From the IMG/VR virus record IMGVR_UViG_3300032053_000008: a stretch of DNA of 64,000 bases; one strand, 5' to 3'. The DNA is from a virus. The stretch's first letter is position 1; each line of letters starts with the position of its first letter. Of this stretch, positions 1 through 64,000 are shown one piece after another. Both the position numbers and the translations under genes were made by a program. The notes below the pieces were generated by a model. That model saw only the letters and a program-made list of their open reading frames with translations. It had not been told where the DNA came from and did no database searches.

Positions 1-277
1 GGTGATGACTCAAAAACGCCTGGTCCATCATTTTTTGTTGGTCTGGCTTAGATGCCGAATAAGCGTCAGCATTTTCAGATCTGTGGATAGCGTACTTTAG
101 CAAAAGAGATGAAGGTGAATGGGGAGAATGCTTATAGCTAGAATACATCTCATTTAGTGTAGCATTTGGCTTAAAGTGCGGCGTAGGTGCGCTAATAGGC
201 AAACTAGAATGGACCTGTAGCCCAATTTGCTTGTCTTGGCTGGTACTAGAAGACAATGCACTTGGGTGTTTAGTCAT
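1..277 (-). CDS. Hypothetical protein, 5' part only (runs off the window), MTKHPSALSSSTSQDKQ...
   Basis: ATG at 277 overlaps the end of the upstream gene; hand-translated frame is open to position 1; absent from the ORF track because it is truncated. Confidence 0.7.
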   Translation of the reverse strand, partial: MTKHPSALSSSTSQDKQIGLQVHSSLPISAPTPHFKPNATLNEMYSSYKHSPHSPSSLLLKYAIHRSENADAYSASKPDQQKMMDQAFLSHH

Positions 278-1337
278 CGTTATCATCCCCTATAATAACA
301 TGATAAGGGTCTTCTATTGGGCCGTCACCTAAAGTAGGGAAATCACTAGTAACTTGCCAAGATGGATTGTTTGGCTCGATAGGGTCAGTCAAACTAGTGC
401 GTGGCTTATACCCAGCCCATCTACCTTTGTTATTGGGTCCATTAGGCCCATCTTCTATAAGAACTTGTCCTGTAATTACTTCCAGTTTAGGGGCAGCATG
501 TTTAATCCAGGTGATTGGTACTACACCAGTCAAGGTTATATACCTAGAAAAAACAGTGTCGGCCTGGAAAGAATTATTTCTTTGAAGTGCGCTAGATGAA
601 ACTTTGGACAGCTCAAAAAGGCGACCTTCTAGGTAAGACTCTTTATATCGCATCAGGCAATACATCACAACCTGCCACATCCATATACAACATCCAGCAT
701 CGCCATTAGCATGACAAGCTATGGTGTAGCTTTCATTAATAAAAGAGATTTCTTGGTCTAGATTCCATACACCAAATTTGGTTCTGATGTGAGACCTGGA
801 AAAGTTCTCCCTTAGATCAGGAGCTATTCTAAATGAATTGTTTCCGGTAACTTCGTATATTACATAAGCTTTATTGGTTTTGTTGGCTACCAGAAATTGG
901 CCTTCTCTGATATTAGCCATGCTAACCGTGCTAGGCACAATAACTATACCAGTTACAGTGTCATAAGACTCTACGCTAAATGTAGGGGTAAGGTTTCTGG
1001 CATTTGTGACAATACCAGTTGGGTCAAATGGATCTATAAGCCTTTGGTCGCCCAAAGAGGTGCGGTCCATAGCTTCACTGTTGTCATTATACGAAACAAT
1101 AATACATGGCACCGGAACCGTGTCGGCTATACGGTAAGCCAATAAAACAGGGATTTCATTATTTAAAAACCAGTTAGAAGCAGCTTCTACTTCTTTGTAT
1201 CCATAGTCCTTAGAAGCAAGATAATCTTGAGCTAAGGTGCTAAATATGTCTTCAACTATCCACTTGTTTTTACGCAAATCCGCAATAGACGCTTCAAGCA
1301 TCGTTTTTATCAAAATATCACTAGATAAAACACCCAT
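270..1337 (-). CDS. Putative tail-terminator/neck-type virion protein
   Basis: Start moved to MGVLSS (1337), which gives a TAATG overlap with the upstream stop; lies downstream of the other neck genes; function from context. Confidence 0.55.
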   Translation of the reverse strand: MGVLSSDILIKTMLEASIADLRKNKWIVEDIFSTLAQDYLASKDYGYKEVEAASNWFLNNEIPVLLAYRIADTVPVPCIIVSYNDNSEAMDRTSLGDQRLIDPFDPTGIVTNARNLTPTFSVESYDTVTGIVIVPSTVSMANIREGQFLVANKTNKAYVIYEVTGNNSFRIAPDLRENFSRSHIRTKFGVWNLDQEISFINESYTIACHANGDAGCCIWMWQVVMYCLMRYKESYLEGRLFELSKVSSSALQRNNSFQADTVFSRYITLTGVVPITWIKHAAPKLEVITGQVLIEDGPNGPNNKGRWAGYKPRTSLTDPIEPNNPSWQVTSDFPTLGDGPIEDPYHVIIGDDNDD

Positions 1338-2188
1338 TATGCGCCCCTGAAATAGTCTTCTAAAGACTTTACTATTTTGTCCCATTCTTTAGTAGCATAA
1401 TCGTATGCGGCAGGAATACTGTGAAGAGGTTTAACTTCGGGGTACATCCACCTTCCCTCTGCCTCATGCTTGCTACTTACAACCCTAAATGTAACTACTT
1501 CTTTTTTGACCTTACCTCTTTTAGATGGTCTTTGGACCACAACTCCACCTGACAGATAGTGAGCACCTTCGTAGTTTGGTAGCCCTAGAGCTTCAGCTTC
1601 ATCAGCTGTACGCCCTTTAGACCGGTATTGGTATATGTTGTCGCTAGCCGGGTCATTTAACTGAGGGATGTCTTTTAGCCTGTTAACTATGCCAATCATT
1701 GGCATTCCATCGGGGCCTTTTTCGATTTTACGCATACTGACGCCATTTGCCTTAAGGGAGGCATCTATAGCTTCTCTCATACCAGAAGGAGTGGTCAGAG
1801 CGTTTTTGTCATGGCTAAAAGGTATGACCTTGAATTTACTGCCATCTTTGGCAGTCTTAAGTCCCGGACCTGGTTTAAGCAGCCAGTCTTCTGTTGCCAT
1901 ACTCACGGCTGGCCTACCGCTCTCGACCCACTTAGCTGATTCATCGATTTCTACTACCCACATATTCTTAGAAACTTGTATCCATCTGATATTGCTACCA
2001 TCTTCACCTAAAAATGCTTCTAGTGGGTAACCTTTTAAGTGGTCCTGAGCATACTTGATAATAAAAGCGTGGGTGGAAATAGAAAGGGCCTCTACAGCCC
2101 CATTCAATTTCTTTGCTACCTCTTTTTCTACAACACCTAGCTTATCAGCTATTTCTTTGTAGTTAGCCCTTATGGTAAAGTCGGTCAC
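1337..2188 (-). CDS. Neck/tail-completion protein (SPO1/Twort-like)
   Basis: Motifs LLKPG...KTAKDGSKFKVIPF and TFRVVSSK...W resemble the Herelleviridae-type neck protein; neck-module position. Confidence 0.6.
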   Translation of the reverse strand: MTDFTIRANYKEIADKLGVVEKEVAKKLNGAVEALSISTHAFIIKYAQDHLKGYPLEAFLGEDGSNIRWIQVSKNMWVVEIDESAKWVESGRPAVSMATEDWLLKPGPGLKTAKDGSKFKVIPFSHDKNALTTPSGMREAIDASLKANGVSMRKIEKGPDGMPMIGIVNRLKDIPQLNDPASDNIYQYRSKGRTADEAEALGLPNYEGAHYLSGGVVVQRPSKRGKVKKEVVTFRVVSSKHEAEGRWMYPEVKPLHSIPAAYDYATKEWDKIVKSLEDYFRGA

Positions 2189-3402
2189 TGCTGCTTAGCC
2201 TTTTGTTGTTGATTGTTGGCTTTTACCGATATATCAGTACCATCGGTAGCCTGAACTTGGCCTGAGGCCATTGAGCGCCATACTTCTTTACCGTTTACCA
2301 GAACTTTTTTGTAGTTGCCCTTGCGGGTTCCAACAGGGAAACGGATACCAGACATAGCCTGAGGACCAGAAGAACTGACGCCCTTTTTTTCTAGGTCTTG
2401 TTCAGATTTTTGAACTTGCTTGGCGCTGGTGATCAATTTCTGGATCATAGACATAGTTTGCTGGAAAGCTTTAGGGTCCTTGCTGGCCATAGCCATAATC
2501 TGAGGTATTTGCGCCTTAACGTCTTTAAGTTTGTCCATTAATTCTTGGTTGTGGTCGGCGGTAGCTTCTTTGGTAGCATCATCGACTTCTTGAGCTACTT
2601 CTTGTGCTGCCTGTTCTTGTTCCTGTCCGTCACCTTCGCCCTGTTGTTGTCCAGGTGCCTGTTGTTGTTGAGGCTGACCACTAAGTTGACCAAGCAAATC
2701 AGTAGTATTGGTATTAGCATGGGCATCTGGGTCTTCCTGGCCTTGCGGCTGTTGTTGTTGCTGGGCTTGTTGTTGTTGCATCATTTGCTGTTGTTGTTGA
2801 GCGGCTTGTTCGATTTCCCCGGCACCAAGCATTTCATTTATGGCTTGAATAAACTGGGCTTCAGCGCTAAAACTTTCTTTTAGAGACATACGCTTGGGCA
2901 CTGGATTAGATTTTTGGTCTATAACTTTTTGGTAAGGCTTGTCATCTGGCTGTTCTGGGTCAAATAGGTTGGTAGGCAAACTGACGTTTTGATTTATGTT
3001 TGTTCTTGAATTGGAAGTTTTTGTAATTTTTTCTTGGTAAGTATCTGCCGGATTAAAAAGTTCAACTTTACCAGTTTTATAAGATTTCTTGGCAGCCATT
3101 GCCGCTTCTTGGAAATCTAATCCAACACCAATAGCCAGTCCATCTCCAGCAGTTTCGGTAAAGTTTTCAATTAAATTAGGTAGTTCTGCCGCTACATCAA
3201 TAGGTATTTCCATAGCTATAAAGTCTGGATTACAAAATGGCATAGATCCACCGTGGGATTCCACAGTAGATTTCATTTTGTCTATAAGTCCCTGTAATTC
3301 AAACTGATAATGGTTGGCTACGCTAAATCGGCCCTCTTTGGCCGAATTAATTAGTTTGTCTCTTACTGCATCCGCAAATATAACTGCCCATACCTTACTC
3401 AT
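2185..3402 (-). CDS. Gln-rich head-associated protein with an N-terminal degenerate mCpol (minimal CRISPR polymerase, GGDEF-like) domain
   Basis: Residues ~1-117 follow the mCpol pattern (IFAD..., HGG...F.NPD...EIP, IGVG...EA..A....TGK); poly-Gln middle; KSE processing-like motif. Confidence 0.55.
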   Translation of the reverse strand: MSKVWAVIFADAVRDKLINSAKEGRFSVANHYQFELQGLIDKMKSTVESHGGSMPFCNPDFIAMEIPIDVAAELPNLIENFTETAGDGLAIGVGLDFQEAAMAAKKSYKTGKVELFNPADTYQEKITKTSNSRTNINQNVSLPTNLFDPEQPDDKPYQKVIDQKSNPVPKRMSLKESFSAEAQFIQAINEMLGAGEIEQAAQQQQQMMQQQQAQQQQQPQGQEDPDAHANTNTTDLLGQLSGQPQQQQAPGQQQGEGDGQEQEQAAQEVAQEVDDATKEATADHNQELMDKLKDVKAQIPQIMAMASKDPKAFQQTMSMIQKLITSAKQVQKSEQDLEKKGVSSSGPQAMSGIRFPVGTRKGNYKKVLVNGKEVWRSMASGQVQATDGTDISVKANNQQQKAKQQ

Positions 3403-3406
3403 ACGC

Positions 3407-4522
3407 TCACCTGTATTTTGTATTCAGCTTGTTTTTTAAGGTTTCGACAAAAGCTTCAATGATTTCTGGATCTGCTTTTGAACTAAAACTTATTTTATAT
3501 CCACCAGATGTTTTACTCAACCTTAAAAACGCTTTATTTTTGTTTTCTTGGGAAGTTACATAAAAACAAGCACAAGGGGAATATTTTGGGCCAGACTCGG
3601 ACTTAGTAAACTCAGGAGTTTTGCAATGAGGGCAAGGAGCGTATAAATCTGATTCGCTTATTGTGATTTCCGGCTCTTTTTTCTCTAGTTGAGCTTTAGT
3701 AAGATAGTTCCTGAAATAAGTGGCTGGTGTAGATGTAGGTTTGGCAGGTTTAGTGGCTGCGATGTTGAGTTTGTGTTGGATCATGGCCGGATTTTGTGCG
3801 GTATCGGCTTTTGTTTGCCCTTTGGTTTGCTGGGTAACTTGTTTGGTCATTGCCGCTTTAGGGTCTCTAGATGGAGCTGTTGCTTTAAGTGGAGCTACCG
3901 GTCCGTTTGGGGCAGCGTGGCCACTTGGGGCACCAGTTTCGTGCATTCCAGCTTTTTCAATCTTTTCTTTAGAGTCTTCCACCGCTTTAGCGGTAAACTT
4001 TTCGTCCATTATTCGATCAATAACTTTACCAAGAATTTTAGTAACTTCCACCATTGCATTAATGGCAGTGTCGGACTGTGGCATAACTGGCATATGAATA
4101 TCTGAGGCAGACATCAAGGCCGCTGGCAATTCACTAGAACCAGCTTTTTTGCCGTCATAGTCTTCAGTCATGGACATCAAATGTCCGCCAAAGGCTGGCA
4201 AAGTTTGGTTTTCAAAGGAATGGACAATATGTCCACCTTTTATGAATTGGGCAGTATAGGCATCTAGGCCAGTTTTATTGACTTGGATCTTTAGGTCGTC
4301 TAGGCCAGGATAAGATAAAACCTTTTCGTCACCTGGGTGCATAGGCTTAATGGAAGATACTAGCCAGGACAATATGGTTCTAGGGACAGCTAAAATAGGC
4401 AGATACATATCAATAGGAGACAAAAGAGATTTGCTGTCCCTACGATACATAGTCTTACTTAGCGTTTCAAAGCCGTCATCGCCAAGCAAGCTTTTTAGTA
4501 GTTTTTCTGCCTTAGTGTGCAT
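3407..4522 (-). CDS. Hypothetical head-associated protein with a C-terminal Cys cluster (CPHC...CAC)
   Basis: 371-aa ORF in the late operon; several phi-x-K|S/T/A motifs. Confidence 0.6.
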   Translation of the reverse strand: MHTKAEKLLKSLLGDDGFETLSKTMYRRDSKSLLSPIDMYLPILAVPRTILSWLVSSIKPMHPGDEKVLSYPGLDDLKIQVNKTGLDAYTAQFIKGGHIVHSFENQTLPAFGGHLMSMTEDYDGKKAGSSELPAALMSASDIHMPVMPQSDTAINAMVEVTKILGKVIDRIMDEKFTAKAVEDSKEKIEKAGMHETGAPSGHAAPNGPVAPLKATAPSRDPKAAMTKQVTQQTKGQTKADTAQNPAMIQHKLNIAATKPAKPTSTPATYFRNYLTKAQLEKKEPEITISESDLYAPCPHCKTPEFTKSESGPKYSPCACFYVTSQENKNKAFLRLSKTSGGYKISFSSKADPEIIEAFVETLKNKLNTKYR

Positions 4523-4525
4523 TTA

Positions 4526-4921
4526 TTACCCAAGGTAAGAAGAGTCTGCCACGTCAAAAATAGCGGCACCAGAACCAGATACCTTGTAAGCATAAATTCC
4601 AGGAGGAACTATCAAATAAGTATAGTCTAAGGGACGCAAAGGGTAGCCTGTTCCAAGAGCGGCCACAGCCGTACTTGTTCCATCATCAAAAGCCACATAA
4701 AGAGCGGTAGCCAATGAATTGAAAAAGCAAACCATTTGACCTGGAACTGCAGTTAAAGTGGTAAAACTAGTTGAAGCTAGCCCAACAGGAATCATTAACC
4801 CTTCAGAATTAATGGATTTTGAGGCACCAGCTTCATCGTTATAGCGCATTTCAGTGTTGCTATAACCACCAGAAATCTTGTCTGTTAGTTTTTTTCTTTT
4901 TAAATCAGTAGTATACGACAT
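4526..4921 (-). CDS. Small beta-rich virion protein
   Basis: GGGAG RBS and TAATCTT motif upstream; composition typical of structural proteins. Confidence 0.55.
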   Translation of the reverse strand: MSYTTDLKRKKLTDKISGGYSNTEMRYNDEAGASKSINSEGLMIPVGLASTSFTTLTAVPGQMVCFFNSLATALYVAFDDGTSTAVAALGTGYPLRPLDYTYLIVPPGIYAYKVSGSGAAIFDVADSSYLG

Positions 4922-4944
4922 TTAGATAAACTCCCTATAAGGGT

Positions 4945-4951
4945 AAGATTA
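4945..4951 (-). promoter_or_regulatory. Putative late promoter motif TAATCTT
   Basis: Part of the 14-mer TAATCTTACCCTTA, repeated exactly at 15548-15561; lies just upstream of an RBS. Confidence 0.6.
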
Positions 4952-5917
4952 CGTTTTTGGGCCTTTAGTGGGTGGAGCGCCGAAATTTCCTACAGTATTA
5001 TTAGTAGCTTCCGGGTAAATACCGCTATATTGACGAGGAGCCAAATCGCTTCTTGGGTCATCCCCCTGAAGAGGTCTAGCTGGATCATTGCGGTTTTTAT
5101 CCATAAAGATATTTTCCCTTAGTGCCAAAACCTCAAAAGGCATTCTTTCAAGCTTTCTTTCATAGGTTAAGGGATCGGTAACATTTGTAACTCTGATTTC
5201 ATGTAAGATCTTATCAACTATGAAAAAAGGAGTATACAAATAACGTACCGCATAAACAGTTTCTCTTCCTATTGTTGGATTATACCCAGGTCTTCTTTGG
5301 GTGGTCCATTTAAGCCAGCCCTCAGAAGTAATGACAAAATCTTTGTCTTGGGTATATTCTTCGCCATTAGCATCTACAAGGTCCACAACCTTTAGAGCAG
5401 GGAATTGCAAACGATCTATTCCAGTTGAACTGGCTTCCATGTATTGCATACAAGATACATACATTTCTATGTCAGCTAAATAGAATCTATCCCAAGCTTG
5501 CAAAATTACTGGCTCTAAACTATCTTCGTAATACCTTGTAACTGTTAAATAAACTGAAGCAAAAGACAGGTTTCCCATATCTTCAGCTTTTGTGTCTTTA
5601 GTATTATTATGGAACCAAGCATACACATGTCCGGAATTTTTGTAAATATATCCATCAGAGTTGCGCGGTCTAAGATTCATTACATCTCTATTGTCACCAC
5701 GGCTGGCCATACCTCTTGGGTCTGGCAAAGCTCTTTGATGAACAAGCCTTACTCCGTGAGTTTTGATCAAAAAATCGAATTTGTCTGCATCAAAACTGAC
5801 CTGAGATTTAGTTAGGTCAATAATGCTTTGAGGACCTTCAAGAGGCCTATCTACTCTTGGTCTTGGACCATTGTCTGTATGGTCGGTACGACCTTTAGGT
5901 GGCTTAGGTGGCTTCAT
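4949..5917 (-). CDS. Head-closure (neck 2) protein
   Basis: FDADKFDFLIKTHGVRLVHQRA.P.P and YAVRY...P.FIV..ILHEIR resemble the SPO1/Twort-like head-closure protein. Confidence 0.6.
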   Translation of the reverse strand: MKPPKPPKGRTDHTDNGPRPRVDRPLEGPQSIIDLTKSQVSFDADKFDFLIKTHGVRLVHQRALPDPRGMASRGDNRDVMNLRPRNSDGYIYKNSGHVYAWFHNNTKDTKAEDMGNLSFASVYLTVTRYYEDSLEPVILQAWDRFYLADIEMYVSCMQYMEASSTGIDRLQFPALKVVDLVDANGEEYTQDKDFVITSEGWLKWTTQRRPGYNPTIGRETVYAVRYLYTPFFIVDKILHEIRVTNVTDPLTYERKLERMPFEVLALRENIFMDKNRNDPARPLQGDDPRSDLAPRQYSGIYPEATNNTVGNFGAPPTKGPKT

Positions 5918-6387
5918 CTGAAGTCCTTGTGACTAAGCAATACGTCAGGTAGAGAGTTAAGGGAAATATTACGTACAACCATTTTACTTTTGTCGGTATA
6001 TGACAGTTTTTGCAAGTCTTCTTTTTTAGACAAACCAATGTCATCTGTTTCCGTGTTGAAAGTGACGTACAAGGGCGAGTCTGGGAAATCTGTTTGAATA
6101 GGGGTAGCAAAATATGCCAATAGCTTAGAATAAAGATCTATGTCAGATTTCATTAGATCTTCGCTTTTAACCATGTCTTCATTCCACTTGATCTTTGGCT
6201 CAGCTTTTTCAGCCATCCACTTAGCTACGGCTTTGTGGGGAGCCATCGACAGGGTTTTAACCTCAGACTTAGACTTTTGAAAAAAGCAATGCAAACCGCC
6301 ATGAGTCAAAATGTACATAATAGGGTCTTTGTCGAAAGTAGCCCCTACGATCTTTTTTTCTGACACTTGATCTAGATCAATTTTCAT
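5914..6387 (-). CDS. Hypothetical head-associated protein
   Basis: Coupled by ATGA overlaps; contains MVKSEDLMKSD motifs. Confidence 0.6.
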   Translation of the reverse strand: MKIDLDQVSEKKIVGATFDKDPIMYILTHGGLHCFFQKSKSEVKTLSMAPHKAVAKWMAEKAEPKIKWNEDMVKSEDLMKSDIDLYSKLLAYFATPIQTDFPDSPLYVTFNTETDDIGLSKKEDLQKLSYTDKSKMVVRNISLNSLPDVLLSHKDFR

Positions 6388-6788
6388 AAAGTAAACATCC
6401 TTTTGATTCTATCAAGGAAAGTCGGCTTGTTGTGTTCTGGTTCGATTTCCTTGTCTTCAAAGGCATTGTCTCTAATAATATGCTCTTTTTGATCTTCTCT
6501 GGCCCGATACTCTAACCACTTATAAAAATCAAAAGAAAAATCAATGCTTTTAGGTAGCTGCAATTGAGTTTTAATTAATGGTTTTTCTTTATTAAAATGG
6601 GCCGCCAAATAAGAAGTACTGTTAAAATACCTCAATAAGAAAACTTTTGCTTCATCAAGATCTTTTGCTTTGTCTAGCATAAGGCTTATGGATGGGTAAC
6701 TTTCAACAATTGGTTCCATGTCAGACCAGTTGTTAACTTTAAACTGTTTTTCTTCATTGCTCATGGTGTTTTTAACTATTAATATCAC
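6384..6788 (-). CDS. Hypothetical protein
   Basis: Overlaps both neighbours in the operon. Confidence 0.55.
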   Translation of the reverse strand: MILIVKNTMSNEEKQFKVNNWSDMEPIVESYPSISLMLDKAKDLDEAKVFLLRYFNSTSYLAAHFNKEKPLIKTQLQLPKSIDFSFDFYKWLEYRAREDQKEHIIRDNAFEDKEIEPEHNKPTFLDRIKRMFTL

Positions 6789-8094
6789 CTAAGAATTTCC
6801 TTACCTTGTGTGACATAAACGGAGTTAAATGTTTGGCCCCATTTGGCATCTTGTCGTCATGGGCAAGTATATCACGGAGTTTAAGTTTGTCTAGGTGTTT
6901 ATGGTAGTCAGTTTTTTTGCCGTTGTCTTGCATAAGAGCTTTAGTTATATGAAGTTTGGCTTGGATTCCATTGTCGTTATGTGGAAAATTACCTAATATT
7001 TCTAACAATTTATCTTTAGGTATATCATTAAACTGCTCTTTGCCTGTAGCTGAGCCAACAGCTTCAGATATATCCCATGGATTATGAGTTTTTCCATGCA
7101 AAGATTTAGCTACGTGATTTAAAGCTTTGTCTGGGGTACCATCAAGATATAGAACATTACTTTTGTTTTTTGGTTGATCTGCGGAAATATCCGAAAAGAA
7201 TGGTTCATGCCCAGCTAAAGTGTCATTTGCCCATTTAGTCATGGCATCGTGTCTGGATTTATAAGAAGATACTATGTGATTTTTCCAGTCATCATGTTTA
7301 ATGCCGTTAGCTTCATCAATCAAAGAGCCTTTAACTTTTGGAGCACTATTTAACCACCAAGATGCTAAATTTTTAGCATGTTGGTGGTCTCTATCGGCCT
7401 CTGGAGTAAAACGATATAAAGCACTGTTACGCGTTAAGTCTTCCATTGAGTTAGTACCACGATCATAACCAAAAGCGAAAGAGTGATCAATAGCTAGTGG
7501 ACTGTGATACCCTTTTTGGTCTGGAAGATTATTGGCCATTATATTGCCAGAATGTCTGTCAATATTACCTGTAAGGTAGTCCATTACATTAATTTTATTA
7601 GCAACAAGTGGATCTATTTGATGTTTTTGATGGTTATATTCTTCAGTATTATCAGCAAACTTGTGGACCATTACCGGCATTTCACCAATAGAAGTGCTTA
7701 GAGTGTGGTGTTTTACATCTTCGATGTTGTGGTGTAGGCCAGCCGCTTCGTACATTCTTTTTGTGGCTGAGGTAGCAAATCCACCTAAACCGTTGTTTAC
7801 TTTAGAGTTATAAGGCTTAACCATAAACGTACTGTTTGGCGTTTTGTATACCAGCTTGTCTTCATACCCTTCAGCCATATTTTTAGGCTTGTGGTGTTCG
7901 CTAGAAGACACGGCTTGATCAAAGTCCGCATGACCGCCAGCAGATTGGGTAGGTTTCAGATATGACGCAGATTCTTCATTGTGGGCCTTACTAGCAAAAT
8001 CAGTCAATGAGGGCTGGTCTAGCTTTTTAGCCAGCAACTGTTCAGTAGGTAAGTACTCAGGTTGAGTCCTTAGTGTATACCACGCCTTTATCAT
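6772..8094 (-). CDS. HipA/PI3-4-kinase-like atypical kinase, probably virion-associated
   Basis: FMVKP (ATP-binding Lys), DYLTGNIDRHSGN (catalytic loop) and AIDHSFAF (metal-binding motif) are all intact. Confidence 0.8.
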   Translation of the reverse strand: MIKAWYTLRTQPEYLPTEQLLAKKLDQPSLTDFASKAHNEESASYLKPTQSAGGHADFDQAVSSSEHHKPKNMAEGYEDKLVYKTPNSTFMVKPYNSKVNNGLGGFATSATKRMYEAAGLHHNIEDVKHHTLSTSIGEMPVMVHKFADNTEEYNHQKHQIDPLVANKINVMDYLTGNIDRHSGNIMANNLPDQKGYHSPLAIDHSFAFGYDRGTNSMEDLTRNSALYRFTPEADRDHQHAKNLASWWLNSAPKVKGSLIDEANGIKHDDWKNHIVSSYKSRHDAMTKWANDTLAGHEPFFSDISADQPKNKSNVLYLDGTPDKALNHVAKSLHGKTHNPWDISEAVGSATGKEQFNDIPKDKLLEILGNFPHNDNGIQAKLHITKALMQDNGKKTDYHKHLDKLKLRDILAHDDKMPNGAKHLTPFMSHKVRKFLGDINS

Positions 8095-8990
8095 ACATGT
8101 CCGCTAAAGAATTTGCTGGAAGTTATCTGCTTGATTCTTTTGATATATTTTTGAGCTTGTTCGTCTGCATTTTTGCGCTTTTCTTGGAGCAAAGAAAACA
8201 TGTTGTCGTTAACTGATTGGCTAAGACCATCGATGCCTAAGGACTGAGTAGCGTACCGGAACTGCGGTATAAGATTATCCAAGACAAGCATGGTAGCCAT
8301 GCACCCAACAGCTTCATTGATAATAACCGGCACTTGGCCTTCGGCAGTACCAAAACCGCACACAACTTCAGTGTTCCAATAAGATGGAACCCAGCCGGAC
8401 TGGCCGATGAACTGCATAATGGTTGCCCCACCAGCCGGAGCCGATACGTCAGCTCCAATAGCCGAAAAGGCAGGGTTCAGGGGATTAACAATAAGGGTAC
8501 CTCTAGAAGCATTAGCCATATCAATCCATTGATTAGGTATCTTATAGATCAAATTGGTAGCAGGGTACTGGGATGTTTCTTGGTCTGGATTGCTATTATA
8601 TGCAGCAGCCCTAATAGACAAATCAATAACGGTCTGGATGGGTTTATTTGGTACTTCCAGTGTCATAAAAGAGAAGTATAAGTTAGGGTCAAAAGGCAAA
8701 CGGTACCGGCGCACAACCTGGAATATTTCTACCTGACACATCAATTCAAAGTCATTGGCAGCTCTCTGGATAAAGTCCTTAAGCATGGCATTAGTTATTT
8801 TTTGCTTAGTTACAGGTGAAGTAAGTGGAATACCCCACAAAAAACGATCCATAAGTACATCTGGGGTAATGAATGGCTCAACTCGGGTTAAGCCACTAGC
8901 ACCCTCCAAGACTTTTTCTGGATATACGGAACTAATACCCTTTTTAGAGTTCGGAGCACCATAGTCATTAGTCCCTTTGATCTTGGCCAT
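8091..8990 (-). CDS. Head-tail adaptor (neck 1) protein
   Basis: FLWGIPL..P, EVVCGF and QSLGIDGLSQS resemble the SPO1/Twort-like adaptor. Confidence 0.7.
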   Translation of the reverse strand: MAKIKGTNDYGAPNSKKGISSVYPEKVLEGASGLTRVEPFITPDVLMDRFLWGIPLTSPVTKQKITNAMLKDFIQRAANDFELMCQVEIFQVVRRYRLPFDPNLYFSFMTLEVPNKPIQTVIDLSIRAAAYNSNPDQETSQYPATNLIYKIPNQWIDMANASRGTLIVNPLNPAFSAIGADVSAPAGGATIMQFIGQSGWVPSYWNTEVVCGFGTAEGQVPVIINEAVGCMATMLVLDNLIPQFRYATQSLGIDGLSQSVNDNMFSLLQEKRKNADEQAQKYIKRIKQITSSKFFSGHV

Positions 8991-8992
8991 AA

Positions 8993-9430
8993 TTACACCC
9001 TATAAGATTTTTGACCGCTAAGATGTATAGCCAGGTCTGTAGCTGTTTTAAAGAAAGTCATTTTAGTTTGAGTAGGGGTTAGGTTAGGTGGGGTAACCAT
9101 GCTAATTTCATCTAGCTGCACCTCAAATCCGCCAAAGGAAATGCAGTCAGATGGGCCAACAGTTACTTTATAGATAGACTGGTCACCAGCAAAAGCTTGT
9201 ACACCAACACGCTCAAAAGCATCGGCTTCATCTAAACTAGCAAAAAGAACAGTAACTGTGTTGCTGATATCGCCCTGGGGTATATAACGAATAAGCTCAC
9301 CACTACAGTTTGTTTTGTAGAGTTGAAAATATAGATCCTGGGTGTTGGTCTTTTGGAAATGAAGTTCGTCTTCTACGCAATATTCATTAGGACCACAAAC
9401 GTTGCTTAGGAACTTGAAATAATACATCAT
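8993..9430 (-). CDS. Hypothetical protein, possibly virion
   Basis: TAATG-coupled to the upstream ClpP gene; 145 aa. Confidence 0.55.
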   Translation of the reverse strand: MMYYFKFLSNVCGPNEYCVEDELHFQKTNTQDLYFQLYKTNCSGELIRYIPQGDISNTVTVLFASLDEADAFERVGVQAFAGDQSIYKVTVGPSDCISFGGFEVQLDEISMVTPPNLTPTQTKMTFFKTATDLAIHLSGQKSYRV

Positions 9431-10026
9431 TACTTTGGCCCTTTTTGCATAGGACGATTAAACCCTAAAACAGTTGTGGAAGGTAAAAAACAAAACTCTG
9501 GCATACCAATATGGTCTACTAGACCGTATTTTTTAGCTTGCATAGGAGTCATAAAAAGATCTACGTTGCCTTGACCTTTTATTAATTCTTTCCATTCATC
9601 TGCACTAAGTTTGGTATCTTCACCTAGCTGTTTAATCATCTTTTTATTAAGGTTATCTAGCATTTTAGCTGAATTTTGAAATTCAGCGTTTTTACCCCCT
9701 ATTTCACTTAGGGAAACTTCATGAACCATAAAATCTGATTCATGGGTAGCAAAACGATATCCAGCAGAACCGGAAGAGGCTAAAAGAGCACCGCAAGACA
9801 TTGCTTTACCTACTACAACAGTTGCTACAGGTTTAGAGGCTCTTTTAATAAGAGATCTCATTGCTTGGCAATTATGATATTGTCCGCCGTAACTATTTAT
9901 AAATATAGTGATTTCATTAGAGTCTGAAAAGAACTCTAAAGCATAAAAATGCTGGTAAAACTTTTCTACATCCTCATCTTCAAATTCATTTACCCAAATA
10001 TAAGGCAGAACGTCTGGGGATGTCAT
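9430..10026 (-). CDS. clpP: ClpP-family serine protease (copy 2)
   Basis: INSYGG, AMSCG (Ser), MVHE (His), DLFMTPMQAKKYGLVD (Asp); GGAG RBS. Confidence 0.9.
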   Translation of the reverse strand: MTSPDVLPYIWVNEFEDEDVEKFYQHFYALEFFSDSNEITIFINSYGGQYHNCQAMRSLIKRASKPVATVVVGKAMSCGALLASSGSAGYRFATHESDFMVHEVSLSEIGGKNAEFQNSAKMLDNLNKKMIKQLGEDTKLSADEWKELIKGQGNVDLFMTPMQAKKYGLVDHIGMPEFCFLPSTTVLGFNRPMQKGPK

Positions 10027-10034
10027 AAAAACTC

Positions 10035-10829
10035 CTAGTCCAGTGATACTGGTTCACCTATGGTAATATTAGGGTCTGATTCGTCTTTTTGTGGGATTTT
10101 AACAATAATTTCGGTATGTTGGTGCTCTTTAAGAGTTCTTTTTAAGAGACCTTCTACAGTTTTCTTTAGCTTAGCCTCAGAAGGGGATTGCTTAAGGTGC
10201 TCTTGACGTTTTTTCCTTAAATTGCCGCGCTTTACGGCTGGAACTAAGTCATCAGCTAAACCTAGATTCACTGCATCTTGGGCTGACATCCAGGCGTCTC
10301 TACCTGAACTAAGGAGTTGTTTATAGAATTTTTCATCCATGATAGAATTGTCAGCATAAAACTTACACATCTTGTCGTGTAACAGGTCGCCTTCAATCAT
10401 ATCAATCTTATTGTTGGTATATTTGTCTTGCATAAACGAGCTGTGTTCATGCAGCATTATTCTGGTGTTTGGATACAAATACCTTTCATCACACGCAACC
10501 ATCAAAAGACTGGCAGCAGAACATATCCAGCCGCCGCCATAGAACTTGATTTGACAACTAGAGGCCAAGATAAAGTCAATAAGATAAAAGGCATCGGCGG
10601 TACTTCCACCGCTAGAGTTCATGTACAAAGAAATTGGGGCTTTGGGGCTATCATGGATCATCCTGTTCATGCCACGTATAGCTGTTTCCACAGTTTTGGA
10701 ATTAAATGAAGTAAAGTCGTCTTCGTCAATATTGTCAGGGGAAATACCAAAATGAATAATACGATTTTTAGTGTCTATTCCATAGACTAGAAAGTCATCT
10801 ATTGCTGTCTTTTCTTTCTGTGTCGCCAT
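10035..10829 (-). CDS. clpP: ClpP-family serine protease (copy 1) with a charged C-terminal extension
   Basis: MNSSGG, ICSAA (Ser), IMLHE (His), DAWMSAQDAVNLGLAD (Asp). Confidence 0.9.
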   Translation of the reverse strand: MATQKEKTAIDDFLVYGIDTKNRIIHFGISPDNIDEDDFTSFNSKTVETAIRGMNRMIHDSPKAPISLYMNSSGGSTADAFYLIDFILASSCQIKFYGGGWICSAASLLMVACDERYLYPNTRIMLHEHSSFMQDKYTNNKIDMIEGDLLHDKMCKFYADNSIMDEKFYKQLLSSGRDAWMSAQDAVNLGLADDLVPAVKRGNLRKKRQEHLKQSPSEAKLKKTVEGLLKRTLKEHQHTEIIVKIPQKDESDPNITIGEPVSLD

Positions 10830-11169
10830 TAGAATAAACCTTTACCTTAACGGATGTTTCATCTAGCTTGTATGGACTAAGCAACCCGTAACTAAAACAT
10901 TCTATCCGATTCATTCCAGTTAGGCAAGAATCTTTGTTCGTAATAGACTTAAGCGATTGATTATAATAGGTAAAGTATACCGGCTGGTCTGTGTCTATTT
11001 CAAGCTTAAAAGAAACATCCTTAGATATCCAACACTTAAGGTTTTGGTCAAACACCGAACATACACCTATAATCTTGTTTGACTGACATTCCTTTAGTGG
11101 GTATAGTGTATTCGAGTCGGCATAAGCCGATGGTAGATCTACATCAAAGAAAAAGGTAGCTACGTCCAT
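10795..11169 (-). CDS. Hypothetical protein
   Basis: Start moved to MDVATFF (11169, AGGTG upstream); the longer track version overlaps the divergent promoter. Confidence 0.5.
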   Translation of the reverse strand: MDVATFFFDVDLPSAYADSNTLYPLKECQSNKIIGVCSVFDQNLKCWISKDVSFKLEIDTDQPVYFTYYNQSLKSITNKDSCLTGMNRIECFSYGLLSPYKLDETSVKVKVYSNGDTERKDSNR

Positions 11170-11177
11170 TTTACACC

Positions 11178-11204
11178 TAAAGTTTTTTGCCAAAGTGCCG
11201 ATAA
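11178..11204 (+). promoter_or_regulatory. Sigma-28/FliA-type promoter TAAAGTTT-N11-GCCGATAA
   Basis: Exact match to TAAA-N15-GCCGATAA, 25 nt upstream of the ATG at 11230. Confidence 0.75.
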
Positions 11205-11229
11205 GGATCTTAACACAGCGAGGTACACC

Positions 11230-11403
11230 ATGCAACACCTAAGCAAAAATGATCTTTACCTTTTAGCTAGAATTTTAAAAGCTTTTGAAGATATGGGAGC
11301 TAGCCCTGAGGATCTGGTCAAAGAAGCGGCAAATTTGGCCACAAAGCCAAATCTTATATATGACTGGGCTATTACCCTTGATTTGTGGTGGGAAGCTATA
11401 TGA
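11230..11403 (+). CDS. Small hypothetical protein, 57 aa (MQHLSKNDLYLLARIL...WWEAI)
   Basis: GAGGT RBS; ATGA overlap with the deaminase start; below the ORF-track cutoff. Confidence 0.7.
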   Translation: MQHLSKNDLYLLARILKAFEDMGASPEDLVKEAANLATKPNLIYDWAITLDLWWEAI

Positions 11404-11822
11404 GACCTGATTTCCACAGTATTTATATGGACCTGGCTAAGTCTATAGCTAAAAGATCTACTTGCTGCCGTAAACAAGTAGGTTCGGTTATCACAACAAC
11501 CGATCACCGTAAGGTGCTAGCTGTTGGCTATAATGGAAATGCAACAGGTTTGGCCAATGGATGCGATGATCCCGAAAAGTCCGGTAGCTGCGGATGCCTA
11601 CATGCGGAAAACAACAGCGTTATTAACTGTGATGCCCCAAGAGGGACTGAAAAATACGTTTACGTAACTCTTTTGCCATGTAAGATGTGTGCTAAGACGT
11701 TGATTAACCTGGGCAATATCAAAACCGTGTTTTATTGGGAAGACTACAGAGACAAAACTAGCTTAGATCTCTTTAAGCAAGTTGGAATAGAAGTGATAAA
11801 AATGGGGGACGCAAATGAGTGA
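11400..11822 (+). CDS. dCMP deaminase
   Basis: RSTC..KQVG, GYNG, LHAENN, PCKMC zinc-deaminase motifs; start MRPDF by ATGA coupling. Confidence 0.9.
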   Translation: MRPDFHSIYMDLAKSIAKRSTCCRKQVGSVITTTDHRKVLAVGYNGNATGLANGCDDPEKSGSCGCLHAENNSVINCDAPRGTEKYVYVTLLPCKMCAKTLINLGNIKTVFYWEDYRDKTSLDLFKQVGIEVIKMGDANE

Positions 11823-11991
11823 AGTAATTGAACTGAAAAAGAAAAAAGAAGAAAAAGCTGTGGAAGTTAAGCCTACCGAAGAGCTGTCTTTTGAGGAAGT
11901 AGTCAAAAGAAACAAAGAAAACGCTGAAAGAATGAAAAAAGATCGTGAAAAAGCCAACAAAGGTGTGATCCGCTCTTATCGCCTTAAGTAA
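11815..11991 (+). CDS. Small charged protein, 58 aa (MSEVIELKKKK...KANKGVIRSYRLK)
   Basis: GGGGG RBS-like site, overlaps the deaminase stop, open to TAA at 11989-11991; below the ORF-track cutoff. Confidence 0.75.
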   Translation: MSEVIELKKKKEEKAVEVKPTEELSFEEVVKRNKENAERMKKDREKANKGVIRSYRLK

Positions 11992-12019
11992 AAAGAAACG
12001 GCTACCACGAAGGTAGCCG
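11990..12019 (-). terminator. Intrinsic terminator
   Basis: Minus strand reads CGGCUACC-UUCGU-GGUAGCCG followed by UUUCUUUU. Confidence 0.8.
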
Positions 12020-12059
12020 CCATAAAAGGAGCGTTGATACACCAAGGGGTTAAACCCCT
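11990..12059 (-). ncRNA. Candidate ~70-nt late small RNA with an anti-SD segment
   Basis: Own TAATCTT motif (12064-12070) located after the capsid terminator; 5' hairpin AGGGGU-UUA-ACCCCU; linker GCUCCUUUU; 3' terminator. Confidence 0.5.
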
Positions 12060-12063
12060 AATA

Positions 12064-12070
12064 AAGATTA
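12064..12070 (-). promoter_or_regulatory. Putative late promoter motif TAATCTT
   Basis: Same motif as upstream of four structural units; here it sits between two terminators. Confidence 0.5.
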
Positions 12071-12083
12071 GACTTTTGACAAT

Positions 12084-12113
12084 AAAAAAGGCCGGGGTTT
12101 TAACTCGGCCTTT
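12084..12113 (-). terminator. Intrinsic terminator of the capsid operon
   Basis: Minus strand reads AAAGGCCG...CGGCCUUUUUU, about 20 nt after the MCP stop. Confidence 0.8.
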
Positions 12114-12132
12114 AGCTTATCTGCTGGGCAGA

Positions 12133-13542
12133 TTAGCTCAAGTTTTGGATCAAGACGTTTTTACGTGGCTCATAGCCAGCAAGTGTCAAGAAGCGGAAGT
12201 GAGCTTCTGGGACGCTCAAGTCAGCTACAGCCAGTTTCAAGCGGCTATATGGTGCAAGTTCACCCATACCCCAGGTGTCTTTCTGGACAAGGTGACCAGT
12301 AACGAAGCCTGGGATGCGGTTGCCCAAGTCAACAAACGCAGTCGAAGCTGGTGTGTCGATTTTGACGCGACCGATATACTTAGCGTCAGAACCATCGGTT
12401 TTGAAACCACGGTATACGCTGAAGAACAAAGTGCCAGCGCCTGGGGAAGCGATAGTAAGGGTGATTTTTTGACCAGCAGTAGCAGCTTGGGTTACAGTAG
12501 AGCTACGTGGGGATTCGCCGCGCTCGTTAGAAGCGGTAACGAAGTAAACGTAGGTAGCAGCAGCCAAAGATCCGCCAGCAGCAGCAGCAGCCGTTGGAAC
12601 AACAGGAGCATTAGGGGAACCGATGGATGGACGCAGTGGAGCAGTTTTACCCGACAAGAATCGGCTGTCTTCCAGAGCGATCGTACCATTAGAAACCCAC
12701 TGACGACGAAGGTCAGCACCGGAAGCGTCTTGAGCCGAACCGGCCAAGTGAATACGCTGGATAGAAGCACCGGCATTAGAGCCACCGTTCAAAGCAACAG
12801 CTTTGTTATAACCAGCAAGAACGATTGGGTCAACAAGCAGCAATTCTGCTTTACCCATGTTCATACGGCTACGAACAGCGGAATCTTCAATGATGCCTTG
12901 GCTGAGGGAACCGTTTTGGTTGAGGACAACCGACTGGTTCGAGCCGTAGGAATCAAACATTAAGTCTTGAGTGTTGAGCAAGTAGTCAGATTGCGTAACT
13001 TGGCACTCAACGCCAAGGATGTTTGGCAATTCTGGCATAGCAAGTGGGTTACAGTCAAACACACCAGCATTGCTGAAGTCGGCTTTTCCACGGAAAAGAT
13101 CGAATTCGATGTCGCCAGCCAGTTTCATAGCTGCGTTTTCAGCTTCACGGTCGGAACCGCCTTTGCCGTCAAACGTGTCAACCATGTTAGCTGCAACAGT
13201 TACCCGACGAACGGTCGAGTAAAAGCACATTGGCACAGTTGCTCGGATGTAATCACCCGTGTCAACATCACCAATAGCGCCTTCGCGCATAGCCGTTCCA
13301 CCGAAATGACCGTAGCTTAGCTGACGGTTAAATTGCATCAAAAGTGTTTTGACTTTTTTAGAGCCAAACATTTTTTGCAATTTAATGTGACTGTCATCGA
13401 AAGTCACGTTGTACATAACCGAAGACAGATCTTCGATTTGAAGGGCCGAGCCTTGTACAAGCGTACTAGGAGCAGCATTGTACTGACCAGCCGTCAAGGT
13501 CTTGACGAGTGATTCTAGTTGTTGATTGAGATTGTCAAACAT
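12133..13542 (-). CDS. Major capsid protein (SPO1/Twort-like, with a C-terminal FN3/Ig-like insertion)
   Basis: N-arm LVK|TLTAG...GSALQIEDL, IEFDLFRG, YVYFVTASNERGES, GELAPYSRLKLA; follows portal-protease-scaffold. Confidence 0.92.
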   Translation of the reverse strand: MFDNLNQQLESLVKTLTAGQYNAAPSTLVQGSALQIEDLSSVMYNVTFDDSHIKLQKMFGSKKVKTLLMQFNRQLSYGHFGGTAMREGAIGDVDTGDYIRATVPMCFYSTVRRVTVAANMVDTFDGKGGSDREAENAAMKLAGDIEFDLFRGKADFSNAGVFDCNPLAMPELPNILGVECQVTQSDYLLNTQDLMFDSYGSNQSVVLNQNGSLSQGIIEDSAVRSRMNMGKAELLLVDPIVLAGYNKAVALNGGSNAGASIQRIHLAGSAQDASGADLRRQWVSNGTIALEDSRFLSGKTAPLRPSIGSPNAPVVPTAAAAAGGSLAAATYVYFVTASNERGESPRSSTVTQAATAGQKITLTIASPGAGTLFFSVYRGFKTDGSDAKYIGRVKIDTPASTAFVDLGNRIPGFVTGHLVQKDTWGMGELAPYSRLKLAVADLSVPEAHFRFLTLAGYEPRKNVLIQNLS

Positions 13543-14450
13543 TATTTTTTACTCCTAAGTATTTCGATTACTTTGTCTTTGCCTGCATAATTCAAAATGT
13601 AGTTATTAACGAGATCACGTTCTGATTTGTTCAGTGTACCCGATCGGCACACGTCATTCAGACTAGCTTTCAAAGCTTCATCCGACATTTCAGCAAAGTT
13701 TGGCTGAGCTGCAGCTTGCGCGGCAGGAGCTTCGCTTTTTGAGATGTACTGGATTTCAGAAGTGATTGCTTTTCTTACTGGTTGGGCAAGAATTTTAACC
13801 GCTTGCAGAGCTTTATCAAGGCCAGCTTTGAGTTCGTCATTGCTTTTCTTTAAGTCTGCAACTTCCTTGGCCAAACCATTGGTTTCTGATTTTTTCATAG
13901 CTGGTGAACTCATTTCACCGCATTTGTCCATTTCTTCTTTAGCTATCCCAGCCTTAATTTGGCCGCCGTTTGCTTCAGGAGCTTTTTCGGCTTTGGAGTA
14001 TTGCTGCTGGAGCAATCCACGGATAACCATATAGTGGCGCTCTAGCTCTTCTGGAGCCATAGAGCTATACACTTGCTGAAGTTCTTCATCAGACAAATTC
14101 TGGTCTTGAGCAGGATCTTGGCCTTCTTGACCTGGTTCCTGTTGTTCTTGACCTGGCTGTTCTTGTCCTTCTTGACCTTCAGCTCCTTCTGCCATTCCTT
14201 CACCAGCTTCTGGCGCTTCTTGTACTGAAGCTTGATCTTCAGCACCAGCAGCGGCTGGAGCTTGGGCTCCAGCATCAGCGGCGGGGGCGGCAGGTGCAGC
14301 TGGGGCCGGGGCAGCAGCAGCTTGGTCGGCTGGAGCTTCCTGGTCGTCGCCAAAACCCTTAGACAGATCTTCAGACTTTTTCATGGCTTCAGCAAAAGCT
14401 GAGTCAAGGTCTGCAAGAAGATCGTCCAGGCTCACCTGTACGTTTTTCAT
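13542..14450 (-). CDS. Putative capsid scaffold/core protein
   Basis: Immediately upstream of the MCP; acidic, Ala/Gln-rich and coiled-coil; many KS/KA motifs; AAGGAG RBS. Confidence 0.7.
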   Translation of the reverse strand: MKNVQVSLDDLLADLDSAFAEAMKKSEDLSKGFGDDQEAPADQAAAAPAPAAPAAPAADAGAQAPAAAGAEDQASVQEAPEAGEGMAEGAEGQEGQEQPGQEQQEPGQEGQDPAQDQNLSDEELQQVYSSMAPEELERHYMVIRGLLQQQYSKAEKAPEANGGQIKAGIAKEEMDKCGEMSSPAMKKSETNGLAKEVADLKKSNDELKAGLDKALQAVKILAQPVRKAITSEIQYISKSEAPAAQAAAQPNFAEMSDEALKASLNDVCRSGTLNKSERDLVNNYILNYAGKDKVIEILRSKK

Positions 14451-14468
14451 GCTACGCGCTCCTTAAAC

Positions 14469-14936
14469 TTACATTTGTTGTGTAAGTGGGTTGATATAAT
14501 CGCTTGGGATAGTAGCATCAAGTGTAGGTGTCAAGGCCAACACAGCAGCAAAATCAGCAGCAGACTCAACGCCTGTAGCCGAATACATTTGAATTTTTGT
14601 TCCAAGTTGGCCGATAGCAGCCAAAACTTGGCCAGCCAAAGCAGCTTGAGCAGCGCTAGAAGTAGCAAAGGCTTCTTGGTAGAATTTGCAAACGTGTGGG
14701 GTGTACACAGTTTGTGGCATGCCTAAAGAATTGACAGTGCCTTGAGCTTCACTTTGAGCAAAGTCTGTTTCGATCAACAGCCACTCAAAAGCGCCAGTCG
14801 TGCCAAGCTGAAGAACCGGGAAGCCTTTAGCATCCAAGGTAGCGCTAGCAACAGGAACGCCGGTCAATTTAAGACGAACAGCCAAGTCACGAGACATCGC
14901 TTTGGCTTTGTCTACTACGTAAGTTTCAAGTGCCAT
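14469..14936 (-). CDS. Probable abundant head protein (decoration-like), first gene of the capsid operon
   Basis: Start moved to MALETY (14936) with GGAG RBS; co-oriented with scaffold and MCP. Confidence 0.55.
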   Translation of the reverse strand: MALETYVVDKAKAMSRDLAVRLKLTGVPVASATLDAKGFPVLQLGTTGAFEWLLIETDFAQSEAQGTVNSLGMPQTVYTPHVCKFYQEAFATSSAAQAALAGQVLAAIGQLGTKIQMYSATGVESAADFAAVLALTPTLDATIPSDYINPLTQQM

Positions 14937-14976
14937 TTTTTTACTCCGTAAAATGGTTATATAGAAAAACGAATAA

Positions 14977-15012
14977 AAGCTTTCCATACGGCATAACGCC
15001 AATAGAAAGCTT
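14977..15012 (-). promoter_or_regulatory. Long stem-loop in the capsid-operon leader
   Basis: AAGCUUUC...GAAAGCUU arms extended by further pairs (UAU/AUG, UGGC/GCCG). Confidence 0.5.
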
Positions 15013-15065
15013 AGGTTATTTTTTTTATTTTGATGAAAAAGCTATATAAGACTATGATTTTACTG

Positions 15066-15536
15066 TTAAAAAGACCATCTATATTGATCAATTACTAAGT
15101 CAGGTGATGTACTTAATCCGGCTGCAAACACATGACTAGCTGGGTTATTTTGGCTTTTAGCTATTTTCATATCTACAGGACTGAGGCCACGTCTCTTGGC
15201 CCATGACAAAGCCGCCTTTTTTACGTCTTCAGGTACATCTGCTCCAAATTCCATTTTAACTACGCCATTTTTATGGGTAGTTACTCCCATCTCATTTTTA
15301 GCTAAAGGTGCGTTTTCTGTAAGTCTTTTTACTAAAAGATCTCTAAATTCTTGATATATTTCATGTTTTTTTGCTGGTTCTAAAGTATTGATTTTAGTTG
15401 ACATTAAATGTTTCATCCAGGCATGAAACTTTGATTTAAGCTTTGGGGGGAGGTTGGTTACTCCAGCGTGACCTTTTGATCCTGCTTTACCTGTCCAAGC
15501 TTTAACTAGTTCCATACTCAAGCTATCTATATCCAT
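15066..15536 (-). CDS. Hypothetical head-associated protein
   Basis: GAGGTG RBS and TAATCTT motif; LVKA, LAKN and IAKS motifs. Confidence 0.6.
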   Translation of the reverse strand: MDIDSLSMELVKAWTGKAGSKGHAGVTNLPPKLKSKFHAWMKHLMSTKINTLEPAKKHEIYQEFRDLLVKRLTENAPLAKNEMGVTTHKNGVVKMEFGADVPEDVKKAALSWAKRRGLSPVDMKIAKSQNNPASHVFAAGLSTSPDLVIDQYRWSF

Positions 15537-15554
15537 TAAGCACCTCTTAAGGGT

Positions 15555-15561
15555 AAGATTA
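15555..15561 (-). promoter_or_regulatory. Putative late promoter motif TAATCTT
   Basis: Exact 14-mer shared with 4938-4951. Confidence 0.6.
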
Positions 15562-18500
15562 AGTAACTGGCTTTTTCCACATCATAAGACTGTTCTTACC
15601 AAACGGTCTTTTACTAACTTTTTTGGCCGTACCGCTGTCAAAATTCTTTAGCTTATGGTAGTCGGTCTTAGTCCAGCCATTTTCTGGTGGATAGTGGATG
15701 TACATATGCTGCAGCCATTGCGGGTAAGGCTTAGGGTCATTCATACCAGACATATAAGCTCTAACATCGTGTCCATGCATATACAAACCTTTGACACCGG
15801 CCTTTTTGGCTGTGTCATTAACGGCTTGGTGCGCGGCATCTAACCACCCAGAAGTTAAGTCTTGGATTTTTTTAGCATATTTGCCAAACTCTTCTATTGA
15901 GTAACTTTTACCGTTTATTACAATAGATTTATGGCCTTTTTTGGCTATATCATCCAGCTCTTTTCTTAGACCAGCCGAAAAGTCTGATTGAGTCTCTTCA
16001 ATTAGCCAGTTTTCTGGATCTGATGTATCCACCCTAGCCCAACCTACTGTATAAGGACCATTAGGGTGATCGCTGTATCTGCCAGATTCATTTATGTAGT
16101 CGTAAACGTTCTTTAGGTCTTTGTCTTCAATAATAGCTTTTTGGAGTTTTTCGTTAGCATTAACCTGAACTACTAAATTGTTTTGGTCAGAGTGTCTTTG
16201 GGCTCCATCCCATTTAGTGTAAGTAACTTTGTAATTGTCCTGGTTATTAACTATAGCTTTGTTGACTAGCTCTGGAGTCATTGTGTGCTTTGGTGATGCC
16301 AAAAAAGCGTCTTGTATCTTTTTGTTGTTGGCTAACTTAGGAGCAGTCCGTTTAAAAGTGCCCCAATCCATACCTTCAGGTGGAATGATGGAACTAAGCT
16401 CCTGGAACAGGTGCCCCGTCTTAGATGCATTTACCGACGAAACAGTTGGTTGCCCTTTGATGTTTAGATTTTTTGTGTCAGGTATCCTTGGAGTAAGGTC
16501 GTTAAACATGTTGAGGCCATGAGGAACAACATTAAAAACTGGGCTCCACTCTTTTCCAACTTCAAAAACATGGTCATAGGTTGGATTGTTTCTCAGTCTG
16601 GTCCTTAAATAGTCAAATTCTGTTTTTGTCAATTTAGGGTTTTGGATAAGTGTATGGGTGTCATAGCTACGGTCAAAAAGGTCAGCTATAGATTGTTTGG
16701 ACAGCTTATCGGATATTACTAAATCTTTTAAATTTACATCAGGGATATCGTAAAGGTTCTTATGGAAAAAAGCTTCCGATTCTGGTGAATCTTTTACAAA
16801 TTTATAAGTTGACGGGTCAAGATCGCTTAGATGCTCTGCTTGAAACTGTGGGCTACCGCCACCAGCCTGAACTATATCATCAATAGCTTCCGGAAGCTGA
16901 TCGATTTGTTTATCTGTTAAGTGAGGGGCTATTCCCTTCAAAGATCCAGTATAAAGATGTCCTACCGTTTTACTTCTTAGAGTTTTAGCCCATTGAACCC
17001 ATTTGTCTATAGCTTCCGAGATATGACTTGGGTCCATTTTTCTGACTACATCGGAAACATGTGACATCATTTCATTAGCTTCTGATGCACTCATGTCTAT
17101 GCCACTAATAACATCAGGTATGGGCATGTTGTCTGGATGAATCTTTTGGTGTCTTAGCAAAAACATACCGTTTGGTTCACTAGCCATCTTACGATGGACA
17201 GACGGACTAAACTCTGCATTTGATGCAAATTTTATATTAAAATCGGGATCATAGTGATTTTTTGTAGCTTCTAGAAGTTTATCGGTATTAGGACCTGTCA
17301 ATTTCACATCATTGAGTTCTAGTTCTCTGTCAAAAATGTTTTCGTAAATTTCATCCGATATGCCGTCATTTCGGATATGATCGGCAATATGACCCAGAAG
17401 ATCGTTAGATGTCTGAGCGTTTGTTTGGCTTTGTTTACCATTACCAGACTTTTGCAGATACTGGAAAAGGTAGTCCATGCTTTGGTCATACAAAAGTCTT
17501 TGTCTTTTATCTTTGTCGTTTACCATTTGGGAAACAACATGGTCCATAACTGTTCCCTGATTAGCTTTTTCATCTGAGGCGCTATTGATAAGTCTGGTTA
17601 AACTTCCTGCGTCAAGTTTGGAGTTAAGATGACTAGCTAGTTTGGTAGAATACTCTGGACCCATTTTGTCAGCATTTTGTTTAAGCAATGGATGAATATC
17701 GTCCCACTGCATTAGGTCTGCAGGCAAAATGTCTATGGTTTTGTCTACTAATTGGGCAAAACCGTCTTTACTTAGTTTAGAATAGCCAGAGTGGATTACA
17801 CTAAGAGCCTGATTAGCGTTGTTTATATGAGGTATCAACTTAATGGCCAAAGAAGGGTTAATGTTTTTAGCTATAGGGCTGTTGTTATTAATTTCCTGAA
17901 AAATATCATTAAGTTGGCCAAATTGTTTTTCGTTAGCATTGGCAGCTTGGCTTGAACCTAGCAACTTAGATGCAGCAAAAGACTCCAATTCACTCTTATT
18001 GGGCAAACCTGTACCTTCCGAAGAACCTAAAAGGCGACTGGTTACATCCAGGGAAGTAGAATAAGACTTACCGGTAATTTCCCCAGGCTTGTTCATAATA
18101 GCTTCGGCGGTGTCTTCTGGGTTCATTTTGCCGCTAGTATGAAGCATAGACAAAGCTTTAGACCACTGGTCATCATCAGACATTACATTAAGAAATGACT
18201 TAAGCTGAACCGAGTTTGATTTTTTCTTTGTTTCAAGTATCTTAGGGATATCTTTGACAAATTTTGCTTGAGCTTCTGGCGAGGCAGTTCCATCTGGAGT
18301 GTGGCTAGCCATTTTGGCTGCTGTGCCATAGTCTCCTAGTTCTAGTGCTTTGTCGGTCATATGACTAAAAACCGGTCCTTTGGATGCTTCTGGCAATTTG
18401 TCTACTATATTAGCCACTAAGCTGATTTTCTTAGGGTGTTTTGCTATAAATTGGTTAATAGCATCCATAGCAACAGCATGGTGCTTTTGTTCTGAATAGT

Positions 18501-21348
18501 TTCCTTCTACATCAGTAAAAGCCTCTTTGTTGCTTAAGGATTTGGCTACCAGTTTAGAGGCATCTAGTTCAGTTTTACCGGCACCAATAAGTTGACCTAT
18601 TGTTTGGGAAATTTCTTGGTCACTGGCTCCCTTAAAGACATCGTTATTGCGTAAAATATCGTCAAGATATTCTGTTCCGGTGTCTTGTTTGTGGAACTTC
18701 ATCAAAGAGTCTAAATACGGCTTTATGTGACCAAAAGGTTTATCGGATTTAAAAGATCTACGGAGTTCTGTTGCAAGCATGTCTTCGTTTTGATGAACAT
18801 GCTTGGCTGTTTGTTGGTCATTTAAAATGCCATACTTGTGCATTTGCTGTATAATCGGATGACCTTCTGGTGCTGTGTCTATAAGATCTGACAACAAGTT
18901 TTGATGTTCTGGTTTCGGATCATATCTATTAAAAACAGCTGAATAAGCATCATGCCGATTTTGACCAGAACTGTCCAAAAAGTCATGTAAAAACTGCTTT
19001 TTTTCTTGATCAGGCAAGTTACTTTCATGCAAATTTGGAATCAAATTTCTAGTATATGCGCTAAGCTGTTGAGTTCCTGGCATAAATTCGTCTTTGTCGG
19101 CACCAGCCTTTTGGCTAAGCGACTTTAAATGTTCCCGGTATTGCGGGTCTTCCAATACGCCTGGAATTTCAGTCATCTTACTAGCAAGACGAGATGCACT
19201 TTGGGTGTCACCGTTTTGGATTTCTTGGGCCATAACTGAGTTAATATGGTGCATCAGTTGAGGAGTTGGCTTGTTGTCCTGGATCATGCCAGACTGTTCA
19301 AGGTTTTTAATAAGGTAGTATTCGTTAAGGTTGTGACCTTCGGTGTTGCTCAAAACCTTGGTAATCTCTTGGTCGTTAAGTTTGTGTGGGTATTCATTTT
19401 CATGGTATTGGTCTATCCATGCGTCAGAATTTTGGCGAATTTTTTGGTGATGATCTTCGTTTAGGTAGTCAATATTGGCAATAGCAGACATGGGCAACCC
19501 ATATCTTGGGCCATGCTTAATTGTTGTGTCTATGGCGTCATGTATGAGATCGTCTCTTTTTTGGCCACGGTCCATGTTGTCCATATGACTAACAAATGAT
19601 CTATGAACGGTAGGACTAGCTAAGGTTTGTCTCATAAAACCTTCACCCTTTTGTGCGTCAACTTTTTTAGCTATTTCAGCCCTAACGCTTGGAGGAAGAT
19701 TATTGTTTTCCATCATTGTGTGTAACAGTCTAGGCAATACAGAATAGTCGTCTTTTTGCAACGCCGCGTCTGTTAGGTCGTTGGCTACTTTTGGTGAATA
19801 ATTACCAAATCTTATTACTTTATGGCTTAAATCATAGTCATGTTCACCAAATTTAGTAACAATATCAGACATATTGTCCTTGATGCCCTTGTCAACTACT
19901 TCTTGGACTCCTGGATAAGAGTTGATCATTTCTAAATCTGATAAGTTTCCGTCTTTTTTAATAGTTTCCAAGCTTTTGTGTAGCTTGTCACCAGATAAAA
20001 GGCCGCTTTTAATGGCGTGATTCAAAATGTTATATTTGTCATTTGAGGTGCCATGAGGCATAGACAGAGCTTTGTCTACTCCAGCTATAACAGTTTCTTT
20101 GTGGTCAGGATTTTCTGCTATTCTTTCACTTATATCATATAGATCAGGTTTGCCGGTTTTAATATGATCGGCTGCTACACTATCTGGCAAATGTTTGCTG
20201 TGAAAAGCTTGTAGGGCTATTTCTTGGTCATCTCCATCTAAAGCTTTTCTAAGATGATCTTGGTTGTCTGTAGTTCTAATTATCCTAGATCTAGTTTCTT
20301 TGTCGCCATGGTTAAAGGCGTGGTCAACAATATAAGAAGGTGATTCTTTATAATATTTTTTGAATGCATGCTTGTCCTGGATTTCTCTAGGTAACGTCTG
20401 GAAAAGCTGCTCTTTGTCTTGGTCAGATAGCTTAGGGTGTTCGGTGACGCTATTATAACCGTGCCGATAAAGCTCCGCCTCTTGGTCTTTTGTTAGATTT
20501 TCGTTTTCCTGGAAGTTTCTAATGGCTTTTTCGTCGCCGTTGCGTAAAAAACCCTTAAACATTTCGTCAGGTATTCTGGCGTGAGCCTGGGCTGCTGAAG
20601 AAATGTCTTGTCTGTCACTTTTAAGTGATTTGGCTACATAGTTTGCTGGCAAGTTTGGGTGCGCAATTAACGAATTGAATCCCCTTGTTTCACCTTTGTC
20701 AATAGCTTTGTCGGCTACGCTAGTTAAAATCTCTGGCGGCGAGTTTTGCTGTTCACCGAAAAATCTCATGGGGCTATAGTGGTGCTGTTCTACGAAATCT
20801 TTGTGATCTGCTAGCTCTTGGGCCGTGTGTTGAATTTTTGGTCCAAGGCTTTCATCTATTATGGTTGAGATGTGTTCAGGGTAAGAATATGCAGGTCCAG
20901 CTTCGCCAGCAGCTAACCTTTGGGTAAAGGTGCGTAGCTCTGGTAGTGGCATATGTAGGGTATCAATTTGTGTGTTATTGTCTTCAGATTCTTGGTTTTT
21001 TTTCATAAAAGCTATAAGCTTGTCATGATCCAAGCCAGGGGTATCCGCAACTCTTTTAACGGTTCTTGTTACAACATCTTTAGGTTCTATTGCACCGCTA
21101 TTATACTGATCCATAAAATGGTTAGAATGGTCAGCATCATGCAAGCCACTATTAAAAGCGTGAAAAAGTAAAGAAGGTTGAATTTCTTTATTTTCAGGCT
21201 TCCAGGCGGCAGTATATAGTTTTTGGGTGTGGCTTTTGTCCCAATTGTCGGAACCAGAAACGGCTATTAAATGTGAGCTATTTTTTGTTTGAATATATTT
21301 GTCAATAATGTCGTGAATCTTTTCGCTTTTTTCTGGTGTATCAGTCAT
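15559..21348 (-). CDS. Giant (1929-aa) helical-repeat protein, probable internal head/ejected protein
   Basis: Uninterrupted 5.8-kb ORF between protease and capsid genes; His/Asp-rich helical repeats; C-terminal GWARVD...LIEETQSD motif. Confidence 0.65.
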   Translation of the reverse strand: MTDTPEKSEKIHDIIDKYIQTKNSSHLIAVSGSDNWDKSHTQKLYTAAWKPENKEIQPSLLFHAFNSGLHDADHSNHFMDQYNSGAIEPKDVVTRTVKRVADTPGLDHDKLIAFMKKNQESEDNNTQIDTLHMPLPELRTFTQRLAAGEAGPAYSYPEHISTIIDESLGPKIQHTAQELADHKDFVEQHHYSPMRFFGEQQNSPPEILTSVADKAIDKGETRGFNSLIAHPNLPANYVAKSLKSDRQDISSAAQAHARIPDEMFKGFLRNGDEKAIRNFQENENLTKDQEAELYRHGYNSVTEHPKLSDQDKEQLFQTLPREIQDKHAFKKYYKESPSYIVDHAFNHGDKETRSRIIRTTDNQDHLRKALDGDDQEIALQAFHSKHLPDSVAADHIKTGKPDLYDISERIAENPDHKETVIAGVDKALSMPHGTSNDKYNILNHAIKSGLLSGDKLHKSLETIKKDGNLSDLEMINSYPGVQEVVDKGIKDNMSDIVTKFGEHDYDLSHKVIRFGNYSPKVANDLTDAALQKDDYSVLPRLLHTMMENNNLPPSVRAEIAKKVDAQKGEGFMRQTLASPTVHRSFVSHMDNMDRGQKRDDLIHDAIDTTIKHGPRYGLPMSAIANIDYLNEDHHQKIRQNSDAWIDQYHENEYPHKLNDQEITKVLSNTEGHNLNEYYLIKNLEQSGMIQDNKPTPQLMHHINSVMAQEIQNGDTQSASRLASKMTEIPGVLEDPQYREHLKSLSQKAGADKDEFMPGTQQLSAYTRNLIPNLHESNLPDQEKKQFLHDFLDSSGQNRHDAYSAVFNRYDPKPEHQNLLSDLIDTAPEGHPIIQQMHKYGILNDQQTAKHVHQNEDMLATELRRSFKSDKPFGHIKPYLDSLMKFHKQDTGTEYLDDILRNNDVFKGASDQEISQTIGQLIGAGKTELDASKLVAKSLSNKEAFTDVEGNYSEQKHHAVAMDAINQFIAKHPKKISLVANIVDKLPEASKGPVFSHMTDKALELGDYGTAAKMASHTPDGTASPEAQAKFVKDIPKILETKKKSNSVQLKSFLNVMSDDDQWSKALSMLHTSGKMNPEDTAEAIMNKPGEITGKSYSTSLDVTSRLLGSSEGTGLPNKSELESFAASKLLGSSQAANANEKQFGQLNDIFQEINNNSPIAKNINPSLAIKLIPHINNANQALSVIHSGYSKLSKDGFAQLVDKTIDILPADLMQWDDIHPLLKQNADKMGPEYSTKLASHLNSKLDAGSLTRLINSASDEKANQGTVMDHVVSQMVNDKDKRQRLLYDQSMDYLFQYLQKSGNGKQSQTNAQTSNDLLGHIADHIRNDGISDEIYENIFDRELELNDVKLTGPNTDKLLEATKNHYDPDFNIKFASNAEFSPSVHRKMASEPNGMFLLRHQKIHPDNMPIPDVISGIDMSASEANEMMSHVSDVVRKMDPSHISEAIDKWVQWAKTLRSKTVGHLYTGSLKGIAPHLTDKQIDQLPEAIDDIVQAGGGSPQFQAEHLSDLDPSTYKFVKDSPESEAFFHKNLYDIPDVNLKDLVISDKLSKQSIADLFDRSYDTHTLIQNPKLTKTEFDYLRTRLRNNPTYDHVFEVGKEWSPVFNVVPHGLNMFNDLTPRIPDTKNLNIKGQPTVSSVNASKTGHLFQELSSIIPPEGMDWGTFKRTAPKLANNKKIQDAFLASPKHTMTPELVNKAIVNNQDNYKVTYTKWDGAQRHSDQNNLVVQVNANEKLQKAIIEDKDLKNVYDYINESGRYSDHPNGPYTVGWARVDTSDPENWLIEETQSDFSAGLRKELDDIAKKGHKSIVINGKSYSIEEFGKYAKKIQDLTSGWLDAAHQAVNDTAKKAGVKGLYMHGHDVRAYMSGMNDPKPYPQWLQHMYIHYPPENGWTKTDYHKLKNFDSGTAKKVSKRPFGKNSLMMWKKPVT

Positions 21349-21943
21349 TTTTTGCCCCGTAAACCATGTCGTTAAGGAGTTTGCGCATTAGCTTTTGATT
21401 GTTCTGGTCCAGTTCGCTAAAGTAAGCTTTTTCGATATGTGGGTCATGTCCATGGGAATAGCTGCCAAGTTCGGTCTTAGACATTTTTTGACTAGCCAAA
21501 GAATAGTCATTAAACTGCTGCTGTCTGGCGTTTCCTACATGGTCTTCAACTGGTCTTGGTATACCCTGAAGCTCATTTGGCATGTCAAGGTTAGCTTTGG
21601 ATGCCACCTTAAGCTTGCCGGTAGCCAACAACTCATGGACGCGCTTGAACTCATCTTGACTAAGCATTCGATTATTAAGGGCAGCGGTTAGTCCATCGGA
21701 GGTAATTTCAATTGTGTCGCCATTAGTTAAACTATAGGTATGAGATTTTACATTAGGGTTGCTAATGATCTCTAAGCTGTCACTTTCGTCAATAGCGTTG
21801 ATGCCTGCCATTACACCTTTGGCAAACATCTTTTGGATCTTACCGCCAGTTTTGTCGTAAGTAAAAAGTAAAGTTTTACCATCAGTGCGAATTTCGGCCA
21901 AAGCTTCATTCGTATGAGGAGATTTGATTATCAGAGCCTGCAT
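21341..21943 (-). CDS. Hypothetical protein
   Basis: Overlaps both neighbours in the head operon. Confidence 0.6.
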   Translation of the reverse strand: MQALIIKSPHTNEALAEIRTDGKTLLFTYDKTGGKIQKMFAKGVMAGINAIDESDSLEIISNPNVKSHTYSLTNGDTIEITSDGLTAALNNRMLSQDEFKRVHELLATGKLKVASKANLDMPNELQGIPRPVEDHVGNARQQQFNDYSLASQKMSKTELGSYSHGHDPHIEKAYFSELDQNNQKLMRKLLNDMVYGAKND

Positions 21944-23573
21944 TGTTTAACTCTTCAAAAAGCTGGTTGAAAGTCCTGCCGTGAGACTTTTGTTTGATAT
22001 GGTCCAAATTTCTCTGAGCTTTAGCGGCGTTAGCTGGCGATGCGCCAGTATTATTAATAAGATACACGTAAAGCTGGGAAGGGTCAAGCTGGTCTAGCCA
22101 TTCTTGGGTCTGGGGTACTAGCATATCTTCCCCTAAACCGGAATTTTCCTGGTCGTCATAATAGTCTGAAGGATTTCCGTTAGAAAACTTGTACAAAGGC
22201 CCGTTATTGACGTGGGTAATTTGGCCACCATTTGCAGCCGTGTCTCCCCAGGTCCTAGATGGATGACCTAGACACAAATCAACTATAGCCATTTGTTGAA
22301 GTCGGCCAGTTTGCCTAGCTTGTTGCAAGGCATTTTGGTAGCCTTCGGTGCCCATTGGCTCATAGTCGTTACAAGAATTGATGCCCAAAACCGTGTTGTA
22401 TAGACTTGGGTGGTCACACCATGCCGTATTTGGAGTAATATCTGGTAACTTAAAGAAATTCTTAGCAATTTCATGGTACTTAGTGGCGTCTTTGAATTTG
22501 TCTGCCGCCTTTGGGTTGACCGACAGTTTGATCAACATTGTGCCATGAGTAGGGCTATTATACAAAAACTTGCTATTTTTGCTTTGCAGTCTTTTCAGTT
22601 TTCCAGGTACGTCCTTTTTCATGTCTATCATAGGTACAGCCTGCAGGGCTGCATGAGCCAGACTGTCCTGGCTAAATGATGCATTGCCATTAGACAAAGC
22701 CGACAAACTAGGTTCAGTTTTCTTTAGGTGGAGTTCTTGGGTGACGCCTTCAAAGTGATCCAAGTAGTCATCACTTACTTCAGGTAAAGCTGCTTTGAGG
22801 ATTGGTCGAAGAGGTGATTTTCCATCCCAACTGGCTACTATCTTAGCAAGTTTTTTGCGTCTTTCGGGTGACAACCCGGCAAGACTTTCTCTTTGCAAGG
22901 CTGAGCCTTGAGTCAAGGTAGATGGAGCTGCATTGTAGCTGCCAGCCGTAAGAGTTTTCTTAAGGGCCAACACCGCTTCTTTGATTGTTTCTAGTGGGGT
23001 AACGGTTTTAGCTATGTCTTCAAAGATAGCATCTTCGACTTCAATAGTTCTATAGGAAGGTTCGGTGTCCCATCCCATAGTTTTTTCTATGTCGTCGCCT
23101 TCGTAAATATCTGATATTGCTGACTTATTGCACGGACGAGCGGTTAGTGCAAGTCTTCTACCAACAGATCTCTTTAACTCATATCCTTGTCTTTCTAATG
23201 TGGAACCTTCAATAGAAAACCCAACAACCATTGGAGTTTTTCTTTTTTGGCAATATCTAAACATTGCCGCACAGGCAACCGCACCTGGATGTTTTTCATC
23301 ATCAAATAGTTCCGATATTACATACACAAAAGGAGTTTTGACCTTGTCCCAAAACATTTCCTGGCGCTTGTTATCACAGTCAGACTTTTTCATTATCTTT
23401 TTTGCAAAAATAATCTTGCCAACTATATCTTCTGGTGAGTCATTTTGGTGCTCCCAGTTCACCAAACCACGACCTTCAACTAAGTCAGAGATGTCATGCC
23501 CTTCAATATGGAGCATTTCTCCTGAAGAATCAATATGTTGCGATGCAGCAATTCCATCGATTTTTAATCCCAA
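21906..23573 (-). CDS. Prohead protease fused to a capsid N-arm copy and a degenerate kinase-like domain
   Basis: IDSSGE, VNWEH (His), GFSIEG (Ser), LALTARPCN; TTG start after GAGG. Confidence 0.85.
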   Translation of the reverse strand: MGLKIDGIAASQHIDSSGEMLHIEGHDISDLVEGRGLVNWEHQNDSPEDIVGKIIFAKKIMKKSDCDNKRQEMFWDKVKTPFVYVISELFDDEKHPGAVACAAMFRYCQKRKTPMVVGFSIEGSTLERQGYELKRSVGRRLALTARPCNKSAISDIYEGDDIEKTMGWDTEPSYRTIEVEDAIFEDIAKTVTPLETIKEAVLALKKTLTAGSYNAAPSTLTQGSALQRESLAGLSPERRKKLAKIVASWDGKSPLRPILKAALPEVSDDYLDHFEGVTQELHLKKTEPSLSALSNGNASFSQDSLAHAALQAVPMIDMKKDVPGKLKRLQSKNSKFLYNSPTHGTMLIKLSVNPKAADKFKDATKYHEIAKNFFKLPDITPNTAWCDHPSLYNTVLGINSCNDYEPMGTEGYQNALQQARQTGRLQQMAIVDLCLGHPSRTWGDTAANGGQITHVNNGPLYKFSNGNPSDYYDDQENSGLGEDMLVPQTQEWLDQLDPSQLYVYLINNTGASPANAAKAQRNLDHIKQKSHGRTFNQLFEELNNAGSDNQISSYE

Positions 23574-23575
23574 AA

Positions 23576-24331
23576 TTAACCTCTTTGTTCGGAGTATTCA
23601 TCATACCCAAAACCCTTGAAAGTTATAGTACCGCGAGCATTAAATCCATAGCCTGGCGGCAACATTGACAAAACGTGTCTACAGTGAGGGTGAGTGCAGC
23701 CAACAGTGGCTACCGGATTACGCCAGTCTTTGTTGTAGCCATCTTTAAGTTCCGACAGTTTATATACTTTTGGCACATAAAGGTCATCGGTGTGCCACAG
23801 CTTTTTGCAATTTACGCACAACTTAGCGTCTACTACACCAAGTTTCATTACGGTTGGGTCATCTTCCCCAATAGAAGCTCCAAGCTGTTCAATACCGGCT
23901 CTTTCGGCGTAAGCTTGGACGTTCTTTATTTCTGTGTTAAGGACGGTGCTGACATACTTAGAAGCTTTGTCCATACCGTCTCTGACTAAGCCTTCAACCT
24001 GGTCTAATTCTATGCCTTGTTCTGCAGCCATAGTCAGATTGTTGATGGTCTTCAGGCGCTCTGCGTCCAGGTAGTTGGCGGTGATTTTTGCCATGCTTTT
24101 GATGCGCTTTACGTCTACTTTGGCATCTGGACCGTACATCATGCCGATAGTATAGCGATAAATTCCTTCCATAGAATCAATCGGGTCTTGATCACGGATT
24201 ATTTCAAAATAGATCGCTGGGCCACGGAAAAACCTTCCTAACAGTCTCGCCTTGAGTCTGTTAAAAAGGTCGTTTACGTGGGCTTCGATTGCCTTTTTTT
24301 GATTATCCGTCAACATCATGGTCGTGGTCAC
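23576..24331 (-). CDS. Head morphogenesis protein (MuF/SPP1 gp7-like)
   Basis: D..LCVNC...THPHCRH motif; directly downstream of the portal. Confidence 0.75.
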   Translation of the reverse strand: MTTTMMLTDNQKKAIEAHVNDLFNRLKARLLGRFFRGPAIYFEIIRDQDPIDSMEGIYRYTIGMMYGPDAKVDVKRIKSMAKITANYLDAERLKTINNLTMAAEQGIELDQVEGLVRDGMDKASKYVSTVLNTEIKNVQAYAERAGIEQLGASIGEDDPTVMKLGVVDAKLCVNCKKLWHTDDLYVPKVYKLSELKDGYNKDWRNPVATVGCTHPHCRHVLSMLPPGYGFNARGTITFKGFGYDEYSEQRG

Positions 24332-26405
24332 AATCTTCGTGGTCTTCGTTTTTAGCTAAGGTGCCGTTTTGGATATCTGCTACAATCTTTCGTACAGCTT
24401 TTTCCGAATCTTTACGCCACGCTAGAAGATTTTTGTCCACAATTTGATTGTGTCTAGCTAGAAGCATTTTGCTGATAGCTGTATGGTTGGTTTCCACAGA
24501 CTTGTTAAGTTCAAAAAAGGTAGCGGCCAGTTCGCTTTTTTGAGCTGGTTGACCAGTATCCTGGTCACCAGAGGCTTCCTGACCACTATCCTGTCCATCT
24601 TGGCCAGGTTGCGGCTGTTGCTGAGGCTGTTGCATCTGCATAGCCATTTGTTGGTTTTGCATGGCCATTTGGGATTTCTGGATAGCTAATTGCATCTGTT
24701 GGAAATAGAAAGGATCTCTGATGTAGTCGTATCTTGGATCTTGGGCTGCCCCTTCAATGCCAAAAAATGCTTCCATCATAAAACCGACTGTAAGGTATGG
24801 AGCAACACTGGTTTGCCATTGCTGGTTCATGATAAATTGACCGCCAAGCTCTTTACCGAGAACTGGCTTTTCTACAGTCTTAAGGATATCATCCATGGTC
24901 ATATGGACGTTCATATCCTGGCTAAGACGAGTAGATTCTTTTTCTGGATCGTCTTGTTCCAAACCAGCTAAAATAAGCTGGAACTCTTTACTGAACTCTT
25001 CATCAAACTTAGGCAAAATGTGTGTGTTTAGTAAGTCCTGGATATCATACATCAAAGGACGTAAACCTACGTCACGAGCGGCGATAAGTTTGTATTCATT
25101 GCTGGTTTCTGACAAAGTCTGAGAGTTAGAGCCACGGCTAAGGTGGGCATAACCTGGCAATTCTTCTGGTGACATTTGGAATGCACCAAGAACTATTCGA
25201 GCCGTGTCGTCAGACAAAAACTGGAACTCTTTGTCTCTACCAGCAGAATCTGTGGTCTGGAAAATAATGTCGTCTTCGCTGCCGATACCAAAAACTGGCA
25301 TACGGTAACTGTTTTTGACCGAGTTAATACTGGCATGGAACTGGTTACGGATCTTTTGGATCGTGCCTTCGTCTATGTCATCAGACTTAAAGACCAACAT
25401 ACCCCTAGCAGCTCGACCGTTTTCAAAGAACAGTTTATTCTGGAGGGAAATGCTGATATGGGTAATAACGGCGTTAAGGGCCTGGTCGATAGGGGTTAAA
25501 GGGTAGCCGTTGTATTCAATATTGGTTGTTGGAAATATGTTGTACACAACCAATTCTTTTTCGGTGAACACTTGAACTGGGGTACCATTGATAACCTGGA
25601 CCCATTTGTATTCATCTTTTTCATATTTGGAAATATCGAACTTTTTGTCATCAAGTTTTTCCAACATACGCATAGCAGCAATACGCTGTTCTTGGTCATG
25701 GCTAGCGCTTGGGATAATACGGTAGATAGTACCAGCATCTACTGCCCTAAATGCCACGCAAACGTTTTCACCACGGTCGGTGTCATTAGCGTAAATAAAT
25801 TCGGTAGCTGACCGACCAAAAAGGAGGGCATCCCTGGTGGTCATCTTAAGGAACTGAGACAAGTTTGGATGCCAGTCTTCTATGACTCTGTTTGACCCAC
25901 AGTTCCACATCACTTCTTTGATTTTTTCGATGCGTTTTTGAATTTCTTTTTGCTGGTCTGGAGTTTCATGTGGTTCTGGATGCATTTGCTGGAATTCAAA
26001 GCCAACGCTAAAGCGGCTAGTTCTAGGACGACCAAAAGACGCCAGAGTATTAGATCTAGCTTGCAAAATTTGGTTAACCAGGTCATCACCTTGAGGACCA
26101 GCAATACGCTTAAGGATAGGATCTGGGGTTAGGTTGGTTTTTTGGCGGTAAGTAGATACAGTTCCAAGGTTGGCATCCCTTGGGTCAAGAGTAAAAGCTA
26201 GGCGAATGTCATGTTCCCTGGCTTTTTCACTCTTACGCAAAGAATCTAGAATCAACTTAAGGCTTCCACCTTTGTCGTCTTGAGGTTCTTTTTCGTCAGC
26301 TTCCATAGCTTTAGCTATTTTGTAGCTATTAGCATCCAAGGCAAACACCTGGGTTTGATCTTCCTTAGCTTTTTTAGATTTATTCAGGAAGTCCGAGCTA
26401 TCCAT
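24303..26405 (-). CDS. Portal protein
   Basis: FRAVDAGTI, GYPLTPI, FFENGRAARGML, FQMSPEEL, GLRPL; 700 aa; follows the terminase. Confidence 0.9.
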   Translation of the reverse strand: MDSSDFLNKSKKAKEDQTQVFALDANSYKIAKAMEADEKEPQDDKGGSLKLILDSLRKSEKAREHDIRLAFTLDPRDANLGTVSTYRQKTNLTPDPILKRIAGPQGDDLVNQILQARSNTLASFGRPRTSRFSVGFEFQQMHPEPHETPDQQKEIQKRIEKIKEVMWNCGSNRVIEDWHPNLSQFLKMTTRDALLFGRSATEFIYANDTDRGENVCVAFRAVDAGTIYRIIPSASHDQEQRIAAMRMLEKLDDKKFDISKYEKDEYKWVQVINGTPVQVFTEKELVVYNIFPTTNIEYNGYPLTPIDQALNAVITHISISLQNKLFFENGRAARGMLVFKSDDIDEGTIQKIRNQFHASINSVKNSYRMPVFGIGSEDDIIFQTTDSAGRDKEFQFLSDDTARIVLGAFQMSPEELPGYAHLSRGSNSQTLSETSNEYKLIAARDVGLRPLMYDIQDLLNTHILPKFDEEFSKEFQLILAGLEQDDPEKESTRLSQDMNVHMTMDDILKTVEKPVLGKELGGQFIMNQQWQTSVAPYLTVGFMMEAFFGIEGAAQDPRYDYIRDPFYFQQMQLAIQKSQMAMQNQQMAMQMQQPQQQPQPGQDGQDSGQEASGDQDTGQPAQKSELAATFFELNKSVETNHTAISKMLLARHNQIVDKNLLAWRKDSEKAVRKIVADIQNGTLAKNEDHEDCDHDHDVDG

Positions 26406-26408
26406 ATT

Positions 26409-27392
26409 TTACTCTGCTACAAAATATTTGATTGTCGCTACGCTAACTGACAAATTTACTATAACTAGTGAATAAACCAAGCCAACTTTTGACATAAAAC
26501 CAATTAAATCTGGTTTTCCTGATGCAATTGGGTCAACCGTGTTTCTGTTGCTGGTTTCGCCGTTTAACTTAACAGCAACCATCTGATTTGACTCCAGGTA
26601 AATGAAATTCTTAGCACCACTATAGATCATAATGGTATCTAAAACATAAGTCAACCCAGTTTCAGTAGGGATAGGAGCAGTAGATATATAGTATACAGTA
26701 TACGGTGTACTATCTACTATGTTATACGAACCAATAGAGGCGGCACTTAGTGTGCCATAAATAGCTATAGTATTGCCAGCCTGGACGCCGTCTTGTACGT
26801 AAAACTGAACCTGGCCACTAGGGATAGGTCCAACTATCGTTTCTGACACGCCATTACAAGGATTACCTTGTCCGCGATTAACTTGAACCGTTTTTGCTGT
26901 GTTATTTACCGCTAAAACGATCCAAATACCTGAATTGATTGCATTAAATGAAAACGGACCAGTTTCAAAGGTACCAGTACCGGCAATTCTCATCACATCG
27001 CCAACCTGAACAGCGCTAAGGTCGGCACCAGGGAATGTAAAAACGGCTATGGCATTGTTGTTCATTTGAACAGTAGCCGAGGATATTCCAGTGGCTACAT
27101 GGGCAGTTTTAAAGCTACCTGGTCCAGAAGTAATAGACAAAGCATAAGTAGATGTTTTTACTTGACTATTAGACAACACCGAAGATCCGGTTAACCCTGT
27201 GGAAATCAAAGAGTTAACTATGGAGTATTGTTGTCCTGGAGCTATGGTTATGGTGTTGTGGGCTGGATTTTCAATAGCTAAAGCCGATAAACGCCTGGTC
27301 CAGTCATAGTCCTTGTATTGAGGATTGTCTGTATTTCCAGAAGGATCTGAATAGGCTAAAAGCTGATTTGTAATGTTAAGTATTGAAGTCAT
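26409..27392 (-). CDS. Beta-rich virion structural protein
   Basis: Ser/Thr/Gly-rich; GGAG RBS; first gene after a TAATCTT motif. Confidence 0.6.
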   Translation of the reverse strand: MTSILNITNQLLAYSDPSGNTDNPQYKDYDWTRRLSALAIENPAHNTITIAPGQQYSIVNSLISTGLTGSSVLSNSQVKTSTYALSITSGPGSFKTAHVATGISSATVQMNNNAIAVFTFPGADLSAVQVGDVMRIAGTGTFETGPFSFNAINSGIWIVLAVNNTAKTVQVNRGQGNPCNGVSETIVGPIPSGQVQFYVQDGVQAGNTIAIYGTLSAASIGSYNIVDSTPYTVYYISTAPIPTETGLTYVLDTIMIYSGAKNFIYLESNQMVAVKLNGETSNRNTVDPIASGKPDLIGFMSKVGLVYSLVIVNLSVSVATIKYFVAE

Positions 27393-27419
27393 TGACTTTT
27401 TTCTCCATTAGGCTCATAA

Positions 27420-27426
27420 AAGATTA
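27420..27426 (-). promoter_or_regulatory. Putative late promoter motif TAATCTT (portal operon)
   Basis: In the short intergenic gap between the terminase and the head operon. Confidence 0.6.
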
Positions 27427-27436
27427 GGGGACGGAC

Positions 27437-29329
27437 TTAGTCGTTTGAAAAGTCCCAAAAAACTGAACCAGTTGCGGACTTTCCTTTACCTTTTGAGTCT
27501 ACTTCATTAGATGCTATCTCGAAGATCTCATTAAAATAGTTCCTTTGGCCAGGACCGGGCTGAAACTGAGGTAAAGATGATCTGGTTTTCAGGATGTCTT
27601 GTTCTCTTTCGCGTAGATCTGGGGCAACTAAGCCACCTTTAGTGGCAAAAAGGTTCTGACCCATATAACGCAAACTATCGAGGGCATCGGCATGATTTTC
27701 ATCATCCGGTTCGGCAGTTATATTGCCTGCTGCATCGGTTCTAAAGTGATGGCTATGGAAACCTTTAATAATGTGCCTGTTTTCTTCAGTAAGAAGAACC
27801 TTTAACCTACGACGACCGGAAGCATCAATTATTTGTCCCCTAATTGAAGATATGCCACCAGATACATCTTTTTTAAACTCTTTGCATGGCATTCCAGCTT
27901 TTTTAAATGATTTAATGAACATAGGCTGGGCAGTGTCCATAAACCATTTTCTTGGCATATATTTGTCACGTATATATTCGGAATATTTCATCATTTCCGG
28001 GAACTCTAAACCAGCCATAACAAAACACTCTACAATCCAAAAGTCCCCACTAGGAAGTATAGCCCCAACTATTAGGGCAAAGTTATGCCTAAAGCCCCAG
28101 TCACCGCCTACATAAAATTGTATACCAAGTTCAGACATTTTAAGGATAAGTTCTGGTAGAGTTACGTCTGGTTTTTCATCGCCCATAAGCTGATAATAAG
28201 CGTTACTAACCGTTATAGTATTTTCTCCTTCAGTTTGATCAAAGCGAGGATATACAAGACCTGTACTGCTCGGTTTCCAGCAAAGTAACTGAGCCTCAGC
28301 CATATCGGGTTCAATTTTAGAAAACTGGTTAATAGTAAAATCTATTGGCTTCCACAGTCCACCTCTATCGTTTTCTGGTCTATTGGCTAGGCGAGTTTTA
28401 CACACAGGTAAAAGTTTACAGTCAACGCACCCGACATAAGCCTCTATTGCTTCATATCCGTCTCTTTTTTCTTCTGGTAGAGACAAGTGTTCTTCTGGGG
28501 ATATTTGCAAAAGAGGCAGGTTTTTTGCTATATACCTTTTAACGGTACCTTGATCTTTTTTGTTGCGCTTTGGTGAGCAGTGCTCAGTTACATCTAATAT
28601 GTTCCAGTGTCTTATTGGGTGACCATTTTCCTGGGCTCTTTCTATTTCTTTTTGCATCAAACCGAAAGCAAATTTACGAGTAGAGGTGTAAAGAGTAATT
28701 GGGAATTTACCATTTTGTACCCCAGGAATCATCTTAGCCTCTTCAAAAGCCTGAGGATACTGGACAACATCTACCTCATCGCATGCAAAAAAAAGTGTAT
28801 GGTTACTGTTACTTCCCTGAAGCGTGGCGACAATAACTTGAACGTAAACTTCATCTCCGTTGGCATTTTTAATAGAAATGTTGCGCACGTTTTTGGATGT
28901 AACTGCTCCACCGTGATGCTCTAGGTATGGTTCTATTTTACGTACAAAAGAGTTGATATATTGAATAGCTTTAGCGGACTGAGAAGTAATTGCTGCCATG
29001 TGAGCCACGGTAGCATTCAAATGGACCATTAAAATAACTTCAAGTGCCGAACATCCCAAGGTTTTGTATGCGTCTCTGGCGCTGTATACAACATATACAG
29101 GCTTTTCATTTCCTTCGTTATTTCTCATTGCAGTATAAACTTCAAACATCCATTCAACTGGAGATGTATTGCTATCTGGGTCTACCGTACCCATAGGGAA
29201 ATCTATGTCAAAAAAATTACACATCCAATCGCGCATTTGTTGTGGCGTTTCAAAAGGCTTTAGAAATGTTTCGGCTAAAGCTAACTGAATAGCTGTCATG
29301 GGTTTGGCAGTGTCAGGTTTTTTAGCCAT
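27437..29329 (-). CDS. terL: Terminase large subunit
   Basis: Variant Walker A (SARDAYKT), Walker B (FACDE), YTST coupling motif, nuclease GGDWG and HALDSLRY. Confidence 0.88.
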   Translation of the reverse strand: MAKKPDTAKPMTAIQLALAETFLKPFETPQQMRDWMCNFFDIDFPMGTVDPDSNTSPVEWMFEVYTAMRNNEGNEKPVYVVYSARDAYKTLGCSALEVILMVHLNATVAHMAAITSQSAKAIQYINSFVRKIEPYLEHHGGAVTSKNVRNISIKNANGDEVYVQVIVATLQGSNSNHTLFFACDEVDVVQYPQAFEEAKMIPGVQNGKFPITLYTSTRKFAFGLMQKEIERAQENGHPIRHWNILDVTEHCSPKRNKKDQGTVKRYIAKNLPLLQISPEEHLSLPEEKRDGYEAIEAYVGCVDCKLLPVCKTRLANRPENDRGGLWKPIDFTINQFSKIEPDMAEAQLLCWKPSSTGLVYPRFDQTEGENTITVSNAYYQLMGDEKPDVTLPELILKMSELGIQFYVGGDWGFRHNFALIVGAILPSGDFWIVECFVMAGLEFPEMMKYSEYIRDKYMPRKWFMDTAQPMFIKSFKKAGMPCKEFKKDVSGGISSIRGQIIDASGRRRLKVLLTEENRHIIKGFHSHHFRTDAAGNITAEPDDENHADALDSLRYMGQNLFATKGGLVAPDLREREQDILKTRSSLPQFQPGPGQRNYFNEIFEIASNEVDSKGKGKSATGSVFWDFSND

Positions 29330-30017
29330 TTTCCCCTCTAGCTTTTTTACGTTTTTCTTCTGCCATGATGTTCAGAATTTGCTGGGTAGCGTCAGTTTGA
29401 ACCTCTACCTTACCTGCTTCAAGGGTTATTGGGTTGGCAGATTTGCCCTGTAGAGCTTCTCTTTCGTCTTTGATGGTAAAGGTGCGGTCCTGGCCGCTAA
29501 GCTTTTGCAGAGACTCTATAACCTTTGCCAGATCGCTGATACTGTTGATCGACAAAGCATCTTTAAGGTAAGATTCGTCTCCGGTTTGGATATACTTTTT
29601 CAGCCTGTCGCCATGTTTTTTGTTGGCGGCAGCTATCATGTCGGTATAAATACTGGTGGCCTCTATGGCGGCTTTAGTGATTTTGTTAATGACCCTTTGG
29701 TTCATAGTAACCATAGCATCATGGTACATTTGGTCCCAGCTATAACGTAGTCTAGCCAGGTAAATGCAACCTTTTGGAAAAGAAGGATTTAACCTGTGGA
29801 TCTCATTGACATCATACCCATTTAAGTAAAGGTCAAAAAACTTTTGGGCAGTGACCAAAGCTAATGGCGCACCACCCTTTAAAATATAGTCGCTAAGTTC
29901 CTGGAACTCTTCAGAAGTCAGATAGATCTTAGCTCGATCAATAATTAGCTGACCATCACTCAGTTTCTGTTTGATCTGGGTTTCTAACTGGATCTGGTTT
30001 GTCAATTCTACTGTCAT
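29322..30017 (-). CDS. Putative terminase small subunit
   Basis: Directly upstream of and overlapping terL; HTH-like N-half followed by helical region. Confidence 0.5.
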   Translation of the reverse strand: MTVELTNQIQLETQIKQKLSDGQLIIDRAKIYLTSEEFQELSDYILKGGAPLALVTAQKFFDLYLNGYDVNEIHRLNPSFPKGCIYLARLRYSWDQMYHDAMVTMNQRVINKITKAAIEATSIYTDMIAAANKKHGDRLKKYIQTGDESYLKDALSINSISDLAKVIESLQKLSGQDRTFTIKDEREALQGKSANPITLEAGKVEVQTDATQQILNIMAEEKRKKARGENG

Positions 30018-30315
30018 AAATCTTCTTGTCGTTTAGTATATACACACATTCAGAGTCATTCCAAAGTATGTATTGTGTCCAATCAGATATAAGATTAAGT
30101 AATTCCTGGGTTTTCTTGGATTTACGGTACTTGCCAGTAGATTTGGCATTAAAGGTAACTACGTGAGTATTGGGCTCTATTTTGATCTCAACTGCATTTA
30201 CATTTGGCAATAAAACCCCATAACACTGGAGCTGATACACTTGGAACTCATGGACAGAGCCGAAGCGCTCGGTCATACCCTTTAGCCAATACAACTGGTC
30301 TTTTGGTGACTTCAC
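29956..30315 (-). CDS. Hypothetical protein
   Basis: GTGA overlap with the nuclease stop; 119 aa. Confidence 0.6.
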   Translation of the reverse strand: MKSPKDQLYWLKGMTERFGSVHEFQVYQLQCYGVLLPNVNAVEIKIEPNTHVVTFNAKSTGKYRKSKKTQELLNLISDWTQYILWNDSECVYILNDKKIYDSRIDKPDPVRNPDQTETE

Positions 30316-31298
30316 CCTACTACCCCTGGCAACAGGTCTTTAAACATGGAATTCAAAGCAACCACCTCTTTTTTCCCAAGGTCCTTGGAGGTAACATAGT
30401 CTATGAAATAAGAATTAAATGCAACAGGTATACCGTTTGATTCGGTAACTTCGGTCTGGATTACGTCATTTTGGATTGTAGTTCTAACCTTAGCAGATGT
30501 CCAGCTCTTTTTAAGGCAGTCCGATACGAACTTTTTGTTTCCAGTGATGTCGATATATACCCGGTCTGGTGACAAAGACTTCAAAGCTTTTTGGGCTTCT
30601 GCTAGCTCTTGATCATTTGAAACCTTGATCAAAACCATAAGCTCCGACACACTTGCAGGAGTTGGTATAAACTCAAAAGAACCGTTATCAAAGATATGTA
30701 TACCTTTGATTTCATTGGCATCAGACCTGGTTAGTGCGCGAGGTGTACCTGGGTAGAAGATATTGCCAAACTCTTGTTTCATATGAATATGACCGGAGAT
30801 CACTTTAAGGTGTGACGGCAATAAAGCTGGGTCTACTCCATGAGGAGCATAAAAACCGTTTTCAAACTGGCATCCATTAAACTCTTGGTGACAAAACAGG
30901 TACTTGGTGTCTGGCAAAACGATGTCATTTACGATCCTTACAAAATCATCAGAGTTACGCACAAAAGGCACATAAAGGGTGTCGCCATATAGACTTGGCT
31001 TGTTGAAAACTACGGTACCCAAGAAGGAGGGGAAATCGTGAGTACCGTCTGGTGACATGTCATGATTGCCAACCAATATTTCTATTTGCACACCTCTGTT
31101 TTTGGCTGACTCGATTGATTTATGCCAGAAGTTGAGCACTTCAATATTACACACACCAAAATCGTTAAAAATATCACCAAGCACCAAAACAAATCTTTCA
31201 TTAAGTTCTGCAACATCTAGTATCCACTCCCAGAGCCGCCGAGACTCTTCTATATTGGTCTTTTTGACGTGCATGTCACCTACAATAACCTTAGCCAT
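30312..31298 (-). CDS. sbcD: SbcD/Mre11-like recombination nuclease
   Basis: GDMH, LGDIF, GNHD, FCHQ, SGHIH and YPGTP metallophosphoesterase motifs. Confidence 0.85.
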   Translation of the reverse strand: MAKVIVGDMHVKKTNIEESRRLWEWILDVAELNERFVLVLGDIFNDFGVCNIEVLNFWHKSIESAKNRGVQIEILVGNHDMSPDGTHDFPSFLGTVVFNKPSLYGDTLYVPFVRNSDDFVRIVNDIVLPDTKYLFCHQEFNGCQFENGFYAPHGVDPALLPSHLKVISGHIHMKQEFGNIFYPGTPRALTRSDANEIKGIHIFDNGSFEFIPTPASVSELMVLIKVSNDQELAEAQKALKSLSPDRVYIDITGNKKFVSDCLKKSWTSAKVRTTIQNDVIQTEVTESNGIPVAFNSYFIDYVTSKDLGKKEVVALNSMFKDLLPGVVG

Positions 31299-31593
31299 CG
31301 ACTTCTACCCCTACAATGTAGTCCATTGGAGCTAACACAAACTCTAGGTCACCGATATGCCAGATTTCTTTGTTCCAAGGACTAAAGCCTGCATCGGGTC
31401 TAAGGTAGACCGTGGTACCCTTTTTCATACCGCCAACACCGTCAATCAGAACAACGGACTTAGATAGTTCTCTCTTTTGTTTGGTAATAGCTAGGCCACC
31501 CTTAAGCATTGTATCAACTTGAGTGGCAACTATTGGCTTAATTGGCAAAAACTTGGTATCATGAAGGTACATTAAAGACATGTTCGGCTCCAT
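31291..31593 (-). CDS. GroES-like co-chaperonin
   Basis: ~100 aa; KP...T..KGGLAI mobile-loop-like segment, VL..G....GTTVYL, IGDLEFVL...DYIVGV; a GroEL gene is present in the window. Confidence 0.55.
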   Translation of the reverse strand: MEPNMSLMYLHDTKFLPIKPIVATQVDTMLKGGLAITKQKRELSKSVVLIDGVGGMKKGTTVYLRPDAGFSPWNKEIWHIGDLEFVLAPMDYIVGVEVDG

Positions 31594-33130
31594 TTTCTAT
31601 TGTTTCTATTTCGTCTGGGATCATTGCATCATGTATTGCACCAATCTTAAGTGCGCTATAAATAAGGGTATCTTCTTTAGGTGACCCTTCATCGTAAGTA
31701 GTAGAGTTGTTTAAGACTGAATGCGTTGTTGACATTGCATAATTGGTTTTAGATACAAAAACCTTAGCTGTAGCGGAAGATCTTGATTTTGCTATTAAAA
31801 AACGAACTATTTGAGCGTTTTTATCTTTACCGCTGGCATTTAAGGTTATGATATTAGAGGCTCTTTGTACGATATTATAGGCATCAGCTACGTCAGCCTG
31901 GTCGATCATGGAAGAACCCTCTTTAAGATTCTTGGCCTTTTGGAAACCTCCACGGTTGGCCTGCAGAGGGGTTATGACGTGGAACTGTTCCTCAATAGCC
32001 ATAGTAACAAACTGGTCATAAATGAAGGTCTTAACCGCATGATCTGCCAGATCTTTTCCAGTATTACGGCTAGACAATTTACCGGGATAGTCATCTATAA
32101 CTAGATCATACCCTTTATTATTTGAACTATTGCCCCTCATAAAGGCATTCTTTTCTTTAATCATATCGATAACATCTTCAACAAACATAGATCCAGCCTT
32201 AACCCATGGAACATAAGTTAAGTGATCATTAATGAACTTAGCGTAAGCATTAGCTCTTTCTGCTTTTAGCATTTCTGGGTCCATCAGTTGTTGTCTTGTC
32301 ATTTGAAAATAACACTGATAGATCTTGTCTGCAATATCTCTAGCGTTTTGTTCATGAGTAACCAATAAACACTTTTTACCAGAAATCATATTGGCAACCA
32401 ATATACTAATAACAGCCGTAGTTTTACCACCGTTGGATGGGGCAATTATCATTGTGGTGTCACCTCTAGCAAGAGACCCTTTGCTATAGTGTTTTTGATG
32501 TCTAGCTACAAACTTATTGGTAGGCAATACGGCATTGATTTTAGATCCAGGAAGTAAAAGTTCATCTAAATCTGGATGACCAAGAGTTAAACAGTCACTC
32601 ATTTCCGTATTGAAACCTTCGTAAAACTTTTCTGGATTAGAAAAGTCGAAACTTTCATTGTGTAAAAATGAACACTCTTTAACTTTAGCTATGGCCCTAT
32701 CTACCCAGTCTATGGTATCCAAGCTTTTCTTTGTGTTGTACATGTGAGCAGCTTCGGCCAGATAATTCCTAAACATAACCATCTTAAGCCAGCCAGTTGC
32801 GCTTTTACTAACATAGTCTCTACTTTGATTATTAGAACTGGCAATACAGTGATCTATTTTTGTATGAAGTGTTGTATAGGTAGTAAAATGAGTGCTATAT
32901 ACATAACCCTTTAACTCTTCAGGTGTAGGAGAAATCTTAAACTCAGTGTGATATTTTTGAACACAGGCAAATAAAACAGACAAATTGGCATCAGTAAAGT
33001 AACCGGGCTTTAACAAAGATATCGACTTTGAAGCAAACCATCCAGCTTGAAGCATATGACCAATCATAGCTTCTTGAAAGCTATTATCAAATTTGTCCAT
33101 AGTTATCGGTACTGAAAGTTCGCTAGTCAT
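31559..33130 (-). CDS. dnaB: DnaB-like (SF4) replicative helicase
   Basis: Walker A APSNGGKT, VTHE, VIDDY, TPLQANR, IAKSR. Confidence 0.85.
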   Translation of the reverse strand: MTSELSVPITMDKFDNSFQEAMIGHMLQAGWFASKSISLLKPGYFTDANLSVLFACVQKYHTEFKISPTPEELKGYVYSTHFTTYTTLHTKIDHCIASSNNQSRDYVSKSATGWLKMVMFRNYLAEAAHMYNTKKSLDTIDWVDRAIAKVKECSFLHNESFDFSNPEKFYEGFNTEMSDCLTLGHPDLDELLLPGSKINAVLPTNKFVARHQKHYSKGSLARGDTTMIIAPSNGGKTTAVISILVANMISGKKCLLVTHEQNARDIADKIYQCYFQMTRQQLMDPEMLKAERANAYAKFINDHLTYVPWVKAGSMFVEDVIDMIKEKNAFMRGNSSNNKGYDLVIDDYPGKLSSRNTGKDLADHAVKTFIYDQFVTMAIEEQFHVITPLQANRGGFQKAKNLKEGSSMIDQADVADAYNIVQRASNIITLNASGKDKNAQIVRFLIAKSRSSATAKVFVSKTNYAMSTTHSVLNNSTTYDEGSPKEDTLIYSALKIGAIHDAMIPDEIETIENGAEHVFNVPS

Positions 33131-33131
33131 A

Positions 33132-34145
33132 CTATCCTTTGAGATGAAAAATTAGTTCCATACCGCTATACAGCTTAGCTTCTTTCATAGCAACAACACA
33201 TTCATCTTCGGTGCACTCTCCAAAATCGGCCTTTTTTGACATACCGTGACATCTGTTCTTTGCCGACTCCGGTACCTCCATAAGATACACTTTTTTCCCA
33301 GCAGAATACAAGCTTCGAGCTAAAGAATCTGTTTCTTGATAGGCATCATCATCTAGTCCCAAGAAAACTGACGATGCACTGGTGTCTATTAAAAGCTTTA
33401 TTTGCTTTTCTGATAAGGTTTTGCCCATTGTTGCCACGTAATGATGACATTTATTAAACTTTAAAGCATCAAATGGCCCCTCAGCAACAACAAAAAAGGG
33501 GGAATCTTTGATAGTGTCGTAAAACATCACCAATGAGTCTCTACGAAACCCTATATTATTTCTCATTCGGTCTTTTTGGTCTACTTTGTCAATAGCTCTT
33601 CCTTGCCAGCCATAACAAACTTCATCTATAAAGATTGGCATAATAAGCCTGCGAGTAATCATATTGAACATAAAACCGTGATTTATGGCCAAATCCAAAG
33701 AAACGTTTCTGGACGCTAAATATAAAACTGCATCTTCAGCTATTGGATGATCCAGGCTGAACAGTCCAGCTTCAGGCCATTCTATTGATTCTATGTAGTT
33801 TTCTGGGGCAACGGTAGTGTCATCTTCATCTATAAAGTGCAAAATCAGAGGGTTATCTAGTGATACCTCTTTATTGCCATATACCACAGACCGAGCTTCA
33901 GCCAGTGGAATGTTTGCTGTCAAGGCTATCCAATCTGGCATCCATCTGCGACCATAGGTACAGCTTCCGTGGAAACACACAGAAGATCCATTAGCTTTAA
34001 GGACAAAGAATTTGTCTGATCTGCCGCACAAAGGGCATCTGGTAAGGAGGGAGCGCCGGTTTTCACCAGCAAGCTCCCCGTAAGTAGAAAGGAGGGATCG
34101 TATGAACTCCTCAGATAAATCCGAGGCTTTTTGCGTCTTTTTCAT
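33132..34145 (-). CDS. dnaG: DNA primase (zinc finger + TOPRIM)
   Basis: CPLC...CFHGSC, GWQGR, AEGPFD, GLDDD; adjacent to the helicase. Confidence 0.85.
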   Translation of the reverse strand: MKKTQKASDLSEEFIRSLLSTYGELAGENRRSLLTRCPLCGRSDKFFVLKANGSSVCFHGSCTYGRRWMPDWIALTANIPLAEARSVVYGNKEVSLDNPLILHFIDEDDTTVAPENYIESIEWPEAGLFSLDHPIAEDAVLYLASRNVSLDLAINHGFMFNMITRRLIMPIFIDEVCYGWQGRAIDKVDQKDRMRNNIGFRRDSLVMFYDTIKDSPFFVVAEGPFDALKFNKCHHYVATMGKTLSEKQIKLLIDTSASSVFLGLDDDAYQETDSLARSLYSAGKKVYLMEVPESAKNRCHGMSKKADFGECTEDECVVAMKEAKLYSGMELIFHLKG

Positions 34146-35199
34146 AGATCTTGTCCAAAATCTGATTTTGTAGTTGCTGGTTGTCTCTGATTGCTATAAG
34201 GCAATTCTTAGATCCATGCCATTTTTGGTCACCAAACTGGTACCAACTCTGGTTTGGCTTTTCAATAACTCCAAAGTTAGTTCCAAGGATAAAGATCTCT
34301 TCATACTGGTTAATGATACCTTTTTGGTAATCTAAGGTAAACTCAGCTACCCGACCATCTGGACCCATAGAGTTACCATCAACAGTGAATCGGATACGGT
34401 GGCCTGTTTTAGTGCCATGATCCAAAAAGTCCTGTAGTTCTGGGTTACTAAGGGACTCTTCAAGCAGGGTGTTTGAACCTGCTTTACCTACAACCCGCTG
34501 AACCTTACAAAAGTATTCAGCAAAGTGTTTAAGAGCAAACGCACCTGCCATTTTTTCTGTTTTACCGCGTTTCTGTTCTCCCATGTCCAGCTCGGCTCTG
34601 GCATGAGTAGTAAGGAACAAAGAGATACGGCGGCGGCGACAACCTGCCTGGATACGCTTAAGACCGTCTTGCAAAGTGGCTGCAAGGTCACCAATAAGGT
34701 GCTGGTTAACAGTGTCTGCGTTTGCCAATTTACGACCAACAATATTGGTAACTGAATCAATGATAATCATTTTCAGTTTCAAACCTTGGTCAACTGCTGG
34801 CCACAGTTCTTTTTCAATACGGTCAAAAATCAATTCAGGCTCATTTACGTCAAAAGTGATATGACGCTCTGGATCAATCCCAAACATTACACTAGCATCA
34901 TCGCTTTGCTGAAGTTCGCCGCGTAATTCCGTATTAAAGGTAACTGTATAAGCTTCCGTGTCAGCTTTGTGGCATTCACCAATAAATGTATTGCACAAAA
35001 TTGATTTACCGGACTTTGGAGGTCCCCACAAGATCATTGAATAACCCAAAGGAAGTCCGTAACCTTTGTTTGCCAAAGCAATGTTAATGCTGGGGGAGTT
35101 TGTCCTAAGAACATTTGTAAAGGGATCGTAAGTTCTGTCAACTGTTCCCATAAGTTTACGTAACTTGTTGAAAACCTTACTAGTATCAACTTCTGCCAT
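34111..35199 (-). CDS. recA: RecA/UvsX-like recombinase
   Basis: GPPKSGKS, FNTE, IIIDSV, GAFALKH. Confidence 0.88.
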   Translation of the reverse strand: MAEVDTSKVFNKLRKLMGTVDRTYDPFTNVLRTNSPSINIALANKGYGLPLGYSMILWGPPKSGKSILCNTFIGECHKADTEAYTVTFNTELRGELQQSDDASVMFGIDPERHITFDVNEPELIFDRIEKELWPAVDQGLKLKMIIIDSVTNIVGRKLANADTVNQHLIGDLAATLQDGLKRIQAGCRRRRISLFLTTHARAELDMGEQKRGKTEKMAGAFALKHFAEYFCKVQRVVGKAGSNTLLEESLSNPELQDFLDHGTKTGHRIRFTVDGNSMGPDGRVAEFTLDYQKGIINQYEEIFILGTNFGVIEKPNQSWYQFGDQKWHGSKNCLIAIRDNQQLQNQILDKIYEKDAKSLGFI

Positions 35200-35208
35200 A
35201 AAAACTCC

Positions 35209-35808
35209 TTAAAATTTGCTTGTACCTACGGCTATTGTTCCAATAACCGTGACTGATGGTTTTACATAAAACTCATCCTTAAAGACATTTTCTTCAACAT
35301 TGCCGCTGTTGTGACTGCGGTTGTTGTTGACCTTCATAAGGTCTTCCAGGTTAGACCTGCAGTCCCAGTATGCCCGTTCAAGTGTTTTGTTCTTAGCTTC
35401 CAAGAAAGATGTAAGAGCATCTAAGTGATTAGCTATGGTTTGCCAATGCCTATAGTCTGGATCTCTAGCGATATAAGACTCTCGTATATCAGCATTGTCT
35501 TTCATGCCAGTTTCTTTAAGAATATCCCTAAAGTAGACCGGGTATTTATCCAATAAAGCTTCAGCTTTAGCAAACTCAAGTTGTTGCTTGGCTTGCAGGT
35601 GCTCATATCGTACTAGAGAAAGGTACCGACCAAGATCGGCCATTCCAGCAGCAAACACAGATTTAAGGTCAGCTACGACACCGATGTTCAGCATCTTAAC
35701 TTCCTGAAGTCTTGACTCTGCCTGGTCAACCTTTGTCATATCTAGACGCAACCTTGGTTGATTTGGCGTACCTCTTGGGGCTTCAATGACTTCCTGTGTA
35801 ATATCCAT
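35209..35808 (-). CDS. UvsY-like recombination mediator (putative)
   Basis: Helical coiled-coil (NADIRESYIARDPDY) located between SSB and RecA. Confidence 0.5.
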   Translation of the reverse strand: MDITQEVIEAPRGTPNQPRLRLDMTKVDQAESRLQEVKMLNIGVVADLKSVFAAGMADLGRYLSLVRYEHLQAKQQLEFAKAEALLDKYPVYFRDILKETGMKDNADIRESYIARDPDYRHWQTIANHLDALTSFLEAKNKTLERAYWDCRSNLEDLMKVNNNRSHNSGNVEENVFKDEFYVKPSVTVIGTIAVGTSKF

Positions 35809-35811
35809 TAC

Positions 35812-36834
35812 TTATCCTTCCATCAACTTAGTAAAGAAATCGTCAGACATAGAGCTTGCCGTTGGCTGTGCTGCCACTGGAGCAATAGAAGGACTTGATA
35901 CCCAAGGAGGAGTTTCGGCTGGAGCTGGTGCCGTATAGGCTGGCTTAACTACTACATCGTTAGATGTTACGACGATAGGACTAACAGCAATAACGTTTGT
36001 TCCACCAACTGTTGTTTCAACGGTAGATGTAACCTTAGTTGACCGGGAAAAGATCTTGTCACATAAAAGCTTCAAATCAGAAGGATTGTTGGCCTTGATA
36101 CCAGAAACCAAAGCCTGAGCTTCATTAAAGGTAATGTCGCTGTACAAGGTAGCTAAGTCCTTACCGCCGCCAGCCGCAACCTTGCTCAAAAGTTCTGGTG
36201 TAAGGGTATGGTTAACGTAACGTGCAGTAAACGTTCCATCTGGGTTCTGGGTTACAGCCTGGTAGAACTCCACAGAATAAGAGGTATTGCGGTCACCCTT
36301 AAACGCCTGCGTTTTCTTGAAGTTAAGGAACAGACCATTTGTTCCGGTGGCGTCTACGCCGTTTTTGTTATAAAATTCAGTCAAAAGGCTTCTAATAGAT
36401 TCAAAAAGCTTAAAGCCGACAGGTAACAATCCAGGAACGTTACCTTGGTTTACTGCGTTCATGTAAACCTTTTTGTTGGCCTGGAAAGGCTTAATTTGAG
36501 CCTCTTCAAAGGCCATCAACTGCTCTTTAGATAAAGAACCTTTAACAGATTCAAGCTTAGCTTTTGCTACCGTTTCTGCTGTGCAAAATGGACATTCTTG
36601 CAAAATATTTTTGTCACGATCTTTTTTGAGCATACATTGGAAATGGTATGGTCTTTTGTCGATCCAGATGGTATGAGTGGCGTAGTATTGGTTCCATTTG
36701 CCGGTACTAGCATAGCTAAACAAAGGGGGCAAAATACGATAAACGTTATCTTTGCCTGCTTCAATCTTAAAGTATTCAGACTTAACAAAACTACCGCTAT
36801 CAAAACTAGATACACCAACTTTCATCTGTTCCAT
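35812..36834 (-). CDS. T4 gp32-like single-stranded DNA-binding protein
   Basis: YRILPP, H...C...CPFC zinc site, VYMNAV, NTSYSV, acidic/aromatic tail (DDFFTKLMEG). Confidence 0.75.
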   Translation of the reverse strand: MEQMKVGVSSFDSGSFVKSEYFKIEAGKDNVYRILPPLFSYASTGKWNQYYATHTIWIDKRPYHFQCMLKKDRDKNILQECPFCTAETVAKAKLESVKGSLSKEQLMAFEEAQIKPFQANKKVYMNAVNQGNVPGLLPVGFKLFESIRSLLTEFYNKNGVDATGTNGLFLNFKKTQAFKGDRNTSYSVEFYQAVTQNPDGTFTARYVNHTLTPELLSKVAAGGGKDLATLYSDITFNEAQALVSGIKANNPSDLKLLCDKIFSRSTKVTSTVETTVGGTNVIAVSPIVVTSNDVVVKPAYTAPAPAETPPWVSSPSIAPVAAQPTASSMSDDFFTKLMEG

Positions 36835-36837
36835 AAA

Positions 36838-37560
36838 TCACTCCTCAATGTTGCTTTCTGTTGTAGCCTTGTTTTTGATCTTTGTCAACGTTTCTGATAC
36901 AAACTCTTTTGTGATCTTCTTTTTACCAATATTAATTGGTCTTGGGTTAGGAAAAAGATTTTCATTTAGACCTAGATCACTGTCAAAATTATAGATAATA
37001 ACAGGCAGACGGTTGCCATCAAATTCAACGCTAAGAGCATAGCGGCTAGCTTCGTTTCTAATAGCAATGGTATAAAGTTCATTACCATAAGCCTTAGTAA
37101 ATTGTTCCCTCATAGCCTCTTTTAGAGGATGGCCATACCAATCAGCACTAAGTTGAAGCATATAAGGCAGGCGCTGAATGCCATATAACCGCCTAATAGC
37201 ATAAATATCGTCAATAGAAGCGTTGTATGCTGAAGGTGAATACACATCACCAATACGACGATCAATCACGTTTTTGGCTGTTGCATCAGGTAGGGAATAG
37301 TAGTTGATACTAAATACCCCAAATTCATTAGACGCCAATTCAGCAAACTCTTGCGCGTTTTCGCCAATCAATGGAATAGCAAACACGTTTTTGGCGATTT
37401 CATCTGTGTATTCTTTTTCAAGGACTGGCAAAAGGTTCTGGGCACTTCTGATTTGACCCTCCATGCCAGCTCTAATAGACAAAGGGAAAGACAGCAGTTC
37501 TTGCTGTGACAATTCCCTGGTTTCTTTGATTTTCTTCAATAATTCTCTAGTGCTAGACAT
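36838..37560 (-). CDS. Hypothetical protein in the replication operon
   Basis: Start moved to MSSTRE (37560) with GAGGT RBS. Confidence 0.6.
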   Translation of the reverse strand: MSSTRELLKKIKETRELSQQELLSFPLSIRAGMEGQIRSAQNLLPVLEKEYTDEIAKNVFAIPLIGENAQEFAELASNEFGVFSINYYSLPDATAKNVIDRRIGDVYSPSAYNASIDDIYAIRRLYGIQRLPYMLQLSADWYGHPLKEAMREQFTKAYGNELYTIAIRNEASRYALSVEFDGNRLPVIIYNFDSDLGLNENLFPNPRPINIGKKKITKEFVSETLTKIKNKATTESNIEE

Positions 37561-37568
37561 ATTACACC

Positions 37569-40500
37569 TCACTGTACATCTGGTTTTTCCGCATCTTCCG
37601 GTCGGTAAGTATGCTCTACCGAAGATACATTAAGCTTCCCTTTGCGTAAAGTAAATTCAACTACAACTACCATTTTCTTAAAGCCGGTTGGAGCCACGTT
37701 TTCTCCCCATGGCGGCCAGTAGATCAACTCCATAAGAGATCCATTGATGTCGGCTACCAGCCTTGTGAACTGCTTGGTGTTATTTTGGTACTTTTTATAA
37801 GTTTCTTCTGTGATATAGGCCAGGGCCCATATCTTTTCTTCGGCGTCTTTGTATTTGTGGGCATTAGACATAAGCTTTTCTATTTGAGGTCCGTCAACAA
37901 AAGTCATGGTTTTTTTATATTTATGACCATCACTTTCATACTCTTTGGTCCACACCCATAGGTCATTGGATAGATGTTTACCACCTCTAGGCGGCAATAT
38001 TAAAGTTCTAAGGTCTTCAAAGTAAGTATGGATAACTGCCTTTTTGGCCAAATATTTGCCAAGTGGTCTATATTCTGAATAAGAGCTGTCTTCTGGCTTT
38101 CGTTTTTCTTTCTTTACTTCAGCTTTTGTTTTTTCAAAAAGCTTGATTTTGTGTTCAATTTCCATGTCTGACTCTGGCATCAAACTGTCCAAAACGCCAG
38201 ATACAATCAACTTATGAGCAATACCGGAATGTACTGCTGACTTTTCAGCTTTTTGGCCTTTAATTTTTTCCTTAAAATGGCATTCAATAAAATGTCTAAA
38301 GTCTTTATATGGCTTATTGGCTACCAGTTGATGGTAGGCCGCAGGTCCAACTCCAATGATCATTCCCAGTGGAGCTATAAGCTTGTTGTCCTTGATTACA
38401 AAATCCTCTTCGCTCAGGTTAATGTCTGGTAATGTCACGTATTTTTTGACATCTTTCCAGAATTTACTGATAATATCGTCCTTGGTACTATGGGACAGTA
38501 CACTAGCCCACCATTCAATAGGGAAATGGCACTTGAGCCACATGCAAGCATAGGCTACCTGGGCATAAGAGGTAGAATGGGACTTGTTAAAGCTATAGTT
38601 TGAGCTAGCTTTGATCTGCTGGACTAGTAGATCTACCTGGTGGTCAGACCAGCCCCTTTTCTTACAGCCGTTGTGCAAATCTTTAAGACATTCAACCATC
38701 AAAACAGGGTCTTTTTTACCAATAGCTCTTCGGGCTTTTTCGGTTTCTCCGTCACTGTATCCAACCAAAAGCTTAAAAGCTGAAAGAGTTTGCTCCTGAT
38801 ACAGAGCAATACCAAAAGAGTTACCTGTAATCTGTTCCATGTCTGGGTGGATATACCGGACTCTTTCCCCTTGGGCTCGAGCACAATAAACCTCAGCTAG
38901 AGTTCTGCCGTCATCATCCAAGGCGTCCAAGGTACCTGGACGACCAAGAGCCGTGATGTTACTTAACTCTGGTATCGACATCGGCTTGGTCTTTTTGAGC
39001 AAAGGCACGACCGTAGCAGAGTCAAACTGGAACACGCTTACCGTATTTCCTCTGCCAAACTCCTCAAACACCTTTGGGTTATAAGGTAAGTCCCAAGGAT
39101 TATAGGTTTTGTTGTGCCTTTTTTTGATAAGGTTAAGACATTCTTCGATATCGTACAAGGTTTTTACACCAAGAAAGTCAAACTTAAGCAAACCTCTTTC
39201 TTCAACCCATTTTGGGTTAAATCCAGTGACAAGACTTTCACCTTTACCGACCCGGATCAAAGGAACGTATTCCTGTATTGGCTTGTCAGCTATCACCACA
39301 CCACAAGGATGCTGGGACTTTTGCCTTTGGACTCCAAGCATCTGGACCACTGTATCCCAAATGTTCTTGTTGGCTAGGTTTTCAGAGTAAGATTTTAATT
39401 CTTCATATTCATTGATAATACCTACACCCTTTTTGCCGCCAAAGACAAATTCATATTCATTTGATCCTTGAGGGGAAGTGGGCAGCTTTTTACACATATC
39501 TTCGGTAGATTTTCTGACTTCACCTAAAAGAGACCTTTCGGCATCCTTTATAGAAGACTTGATCTTAAGCATCACATCGATACTGATTGGAGCAAAATTG
39601 TCCCCATATTTTTTCCTAAGATAGTCCAAAACTTCATCTTTCCTGCCAAAGTCCATGTCAACATCCGGCAAGACATTTTCATTGATACGGCCCAGAGTAA
39701 GGAAACGTGGCAGGGACAGCCCATAAAGTATCGGGTCAGTAGCAGACACACCAAGGACGTAAAGCATCAAGCTGCCGCCAGCAGAGCCCCTAGTGGTCAT
39801 CAAAATGCCAGCTTCTCGGCAAAAGTTGGCTATATCCTCTACCGTAAAGAAATAAGGCATTAGGTTCAGTTTACCGTTATTGGTAAATAGATCGATTTCT
39901 TCCTTTAGTCTAGCTACATATATAGGATTGTCCCATTTCATTCTGCCGTGACGGTCGATAGCCAGCTTGAGCTTTTTCATCCAGTCTGGGTCCAATGGAG
40001 GTAAAACCCACCGGTCTTTGTTGGTCTTAAGCTTGAAGCTGTCAAACTTGCTAGCCCAATAATAGCTGTTGTCTACCCACTCTTCGATATCTCTGTCAGA
40101 TACATCTAAGGTGTGCTTTAGGCATTTAGCTGCTTCTTGTGTTGTAAGTATATGATATGAGTTAGAAAACTTCCATTGCTCTAGGCCATTACCAAGTTTA
40201 GACTCTTGGACCAGTTGCTGTTCTGGGTAAGCAAAATGGCTATCCAGGCTAATCAAAACTTTGTCGCCGTTTTGCTTAGCTAGGTCAAGCACAAACTGAT
40301 TGGCCTTTTTTTGTAAGTCACCGTCCGGGAACCAAGGTGTACATTCGTTTGGCTTGAAATAGCCTTCAGTAAGCTTTTGCTTAGTGGCTTTGTCGTAAGT
40401 AGGTTTCACCCAATCTTTAACGATTTCATGGGGGAATACTTCAACAAAAAAGTCGTCTTTACCTACTAAGTCTCTTAATAAATAATATGACTTGGTAGCT

Positions 40501-41039
40501 CTTTCTGGGTAAACTTTGCCAGTTACCCTGTCTACCAGTAGGTACTTCTGGACTACCCCCACAAGACAGCTAGAGCACACCGTAATGTGACCAGCAGCTC
40601 CAGCTACCTCTTCTAGGGTGGCAATAGGCTTGGTTTCTCCCCACAACACCACAGCCCTTTGTTCCATTTTGGGAGTTAAGTTGGAAAAGTATTCAAAAGC
40701 CCATTCATCTTTGAAGTGAACGGTCAAATGCACATACATTTCACGCAACTTTTTGCGTATTTTAGGGGTATCTCCTGATGCCTGTATGTATTCTTGGGTG
40801 ATTTCATCTATAAACGGTGGCTGCATATACAGCTCTATCCCAAGGATAGGCTTGATACCTGCCTTCTTAGAAGCTGAATAAAGGTGCATAAGGCTGTTCA
40901 TGTTGCCATGATCAGTAAGGGCAAGGTAAGGGCAATCGAGTTCTTTAGTTCTTTTAATGAGGCTGTCTACACTAGCCGCACCGTCCAGCGATGAGTCTGA
41001 ATGCTGGTGATTGTTGACGAGTTGCCTAAATTGAGTCAT
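37569..41039 (-). CDS. dnaE: DNA polymerase III alpha subunit (family C)
   Basis: PHP domain (HQHSDSSLDG, TDHG, DSH), RGSAGGS, PDVDMD, HPCGVVI, KFDFLG, YSFNKSH; start MTQF with GGAGG RBS. Confidence 0.95.
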   Translation of the reverse strand: MTQFRQLVNNHQHSDSSLDGAASVDSLIKRTKELDCPYLALTDHGNMNSLMHLYSASKKAGIKPILGIELYMQPPFIDEITQEYIQASGDTPKIRKKLREMYVHLTVHFKDEWAFEYFSNLTPKMEQRAVVLWGETKPIATLEEVAGAAGHITVCSSCLVGVVQKYLLVDRVTGKVYPERATKSYYLLRDLVGKDDFFVEVFPHEIVKDWVKPTYDKATKQKLTEGYFKPNECTPWFPDGDLQKKANQFVLDLAKQNGDKVLISLDSHFAYPEQQLVQESKLGNGLEQWKFSNSYHILTTQEAAKCLKHTLDVSDRDIEEWVDNSYYWASKFDSFKLKTNKDRWVLPPLDPDWMKKLKLAIDRHGRMKWDNPIYVARLKEEIDLFTNNGKLNLMPYFFTVEDIANFCREAGILMTTRGSAGGSLMLYVLGVSATDPILYGLSLPRFLTLGRINENVLPDVDMDFGRKDEVLDYLRKKYGDNFAPISIDVMLKIKSSIKDAERSLLGEVRKSTEDMCKKLPTSPQGSNEYEFVFGGKKGVGIINEYEELKSYSENLANKNIWDTVVQMLGVQRQKSQHPCGVVIADKPIQEYVPLIRVGKGESLVTGFNPKWVEERGLLKFDFLGVKTLYDIEECLNLIKKRHNKTYNPWDLPYNPKVFEEFGRGNTVSVFQFDSATVVPLLKKTKPMSIPELSNITALGRPGTLDALDDDGRTLAEVYCARAQGERVRYIHPDMEQITGNSFGIALYQEQTLSAFKLLVGYSDGETEKARRAIGKKDPVLMVECLKDLHNGCKKRGWSDHQVDLLVQQIKASSNYSFNKSHSTSYAQVAYACMWLKCHFPIEWWASVLSHSTKDDIISKFWKDVKKYVTLPDINLSEEDFVIKDNKLIAPLGMIIGVGPAAYHQLVANKPYKDFRHFIECHFKEKIKGQKAEKSAVHSGIAHKLIVSGVLDSLMPESDMEIEHKIKLFEKTKAEVKKEKRKPEDSSYSEYRPLGKYLAKKAVIHTYFEDLRTLILPPRGGKHLSNDLWVWTKEYESDGHKYKKTMTFVDGPQIEKLMSNAHKYKDAEEKIWALAYITEETYKKYQNNTKQFTRLVADINGSLMELIYWPPWGENVAPTGFKKMVVVVEFTLRKGKLNVSSVEHTYRPEDAEKPDVQ

Positions 41040-41055
41040 AGTTACCTCCACGGAC

Positions 41056-41083
41056 AATATACCACCAAAACGAAAAAAGGCAA
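41056..41083 (-). promoter_or_regulatory. Sigma-70-type promoter for the dnaE operon, TTGCCT-N16-TATATT with extended -10 TG
   Basis: Overlaps the upstream terminator; ends ~17 nt before the ATG. Confidence 0.55.
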
Positions 41084-41096
41084 GCCGAAGCTTGCC
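41073..41096 (-). terminator. Intrinsic terminator
   Basis: Minus strand reads GGCAAGC-UUCG-GCUUGCC-UUUUUU. Confidence 0.9.
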
Positions 41097-41119
41097 CGTT
41101 AACTATAACCGAAATAGAC

Positions 41120-41314
41120 TTAAAGTAGGTCACCAAACATATCTTTGATGTTTTCTAGTGCCTTTTCCATGTCTTCTTTGTTCAATTTCAGATAGTGCAT
41201 GATTTTTGTATCACTTACGCCATTTTCGTTAGCCTTTAGAGCCCTACGAATGCTGTTACCATACTCTTCGGCATAAATGAAATCATGGTCGTTTTGAAGC
41301 TTTTCGTAACTCAT
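41120..41314 (-). CDS. Small protein with an HTH/sigma-region-4-like pattern
   Basis: ENGVSDTKIMHYLKLNKEDMEKALENIKD; last gene before the terminator. Confidence 0.5.
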   Translation of the reverse strand: MSYEKLQNDHDFIYAEEYGNSIRRALKANENGVSDTKIMHYLKLNKEDMEKALENIKDMFGDLL

Positions 41315-41681
41315 TTGAAAACTCTATAATGACGGTTTTTGCTTTTTCTCTGGATTTTTCTAGCTCTTCGATATTCTTATACAAGTCTAAGATAACAGTA
41401 GTCAGCATGTCAACATACATTTGCATGTCAGCCTTCTTTTCTTTATAAAAGAACAAATCAGCCTTCATTTCTTGGTATTCATTCATGCTAACAGTTATGC
41501 CAGGCTTACGAATAGTTTCAAAAGCCTCTTCTATCTCTCTAATTTTTGTTTGGTAGGTATAAAAACGGAGTAAAGAGTGTGCCTTGTCGTTTTCAGTACG
41601 ATTGAGTTCGTACTGTTTTTCGGCAATTTGTATTTCTATTTTAATCTGATGTTTGTTGCCCTGAGGCGTCCAAATATTCAC
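41283..41681 (-). CDS. Hypothetical coiled-coil protein (start uncertain; GTG at 41681 chosen)
   Basis: Fills the gap between neighbours; the track's longer start overlaps the upstream gene heavily. Confidence 0.5.
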   Translation of the reverse strand: MNIWTPQGNKHQIKIEIQIAEKQYELNRTENDKAHSLLRFYTYQTKIREIEEAFETIRKPGITVSMNEYQEMKADLFFYKEKKADMQMYVDMLTTVILDLYKNIEELEKSREKAKTVIIEFSNELRKASKRP

Positions 41682-42009
41682 GGCACTTAGGTTTATCCTT
41701 GTGGCCACAGTTTTTGCAAATTTTATACACTTTAAGAATGTTTCCCTGTGGCAAGACCATTTCAGTGTGTTCCGACTCTTCACATTTTGGACAATACCAT
41801 TTCTTTTCTTTTTTAATTTTCTTAGGTTTGTCCGGTTCATCATATATGGCATACAGCAATCTTTCTTCGTCTTGTCTGATAAGCTTACTGAGCCTGGAGT
41901 TTTCTTTTTCTAAACTTGATACTTTCTTTTGAAGCTGTCTAACCAGTCCCCTATAATATTCTAGGTCGTTTTTGTCACTTTTTTCCGCAGCTCGATGAGT
42001 TTTGGCCAT
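41641..42009 (-). CDS. Coiled-coil plus zinc-ribbon protein
   Basis: CPKC...CKNC. Confidence 0.65.
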   Translation of the reverse strand: MAKTHRAAEKSDKNDLEYYRGLVRQLQKKVSSLEKENSRLSKLIRQDEERLLYAIYDEPDKPKKIKKEKKWYCPKCEESEHTEMVLPQGNILKVYKICKNCGHKDKPKCREYLDASGQQTSD

Positions 42010-42021
42010 GAAAACCCCTAA

Positions 42022-42744
42022 TCAGGGTACTAACCCCGTCCAAGAACCTTTTTCATTTAACATCATTGGGAACAGTTTTGGAGCACCGTTAACAATACCT
42101 CCGGTACCTATAATAGGTCTTTGTAGGTTAAGCTTGTCGTAAGCAAAAGCCAAAGCTTTAGGGTTAATCAGGCAACCAACCTGCATTGACCACAAAAGAT
42201 CGTCTGGGTTACTAATATAATCAATCTTAAACTCTGTGTGAAAGTGGCCTTGTACGCAAGATACTCCACGTTGTTTTACCAGAGTGATGCCATTTTTGCA
42301 GATACCATGACACACGTAGATCTTTTCGCCTTTTGGGCCTACAAGCATTAAGTCGTCTACAAAAGACCATCCCTTGCCAACGCCGTAAAGGTCATTGTAG
42401 GGACGCAAAAAAGCTCTAGGTAGTCCACCAGCTAAAATCTTTCTAAGTGGTAAATCACCATGGTTAGAGCCAATAATGATCATCTTAGGGAATAGTTTTT
42501 CCAGTTCAGCGGCTTGGATCTGCAATTGCTGGAGTTCATGTCCAGCACCATATAGATCTGGATCGGAATCATGGAAAGAAACGTTATGAAAATCTCCTAG
42601 ATCTCCCATAGATATAATGAGATCAAACTGGTACTTTTTCTTTAGGGCTTTCATAAAGGACATGAAATCTGGATGTCCATAAGGTAAATGGACATCTGAA
42701 ATAAATAAAATACGTAGCTTGCGCCAATCTATTTTGAGTTTCAT
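42022..42744 (-). CDS. Calcineurin-like metallophosphoesterase
   Basis: SDVHLP, MGDLGD, GSNH, CHG, QGHFH, VGCL. Confidence 0.85.
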   Translation of the reverse strand: MKLKIDWRKLRILFISDVHLPYGHPDFMSFMKALKKKYQFDLIISMGDLGDFHNVSFHDSDPDLYGAGHELQQLQIQAAELEKLFPKMIIIGSNHGDLPLRKILAGGLPRAFLRPYNDLYGVGKGWSFVDDLMLVGPKGEKIYVCHGICKNGITLVKQRGVSCVQGHFHTEFKIDYISNPDDLLWSMQVGCLINPKALAFAYDKLNLQRPIIGTGGIVNGAPKLFPMMLNEKGSWTGLVP

Positions 42745-42755
42745 GCCCCGCTCCC

Positions 42756-43232
42756 TTATACTGGCTTCAGAGGTTCATATACAGCTAGAATTTCAATTTC
42801 TGTGTCTGCTGATATATCGATGTTTTGGCCAACTGCTTGACCTTTAATCAAAGAGACGATTTCTGCGTCAGAATCTGGATTACTCATATATAACAAAAAA
42901 TTGCTCATAAGAGTTTCACCAGATTTAGTATATTTTAGAACCACTAGACTAGTATCGGTAATGGTATCAGCAGGACCAATCATTTTAGCTTCAAGCATAG
43001 AGGCTACTCGGTCGGCATCTTTGGCATCGCCAGCGGCCCTGACTTTCGCCATAACGCTACTATTAAAATTAGGGATAGATTCCCTTAAAGTTTCAGACAT
43101 TGCAGCCATAGCTTCAGCCTGAGAAACAACAGCGTAATCTAGTGCAACTATACGGTCTTTTATCATATAGAAAAGTTGACCAATCTCATTGATTTTCTTT
43201 TCCATTTCATTAAGGCGATCTAAACTAGACAT
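42756..43232 (-). CDS. Hypothetical protein
   Basis: AGGAGG RBS supports the start MSSLD at 43232. Confidence 0.65.
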   Translation of the reverse strand: MSSLDRLNEMEKKINEIGQLFYMIKDRIVALDYAVVSQAEAMAAMSETLRESIPNFNSSVMAKVRAAGDAKDADRVASMLEAKMIGPADTITDTSLVVLKYTKSGETLMSNFLLYMSNPDSDAEIVSLIKGQAVGQNIDISADTEIEILAVYEPLKPV

Positions 43233-43235
43233 ATT

Positions 43236-43255
43236 CAACCTCCTAATTTAATTGA
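43236..43255 (-). repeat. 20-nt repeated leader TCAATTAAATTAGGAGGTTG, copy 1
   Basis: Identical to 44696-44715. Confidence 0.85.
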
Positions 43256-43816
43256 TTATTTAGTTAACTGCTGCAATAAAAGACTTCCAGCTCCACCTAA
43301 CCCTTGAGATTTGCTAAGATTATTGCCAGCTTCTTGTGCATTCATCTCATTCATCATCGATTGACTTGGAAATTTTTTTCTTTCTGGGTTACTAACAAAA
43401 CCTTGACCAACAGGTTTAACTTCTATTTCTACTTCGTGTTGTTCATCTTGTATAGGCTTTTCTGTTTGTTTGACATTTTTCTTTATAAGAGGTTTAGAGG
43501 GGGACTTAGGCTTCATCATTTGTTGTTGACCTGCTCCAGTTAATAAAACCTTGTCTGCTAAAGCTGTTAAAGCTTCTATTTGTTCTTCGGTCCAAGGAAG
43601 CTCAGCTGACTCACGTCTAATAACCAAAGCTTCGCTTGGGCTTCTCATGCCTAATAAGCTTTCCAATCTAGCTTCAGCAAAAGCTCTGATTTCCTCAGTA
43701 ACAAGTTCAACAACTTCATCATCTGAAGCCCCTTGCTCAAAAAGATCTTGGCTAAGCAAAACCTGATATAGCTTTGCTTGTTCCACTCTTAAAAAAGCTT
43801 CAGATCTGATAGTCAT
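43256..43816 (-). CDS. Hypothetical protein
   Basis: ATGA-coupled to the RuvC-like gene. Confidence 0.65.
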   Translation of the reverse strand: MTIRSEAFLRVEQAKLYQVLLSQDLFEQGASDDEVVELVTEEIRAFAEARLESLLGMRSPSEALVIRRESAELPWTEEQIEALTALADKVLLTGAGQQQMMKPKSPSKPLIKKNVKQTEKPIQDEQHEVEIEVKPVGQGFVSNPERKKFPSQSMMNEMNAQEAGNNLSKSQGLGGAGSLLLQQLTK

Positions 43817-44403
43817 AAAAGATCCTTCATAATGTCATCTAACTGAGAAATTTTAAATCTGCCTGGTAACCATATCTTTGAAGCATACCAAGCTAGACAG
43901 ATCGCATCTGCAATGTCATTGTCTTTCAATTTAAGAGATAAGTCAAACTCTTCATTTATCATAGCTACAGCAAGATGCTTTGGGGTTATTTTACCTCTAG
44001 CAACCTTTTGTTTAACTGATTTATTGTGCTTACGTTGATCTTTATCTAAACGAATGTGGAGTTTGTTTCGCCATTCGCTGGTGTCAACGTAAACTATCTT
44101 GTTTTGATAGTGCATGCGAAGTTTAGACAAAACTGAATAATGTATCCACTCAAGTCCTCTTTGGGTGGTACGCTGTTTACCCTTGTTAGTCTGCTCTATG
44201 ATAATAAAGTCAGGCTGGAGAGTCATAACCAAGGTGTACATATAGTCACCAACAGCGTTGGCCCTATCCATCTGATTATAATCGTATAGTGGATGGGTGC
44301 CAGGTGGTTCTGGGGCCACTAAAAGACCATAATCTACCAAGGATGAGCCTTCAAATAAGGCCCATCCAGTTTTATATGACAAATCCAAGCCAAGGAGTTT
44401 CAC
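43813..44403 (-). CDS. ruvC: RuvC-like Holliday junction resolvase
   Basis: LLGLDLS..TGWA, IIIE, SEWR, DNDIADAI. Confidence 0.8.
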   Translation of the reverse strand: MKLLGLDLSYKTGWALFEGSSLVDYGLLVAPEPPGTHPLYDYNQMDRANAVGDYMYTLVMTLQPDFIIIEQTNKGKQRTTQRGLEWIHYSVLSKLRMHYQNKIVYVDTSEWRNKLHIRLDKDQRKHNKSVKQKVARGKITPKHLAVAMINEEFDLSLKLKDNDIADAICLAWYASKIWLPGRFKISQLDDIMKDLL

Positions 44404-44693
44404 AGTTTTCCTTGGTCCTTGAGGATACGAACCAGCATAGTCTTTTTCAGCTTAATAGCTTTAAGTGGCTCTGTGTAAGTAAGCTTGGCCGTCTTAACTT
44501 GCTCTTCCAAAGATTTCAGGTCTTCGTCATCGGCCCGAGCCTCTTCGATTTCTTCCTGGTGACCCATAAGGCTAGCTAACTTGTCTTTGAGTTGTTCTGG
44601 ATTTAAACCAACAACTTCATCTAAAAAATGTTCATCTAGGTCTCTGATTTTATCCTCAAGCGACTTAGTTTTCTTACCTTTACCTCTACCCAT
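44400..44693 (-). CDS. Hypothetical coiled-coil protein with a basic N-terminus
   Basis: AGGAGG RBS; 97 aa. Confidence 0.7.
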   Translation of the reverse strand: MGRGKGKKTKSLEDKIRDLDEHFLDEVVGLNPEQLKDKLASLMGHQEEIEEARADDEDLKSLEEQVKTAKLTYTEPLKAIKLKKTMLVRILKDQGKL

Positions 44694-44695
44694 AC

Positions 44696-44715
44696 CAACC
44701 TCCTAATTTAATTGA
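44696..44715 (-). repeat. 20-nt repeated leader TCAATTAAATTAGGAGGTTG, copy 2
   Basis: Identical to 43236-43255. Confidence 0.85.
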
Positions 44716-45152
44716 ACAAAAGTGTTTTTTGTCCATGTTTCAACGTCAAGTATATCTTTTTTATATTCTATCGACAACACTATTCTATGATTTTTATTAC
44801 TAGTTAAAACTAAATCATTCTTAAGTACCGAATAAACCTCATTAAAGGGAGCCGCTAAAACTATAAGACTAGATAAATTATTAAGAACTGCCATAGTTTT
44901 GCGCCAGGACTCAGCCTCTGATTTAACAAAAAAAACTCTAGACATATCTTTGTCTATTACATCCAATGGATTAAAAAAAAGCTTTGGCGGTTTTACATTA
45001 TTAACGATAACATAAACTTGTAATTTTTGATCTGGATCACTAATAATAGCTTCAACTATAGATCTTGCATCATGAGGTACTGGAATATTAAAAATGAAAG
45101 GACGTTCAGCCCAAGGAGTAAATTCATCCAATCCAGCTTTTTTGTCCGTCAT
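44703..45152 (-). CDS. Hypothetical protein
   Basis: Overlaps the sbcC end; AT-rich. Confidence 0.55.
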   Translation of the reverse strand: MTDKKAGLDEFTPWAERPFIFNIPVPHDARSIVEAIISDPDQKLQVYVIVNNVKPPKLFFNPLDVIDKDMSRVFFVKSEAESWRKTMAVLNNLSSLIVLAAPFNEVYSVLKNDLVLTSNKNHRIVLSIEYKKDILDVETWTKNTFVQLN

Positions 45153-46812
45153 ATTGCACCTTTATAACATTGTCGCACATTTCCTTGATTTCTGTAGCGT
45201 GGTCAATAAGGATCACTAGTCCTTTATTTTCCTTGCGCATCGTTTCAATGATAGCAGCTTTTGTGGAAGCGTCAAGTCCATCCATAGATTCATCTAGAAC
45301 TAGCCACCCAAGATTGATTCCAGACCTTGATCTAATAGTTTCAGCTAGTGCCAAATCAACCGCCAGTTCAACCGCAGCCTGTTGTCCGCCAGATAAACTC
45401 TTCTTTTTGATTGCCTGGTTTTGCTTCCAGATAACCGTGTTAATCTTTTTGTTTACTTTGCCGCTCTTAGTAACCGATTCACTGGAAAACTCTAAGCTTA
45501 ACGTGTTGATATTGGGAATATTTTCCATAAAGCGATTAGCTCTAAGTTGGATCTCTCTCAAAACTTCATCAAAAATTACACCCAAGAACCCTTGGCGACC
45601 AAGTATCTGGAGTCCATGAGACAGTAAATGCTCTTTCAAGGCAAGTTCCTGGTCTTCTTGTTCTATTTGCTGTTTTCTGTGTATAGACATTTCAGCTTGG
45701 TCTATTTGATTTTTCAGTTGAGTGGACAGCTGACTCAGGCTGCCGATCATTGCTTGAGTTTGTTGTCCTGGAGACTGCAAATCGGCAATTTTTTGTCGCA
45801 ATAAGTTTTGATTTTGTCTCAATTGGTTTATATGGACAGGATCTTTGTACGGTTCCGCTGCGGTGATCACTGACTGGTTTGCCTGGTAAAGGTTCTTTAT
45901 ATGAGCCAAATGAAGCTCTCTTTGTTTGATAGCTTCTTGGTTCTGGTCCCAGTGTTGGCTACATGTTGGACATTTATGGCCTTTAAGTTCAGTCAATTCC
46001 TTAAAGATTATCTCAACCTTTGGTTTTATTTGACTATTTTCATAAGAGGCCTGAGAAGCTTTTCTGGTTATTGTGTTGAGCTTGTCTATTTCAGTTTCAT
46101 ATTGGTTGATTTCCTGATTAAGCTTTGAGATTTCAATGCCGGTCGTACTGTCGCCAATTTTTGACCTGTATTCCAAAATCTGGGATTGAGTCTGAGTCAA
46201 TTTATGTTTGGTTTCTGTGATGTCTATTGATGGAATAGAATTAAGCTGTTTTAGTAACATTGAGTTTGATGCCAATTCAATTTGAACGCTAGACAGCTGA
46301 CCAGACAAAGTGTCGGCAGCCTTTTCAAATTGATCCAGACCTAAAAGACCCGTAAGCAGAACTTTTTGTTCTGAATCGGTGAGGTCTATAAACTTGTTAG
46401 AGGTTCTTTGGGGACGATAGGTAAGCAGCTGCATAACCTCAGGGCTAACTCCCAAGATAGCCTGCAAGCGCTGTTCTGCATCTTTGGCCATAGTTTCTAT
46501 GGCTACCCCATTTTGAATTAGATGCAGTTTAGGAGAGCGAACTATGTCTATGAAATCACTGTCTTTTTGTATCTTAAGTCTCACATAAATACTGCTAGAA
46601 TTCCATCCCTTAAGTTCTGTTGCTGGCAAATCACAAAAACCAAAAGCAAAGGCTATAGCCTCAGGGATGGAGCTTTTGCCGATACCGCTAGTGGTGTCTT
46701 CGTTTGTGTGTTCACCTGCTATAAGAGTGATACCGCTTTGTTCAAAAGAGATAAGCTGACGATCCTGGAAAGACCGAAATCCCTCTATCTCAATTTCAAT
46801 CAGCTTTATCAT
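45124..46812 (-). CDS. sbcC: SbcC/Rad50-like ATPase
   Basis: GFRSF, SGIGKSS, coiled coil with CPTC zinc hook, LSGGQ, LVLDE, IDH. Confidence 0.9.
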   Translation of the reverse strand: MIKLIEIEIEGFRSFQDRQLISFEQSGITLIAGEHTNEDTTSGIGKSSIPEAIAFAFGFCDLPATELKGWNSSSIYVRLKIQKDSDFIDIVRSPKLHLIQNGVAIETMAKDAEQRLQAILGVSPEVMQLLTYRPQRTSNKFIDLTDSEQKVLLTGLLGLDQFEKAADTLSGQLSSVQIELASNSMLLKQLNSIPSIDITETKHKLTQTQSQILEYRSKIGDSTTGIEISKLNQEINQYETEIDKLNTITRKASQASYENSQIKPKVEIIFKELTELKGHKCPTCSQHWDQNQEAIKQRELHLAHIKNLYQANQSVITAAEPYKDPVHINQLRQNQNLLRQKIADLQSPGQQTQAMIGSLSQLSTQLKNQIDQAEMSIHRKQQIEQEDQELALKEHLLSHGLQILGRQGFLGVIFDEVLREIQLRANRFMENIPNINTLSLEFSSESVTKSGKVNKKINTVIWKQNQAIKKKSLSGGQQAAVELAVDLALAETIRSRSGINLGWLVLDESMDGLDASTKAAIIETMRKENKGLVILIDHATEIKEMCDNVIKVQYDGQKSWIG

Positions 46813-47053
46813 TGTTCATCCTTCTTTTGTGACTTTCACTACGCTCTTCCATAATTTGATCAATGTTTTCAAGGCGTTCTACGGCCCTAACCATAGCTCC
46901 ATTGTCTTTTATTTCAACATTTTGAGTGGTACCGGCCTTTAAAACAGGGAAACATTTACCGCCACATACCGGGCAAATGATAAACCTTTCCCTTTTTTGT
47001 TGGGACTGTCGATGAATACCATGTATATCGCAATTATATGTAAACCAGGCCAT
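46796..47053 (-). CDS. FmdB-like zinc-ribbon protein
   Basis: YNCDIH...CPVCG; GAGGT RBS. Confidence 0.65.
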   Translation of the reverse strand: MAWFTYNCDIHGIHRQSQQKRERFIICPVCGGKCFPVLKAGTTQNVEIKDNGAMVRAVERLENIDQIMEERSESHKRRMNNDKAD

Positions 47054-47070
47054 ATCTACCTCTTGCCGTC

Positions 47071-47098
47071 TTATCGGATAAAACTTAAAAAAACTTTA
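47071..47098 (-). promoter_or_regulatory. Sigma-28/FliA-type promoter TAAAGTTT-N12-TCCGATAA
   Basis: Directly after a terminator and 17 nt before the ATG at 47053. Confidence 0.65.
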
Positions 47099-47102
47099 AC
47101 AT

Positions 47103-47131
47103 AAAATTAAAAACCCGGCTAGTGCCGGGTT
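47103..47131 (-). terminator. Intrinsic terminator of the groEL unit
   Basis: Minus strand reads AACCCGGC-ACUA-GCCGGGUU followed by a U-rich tract. Confidence 0.8.
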
Positions 47132-47134
47132 ATC

Positions 47135-47359
47135 TTAAAAGAACTTGCTTACTTCATTGGCGCTGAGATGTTTATATATCACATCTCTAGCTGCCTCATA
47201 TCCTTCCATATATTCTTCAGATTTCTTTTCATCGTACTTAACAACAGATCTCATTTCTTGCAGAGCATCCCAGACAGCGGATATGATTTCATTAACCGCC
47301 ATTGTTCTTTCAATTTGCTCTTTGTCTTCAAAACCATCGAATTCTAAAGTTACTTTCAT
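47135..47359 (-). CDS. Small hypothetical phage protein
   Basis: AGGAG RBS; ATGA overlap with groEL. Confidence 0.7.
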   Translation of the reverse strand: MKVTLEFDGFEDKEQIERTMAVNEIISAVWDALQEMRSVVKYDEKKSEEYMEGYEAARDVIYKHLSANEVSKFF

Positions 47360-57438: not shown

Positions 57439-60003
57439 TTAAGCGTTGACGCCGTTAATTTGCATGTTGCCGACCCACATTGTGGTGGTAGTAGCAACCA
57501 CGCCAACTCGGTACACAGCAGCCAAGGCAGCCGTAGGAGCTGTAGTACTAAATGCACCTGCCGATGTCAAATAAACTGGCTTACCAATGTCACCGGCAGA
57601 AAAGGCTGTGTCAGAAGATCCAAGAGTATGAGTACCAGTAGTTAAAACTTGAATTGCTCCAGCAGCAGACACTGCTGAGGCGTTCATTGTTACTCCATAA
57701 GCGTAAAATTTGTCTGAGCTAGTTGTGTCTTGATCTGCTTTATAAGCTCTACCAGCAGTTTCACCGCTTATGGCGTAACGCACAAAGAAAGAGGTATTAG
57801 CAGCTAAAGCTTCTCCTGCAACAGTTGACTGGCTAACATTAGAGCCAGATGCCCAAGAAAGGACACCAGAACCGTCTGTAGTAAGTGTCTGACCTGGGTT
57901 GCCGTCATCCAAAGGAAGAGTCAGGGTGTAGTTGGCTGCAAGTGCGGATGGAACTTTGAGGTTAACACGGAAAGTGAAGGTACTTTCATACAGTGATAAG
58001 GCAGGCCCGGAAGAGTTGGAGTTGTATAAAAGTAATGCACCATGGGTTGCTGAAGCGCCATTGAGTGTACTTATCGAAGAACCTACAACAAATGAAGAAA
58101 TATAGTTACTAACGCTCAGCGGCGACGCTGTTGTAGATTCCAGGAGGACTTTGAGACCAATGTCTGAATTACTAACACTTGAACCGTAAATGTCGAGCCC
58201 AATTCCCGAGTCCCTGGTGTTGTCGACATAGATAGCAGCATCACCAGTGTTCGCAGAGGGGCTTACCTGAAGACCTTTTTGCGCTGTAACCGATAAGAAT
58301 TCCGTACCAGCAATGACGACAGCGCCGTCTGTGGCGTTAGTGGTGATCGTTGCACCGCCGCCGTTCACATCGTTGTCGTAGGCATTTTGGAGTGTAGTAT
58401 AAGAAGAAACGTTAGTCCAAGTACCATCAGCACGAAGGAAGTTAGTAGTTCCACCGCCAGAAGCAGGAGCTAAACCTTTAAGAGATGTTGTAAACTGGTT
58501 AAGTAGTGCAGTTGCTTGAGTTCCGGTTAAGTCTTCAGGAGATCCGGTTCCGGCTGTGGCGCGACCCTTAAAGGTAGCTGTGGCAACGTTTGCCAACATT
58601 GAATTAGTAACAACACCGCTTGCAATAGTGGTAGCAAAAGAGCCAGTACCAGAACCTGTAACATTACCGGTCAATGTAATGGTTTGATCGCCAGTGTTGG
58701 TGCCGGACAGGTTAGAACCAGTAACAGTGCCAGAGGCACTAATAGTAGCGGCGCTAAGTGTGCCTGTAATGGTTGGGCTAGCACTAAAGACCACATTACC
58801 GGTACCAGTAGTACCTGAAACCGTTGTTCCTTGGATAGCTGCAACAGTAGTAGCTTTAGATTCGGACTGGGTAGCCGCAGAGGCAGTTACGTCACCGGTC
58901 AACTGGTTGATAGCATTAACTGTTACTATGCCAGTTTGGCCGTTAACTGAAGCAACAGCATTCGAGTTAACCGATTTTTGCCACACAGATCCACTATAAA
59001 CAACCCAGTCACCAGCAGCGAAGGTGATGTTACCGGCACCAAAGTTAACAGTGCCTGCGTCACTTGCAACATAAACGTCACCGGCATTACCTGTTCCGTT
59101 GGCTAGTGTAGGTGTGTTGGTGGATGCTGCCCAGGTACCCAGGTATTCCATAACCGAGTTAGGCAACTGGCTAACAGGGATTTTTCCGCCGCCGTCCAAG
59201 GTAGCGATACCGTTGTTAGCGCCTAGTTGGTCAAAACGAAGAGCATCACCGTTAGCGGAAGGAGCGCCGAGGCCAGTGACCTTGTTACCACCCATGGCAA
59301 GGTTGCCAGACATAGTGTCGCCAGCTTTAGCGACCTTGCTATCAATCTGGTCTTGAGCGTTGGATGTCAAAGAGTTGATAAATTGGAATTCCGTGCTCGT
59401 AACCGATCCATCAGCAATTTTAGTTGCATCGATAGATCCAGCGAGCATTGCGCTGGTAATCCCGCTAGCCTTGACTCTTAGGGTGTCGGCATTGATTTCA
59501 ATGGAAGAGTTGTCAACATTAACAGCAAGATCAAGAGTTTCGTCCCCACCTGGATTAGTAACCGACTTAGACAATCCTGCACCAGCAGTAATTGTGTTGT
59601 TAAGGTAGTCTGCATTTGTATCAGCCGCCGTTACCTTAACTTTACCGTTACCTGTACTTAAAGCTGAATCGATACCAGCCAAAGCTCCCTTAATGGTAGT
59701 GGTAGTAGGAGTAAAGTTTGTATATGTGTTGTCATCGCCAATCAGATCGGAACCGGTAACACCAGTAACTGAACTGAGTTCTGTTTCGGTAAAATAGCGG
59801 CCATCGTGTGTGTGAGAATTAGTGCCAGTTGCAAAATCTGAACCGTTTTGCAAAGCAATCAGATTTGTAACAATAGTTTTGGTTAATTCAACTGGAGTTG
59901 AAGTACCAACTTTCAAACTACCTACAATCAAGGTGTTTTGCGAAATGTCTACGTTTCGCTGAACCCCTAAAACCAAGCGACCAATTAACGACACATCTAC
60001 CAT
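57439..60003 (-). CDS. Long fibre protein
   Basis: Thr/Gly/Ser/Ala-rich; HTHDGRY, GDTMSGNL, GIATLDGGGKIP, YTLTLP...GQTLTTDGSGVLSW fibre motifs. Confidence 0.8.
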   Translation of the reverse strand: MVDVSLIGRLVLGVQRNVDISQNTLIVGSLKVGTSTPVELTKTIVTNLIALQNGSDFATGTNSHTHDGRYFTETELSSVTGVTGSDLIGDDNTYTNFTPTTTTIKGALAGIDSALSTGNGKVKVTAADTNADYLNNTITAGAGLSKSVTNPGGDETLDLAVNVDNSSIEINADTLRVKASGITSAMLAGSIDATKIADGSVTSTEFQFINSLTSNAQDQIDSKVAKAGDTMSGNLAMGGNKVTGLGAPSANGDALRFDQLGANNGIATLDGGGKIPVSQLPNSVMEYLGTWAASTNTPTLANGTGNAGDVYVASDAGTVNFGAGNITFAAGDWVVYSGSVWQKSVNSNAVASVNGQTGIVTVNAINQLTGDVTASAATQSESKATTVAAIQGTTVSGTTGTGNVVFSASPTITGTLSAATISASGTVTGSNLSGTNTGDQTITLTGNVTGSGTGSFATTIASGVVTNSMLANVATATFKGRATAGTGSPEDLTGTQATALLNQFTTSLKGLAPASGGGTTNFLRADGTWTNVSSYTTLQNAYDNDVNGGGATITTNATDGAVVIAGTEFLSVTAQKGLQVSPSANTGDAAIYVDNTRDSGIGLDIYGSSVSNSDIGLKVLLESTTASPLSVSNYISSFVVGSSISTLNGASATHGALLLYNSNSSGPALSLYESTFTFRVNLKVPSALAANYTLTLPLDDGNPGQTLTTDGSGVLSWASGSNVSQSTVAGEALAANTSFFVRYAISGETAGRAYKADQDTTSSDKFYAYGVTMNASAVSAAGAIQVLTTGTHTLGSSDTAFSAGDIGKPVYLTSAGAFSTTAPTAALAAVYRVGVVATTTTMWVGNMQINGVNA

Positions 60004-60037
60004 GATACCTTCTTATTCTTTTATGTTAAGTAAAGTT

Positions 60038-60253
60038 TTAGTCTTTACCTGTTAGATTGATTTGATCTATTTGACCTACGGTTGCCTCAATGTTGATGTG
60101 CATACCATAGATATTGAGTAACTTATTGGCTTCTAGTGTAGCTTTATTAACCGCACTTAAAATTTCATTGACTTTGTCGCTGATTTGTGTTGACAAACTA
60201 TCAATGTCTTCAGACCTCAAAGAATTAACGTCAACTTTTCTAACGCGCTCCAT
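60038..60253 (-). CDS. Small hypothetical protein (possible fibre chaperone)
   Basis: AAGGAG RBS; lies between fibre genes. Confidence 0.55.
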   Translation of the reverse strand: MERVRKVDVNSLRSEDIDSLSTQISDKVNEILSAVNKATLEANKLLNIYGMHINIEATVGQIDQINLTGKD

Positions 60254-60262
60254 AAATACTCC

Positions 60263-62512
60263 TTATAGCTGTCCAACCAATTGAATAGTCAGGACAATAT
60301 CTTTGTTTACGGGATTGGTATTATTTGCCGCTACAGATCCAAGTCTTATTACATAGTTACCAGCAACAAAACCACCAGACCCAATTTCAGGTACGGTGTT
60401 TGTCAAAGATCCGTCAATAGCTACCCACAATCGATCACCTAGGGCAGCGCTGGTAGTAACGTTTTCTAGTCGGCCACCCAAAAGGACATATCCACTAGAA
60501 CTGTTGTTAATGGCTGTCAGGGTAATTCCAATCACTTTTTCCGAATCAGCTTGGATTGTTGGATTGGTTTTTTTGATATACCCAGAAGAATCGATACATA
60601 CGCAAGACAAAGCGGAAATAGTAGAACCAGATTGATTGGTAAAAGCAGACTTTACCATTGCAGAAGCTGGCGAATAAGCTAAAGATGTTATGACGTTAAT
60701 CGGATCAGACCCATCTCCTTTAGTATAGATTAGGTCTTTTGTTGTTAAGTCTGTGTAAATACCGGCTTTATTGGATGGTAGTGGATTAGTTGAAACGGGT
60801 GTTAATTGAAGACCCGTAGGATCAATTACCCCAGTAACCTCAAGATCGCCCTGAATACTCATCAGTTTGCCACTGGCACCAGTAATTGTTACTGGCACAC
60901 CGGTAGATATATTGATAGTATTGCCAGCCAAATAAGCTGACTGCAGGGTGCTTCCACCTCCACCTCCACTAAAATAAGCCTCTCCAGATAGATCAATTCT
61001 AAAAACAACTTCATCTGTTATAAGTAGATCTTGCTGGATTTGTATTTGATTGCTTTGGGCAGATGGAGCGCCAACTTCATAATAGTCAACACCTAAAACT
61101 TGTTGAACTCCGTTAAGAAAAACTAAAAGTTCGCCACTGCCAACAATATAGGTACGGCCAGATCCAGCATTTCTTGAATCATTTGGTAGAGTAATTAATG
61201 AGCCGCTTGATATTGGACCCGTAACTTGATTGCTATTGGCTGGAGCACCAGAAACAACAAGTTTAGCTTCATAATAGATATTCTGATTGATTGTGTCCAG
61301 GTGAGGAAAAAGAACAACTTTATTTGTGGCAGTGGCAAAACCAACAACAAACACAACCTGGCCAGTTGTTGTTGGGGCAGTGCTAGTCACACCGCCAAAA
61401 ACTGTAGGAGACAAATAAACTCTAGCTCCAAGGGTAAGGCTACCGCTAGACACGGTAGCTTCACCAGCAACTTGCACTAGACCAGTGGCTCCATTGGCAA
61501 TATCGGCCACTACAACACCCAAAACGGACCCGCAGTTTGCTATTGCGTCAGCTTTTGGCAGACTAAGGTATCCGGCTGTGGAAATGTTGCCACCAACAAC
61601 TGTACCGGCAACTACGGTTGATCCGGTGTTGTTAAAAAGACTAAGAATAACACTACCGGTAGAACTGCCTGGACCACCAAATTTACGTATCAAGTCAATT
61701 ACAGCAACCGCACCCTGACGCTTAACCCGAACAGCTCCAATTGGAATAGATGGGAGCATGGTTGGATATATAGCGCTGGTATTTACAGCATTACTGGAAC
61801 CGATACTAACATTAATTGCAACTGTGGTAGATCCATCTGCCTGAGTGGTGTCTGTAGCTAAAGAGAAAATATACCAAGCATATTCTAGGGTTGTGGGAAT
61901 AGCAGTAGTAATACCAAGCATACCGGCACTGGTGGCACCAGTAATTGTACCGGCAGTAAAGTCAATAGTAGCGCCAGCAAATGTTACAACTTTACCCATC
62001 AAGGTAAAGGTAAGAGTTTCGCCTTGAAATACGTAGTCACTGCTTTGAACAGCTACTGTTGAAGTGCTAGTACTAACTAACTCTAACTGTTCCCAATAAG
62101 GGTTAGAGACTTCGTCTGGCGTTTCGCCAATAGTAAAACTTTGACCATTTTTCAGACGATATTCGTCATCAAGAATAACATCAGCACCGTCTCTACGGGC
62201 AATTACATATAGATCATTTCTTTGAGGTAAAAGGTCGGCACTAGCAACAACAACCACACTTAAGGTGGTTGGTGTATTGGTACGAATATTTGCAATAACA
62301 TAAGCTACAGTGCCAGAATTCATTATCAGGCTGGCAGCAGTAATTGCGTTAGATGACAAAACCATGCCAGGGACACTGATATAGGCCCCAGACGACCAAG
62401 TCAGGGTATTGGTGCCAGAATTCCAACTCCAATTGCCGCCAGCAATTACCTCAGCGTTATTAAGCTGGTACTCGCCTGAACGGCCCGACAATATGTCTTC
62501 TAAATTAGCCAT
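60263..62512 (-). CDS. Multidomain fibre/decoration-like virion protein
   Basis: Two copies of a capsid-cement/fibre-like module (..GV...I....G.V...G...L..G.R[VL][YW]...G..T.T.P). Confidence 0.7.
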   Translation of the reverse strand: MANLEDILSGRSGEYQLNNAEVIAGGNWSWNSGTNTLTWSSGAYISVPGMVLSSNAITAASLIMNSGTVAYVIANIRTNTPTTLSVVVVASADLLPQRNDLYVIARRDGADVILDDEYRLKNGQSFTIGETPDEVSNPYWEQLELVSTSTSTVAVQSSDYVFQGETLTFTLMGKVVTFAGATIDFTAGTITGATSAGMLGITTAIPTTLEYAWYIFSLATDTTQADGSTTVAINVSIGSSNAVNTSAIYPTMLPSIPIGAVRVKRQGAVAVIDLIRKFGGPGSSTGSVILSLFNNTGSTVVAGTVVGGNISTAGYLSLPKADAIANCGSVLGVVVADIANGATGLVQVAGEATVSSGSLTLGARVYLSPTVFGGVTSTAPTTTGQVVFVVGFATATNKVVLFPHLDTINQNIYYEAKLVVSGAPANSNQVTGPISSGSLITLPNDSRNAGSGRTYIVGSGELLVFLNGVQQVLGVDYYEVGAPSAQSNQIQIQQDLLITDEVVFRIDLSGEAYFSGGGGGSTLQSAYLAGNTINISTGVPVTITGASGKLMSIQGDLEVTGVIDPTGLQLTPVSTNPLPSNKAGIYTDLTTKDLIYTKGDGSDPINVITSLAYSPASAMVKSAFTNQSGSTISALSCVCIDSSGYIKKTNPTIQADSEKVIGITLTAINNSSSGYVLLGGRLENVTTSAALGDRLWVAIDGSLTNTVPEIGSGGFVAGNYVIRLGSVAANNTNPVNKDIVLTIQLVGQL

Positions 62513-62522
62513 TTAAGCCACC

Positions 62523-62981
62523 TTATGATAAAATTCGCCAGTCATTTAGGGTAGATGCAAAAACCAACTGCACAAATAACCCATTACGACTAAGGGCTAC
62601 GCTAGATTGCCCTTGGATAGTAGCTCCACCACCTGGAGTAACAGTTAAAGCATTGGTACCAAAAGATCCCAAGCCAGATCCGCCATCTATAATAACGATA
62701 CTGTCCCCTAAAACAGGGCCAGAAGGGAGAGTTACGTTTGTGGCAGTTGTGCCGGTGTTAACTATTAGCTGTTGCCAAGAGGTAGCGTTATAAGTAGCTT
62801 GATTTGTTACTTCTATTGTAGTATAAGCAAATCGGCCAATAGGTGCCCAAGATCCAGACAGATACTGATTAAGTCCATTTGCCGAATTAAAATATACGTC
62901 CCCTGCCTGCGGGTCTGCAGGAGGGGAAGCCAATGGAGTAAAAAGAGTACCTTTTCTTATTTTCAGGAATGATTTTGACAT
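62523..62981 (-). CDS. Virion protein with one gp9/gp10-like repeat
   Basis: Same repeat as the 560-aa protein; first gene after a TAATCTT motif. Confidence 0.65.
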   Translation of the reverse strand: MSKSFLKIRKGTLFTPLASPPADPQAGDVYFNSANGLNQYLSGSWAPIGRFAYTTIEVTNQATYNATSWQQLIVNTGTTATNVTLPSGPVLGDSIVIIDGGSGLGSFGTNALTVTPGGGATIQGQSSVALSRNGLFVQLVFASTLNDWRILS

Positions 62982-63026
62982 GTTGCGTTATCTTCCCACG
63001 TCCGATAAGCATAAAGATCCGTGGAT

Positions 63027-63033
63027 AAGATTA
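63027..63033 (-). promoter_or_regulatory. Putative late promoter motif TAATCTT (fibre operon)
   Basis: Intergenic, upstream of 62981. Confidence 0.55.
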
Positions 63034-63041
63034 AGATTTGC

Positions 63042-63302
63042 CTAGATCCTTTCCTCTTCAAAATCGTCATGTTCATCTTCGTCGTATTTATCTTCCCAGT
63101 TGTTCATTTCTTCCAGAGCAGCAACTTCTTCAATATTTTCCAGATGTTTTGCATACATATGGCCAATAATTTGGTCCATAACCAAAGCAACTATTCCAAT
63201 AATAGTCCATCCATTGCTTCCGGTAAGTATCATACCAAGAATAAATAAAGCCCAAACACCGACAGACAAAATTCTAAAGTTTTTCCAGGTTGTGCTATCC
63301 AT
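63042..63302 (-). CDS. Small two-TM membrane protein with a very acidic tail
   Basis: Two hydrophobic helices; AAGGAG RBS. Confidence 0.7.
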   Translation of the reverse strand: MDSTTWKNFRILSVGVWALFILGMILTGSNGWTIIGIVALVMDQIIGHMYAKHLENIEEVAALEEMNNWEDKYDEDEHDDFEEERI

Positions 63303-63332
63303 TTTTTAATCTCCTTGCTGGTTACTAAAATC

Positions 63333-63359
63333 TTATCGGTTGTTTTGTGGAAAACTTTA
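63333..63359 (-). promoter_or_regulatory. Sigma-28/FliA-type promoter TAAAGTTT-N11-ACCGATAA
   Basis: TAAA-N15-ACCGATAA, 30 nt before the ATG at 63302. Confidence 0.7.
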
Positions 63360-63406
63360 GTTGATATTTGCTAAGTTTGGTGTAAAAGTGTTTTCGGAGG
63401 TATTTT

Positions 63407-64000
63407 ATGCCAGATCTGGAAATAAACGGATATCGGTACGTAACTTTAAAAGACAATGACCCTTTTGACTATAACCCAGCCAAAAAAAAAGTTGTACCTT
63501 CAAGTCAAGTTATACCTAAAATGGGTACAAGTAGCAGTATGAATGAGATAGAAACAGATGAAAACTATTATCGCTATACTCGTAATAAGATAGTTACTAG
63601 ACTACAGTCTCCTATAGAGCTGTTTTATCAAGTTAGCGACCATTTAGATCTATCAAAAAAAAGATTTGTTACTTCTGTTCTTATGGATATGGCAGTAAAA
63701 AGTGCTCCATCTTTTTTTGACAGATTTAATAACACCTTTGAAAACAAAAAGATTGGACTGTTCGCTTCTCAAAAGGAAGATGGAGGAGCAATTCTAAGCG
63801 ATGAGCGTATTAGTGACAAGTTTGTTGATTTTTTTGATTTTGTGTGCATGCAAATACAAGAAGACGTATTACTTGTAAGTAATATTGACGGCACACCTCG
63901 CGTAAGTTTATGTCACTCTTTTGCCCCTAATGGATGGGGAGCCAATACTGTCATAAACAAGTCTTTTGAAGAGTTGCATAGCGAAGTGGTGTTTTCTGAT
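63407..64000 (+). CDS. DUF3445-like protein (heme-dependent oxidative N-demethylase alpha family), 5' part only
   Basis: GGAGG RBS; hand translation is open for 198 codons and includes FDFVCMQIQEDVLLV...LCHSFAPNGW....INKSFEELHSEV. Confidence 0.65.
   Translation, partial: MPDLEINGYRYVTLKDNDPFDYNPAKKKVVPSSQVIPKMGTSSSMNEIETDENYYRYTRNKIVTRLQSPIELFYQVSDHLDLSKKRFVTSVLMDMAVKSAPSFFDRFNNTFENKKIGLFASQKEDGGAILSDERISDKFVDFFDFVCMQIQEDVLLVSNIDGTPRVSLCHSFAPNGWGANTVINKSFEELHSEVVFSD

Follow-up and report, generated by a model that had tools for sequence, protein, structure and literature searches.

A degenerate mCpol-type palm domain at the head of a conserved late protein in Mx1-like phages

Amongst the late genes of a large phage is one encoding a protein of 405 aa whose first residues resemble mCpol, a small enzyme of bacterial immunity which synthesises signal nucleotides, a domain that was established as the synthase of the Panoptes system only in 2025 and that, in the papers which can be searched, has been described only in cellular defence operons. 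What such a domain does in a viral late protein is the question raised by this locus. The window, that is the whole stretch of 64,000 nt that was analysed, comes from an IMG/VR virus record of 136.8 kb, and the gene and its N-terminal domain lie within it as follows.

2185..3402, minus strand: whole gene of the 405-aa late protein, from the ORF translation, with its stop codon at 2185-2187
3052..3402, minus strand: mCpol-type minimal palm domain, residues 1-117, from Pfam, profile, AF2 and Foldseek comparisons; catalytically degenerate

The protein belongs to a family whose members are all annotated as hypothetical protein. An exhaustive phmmer search with residues 1-125 recovered 60 representatives, about 45 of them full length (~400 aa) with the domain at the N-terminus, and the family counts given below refer to the 43 full-length members that were aligned. 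The protein had no match at E 1e-3 in a tblastn search of 50,697 phage records, none in a single-protein scan of viral contigs, and no matching family in PHROGs; for a pattern search the 43-sequence alignment was too diverse and one of nine sequences served instead; the orthologue in Myxococcus phage Mx1 was detected only by the family profile. Three long repetitive proteins amongst the weak representative matches (with Hcp, CARDB and NTF2 repeats) were set aside as spurious. No stand-alone relative of 64-219 aa came up in a word-index search, and when longer relatives were sought the matches were this family again plus two GNAT polyvalent proteins and nothing else; therefore no relatives with an intact catalytic set were found.

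The mCpol-like pattern reported over residues ~1-117 by the first-pass annotation, which was made from the sequence alone, is real, with Pfam, profile searches of the PDB, AF2 and Foldseek, and the ESM Atlas in agreement. Residues 11-114 align to positions 7-110 of the 114 in Pfam PF18182 (mCpol) with an E of 0.0045, and PF00990 is not matched; the score of 17.8 bits (19.5 bits in the genome scan) is below the gathering cut-off of 26.4 bits for this full-length match. Scanned individually, 19 of the 43 members match mCpol, the best at an E of 4e-6, and in that scan no other Pfam family recurs on the N-domain, GGDEF_2 being matched by only two. The family profile searched against the PDB gave Panoptes OptS mCpol as its top match (9mnr/9pd0, E 0.01) and mCpol 9nwn at E 0.027, the alignment to 9nwn and 9mnr running ungapped and end to end over about 110 residues; phmmer of the N-domain against PDB sequences gave no match. 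The AF2 model of the N-domain, built from the 43-sequence alignment, has a pLDDT of 91-97 over residues 1-120 and runs in the order b-a-a-b-b-a-b-a of the minimal mCpol palm fold (~115-130 aa). When the model was submitted to Foldseek the best six PDB matches were 9pd0, 9nwn and 9mnr (E from 1.8e-5 to 1e-4), which align over 118-122 columns with a TM by target of 0.69-0.74. GGDEF domains, class III cyclases and Cas10 ranked below them, and TM by target was lower for the GGDEF structures, at 0.39-0.49. In the ESM Atlas, the model of this protein matches mCpol clusters with TM of 0.76 and 0.68. The fold of residues 1-117 is that of a palm domain and it is homologous to mCpol, with which it has in common a core strand and the start of a helix.

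3106..3129, minus strand: G92-x-G94 ... E99-A100, core strand and helix start common with mCpol, from the alignment

Within this element G92, G94 and E99 are invariant in the 43 sequences and align to the same G-x-G ... E-A pattern of OptS.

The catalytic centre is a different matter. In KpOptS both Asp6 and Asp57 are required for activity (PMC12657218), whilst Ser30 and Asn34 set the selectivity for ATP and the enzyme dimerises around a common pocket (PMC12657230). The FAD and NPD read at the first pass in place of the two catalytic motifs correspond to the sites of Asp6 and Asp57.

3370..3378, minus strand: F9-A10-D11, at the mCpol D-G-D site, F9 replacing KpOptS D6, from the ungapped HMM alignment
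3223..3231, minus strand: N58-P59-D60, on the b2-b3 hairpin, D60 corresponding to KpOptS D57, from the profile alignment

Column 9 of the family alignment, equivalent to KpOptS D6, holds Ser in 20 of the 43 sequences, Asn in 6, Ala in 5, Asp in 4 and Phe in 2. Column 60, equivalent to D57, is Glu in 20 and Asp in 17, giving an acid in 37 of the 43. D8 of KpOptS aligns with D11, where D or E is found in 24 of the 43 members, and S30 and N34 align with Q33 and Q37 of helix 2, in columns that are variable (Ser in 15/43, Asn in 4/43). Acids occur at both canonical positions in only two of the 43 relatives, the same degenerate pattern is seen in eighteen further fragments and fusions, and the Mx1 orthologue WNM70340.1 has Ser and Ala at the two catalytic sites, both acids being gone. 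Since the strand-1 Asp is gone across the members, its absence is a property of the family and not a quirk of the 405-aa protein. The metal-binding Asp of strand 1 and the residues that contact the base have been lost across the family, and the N-domain is almost certainly inactive as a synthase, in agreement with the earlier reading of a probably inactive copy. To the associated question of whether homologues keep DGD and GGD the answer is divided, in that the first is seldom retained in its leading Asp whereas the acid of the second mostly is. Given this hairpin acid and the D8-equivalent acid in over half of the members, residual binding of metal or nucleotide is possible. Nor are GGDEF features evident, as the hairpin reads C-N-P-D-F and there is no RxxD I-site upstream.

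If the domain no longer catalyses, its pairing may be what has been kept. Two copies of residues 1-125 modelled together gave a dimer score of 0.55, against 0.02 for the best control, a score that may merely reflect likeness to solved mCpol dimers; amongst proteins with solved structures, 20 of 30 pairs attain this mark and one of 23 single chains does. Between runs at least 95% of contacts were in common, and the partner pLDDT was at least 82. In the model the interface is made by residues 17-33 (helix 1-2), 55-63 (the hairpin) and 97-101, which is the same face as the active-site pocket of the mCpol dimer (PMC12657230), and the two hairpins touch, residue 59 with 59 and 58 with 59. What is predicted is a homodimer that pairs across the former active-site face. 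Positions 22 and 61 are in contact in the model and co-vary, being D/R in 34 members and K/F, R/F or N/F in those without Arg61 (Arg being found at column 61 in 34/43 and Phe in the 405-aa protein); this co-variation amounts to about three independent changes and could be a within-chain contact. A permutation test gave no excess of conservation at the interface positions over the remainder of the domain (p 0.35).

Beyond the palm domain the protein has a further series of parts.

2956..2979, minus strand: LPTNLFDP, residues 142-149, conserved short motif in a disordered linker, from alignment and AF2
2623..2802, minus strand: Q-rich, acidic, low-confidence linker, residues 201-260, with 43% Gln, a net charge of -6 and pLDDT of 45-59
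2410..2622, minus strand: conserved long helical hairpin (IPQIM...P.AF.Q), residues 261-331, from AF2 and the family alignment
2386..2409, minus strand: K332-S-E-Q-D-L-E-K339, candidate head-protease processing or docking site, from family conservation and a genome motif count
2188..2346, minus strand: small basic beta-rich C-terminal domain, residues 353-405, net +7 and pI 10.4, from AF2

The family as a whole is built in this way, of a palm domain, a disordered linker, a long helical hairpin and a small beta-rich domain, and every full-length member matches all four sub-profiles, one for each of these parts. Two short motifs in the linker, LPPNLFDP and DLLEAL.G, are conserved, and the linker also has a stretch rich in Q and E; the first motif has the consensus LPPNLFDP across the 43 members and a pLDDT of about 50-58 in the AF2 model, with L142, P143, N145 and P149 unchanged in the nine closest members. 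Helices are modelled at 261-282, 286-308 and 310-341, and P300 and P310 are invariant in the family. Structural matches to the helical part in VIA-align are generic helical hairpins only, whose Z values, at most 8.5, do not rise above the background for helical models, and residues 256-405 gave a poor model when run on their own in AF2 (mean pLDDT of 62). The beta-rich domain has strands at 364-369, 372-377, 382-384 and 390-392 with a pLDDT of about 80, and P356, G358, K366, G371, W375 and R376 are nearly invariant. Residues 1-331 carry a net charge of -18 and residues 335-405 one of +7, and this acidic/basic split is common to the family, in which the C-terminal domain has a median of +7.

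Ahead of the beta-rich domain the family has a K-[SA]-E ... L-x-K motif that hardly varies, with K332, L337 and K339 at least 90% conserved. All ORFs of the genome were searched for K-[SAGT]-E-(x)-[DE]-[LIVM]-x-K. Five copies were found where 0.19 would be expected (the maximum in 200 shuffles was two), all of them in proteins of the virion cluster: residues 332-339 of the 405-aa protein, two module junctions of a polyvalent protein, and two proteins whose copies lie within the window.

14358..14378, minus strand: K-S-E-D-L-S-K near the N-terminus of a 302-aa scaffold-like protein whose gene adjoins the capsid gene upstream (context)
6148..6168, minus strand: K-S-E-D-L-M-K in a 157-aa neck-cluster protein, retained in the L010 orthologue (context)

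The motif is also present in proteins of the polyvalent and neck-cluster kinds in Mx1, L010 and L012, and the 302-aa scaffold-like protein has four h-x-K-S-E sites in all. The pattern fits either a prohead-protease site or a common docking motif, and its sharing between these proteins suggests processing by a head protease. The earlier proposal that the domain is freed by proteolysis becomes plausible in that the motif is common to the scaffold-like protein and the polyvalent-effector junctions.

The reading that we favour, with a probability of roughly 0.5, is that the palm domain is an exapted pseudoenzyme which dimerises a conserved late protein of Mx1-like phages, whose tails are contractile, and that this protein is processed or docked by way of the motif and is probably associated with the prohead or virion. 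The mCpol-derived domain would no longer make nucleotides and would serve as a homodimerisation module, pairing via the face at which two protomers make up the active site of genuine mCpol enzymes, with a family-specific Asp22-Arg61 pair across the interface in most members. The dimeric head would be tethered by the disordered Q/E-rich linker to the helical hairpin and the small basic beta domain; a ClpP-like head protease would cut at KSE(x)DLxK between hairpin and beta domain, or the protein would dock there. It would then probably be built into or processed in the prohead, giving an acidic 37-kDa dimeric fragment and a basic 8-kDa fragment. Structural repurposing, one of the options raised by the first-pass annotation, is a better fit than accessory counter-defence, with a core gene and four invariant parts in six related phages.

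The genes around the 405-aa gene all run leftward, in the order terminase, portal, a 1929-aa ORF, the 302-aa scaffold-like gene, capsid, two ClpP-like head proteases, an adaptor-like gene, a PI3/4-kinase-like gene, genes for 157, 322 and 131 aa, a gene of variable length, the 405-aa gene, genes for 283 and 371 aa, an 886-aa polyvalent gene, genes for 469 and 94 aa, sheath and tube. This order is conserved in five IMG/VR phages (138-160 kb) and Mx1, the six loci to which the comparison of context was confined, as a syntenic block of protease, adaptor-like gene, 157, 322 and 131 aa, variable gene, 405-aa gene, 283 aa, 371 aa, variable polyvalent genes, sheath and tube. The 405-aa gene is a fixed core gene that sits among neck/tail-completion and variable effector-type genes. 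It had been described as encoding a head-module protein, a label which is only partly right, as the gene is about 9 kb downstream of the capsid gene and amid neck- and tail-completion-like genes. Nor does it lie beside the protease and major capsid genes as a scaffold gene would; the 302-aa protein at 13542-14450, with its four K-S-E sites, is a better candidate for the scaffold.

This setting lends itself to another explanation, that the protein is a neck or tail assembly factor and not head cargo, acting as a dimeric chaperone or a minor neck/collar component with the motif used for docking, which we regard as possible if on the unlikely side. Its neighbours are neck-like, it lies five genes upstream of the sheath and directly upstream of the gene for the 283-aa protein, for which the closest named clusters by ESM features are HK97 gp10-like and P2 gpS tail-completion proteins (0.90-0.92, as leads only), and the true scaffold is better sought in the capsid-adjacent gene. 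Profile searches of the PDB with the 283-, 371- and 322-aa neighbours returned nothing usable. Against an assembly factor, a motif common to polyvalent-effector junctions and the scaffold-like protein is a better fit to head processing. Furthermore, three relatives carry the whole four-part unit followed by a K-[SAD]-E junction and then by 250-560 aa more, with HExxH motifs in two of the three extensions, and these extended relatives look like cargo.

PelD, PopA and FimX are degenerate GGDEF domains that are reused as receptors or scaffolds, PelD and PopA serving as nucleotide receptors, and the N-domain is like them in that a palm cyclase fold has been retained after catalysis was lost and may be reused for binding or assembly. 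They differ in being cellular where the 405-aa protein is viral, and in retaining an RxxD I-site or other defined c-di-GMP site, none of which is seen here. By analogy, the dead mCpol dimer could be a packaged sponge or decoy which binds the signal nucleotide of CBASS, type III CRISPR or Panoptes in its former pocket and, delivered with the DNA or made late, blunts the signalling of the host. The surroundings offer something in favour of this. The N-domain profile matches residues 474-577 of the 886-aa polyvalent protein encoded just left of the window (E 1e-8), and this second module scores 26.5 bits against Pfam mCpol, above the cut-off, with Ser at the D6 position and a hairpin Asp followed by Phe, as in the 405-aa protein. 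The 886-aa protein also carries ART/GNAT modules, the same slot in related phages holds other modules such as the 2H phosphoesterase of the L009 polyvalent protein, and in Mx1 the head module includes NUDIX and kinase proteins and an intact GGDEF cyclase. The cluster is rich in counter-defence-type enzyme modules (ART, GNAT, 2H phosphoesterase, NUDIX and kinase), which gives some prior weight to an immune-related role, and GGDEF and 2H modules are known in phage polyvalent proteins (Iyer et al. 2017, PMC5512222), a paper in which the term mCpol is absent. The hairpin acid of most members would likewise suit nucleotide binding. The sponge is nonetheless unlikely, as the equivalents of the base-selecting S30/N34 are variable, the hairpins touch in the predicted dimer so as to leave little pocket, the Mx1 orthologue has neither acid, and the gene is a fixed core gene rather than a variable accessory one; soaking up the mCpol product would moreover trigger Panoptes (PMC12657218). 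On the same consideration we set aside a dominant-negative action on host Panoptes, one form that the decoy suggested at the first pass could take, since lowering the inhibitory signal would activate the defence and harm the phage (PMC12657218).

A bolder version, which we consider improbable, is that Mx1-like phages load their capsids with the dimeric dead mCpol, of which a second copy lies in the polyvalent effector, to act after injection on the cyclic-nucleotide immunity of the host. The loaded protein would bind signal nucleotides or mimic the synthase towards its effector, and if this were true a signalling enzyme of the Cas10 family would have a viral mimic in the form of a pseudoenzyme.

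It is very doubtful that the N-domain is an active nucleotide synthase working with the non-canonical residues D11 and D60. Both are present in the 405-aa protein and two relatives have acids at both canonical sites, but position 11 is acidic in little more than half of the family and position 9 is Asp in four members only, the D6 mutant of KpOptS is without full activity (PMC12657218) and Mx1 has neither acid. That the resemblance to mCpol is one of chance, in a small alpha/beta domain of separate descent, is scarcely credible, for whilst the single protein scores under the Pfam gathering cut-off and is only 17-19% identical to OptS, independent sequence and structure searches rank mCpol first with full-length alignments, and the paralogous module passes the cut-off and matches the N-domain profile.

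Set beside the mCpol of Panoptes OptS (PF18182; 9mnr, 9pd0, 9nwn; PMC12657218, PMC12657230), the N-domain has the same palm fold and size, the G-x-G ... E-A core, a retained hairpin acid and a predicted homodimer on the same face. Unlike OptS it is without the strand-1 catalytic Asp and the base-contact residues, falls below the Pfam cut-off, is fused to about 290 more residues and lies in a phage late structural operon and not beside a 2TM-beta or CARF-TM effector; in the six genomes the neighbours are phage late genes and no operon partner typical of mCpol (2TM-beta, CARF-TM or HEPN) is present. With the polyvalent and head-packaged effectors (PMC5512222; T4 Alt) the protein has in common a location among virion genes, a modular build and junction motifs like those of head-assembly proteins, as would be looked for in head-packaged cargo, and a paralogous mCpol-like module is found within one such protein, of a class in which GGDEF modules are known. 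It is unlike them in having a single enzyme-like module, apparently dead, and in an architecture and position that are fixed across relatives where those of polyvalent proteins vary.

A literature search found no paper describing phage-borne mCpol-type domains. Throughout this lineage of large phages, conserved late proteins include domains derived from mCpol whose catalytic centre is consistently lost, and either the fold of an immune enzyme has been reused as a virion-associated building block or phages carry mimics of host signalling enzymes. The shared KSE(x)DLxK provides a handle on the proteins that this group of phages processes or packages.

The closest cultured relative is Mx1, the capsid proteins being 55% identical, and as Mx1 is cultivable and its host genetically tractable the question is directly testable. 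Strains of M. xanthus have a CBASS/type III island (PMC11506125). Its orthologue, WNM70340.1 (a hypothetical protein at 33963-35369 of OR576727.2), matches the N-domain profile at E 1e-12, the helical profile at 9e-7 and the C-domain profile at 2e-7, and matches Pfam mCpol at E 4.6e-4. It resembles the 405-aa protein in these three profiles and in its position upstream of the sheath, and differs in its length of 468 aa, in the loss of both catalytic acids and in an insertion that follows the KSE motif.

A degenerate mCpol-like module is found a second time in this phage, in a polyvalent protein whose gene runs into the left edge of the window, and further genes of note lie close to that of the study protein and in related phages:

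G000:C1:61510-64170 (locus L006), minus strand: 886-aa polyvalent protein, left of the window and extending into window 1-286
Window 3407-4522, minus strand: variable-length gene directly upstream of the study gene, with T-K-S-E at residue 305
L009:13181-15715, plus strand: 845-aa protein in the polyvalent slot of a related IMG/VR phage, with a 2H phosphoesterase domain
L002:17173-17904: 243-aa Mx1 protein WNM70324.1, whose GGDEF motif is intact (38 bits to Pfam GGDEF)
Window 6772-8094, minus strand: PI3/PI4-kinase or HipA-like kinase gene among the neck genes (Pfam, E 1.2e-5)

The second module occupies residues 474-577 of the polyvalent protein (Pfam mCpol, 26.5 bits), adjoins a GNAT domain and has a copy of the junction motif K-[SA]-E-D-L-E-K-G-Q-N-G-D-W on either side. 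In L009 the domain in this slot is of the LigT / 2'-5' RNA ligase type, a fold that viruses use to degrade immune signal nucleotides. The product of the gene directly upstream of the study gene has no family match and ranges from 181 to 649 aa across relatives, with a common part of only ~120-190 aa, and this gene looks like another swappable cargo slot. Three metagenomic relatives of the study protein (P0052, P0053 and P0054) carry the complete four-part unit followed by a K-[SAD]-E junction and 250-560 more residues; none of the three has a Pfam match, and because HExxH motifs are present in P0052 and P0053 their extensions may be zincin-like cargo.

Relatives' versions of the kinase-like gene encode 590-620 aa, and the product at the equivalent position in Mx1, the closest cultured relative, is annotated 'kinase'. 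The GGDEF protein of Mx1, which has no homologue in the window's genome by blastp, is encoded between the prohead-protease polyprotein and the capsid gene.

The capsid region of the window holds four further genes:

Window 15559-21348, minus strand: ORF of 1929 aa, with the portal gene on one side and the capsid gene on the other
Window 13542-14450, minus strand: 302-aa protein with four h-x-K-S-E sites, encoded immediately upstream of the capsid gene
Window 9430-10026 and 10035-10829, minus strand: a pair of neighbouring, paralogous genes for ClpP-like head-maturation proteases (phrog_94)

The 302-aa protein, which has no family match, is likely to be the true scaffolding protein, cleaved at several sites. 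The protease pair (E 8e-22 and 1.5e-26) follows the capsid gene on its downstream side instead of preceding it. The 1929-aa ORF has no matches in Pfam or PHROG, and its counterpart by position in Mx1 is a 1239-aa protein annotated 'putative prohead protease'.

What the first reader, a model, noticed from the sequence alone, without database searches (positions are those of the whole stretch)
11178..11204. Phage genes under sigma-28 (FliA)-type promoters
Seen: three intergenic sites share TAAAGTTT-N11/12-[G/T/A]CCGATAAG, each correctly oriented 17-30 nt before a start codon. They are 11178-11204 (+, dCMP deaminase unit), 47071-47098 (-, heading the ~6-kb sbcC...ruvC...64-aa HTH unit, right after a terminator) and 63333-63359 (-, membrane protein). 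Known: TAAA-N15-GCCGATAA is the FliA consensus, whereas phage early promoters are usually housekeeping-sigma type; in Bdellovibrio, FliA drives much of attack-phase transcription. Inference: the phage either uses the host flagellar sigma, tying infection to a motile cell state, or encodes a FliA-like sigma outside this window.
Basis: partly seen in the sequence, partly recalled or inferred. Interest (0 to 1): 0.85.

Follow-up and report, generated by a model that had tools for sequence, protein, structure and literature searches.

The report
Flagellar-sigma promoters in a large phage
A large uncultured phage drives about ten non-structural gene units, three of them in this window, from near-perfect copies of the promoter type that bacteria use for flagellar (sigma-28/FliA) genes. 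Comparison with related phages suggests that the host's FliA reads them, not the phage's own truncated sigma factor, so part of the infection programme would depend on the host's motility state.

Summary
The three sites are exact TAAAGTTT-N11/12-[G/T/A]CCGATAA matches, 25, 17 and 30 nt before start codons and correctly oriented (0 expected by chance). The 137-kb phage record holds 9 exact and 2 one-mismatch sites, and 10 of the 11 face a nearby gene start.

The phage's only sigma gene lies inside this window (51826-52821). It stops just after region 4.1, so it has no -35-reading helix-turn-helix. All 18 homologues share this truncation, including the Myxococcus phage Mx1 sigma.

This sigma family goes with a different, -10-only motif, C(C/T)TAATCT. 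That motif sits before virion genes at orthologous positions in this phage and in a distant relative (G004).

The host-type promoter class differs by clade. This phage and its four nearest relatives use the sigma-28 type; G004 uses extended -10 sigma-70 sites; Mx1 and seven other large relatives have no sigma-28 sites.

Host FliA is therefore the likeliest reader (about 0.7). This is untested, and the host is unknown. A Bdellovibrio host was not shown. One unnamed ex-"Deltaproteobacteria" phylum is a lead: it has many identical chromosomal sites and a shared 58-aa gene.

The scan had already reported this promoter class from other windows of the same genome.

The parts
11178..11204 (+). Sigma-28-type promoter P1 (TAAAGTTT-N11-GCCGATAA), in a 60-nt divergent gap, 25 nt before the ATG at 11230
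11230..11991 (+). Unit driven by P1: a 57-aa ORF (11230-11403), dCMP deaminase (11385-11822) and a 58-aa ORF (11815-11991). The 58-aa ORF has single-copy homologues in 107 of 131 genomes of one phylum
47071..47098 (-). Sigma-28-type promoter P2 (TAAAGTTT-N12-TCCGATAA), 17 nt before the ATG at 47053. An orthologous site is kept in relative L002
47112..47131 (-). Intrinsic terminator hairpin plus T-run, ending the upstream GroEL-like unit just before P2
41078..47053 (-). About 6-kb unit driven by P2: Zn-ribbon/Lar-like 85 aa (46796-47053), SbcC (45124-46812), RuvC-like (43813-44403), SbcD-like Metallophos (42022-42744), 64-aa ORF (41120-41314), terminator (41078-41097)
63333..63359 (-). Sigma-28-type promoter P3 (TAAAGTTT-N11-ACCGATAA), 30 nt before the ATG at 63302
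63042..63302 (-). 86-aa protein with two hydrophobic segments and an acidic tail, driven by P3
51826..52821 (+). The phage's only sigma-70-family gene (P0001, 331 aa). It has regions 2, 3 and 4.1 and then stops, so there is no region 4.2 helix-turn-helix.
50310..50338 (+). Sigma-70-like TTGACC-N17-TAAGGT before the helicase-sigma operon. The orthologous spot in G004 has TGGTATAAT
4944..4951 (-). Second promoter class (TAATCTTA core of C(C/T)TAATCT) before a head-cluster gene. G004 has the same motif at the orthologous position
15554..15561 (-). Second-class motif before 15066-15536, orthologous to the G004 site at 131973
27421..27428 (-). Second-class motif (CCTAATCT) before 26409-27392, orthologous to the G004 site at 119429
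30090..30097 (-). Second-class motif in the 294-nt gap 30018-30311
63026..63033 (-). Second-class motif before 62523-62981, directly downstream of the small gene driven by P3

Best explanation
The three sites are working promoters of the sigma-28 (FliA) class, part of a set of about 11 in this phage. The host RNA polymerase carrying the host's own FliA most likely binds TAAAGTTT with sigma region 4.2 and GCCGATAA with regions 2.4/3.0, and starts transcription a few bases downstream. That would give short leaders carrying the Shine-Dalgarno sequence. The sites head non-structural units, which are often counter-oriented islands inside virion modules: dCMP deaminase, the SbcCD/RuvC recombination unit and small membrane proteins in this window, and a Fis-type HTH protein and an SLT transglycosylase elsewhere in the genome. 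Virion genes instead use a -10-only motif, C(C/T)TAATCT, probably read by the phage's truncated sigma. The sigma gene itself sits behind a sigma-70-like promoter. What is shown: the motif, its statistics, its orientation, its clade distribution, the sigma truncation and the second motif.
For: (1) Nine exact and two one-mismatch matches to both boxes and the spacing of the sigma-28 consensus in 137 kb, where none is expected. Ten of the 11 sit 17-172 nt upstream of a co-oriented ORF, nine of them 17-38 nt upstream with a Shine-Dalgarno sequence. (2) The -35 box is invariant, yet the only phage sigma lacks region 4.2. This holds in all 18 homologues (28-64% identity), in Mx1 and in the AlphaFold model. 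The sigma resembles RpoD rather than FliA. (3) The record has no match to FliA, Sigma70_r4 or FlgM. (4) The motif is confined to the nearest clade: L002/L003, L004, L006 and G001 (5 exact, about 12 plausible). There is no exact match in Mx1 or in eight other 139-172-kb relatives, and the relaxed pattern is at background level (9 in 1.54 Mb) in about 90 other loci that carry the same sigma family. (5) The sigma family instead goes with C(C/T)TAATCT: 24 intergenic sites in G004, 9 in G000, 11 CCTAATAT in G001, and several in Mx1. In G000 and G004 these lie at orthologous positions before orthologous virion genes. (6) Where G000 has sigma-28-type sites, G004 has 14 intergenic TGGTATAAT extended -10 sites heading counter-strand islands and arrays of small genes. 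One weak orthologue pair (25% identity; G000 genome 54012-54356 and G004 14763-15095) is behind a sigma-28-type site in G000 and an extended -10 site in G004. (7) Identical promoters are frequent on the chromosomes of one bacterial phylum (up to 37 per genome) and rare in a control phylum.
Against: There are no transcript data. The host is unknown, so the presence and activity of FliA in it are assumed. The record is only 84% complete, and the homology search lists a longest contig of 158.6 kb for this sigma's cluster that could not be fetched. Clades with and without the motif also differ in their sigma sequence, so a change in the phage sigma's specificity, or an unknown phage partner that supplies -35 reading, is not formally excluded. 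The second motif drifts between clades (CTTAATCT, CCTAATCT, CCTAATAT), which shows that sigma specificity can move. In many bacteria free FliA is limited by FlgM.
Confidence: 0.7

Rival explanations
1. The phage's own truncated sigma (window 51826-52821) reads these sites, alone or with an unidentified phage protein that recognises TAAAGTTT. The analogy is T4 MotA/AsiA, or a detached region 4.
For: The phage encodes a sigma-70-family protein with regions 2 and 3. The motif is limited to the clade whose sigmas are at least 42% identical to it. Relative G005 has a small ORF with a Sigma70_r4 match.
Against: Region 4.2 is missing throughout the family. G000 and G001 have no Sigma70_r4 match. The 64-aa ORF suggested as a detached region 4 has no sigma or HTH family match. 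The sigma family tracks a different motif that is conserved in position. A chance match to both sigma-28 boxes and their spacing by an unrelated recognition system is improbable.
Confidence: 0.12
2. A full-length FliA-like sigma is encoded in the part of the phage genome missing from this record and reads the sites.
For: The record is 84% complete, and a longer 158.6-kb contig is listed for the same sigma's cluster.
Against: No such gene is found in 137 kb, in G001, or in the 96-100% complete relatives G002-G005; the only Sigma70_r4 match above the Pfam cut-off there is a 153-aa ORF in G005. A second, full-length sigma would be unusual for this phage family.
Confidence: 0.08
3. The sites are not promoters but binding sites for some other protein, or repeated sequence with no transcriptional role.
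For: One site (genome 21273) has no downstream co-oriented gene. In G001 a small paralogous gene family carries look-alike sequence in its first codons.
Against: The position and orientation relative to start codons, the placement just after terminators, the exact two-box architecture, the variable spacers, and conservation in relatives that share only about 39% median protein identity.
Confidence: 0.03

Closest known systems
Class 3 flagellar and chemotaxis promoters read by sigma-28 (FliA/SigD), consensus TAAAGTTT-N11-GCCGATAA
   Same: Both boxes and the spacing match exactly or with one mismatch. The sites lie a short distance upstream of genes.
   Different: They are on a virulent-looking phage genome, before nucleotide-metabolism, recombination and small membrane-protein genes and not motility genes. 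Their density (9 exact in 137 kb) far exceeds that of the bacterial chromosomes searched (at most 37 in 4.7 Mb).
Bdellovibrio bacteriovorus attack-phase regulon (Karunker et al. 2013, PMC3627812)
   Same: There FliA-type promoters drive many non-flagellar genes (92 of 140 attack-phase promoters). Likewise, the sites in genome G034 found here mostly precede lipoprotein-like genes.
   Different: The consensus reported there is TTAAG-N16-CCGATA. The lineage with many exact matches here gave no exact hit to Bdellovibrio or Bacteriovoracaceae 16S primers. A phage link is not described in that paper.
flxA in the E. coli Qin cryptic prophage, a FliA-dependent gene (PMC1935009)
   Same: A phage-borne gene under host sigma-28 control (28-fold lower without FliA).
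   Different: That is a single gene in a defective prophage, not a genome-wide promoter class in a large phage clade.
T4 late transcription: gp55, a sigma lacking region 4, reading a -10-only TATAAATA (own knowledge)
   Same: This is the analogy for the phage's truncated sigma and the -10-only C(C/T)TAATCT motif before virion genes.
   Different: The sigma here keeps regions 3 and 4.1 and is not detectably related to gp55. No gp33 or gp45 analogue was identified. This applies to the second motif, not to the reported sites.

Membership tests
Sigma-28 (FliA)-dependent promoters | -35 element TAAAGTTT | tested here: met
   Exact in all three window sites and in 10 of 11 genome sites
Sigma-28 (FliA)-dependent promoters | -10 element GCCGATAA | tested here: met
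   CCGATAA is exact in all three, with G, T or A as the first base; 10 of 11 genome sites are exact
Sigma-28 (FliA)-dependent promoters | Spacing of about 11 nt between the two 8-mers | tested here: met
   N11 in 9 sites and N12 in 2
Sigma-28 (FliA)-dependent promoters | Located upstream of and co-oriented with a transcription unit | tested here: met
   10 of 11 sites; terminators flank the P2 unit
Sigma-28 (FliA)-dependent promoters | Transcription start just downstream of the -10 element | not testable with these tools
   No RNA data
Sigma-28 (FliA)-dependent promoters | Activity depends on FliA holoenzyme | not testable with these tools
   The host is unknown. There is only comparative support
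Phage-encoded FliA-like sigma factor | Full-length group-3 sigma with regions 2, 3 and 4.2 matching the FliA model | tested here: not met
   No TIGR02479 or PF04545 match in 137 kb. P0001 ends after region 4.1 and scores better against RpoD than against FliA
Region-4-less phage sigma with a -10-only promoter (works like T4 gp55) | Sigma lacks region 4.2, and a conserved single-box motif precedes late genes | tested here: met
   Truncation in 18 of 18 homologues. C(C/T)TAATCT lies before orthologous virion genes in G000 and G004. Binding itself was not tested

The most novel reading that the evidence does not exclude
A whole clade of Mx1-related large phages has switched its host-read promoters from the housekeeping sigma to sigma-28. 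The hosts would belong to a little-studied ex-deltaproteobacterial phylum in which sigma-28 runs a large non-flagellar regulon. Infection would then be licensed by the host's motile or 'attack-like' state, and the phage's near-consensus promoters would compete for a sigma that is abundant in exactly the cells the phage meets.
Probability: 0.45. Interest if true: 0.75.

Novelty: new variant of a known kind. Interest (0 to 1): 0.65.

Why it matters
Phages are known to use the host housekeeping sigma or to bring their own sigma or polymerase. My searches of the open literature found no genome-wide use of the flagellar sigma by a phage; the nearest precedent was one prophage gene, flxA. If true, expression of about ten phage units would be tied to the host's motility state. 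That bears on when infection succeeds. It also gives a sequence-only clue to host lineage, and a natural set of very strong sigma-28 promoters. The contrast between clades (sigma-28 type against extended -10 type, with the phage-sigma motif unchanged) shows how a phage family rewires only its host-read promoters when it changes host.

Tried and rejected
- DNA search of 7 kb against the phage collection: no match.
- Single-sequence search for sigma relatives in viral contigs: none. The alignment-based search worked.
- The genome search on the records behind L002, L004 and L006: not held.
- The listed 158.6-kb contig was not among the places returned, and the longest one returned (116 kb) came without DNA.
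- Host by CRISPR-like matches: three 20-kb pieces of the window against all 131 genomes of the candidate phylum gave no spacer. The 31-nt, 94% hit in G016 lies in unique coding DNA with no repeats. The other 77 kb of the record were not searched.
- Naming the candidate phylum: taxonomy is withheld. The Bdellovibrio primer Bd529F gave only one hit, with one mismatch; the Bacteriovoracaceae primer Bac676F gave none. Exact look-up of three G034 proteins: not in the collection.
- The 64-aa ORF as a detached sigma region 4: no support from Pfam or PHROGs.
- A weak Sigma70_r4_2 hit (E 0.055) in a 283-aa virion-cluster ORF: treated as noise.
- Sigma-70-type consensus scan of 40900-54800: not enriched over shuffles, 39 against 33.6 +/- 5.8.
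- Rfam on 11700-12200: nothing near a gathering score.
- Protein atlas on the 58-aa ORF: no informative hit. Neighbours of its chromosomal homologue are topoisomerase I and a phosphoribosyltransferase, not flagellar genes.

Full report
**Observation.** The three reported sites are in the sequence as described. The pattern TAAAGTTT-N10-13-CCGATAA matches exactly at 11178-11204 (+), 47071-47098 (-) and 63333-63359 (-). No match occurred in 100 dinucleotide-preserving shuffles. The start codons follow 25, 17 and 30 nt after CCGATAA, each with a Shine-Dalgarno sequence. Site 1 lies in a 60-nt divergent gap. Site 2 follows a strong terminator hairpin (47131-47112), and its unit ends at a second terminator (41097-41078), so it heads a unit of about 6 kb.

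- a 57-aa ORF, dCMP deaminase and a 58-aa ORF after site 1;
- a Zn-ribbon/Lar-like protein, SbcC, a RuvC-like resolvase, an SbcD-like phosphoesterase and a 64-aa ORF after site 2;
- an 86-aa two-TM protein after site 3.

**Genome-wide picture.** The window is part of a 136,843-bp IMG/VR virus record with 41% G+C, rated 84% complete. The record has 9 exact sites and 2 with one mismatch. The next best candidates have three mismatches and lie inside genes. Ten of the 11 sites are 17-172 nt upstream of a co-oriented ORF, and nine are within 38 nt with a ribosome-binding site. One site, at genome 21273, is an orphan that points into a convergent operon. Outside the window the sites precede a Fis-type HTH protein, an SLT transglycosylase, a metallopeptidase-like protein and small ORFs. 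This is a real promoter class, not chance.

**Who reads them: the phage sigma.** A search for sigma-70 region 2 found one gene in the record, inside this window (51826-52821, P0001, 331 aa). It aligns with RpoD through regions 2, 3 and 4.1, and ends where the region 4.2 helix-turn-helix should begin. Eighteen homologues (28-64% identical, 325-359 aa) all end at the same point, as does the annotated sigma of Myxococcus phage Mx1. The truncation is therefore a family trait and not an assembly error. The AlphaFold model (pLDDT 78) ends after two C-terminal helices. Its best structural matches are housekeeping sigmas, not FliA. The record has no match to the FliA model, to Sigma70_r4 or to FlgM. 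A sigma without region 4.2 is a poor candidate for reading promoters whose most invariant part is the -35 box.

**Who reads them: comparative test.** I collected about 90 loci that carry this sigma family.
- The sigma-28-type motif is present only in the nearest clade. L002/L003 (sigma 61% identical) have a site at the orthologous position before the Zn-ribbon/SbcC unit. L004 and L006 (43-45%) have one site each. G001 (42%) has 5 exact sites and about 12 plausible ones.
- Mx1 and eight other 139-172-kb relatives have no exact site. A relaxed pattern is at background level in the other loci: 9 in 1.54 Mb, against 12 in G000 and 19 in G001.
- De novo k-mer analysis of intergenic DNA found a second motif. 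In G000 it is C(T/C)TAATCT(TA), at 9 sites, all before minus-strand virion genes. In G004, a complete 157-kb relative whose sigma is 37% identical, CCTAATCTTA occurs at 24 intergenic sites. G001 has CCTAATAT at 11 sites, and Mx1 has CCTAATCT before several start codons.
- The G000 and G004 sites lie before orthologous genes. For example, window 4526-4921, 15066-15536 and 26409-27392 correspond to G004 149953, 132000 and 119485.
- In G004, the places that G000 fills with sigma-28-type sites (counter-strand islands, arrays of small genes) carry 14 intergenic TGGTATAAT extended -10 sites. One weak orthologue pair (25% identity) is behind a sigma-28-type site in G000 and an extended -10 site in G004.

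So the motif that travels with the truncated sigma is C(C/T)TAATCT, while the other promoter class changes with the clade. That is what is expected if the host's sigma reads it. G000's helicase-sigma operon has a sigma-70-like TTGACC-N17-TAAGGT, and the same spot in G004 has TGGTATAAT. The phage therefore probably uses three classes of promoter.

**Host.** The host is unknown.
- The exact pattern is rare in a control phylum (that of a MAG labelled Gammaproteobacteria): 6 hits in 41 genomes, at most 2 per genome. It is common in the phylum of a MAG labelled "Deltaproteobacteria bacterium bog_1112": 24 of 41 genomes, up to 37 per genome.
- In genome G034 these sites mostly precede lipoprotein-like genes. 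This recalls the FliA-driven attack-phase regulon of Bdellovibrio (PMC3627812).
- That MAG also bins four contigs with the same phage sigma family.
- The 58-aa third gene of the P1 unit (11815-11991) has one homologue each in 107 of the 131 genomes of this phylum (up to 67% identity, C-terminus KANKGVIRSYRLK). It has none in 132 sampled genomes of the control phylum.

Against a simple Bdellovibrio reading, this phylum has only 131 species, and neither a Bdellovibrio-specific nor a Bacteriovoracaceae-specific 16S primer matches exactly. No CRISPR-like match was found with 60 kb of the window. The lineage is a lead, not a result, and other phyla were not tested.

**Verdict.** These are sigma-28-class promoters, and the host FliA is the likeliest reader (about 0.7). 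The idea of a FliA-like phage sigma outside the window is not supported, and a Bdellovibrio host is not shown. I found no report of a phage using sigma-28 promoters genome-wide in the open literature searched. The nearest precedent is the FliA-dependent flxA gene of the Qin prophage. Earlier follow-ups in this scan reached the same reading from other windows of this genome. Here I re-derived it independently and added three things: the orthologous-position evidence for the second motif, the promoter-class contrast with G004, and the host-lineage lead.

Noticed in passing
window 4944-4951, 15554-15561, 27421-27428, 30090-30097, 63026-63033 (all minus strand); also G004 and G001: A second, -10-only promoter-like motif, C(C/T)TAATCT(TA), precedes virion genes and is conserved in position between G000 and G004. 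It is probably the cognate site of the truncated phage sigma.
   Followed up: yes
window 11815-11991 (+): A 58-aa ORF overlaps the dCMP deaminase stop codon. It has single-copy homologues of about 70 aa in 107 of 131 genomes of one phylum and none in 132 control genomes. All eight chromosomal copies inspected carry a sigma-54-type TGGCA(T/C)-N4/5-TTGC upstream. Function unknown; the neighbours of the one copy examined (G028) are not flagellar genes.
   Followed up: partly
window 50227-50362: The divergent region before the helicase-sigma operon has a sigma-70-like TTGACC-N17-TAAGGT and two copies of ACGTAGT nearby, which may be an operator.
   Followed up: no
genome 10735-10790 (outside the window; L106): Two copies of GGTACGTAAAAGTAC lie just upstream of a sigma-28-type site whose first gene is a 68-aa Fis-family HTH protein (Pfam 2e-11). 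This looks like an autoregulated unit.
   Followed up: no
genome 21273-21299 (+) (outside the window; L107): An exact sigma-28-type site in the last codons of a gene, with no co-oriented gene downstream. It points into a convergent operon, so it may produce antisense or interfering transcription.
   Followed up: no
genome 7639-7852 (outside the window; L106): Three to four tandem copies of a unit of about 43 nt in an intergenic gap.
   Followed up: no
G001 45757, 52672, 52959, 55526 (L100): A family of small paralogous ORFs whose first codons (ATG GAA GCT AAA GTT ATT ... ACC GAT AAG) mimic the sigma-28 motif with one mismatch. They may be coding look-alikes and not promoters.
   Followed up: no
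L111-L140 (genome G034): Thirty chromosomal sigma-28-type sites, most before ORFs with lipoprotein-like signal peptides, which points to a large non-flagellar sigma-28 regulon in this unnamed lineage. One site (G034 contig 78) is 91% identical over 32 nt to window site 3.
   Followed up: partly
G005:C1:98104-98199: A 153-aa ORF with a Sigma70_r4 match above the Pfam cut-off, in a relative that also has the truncated sigma. It could be a separate region-4-like protein in that clade.
   Followed up: no
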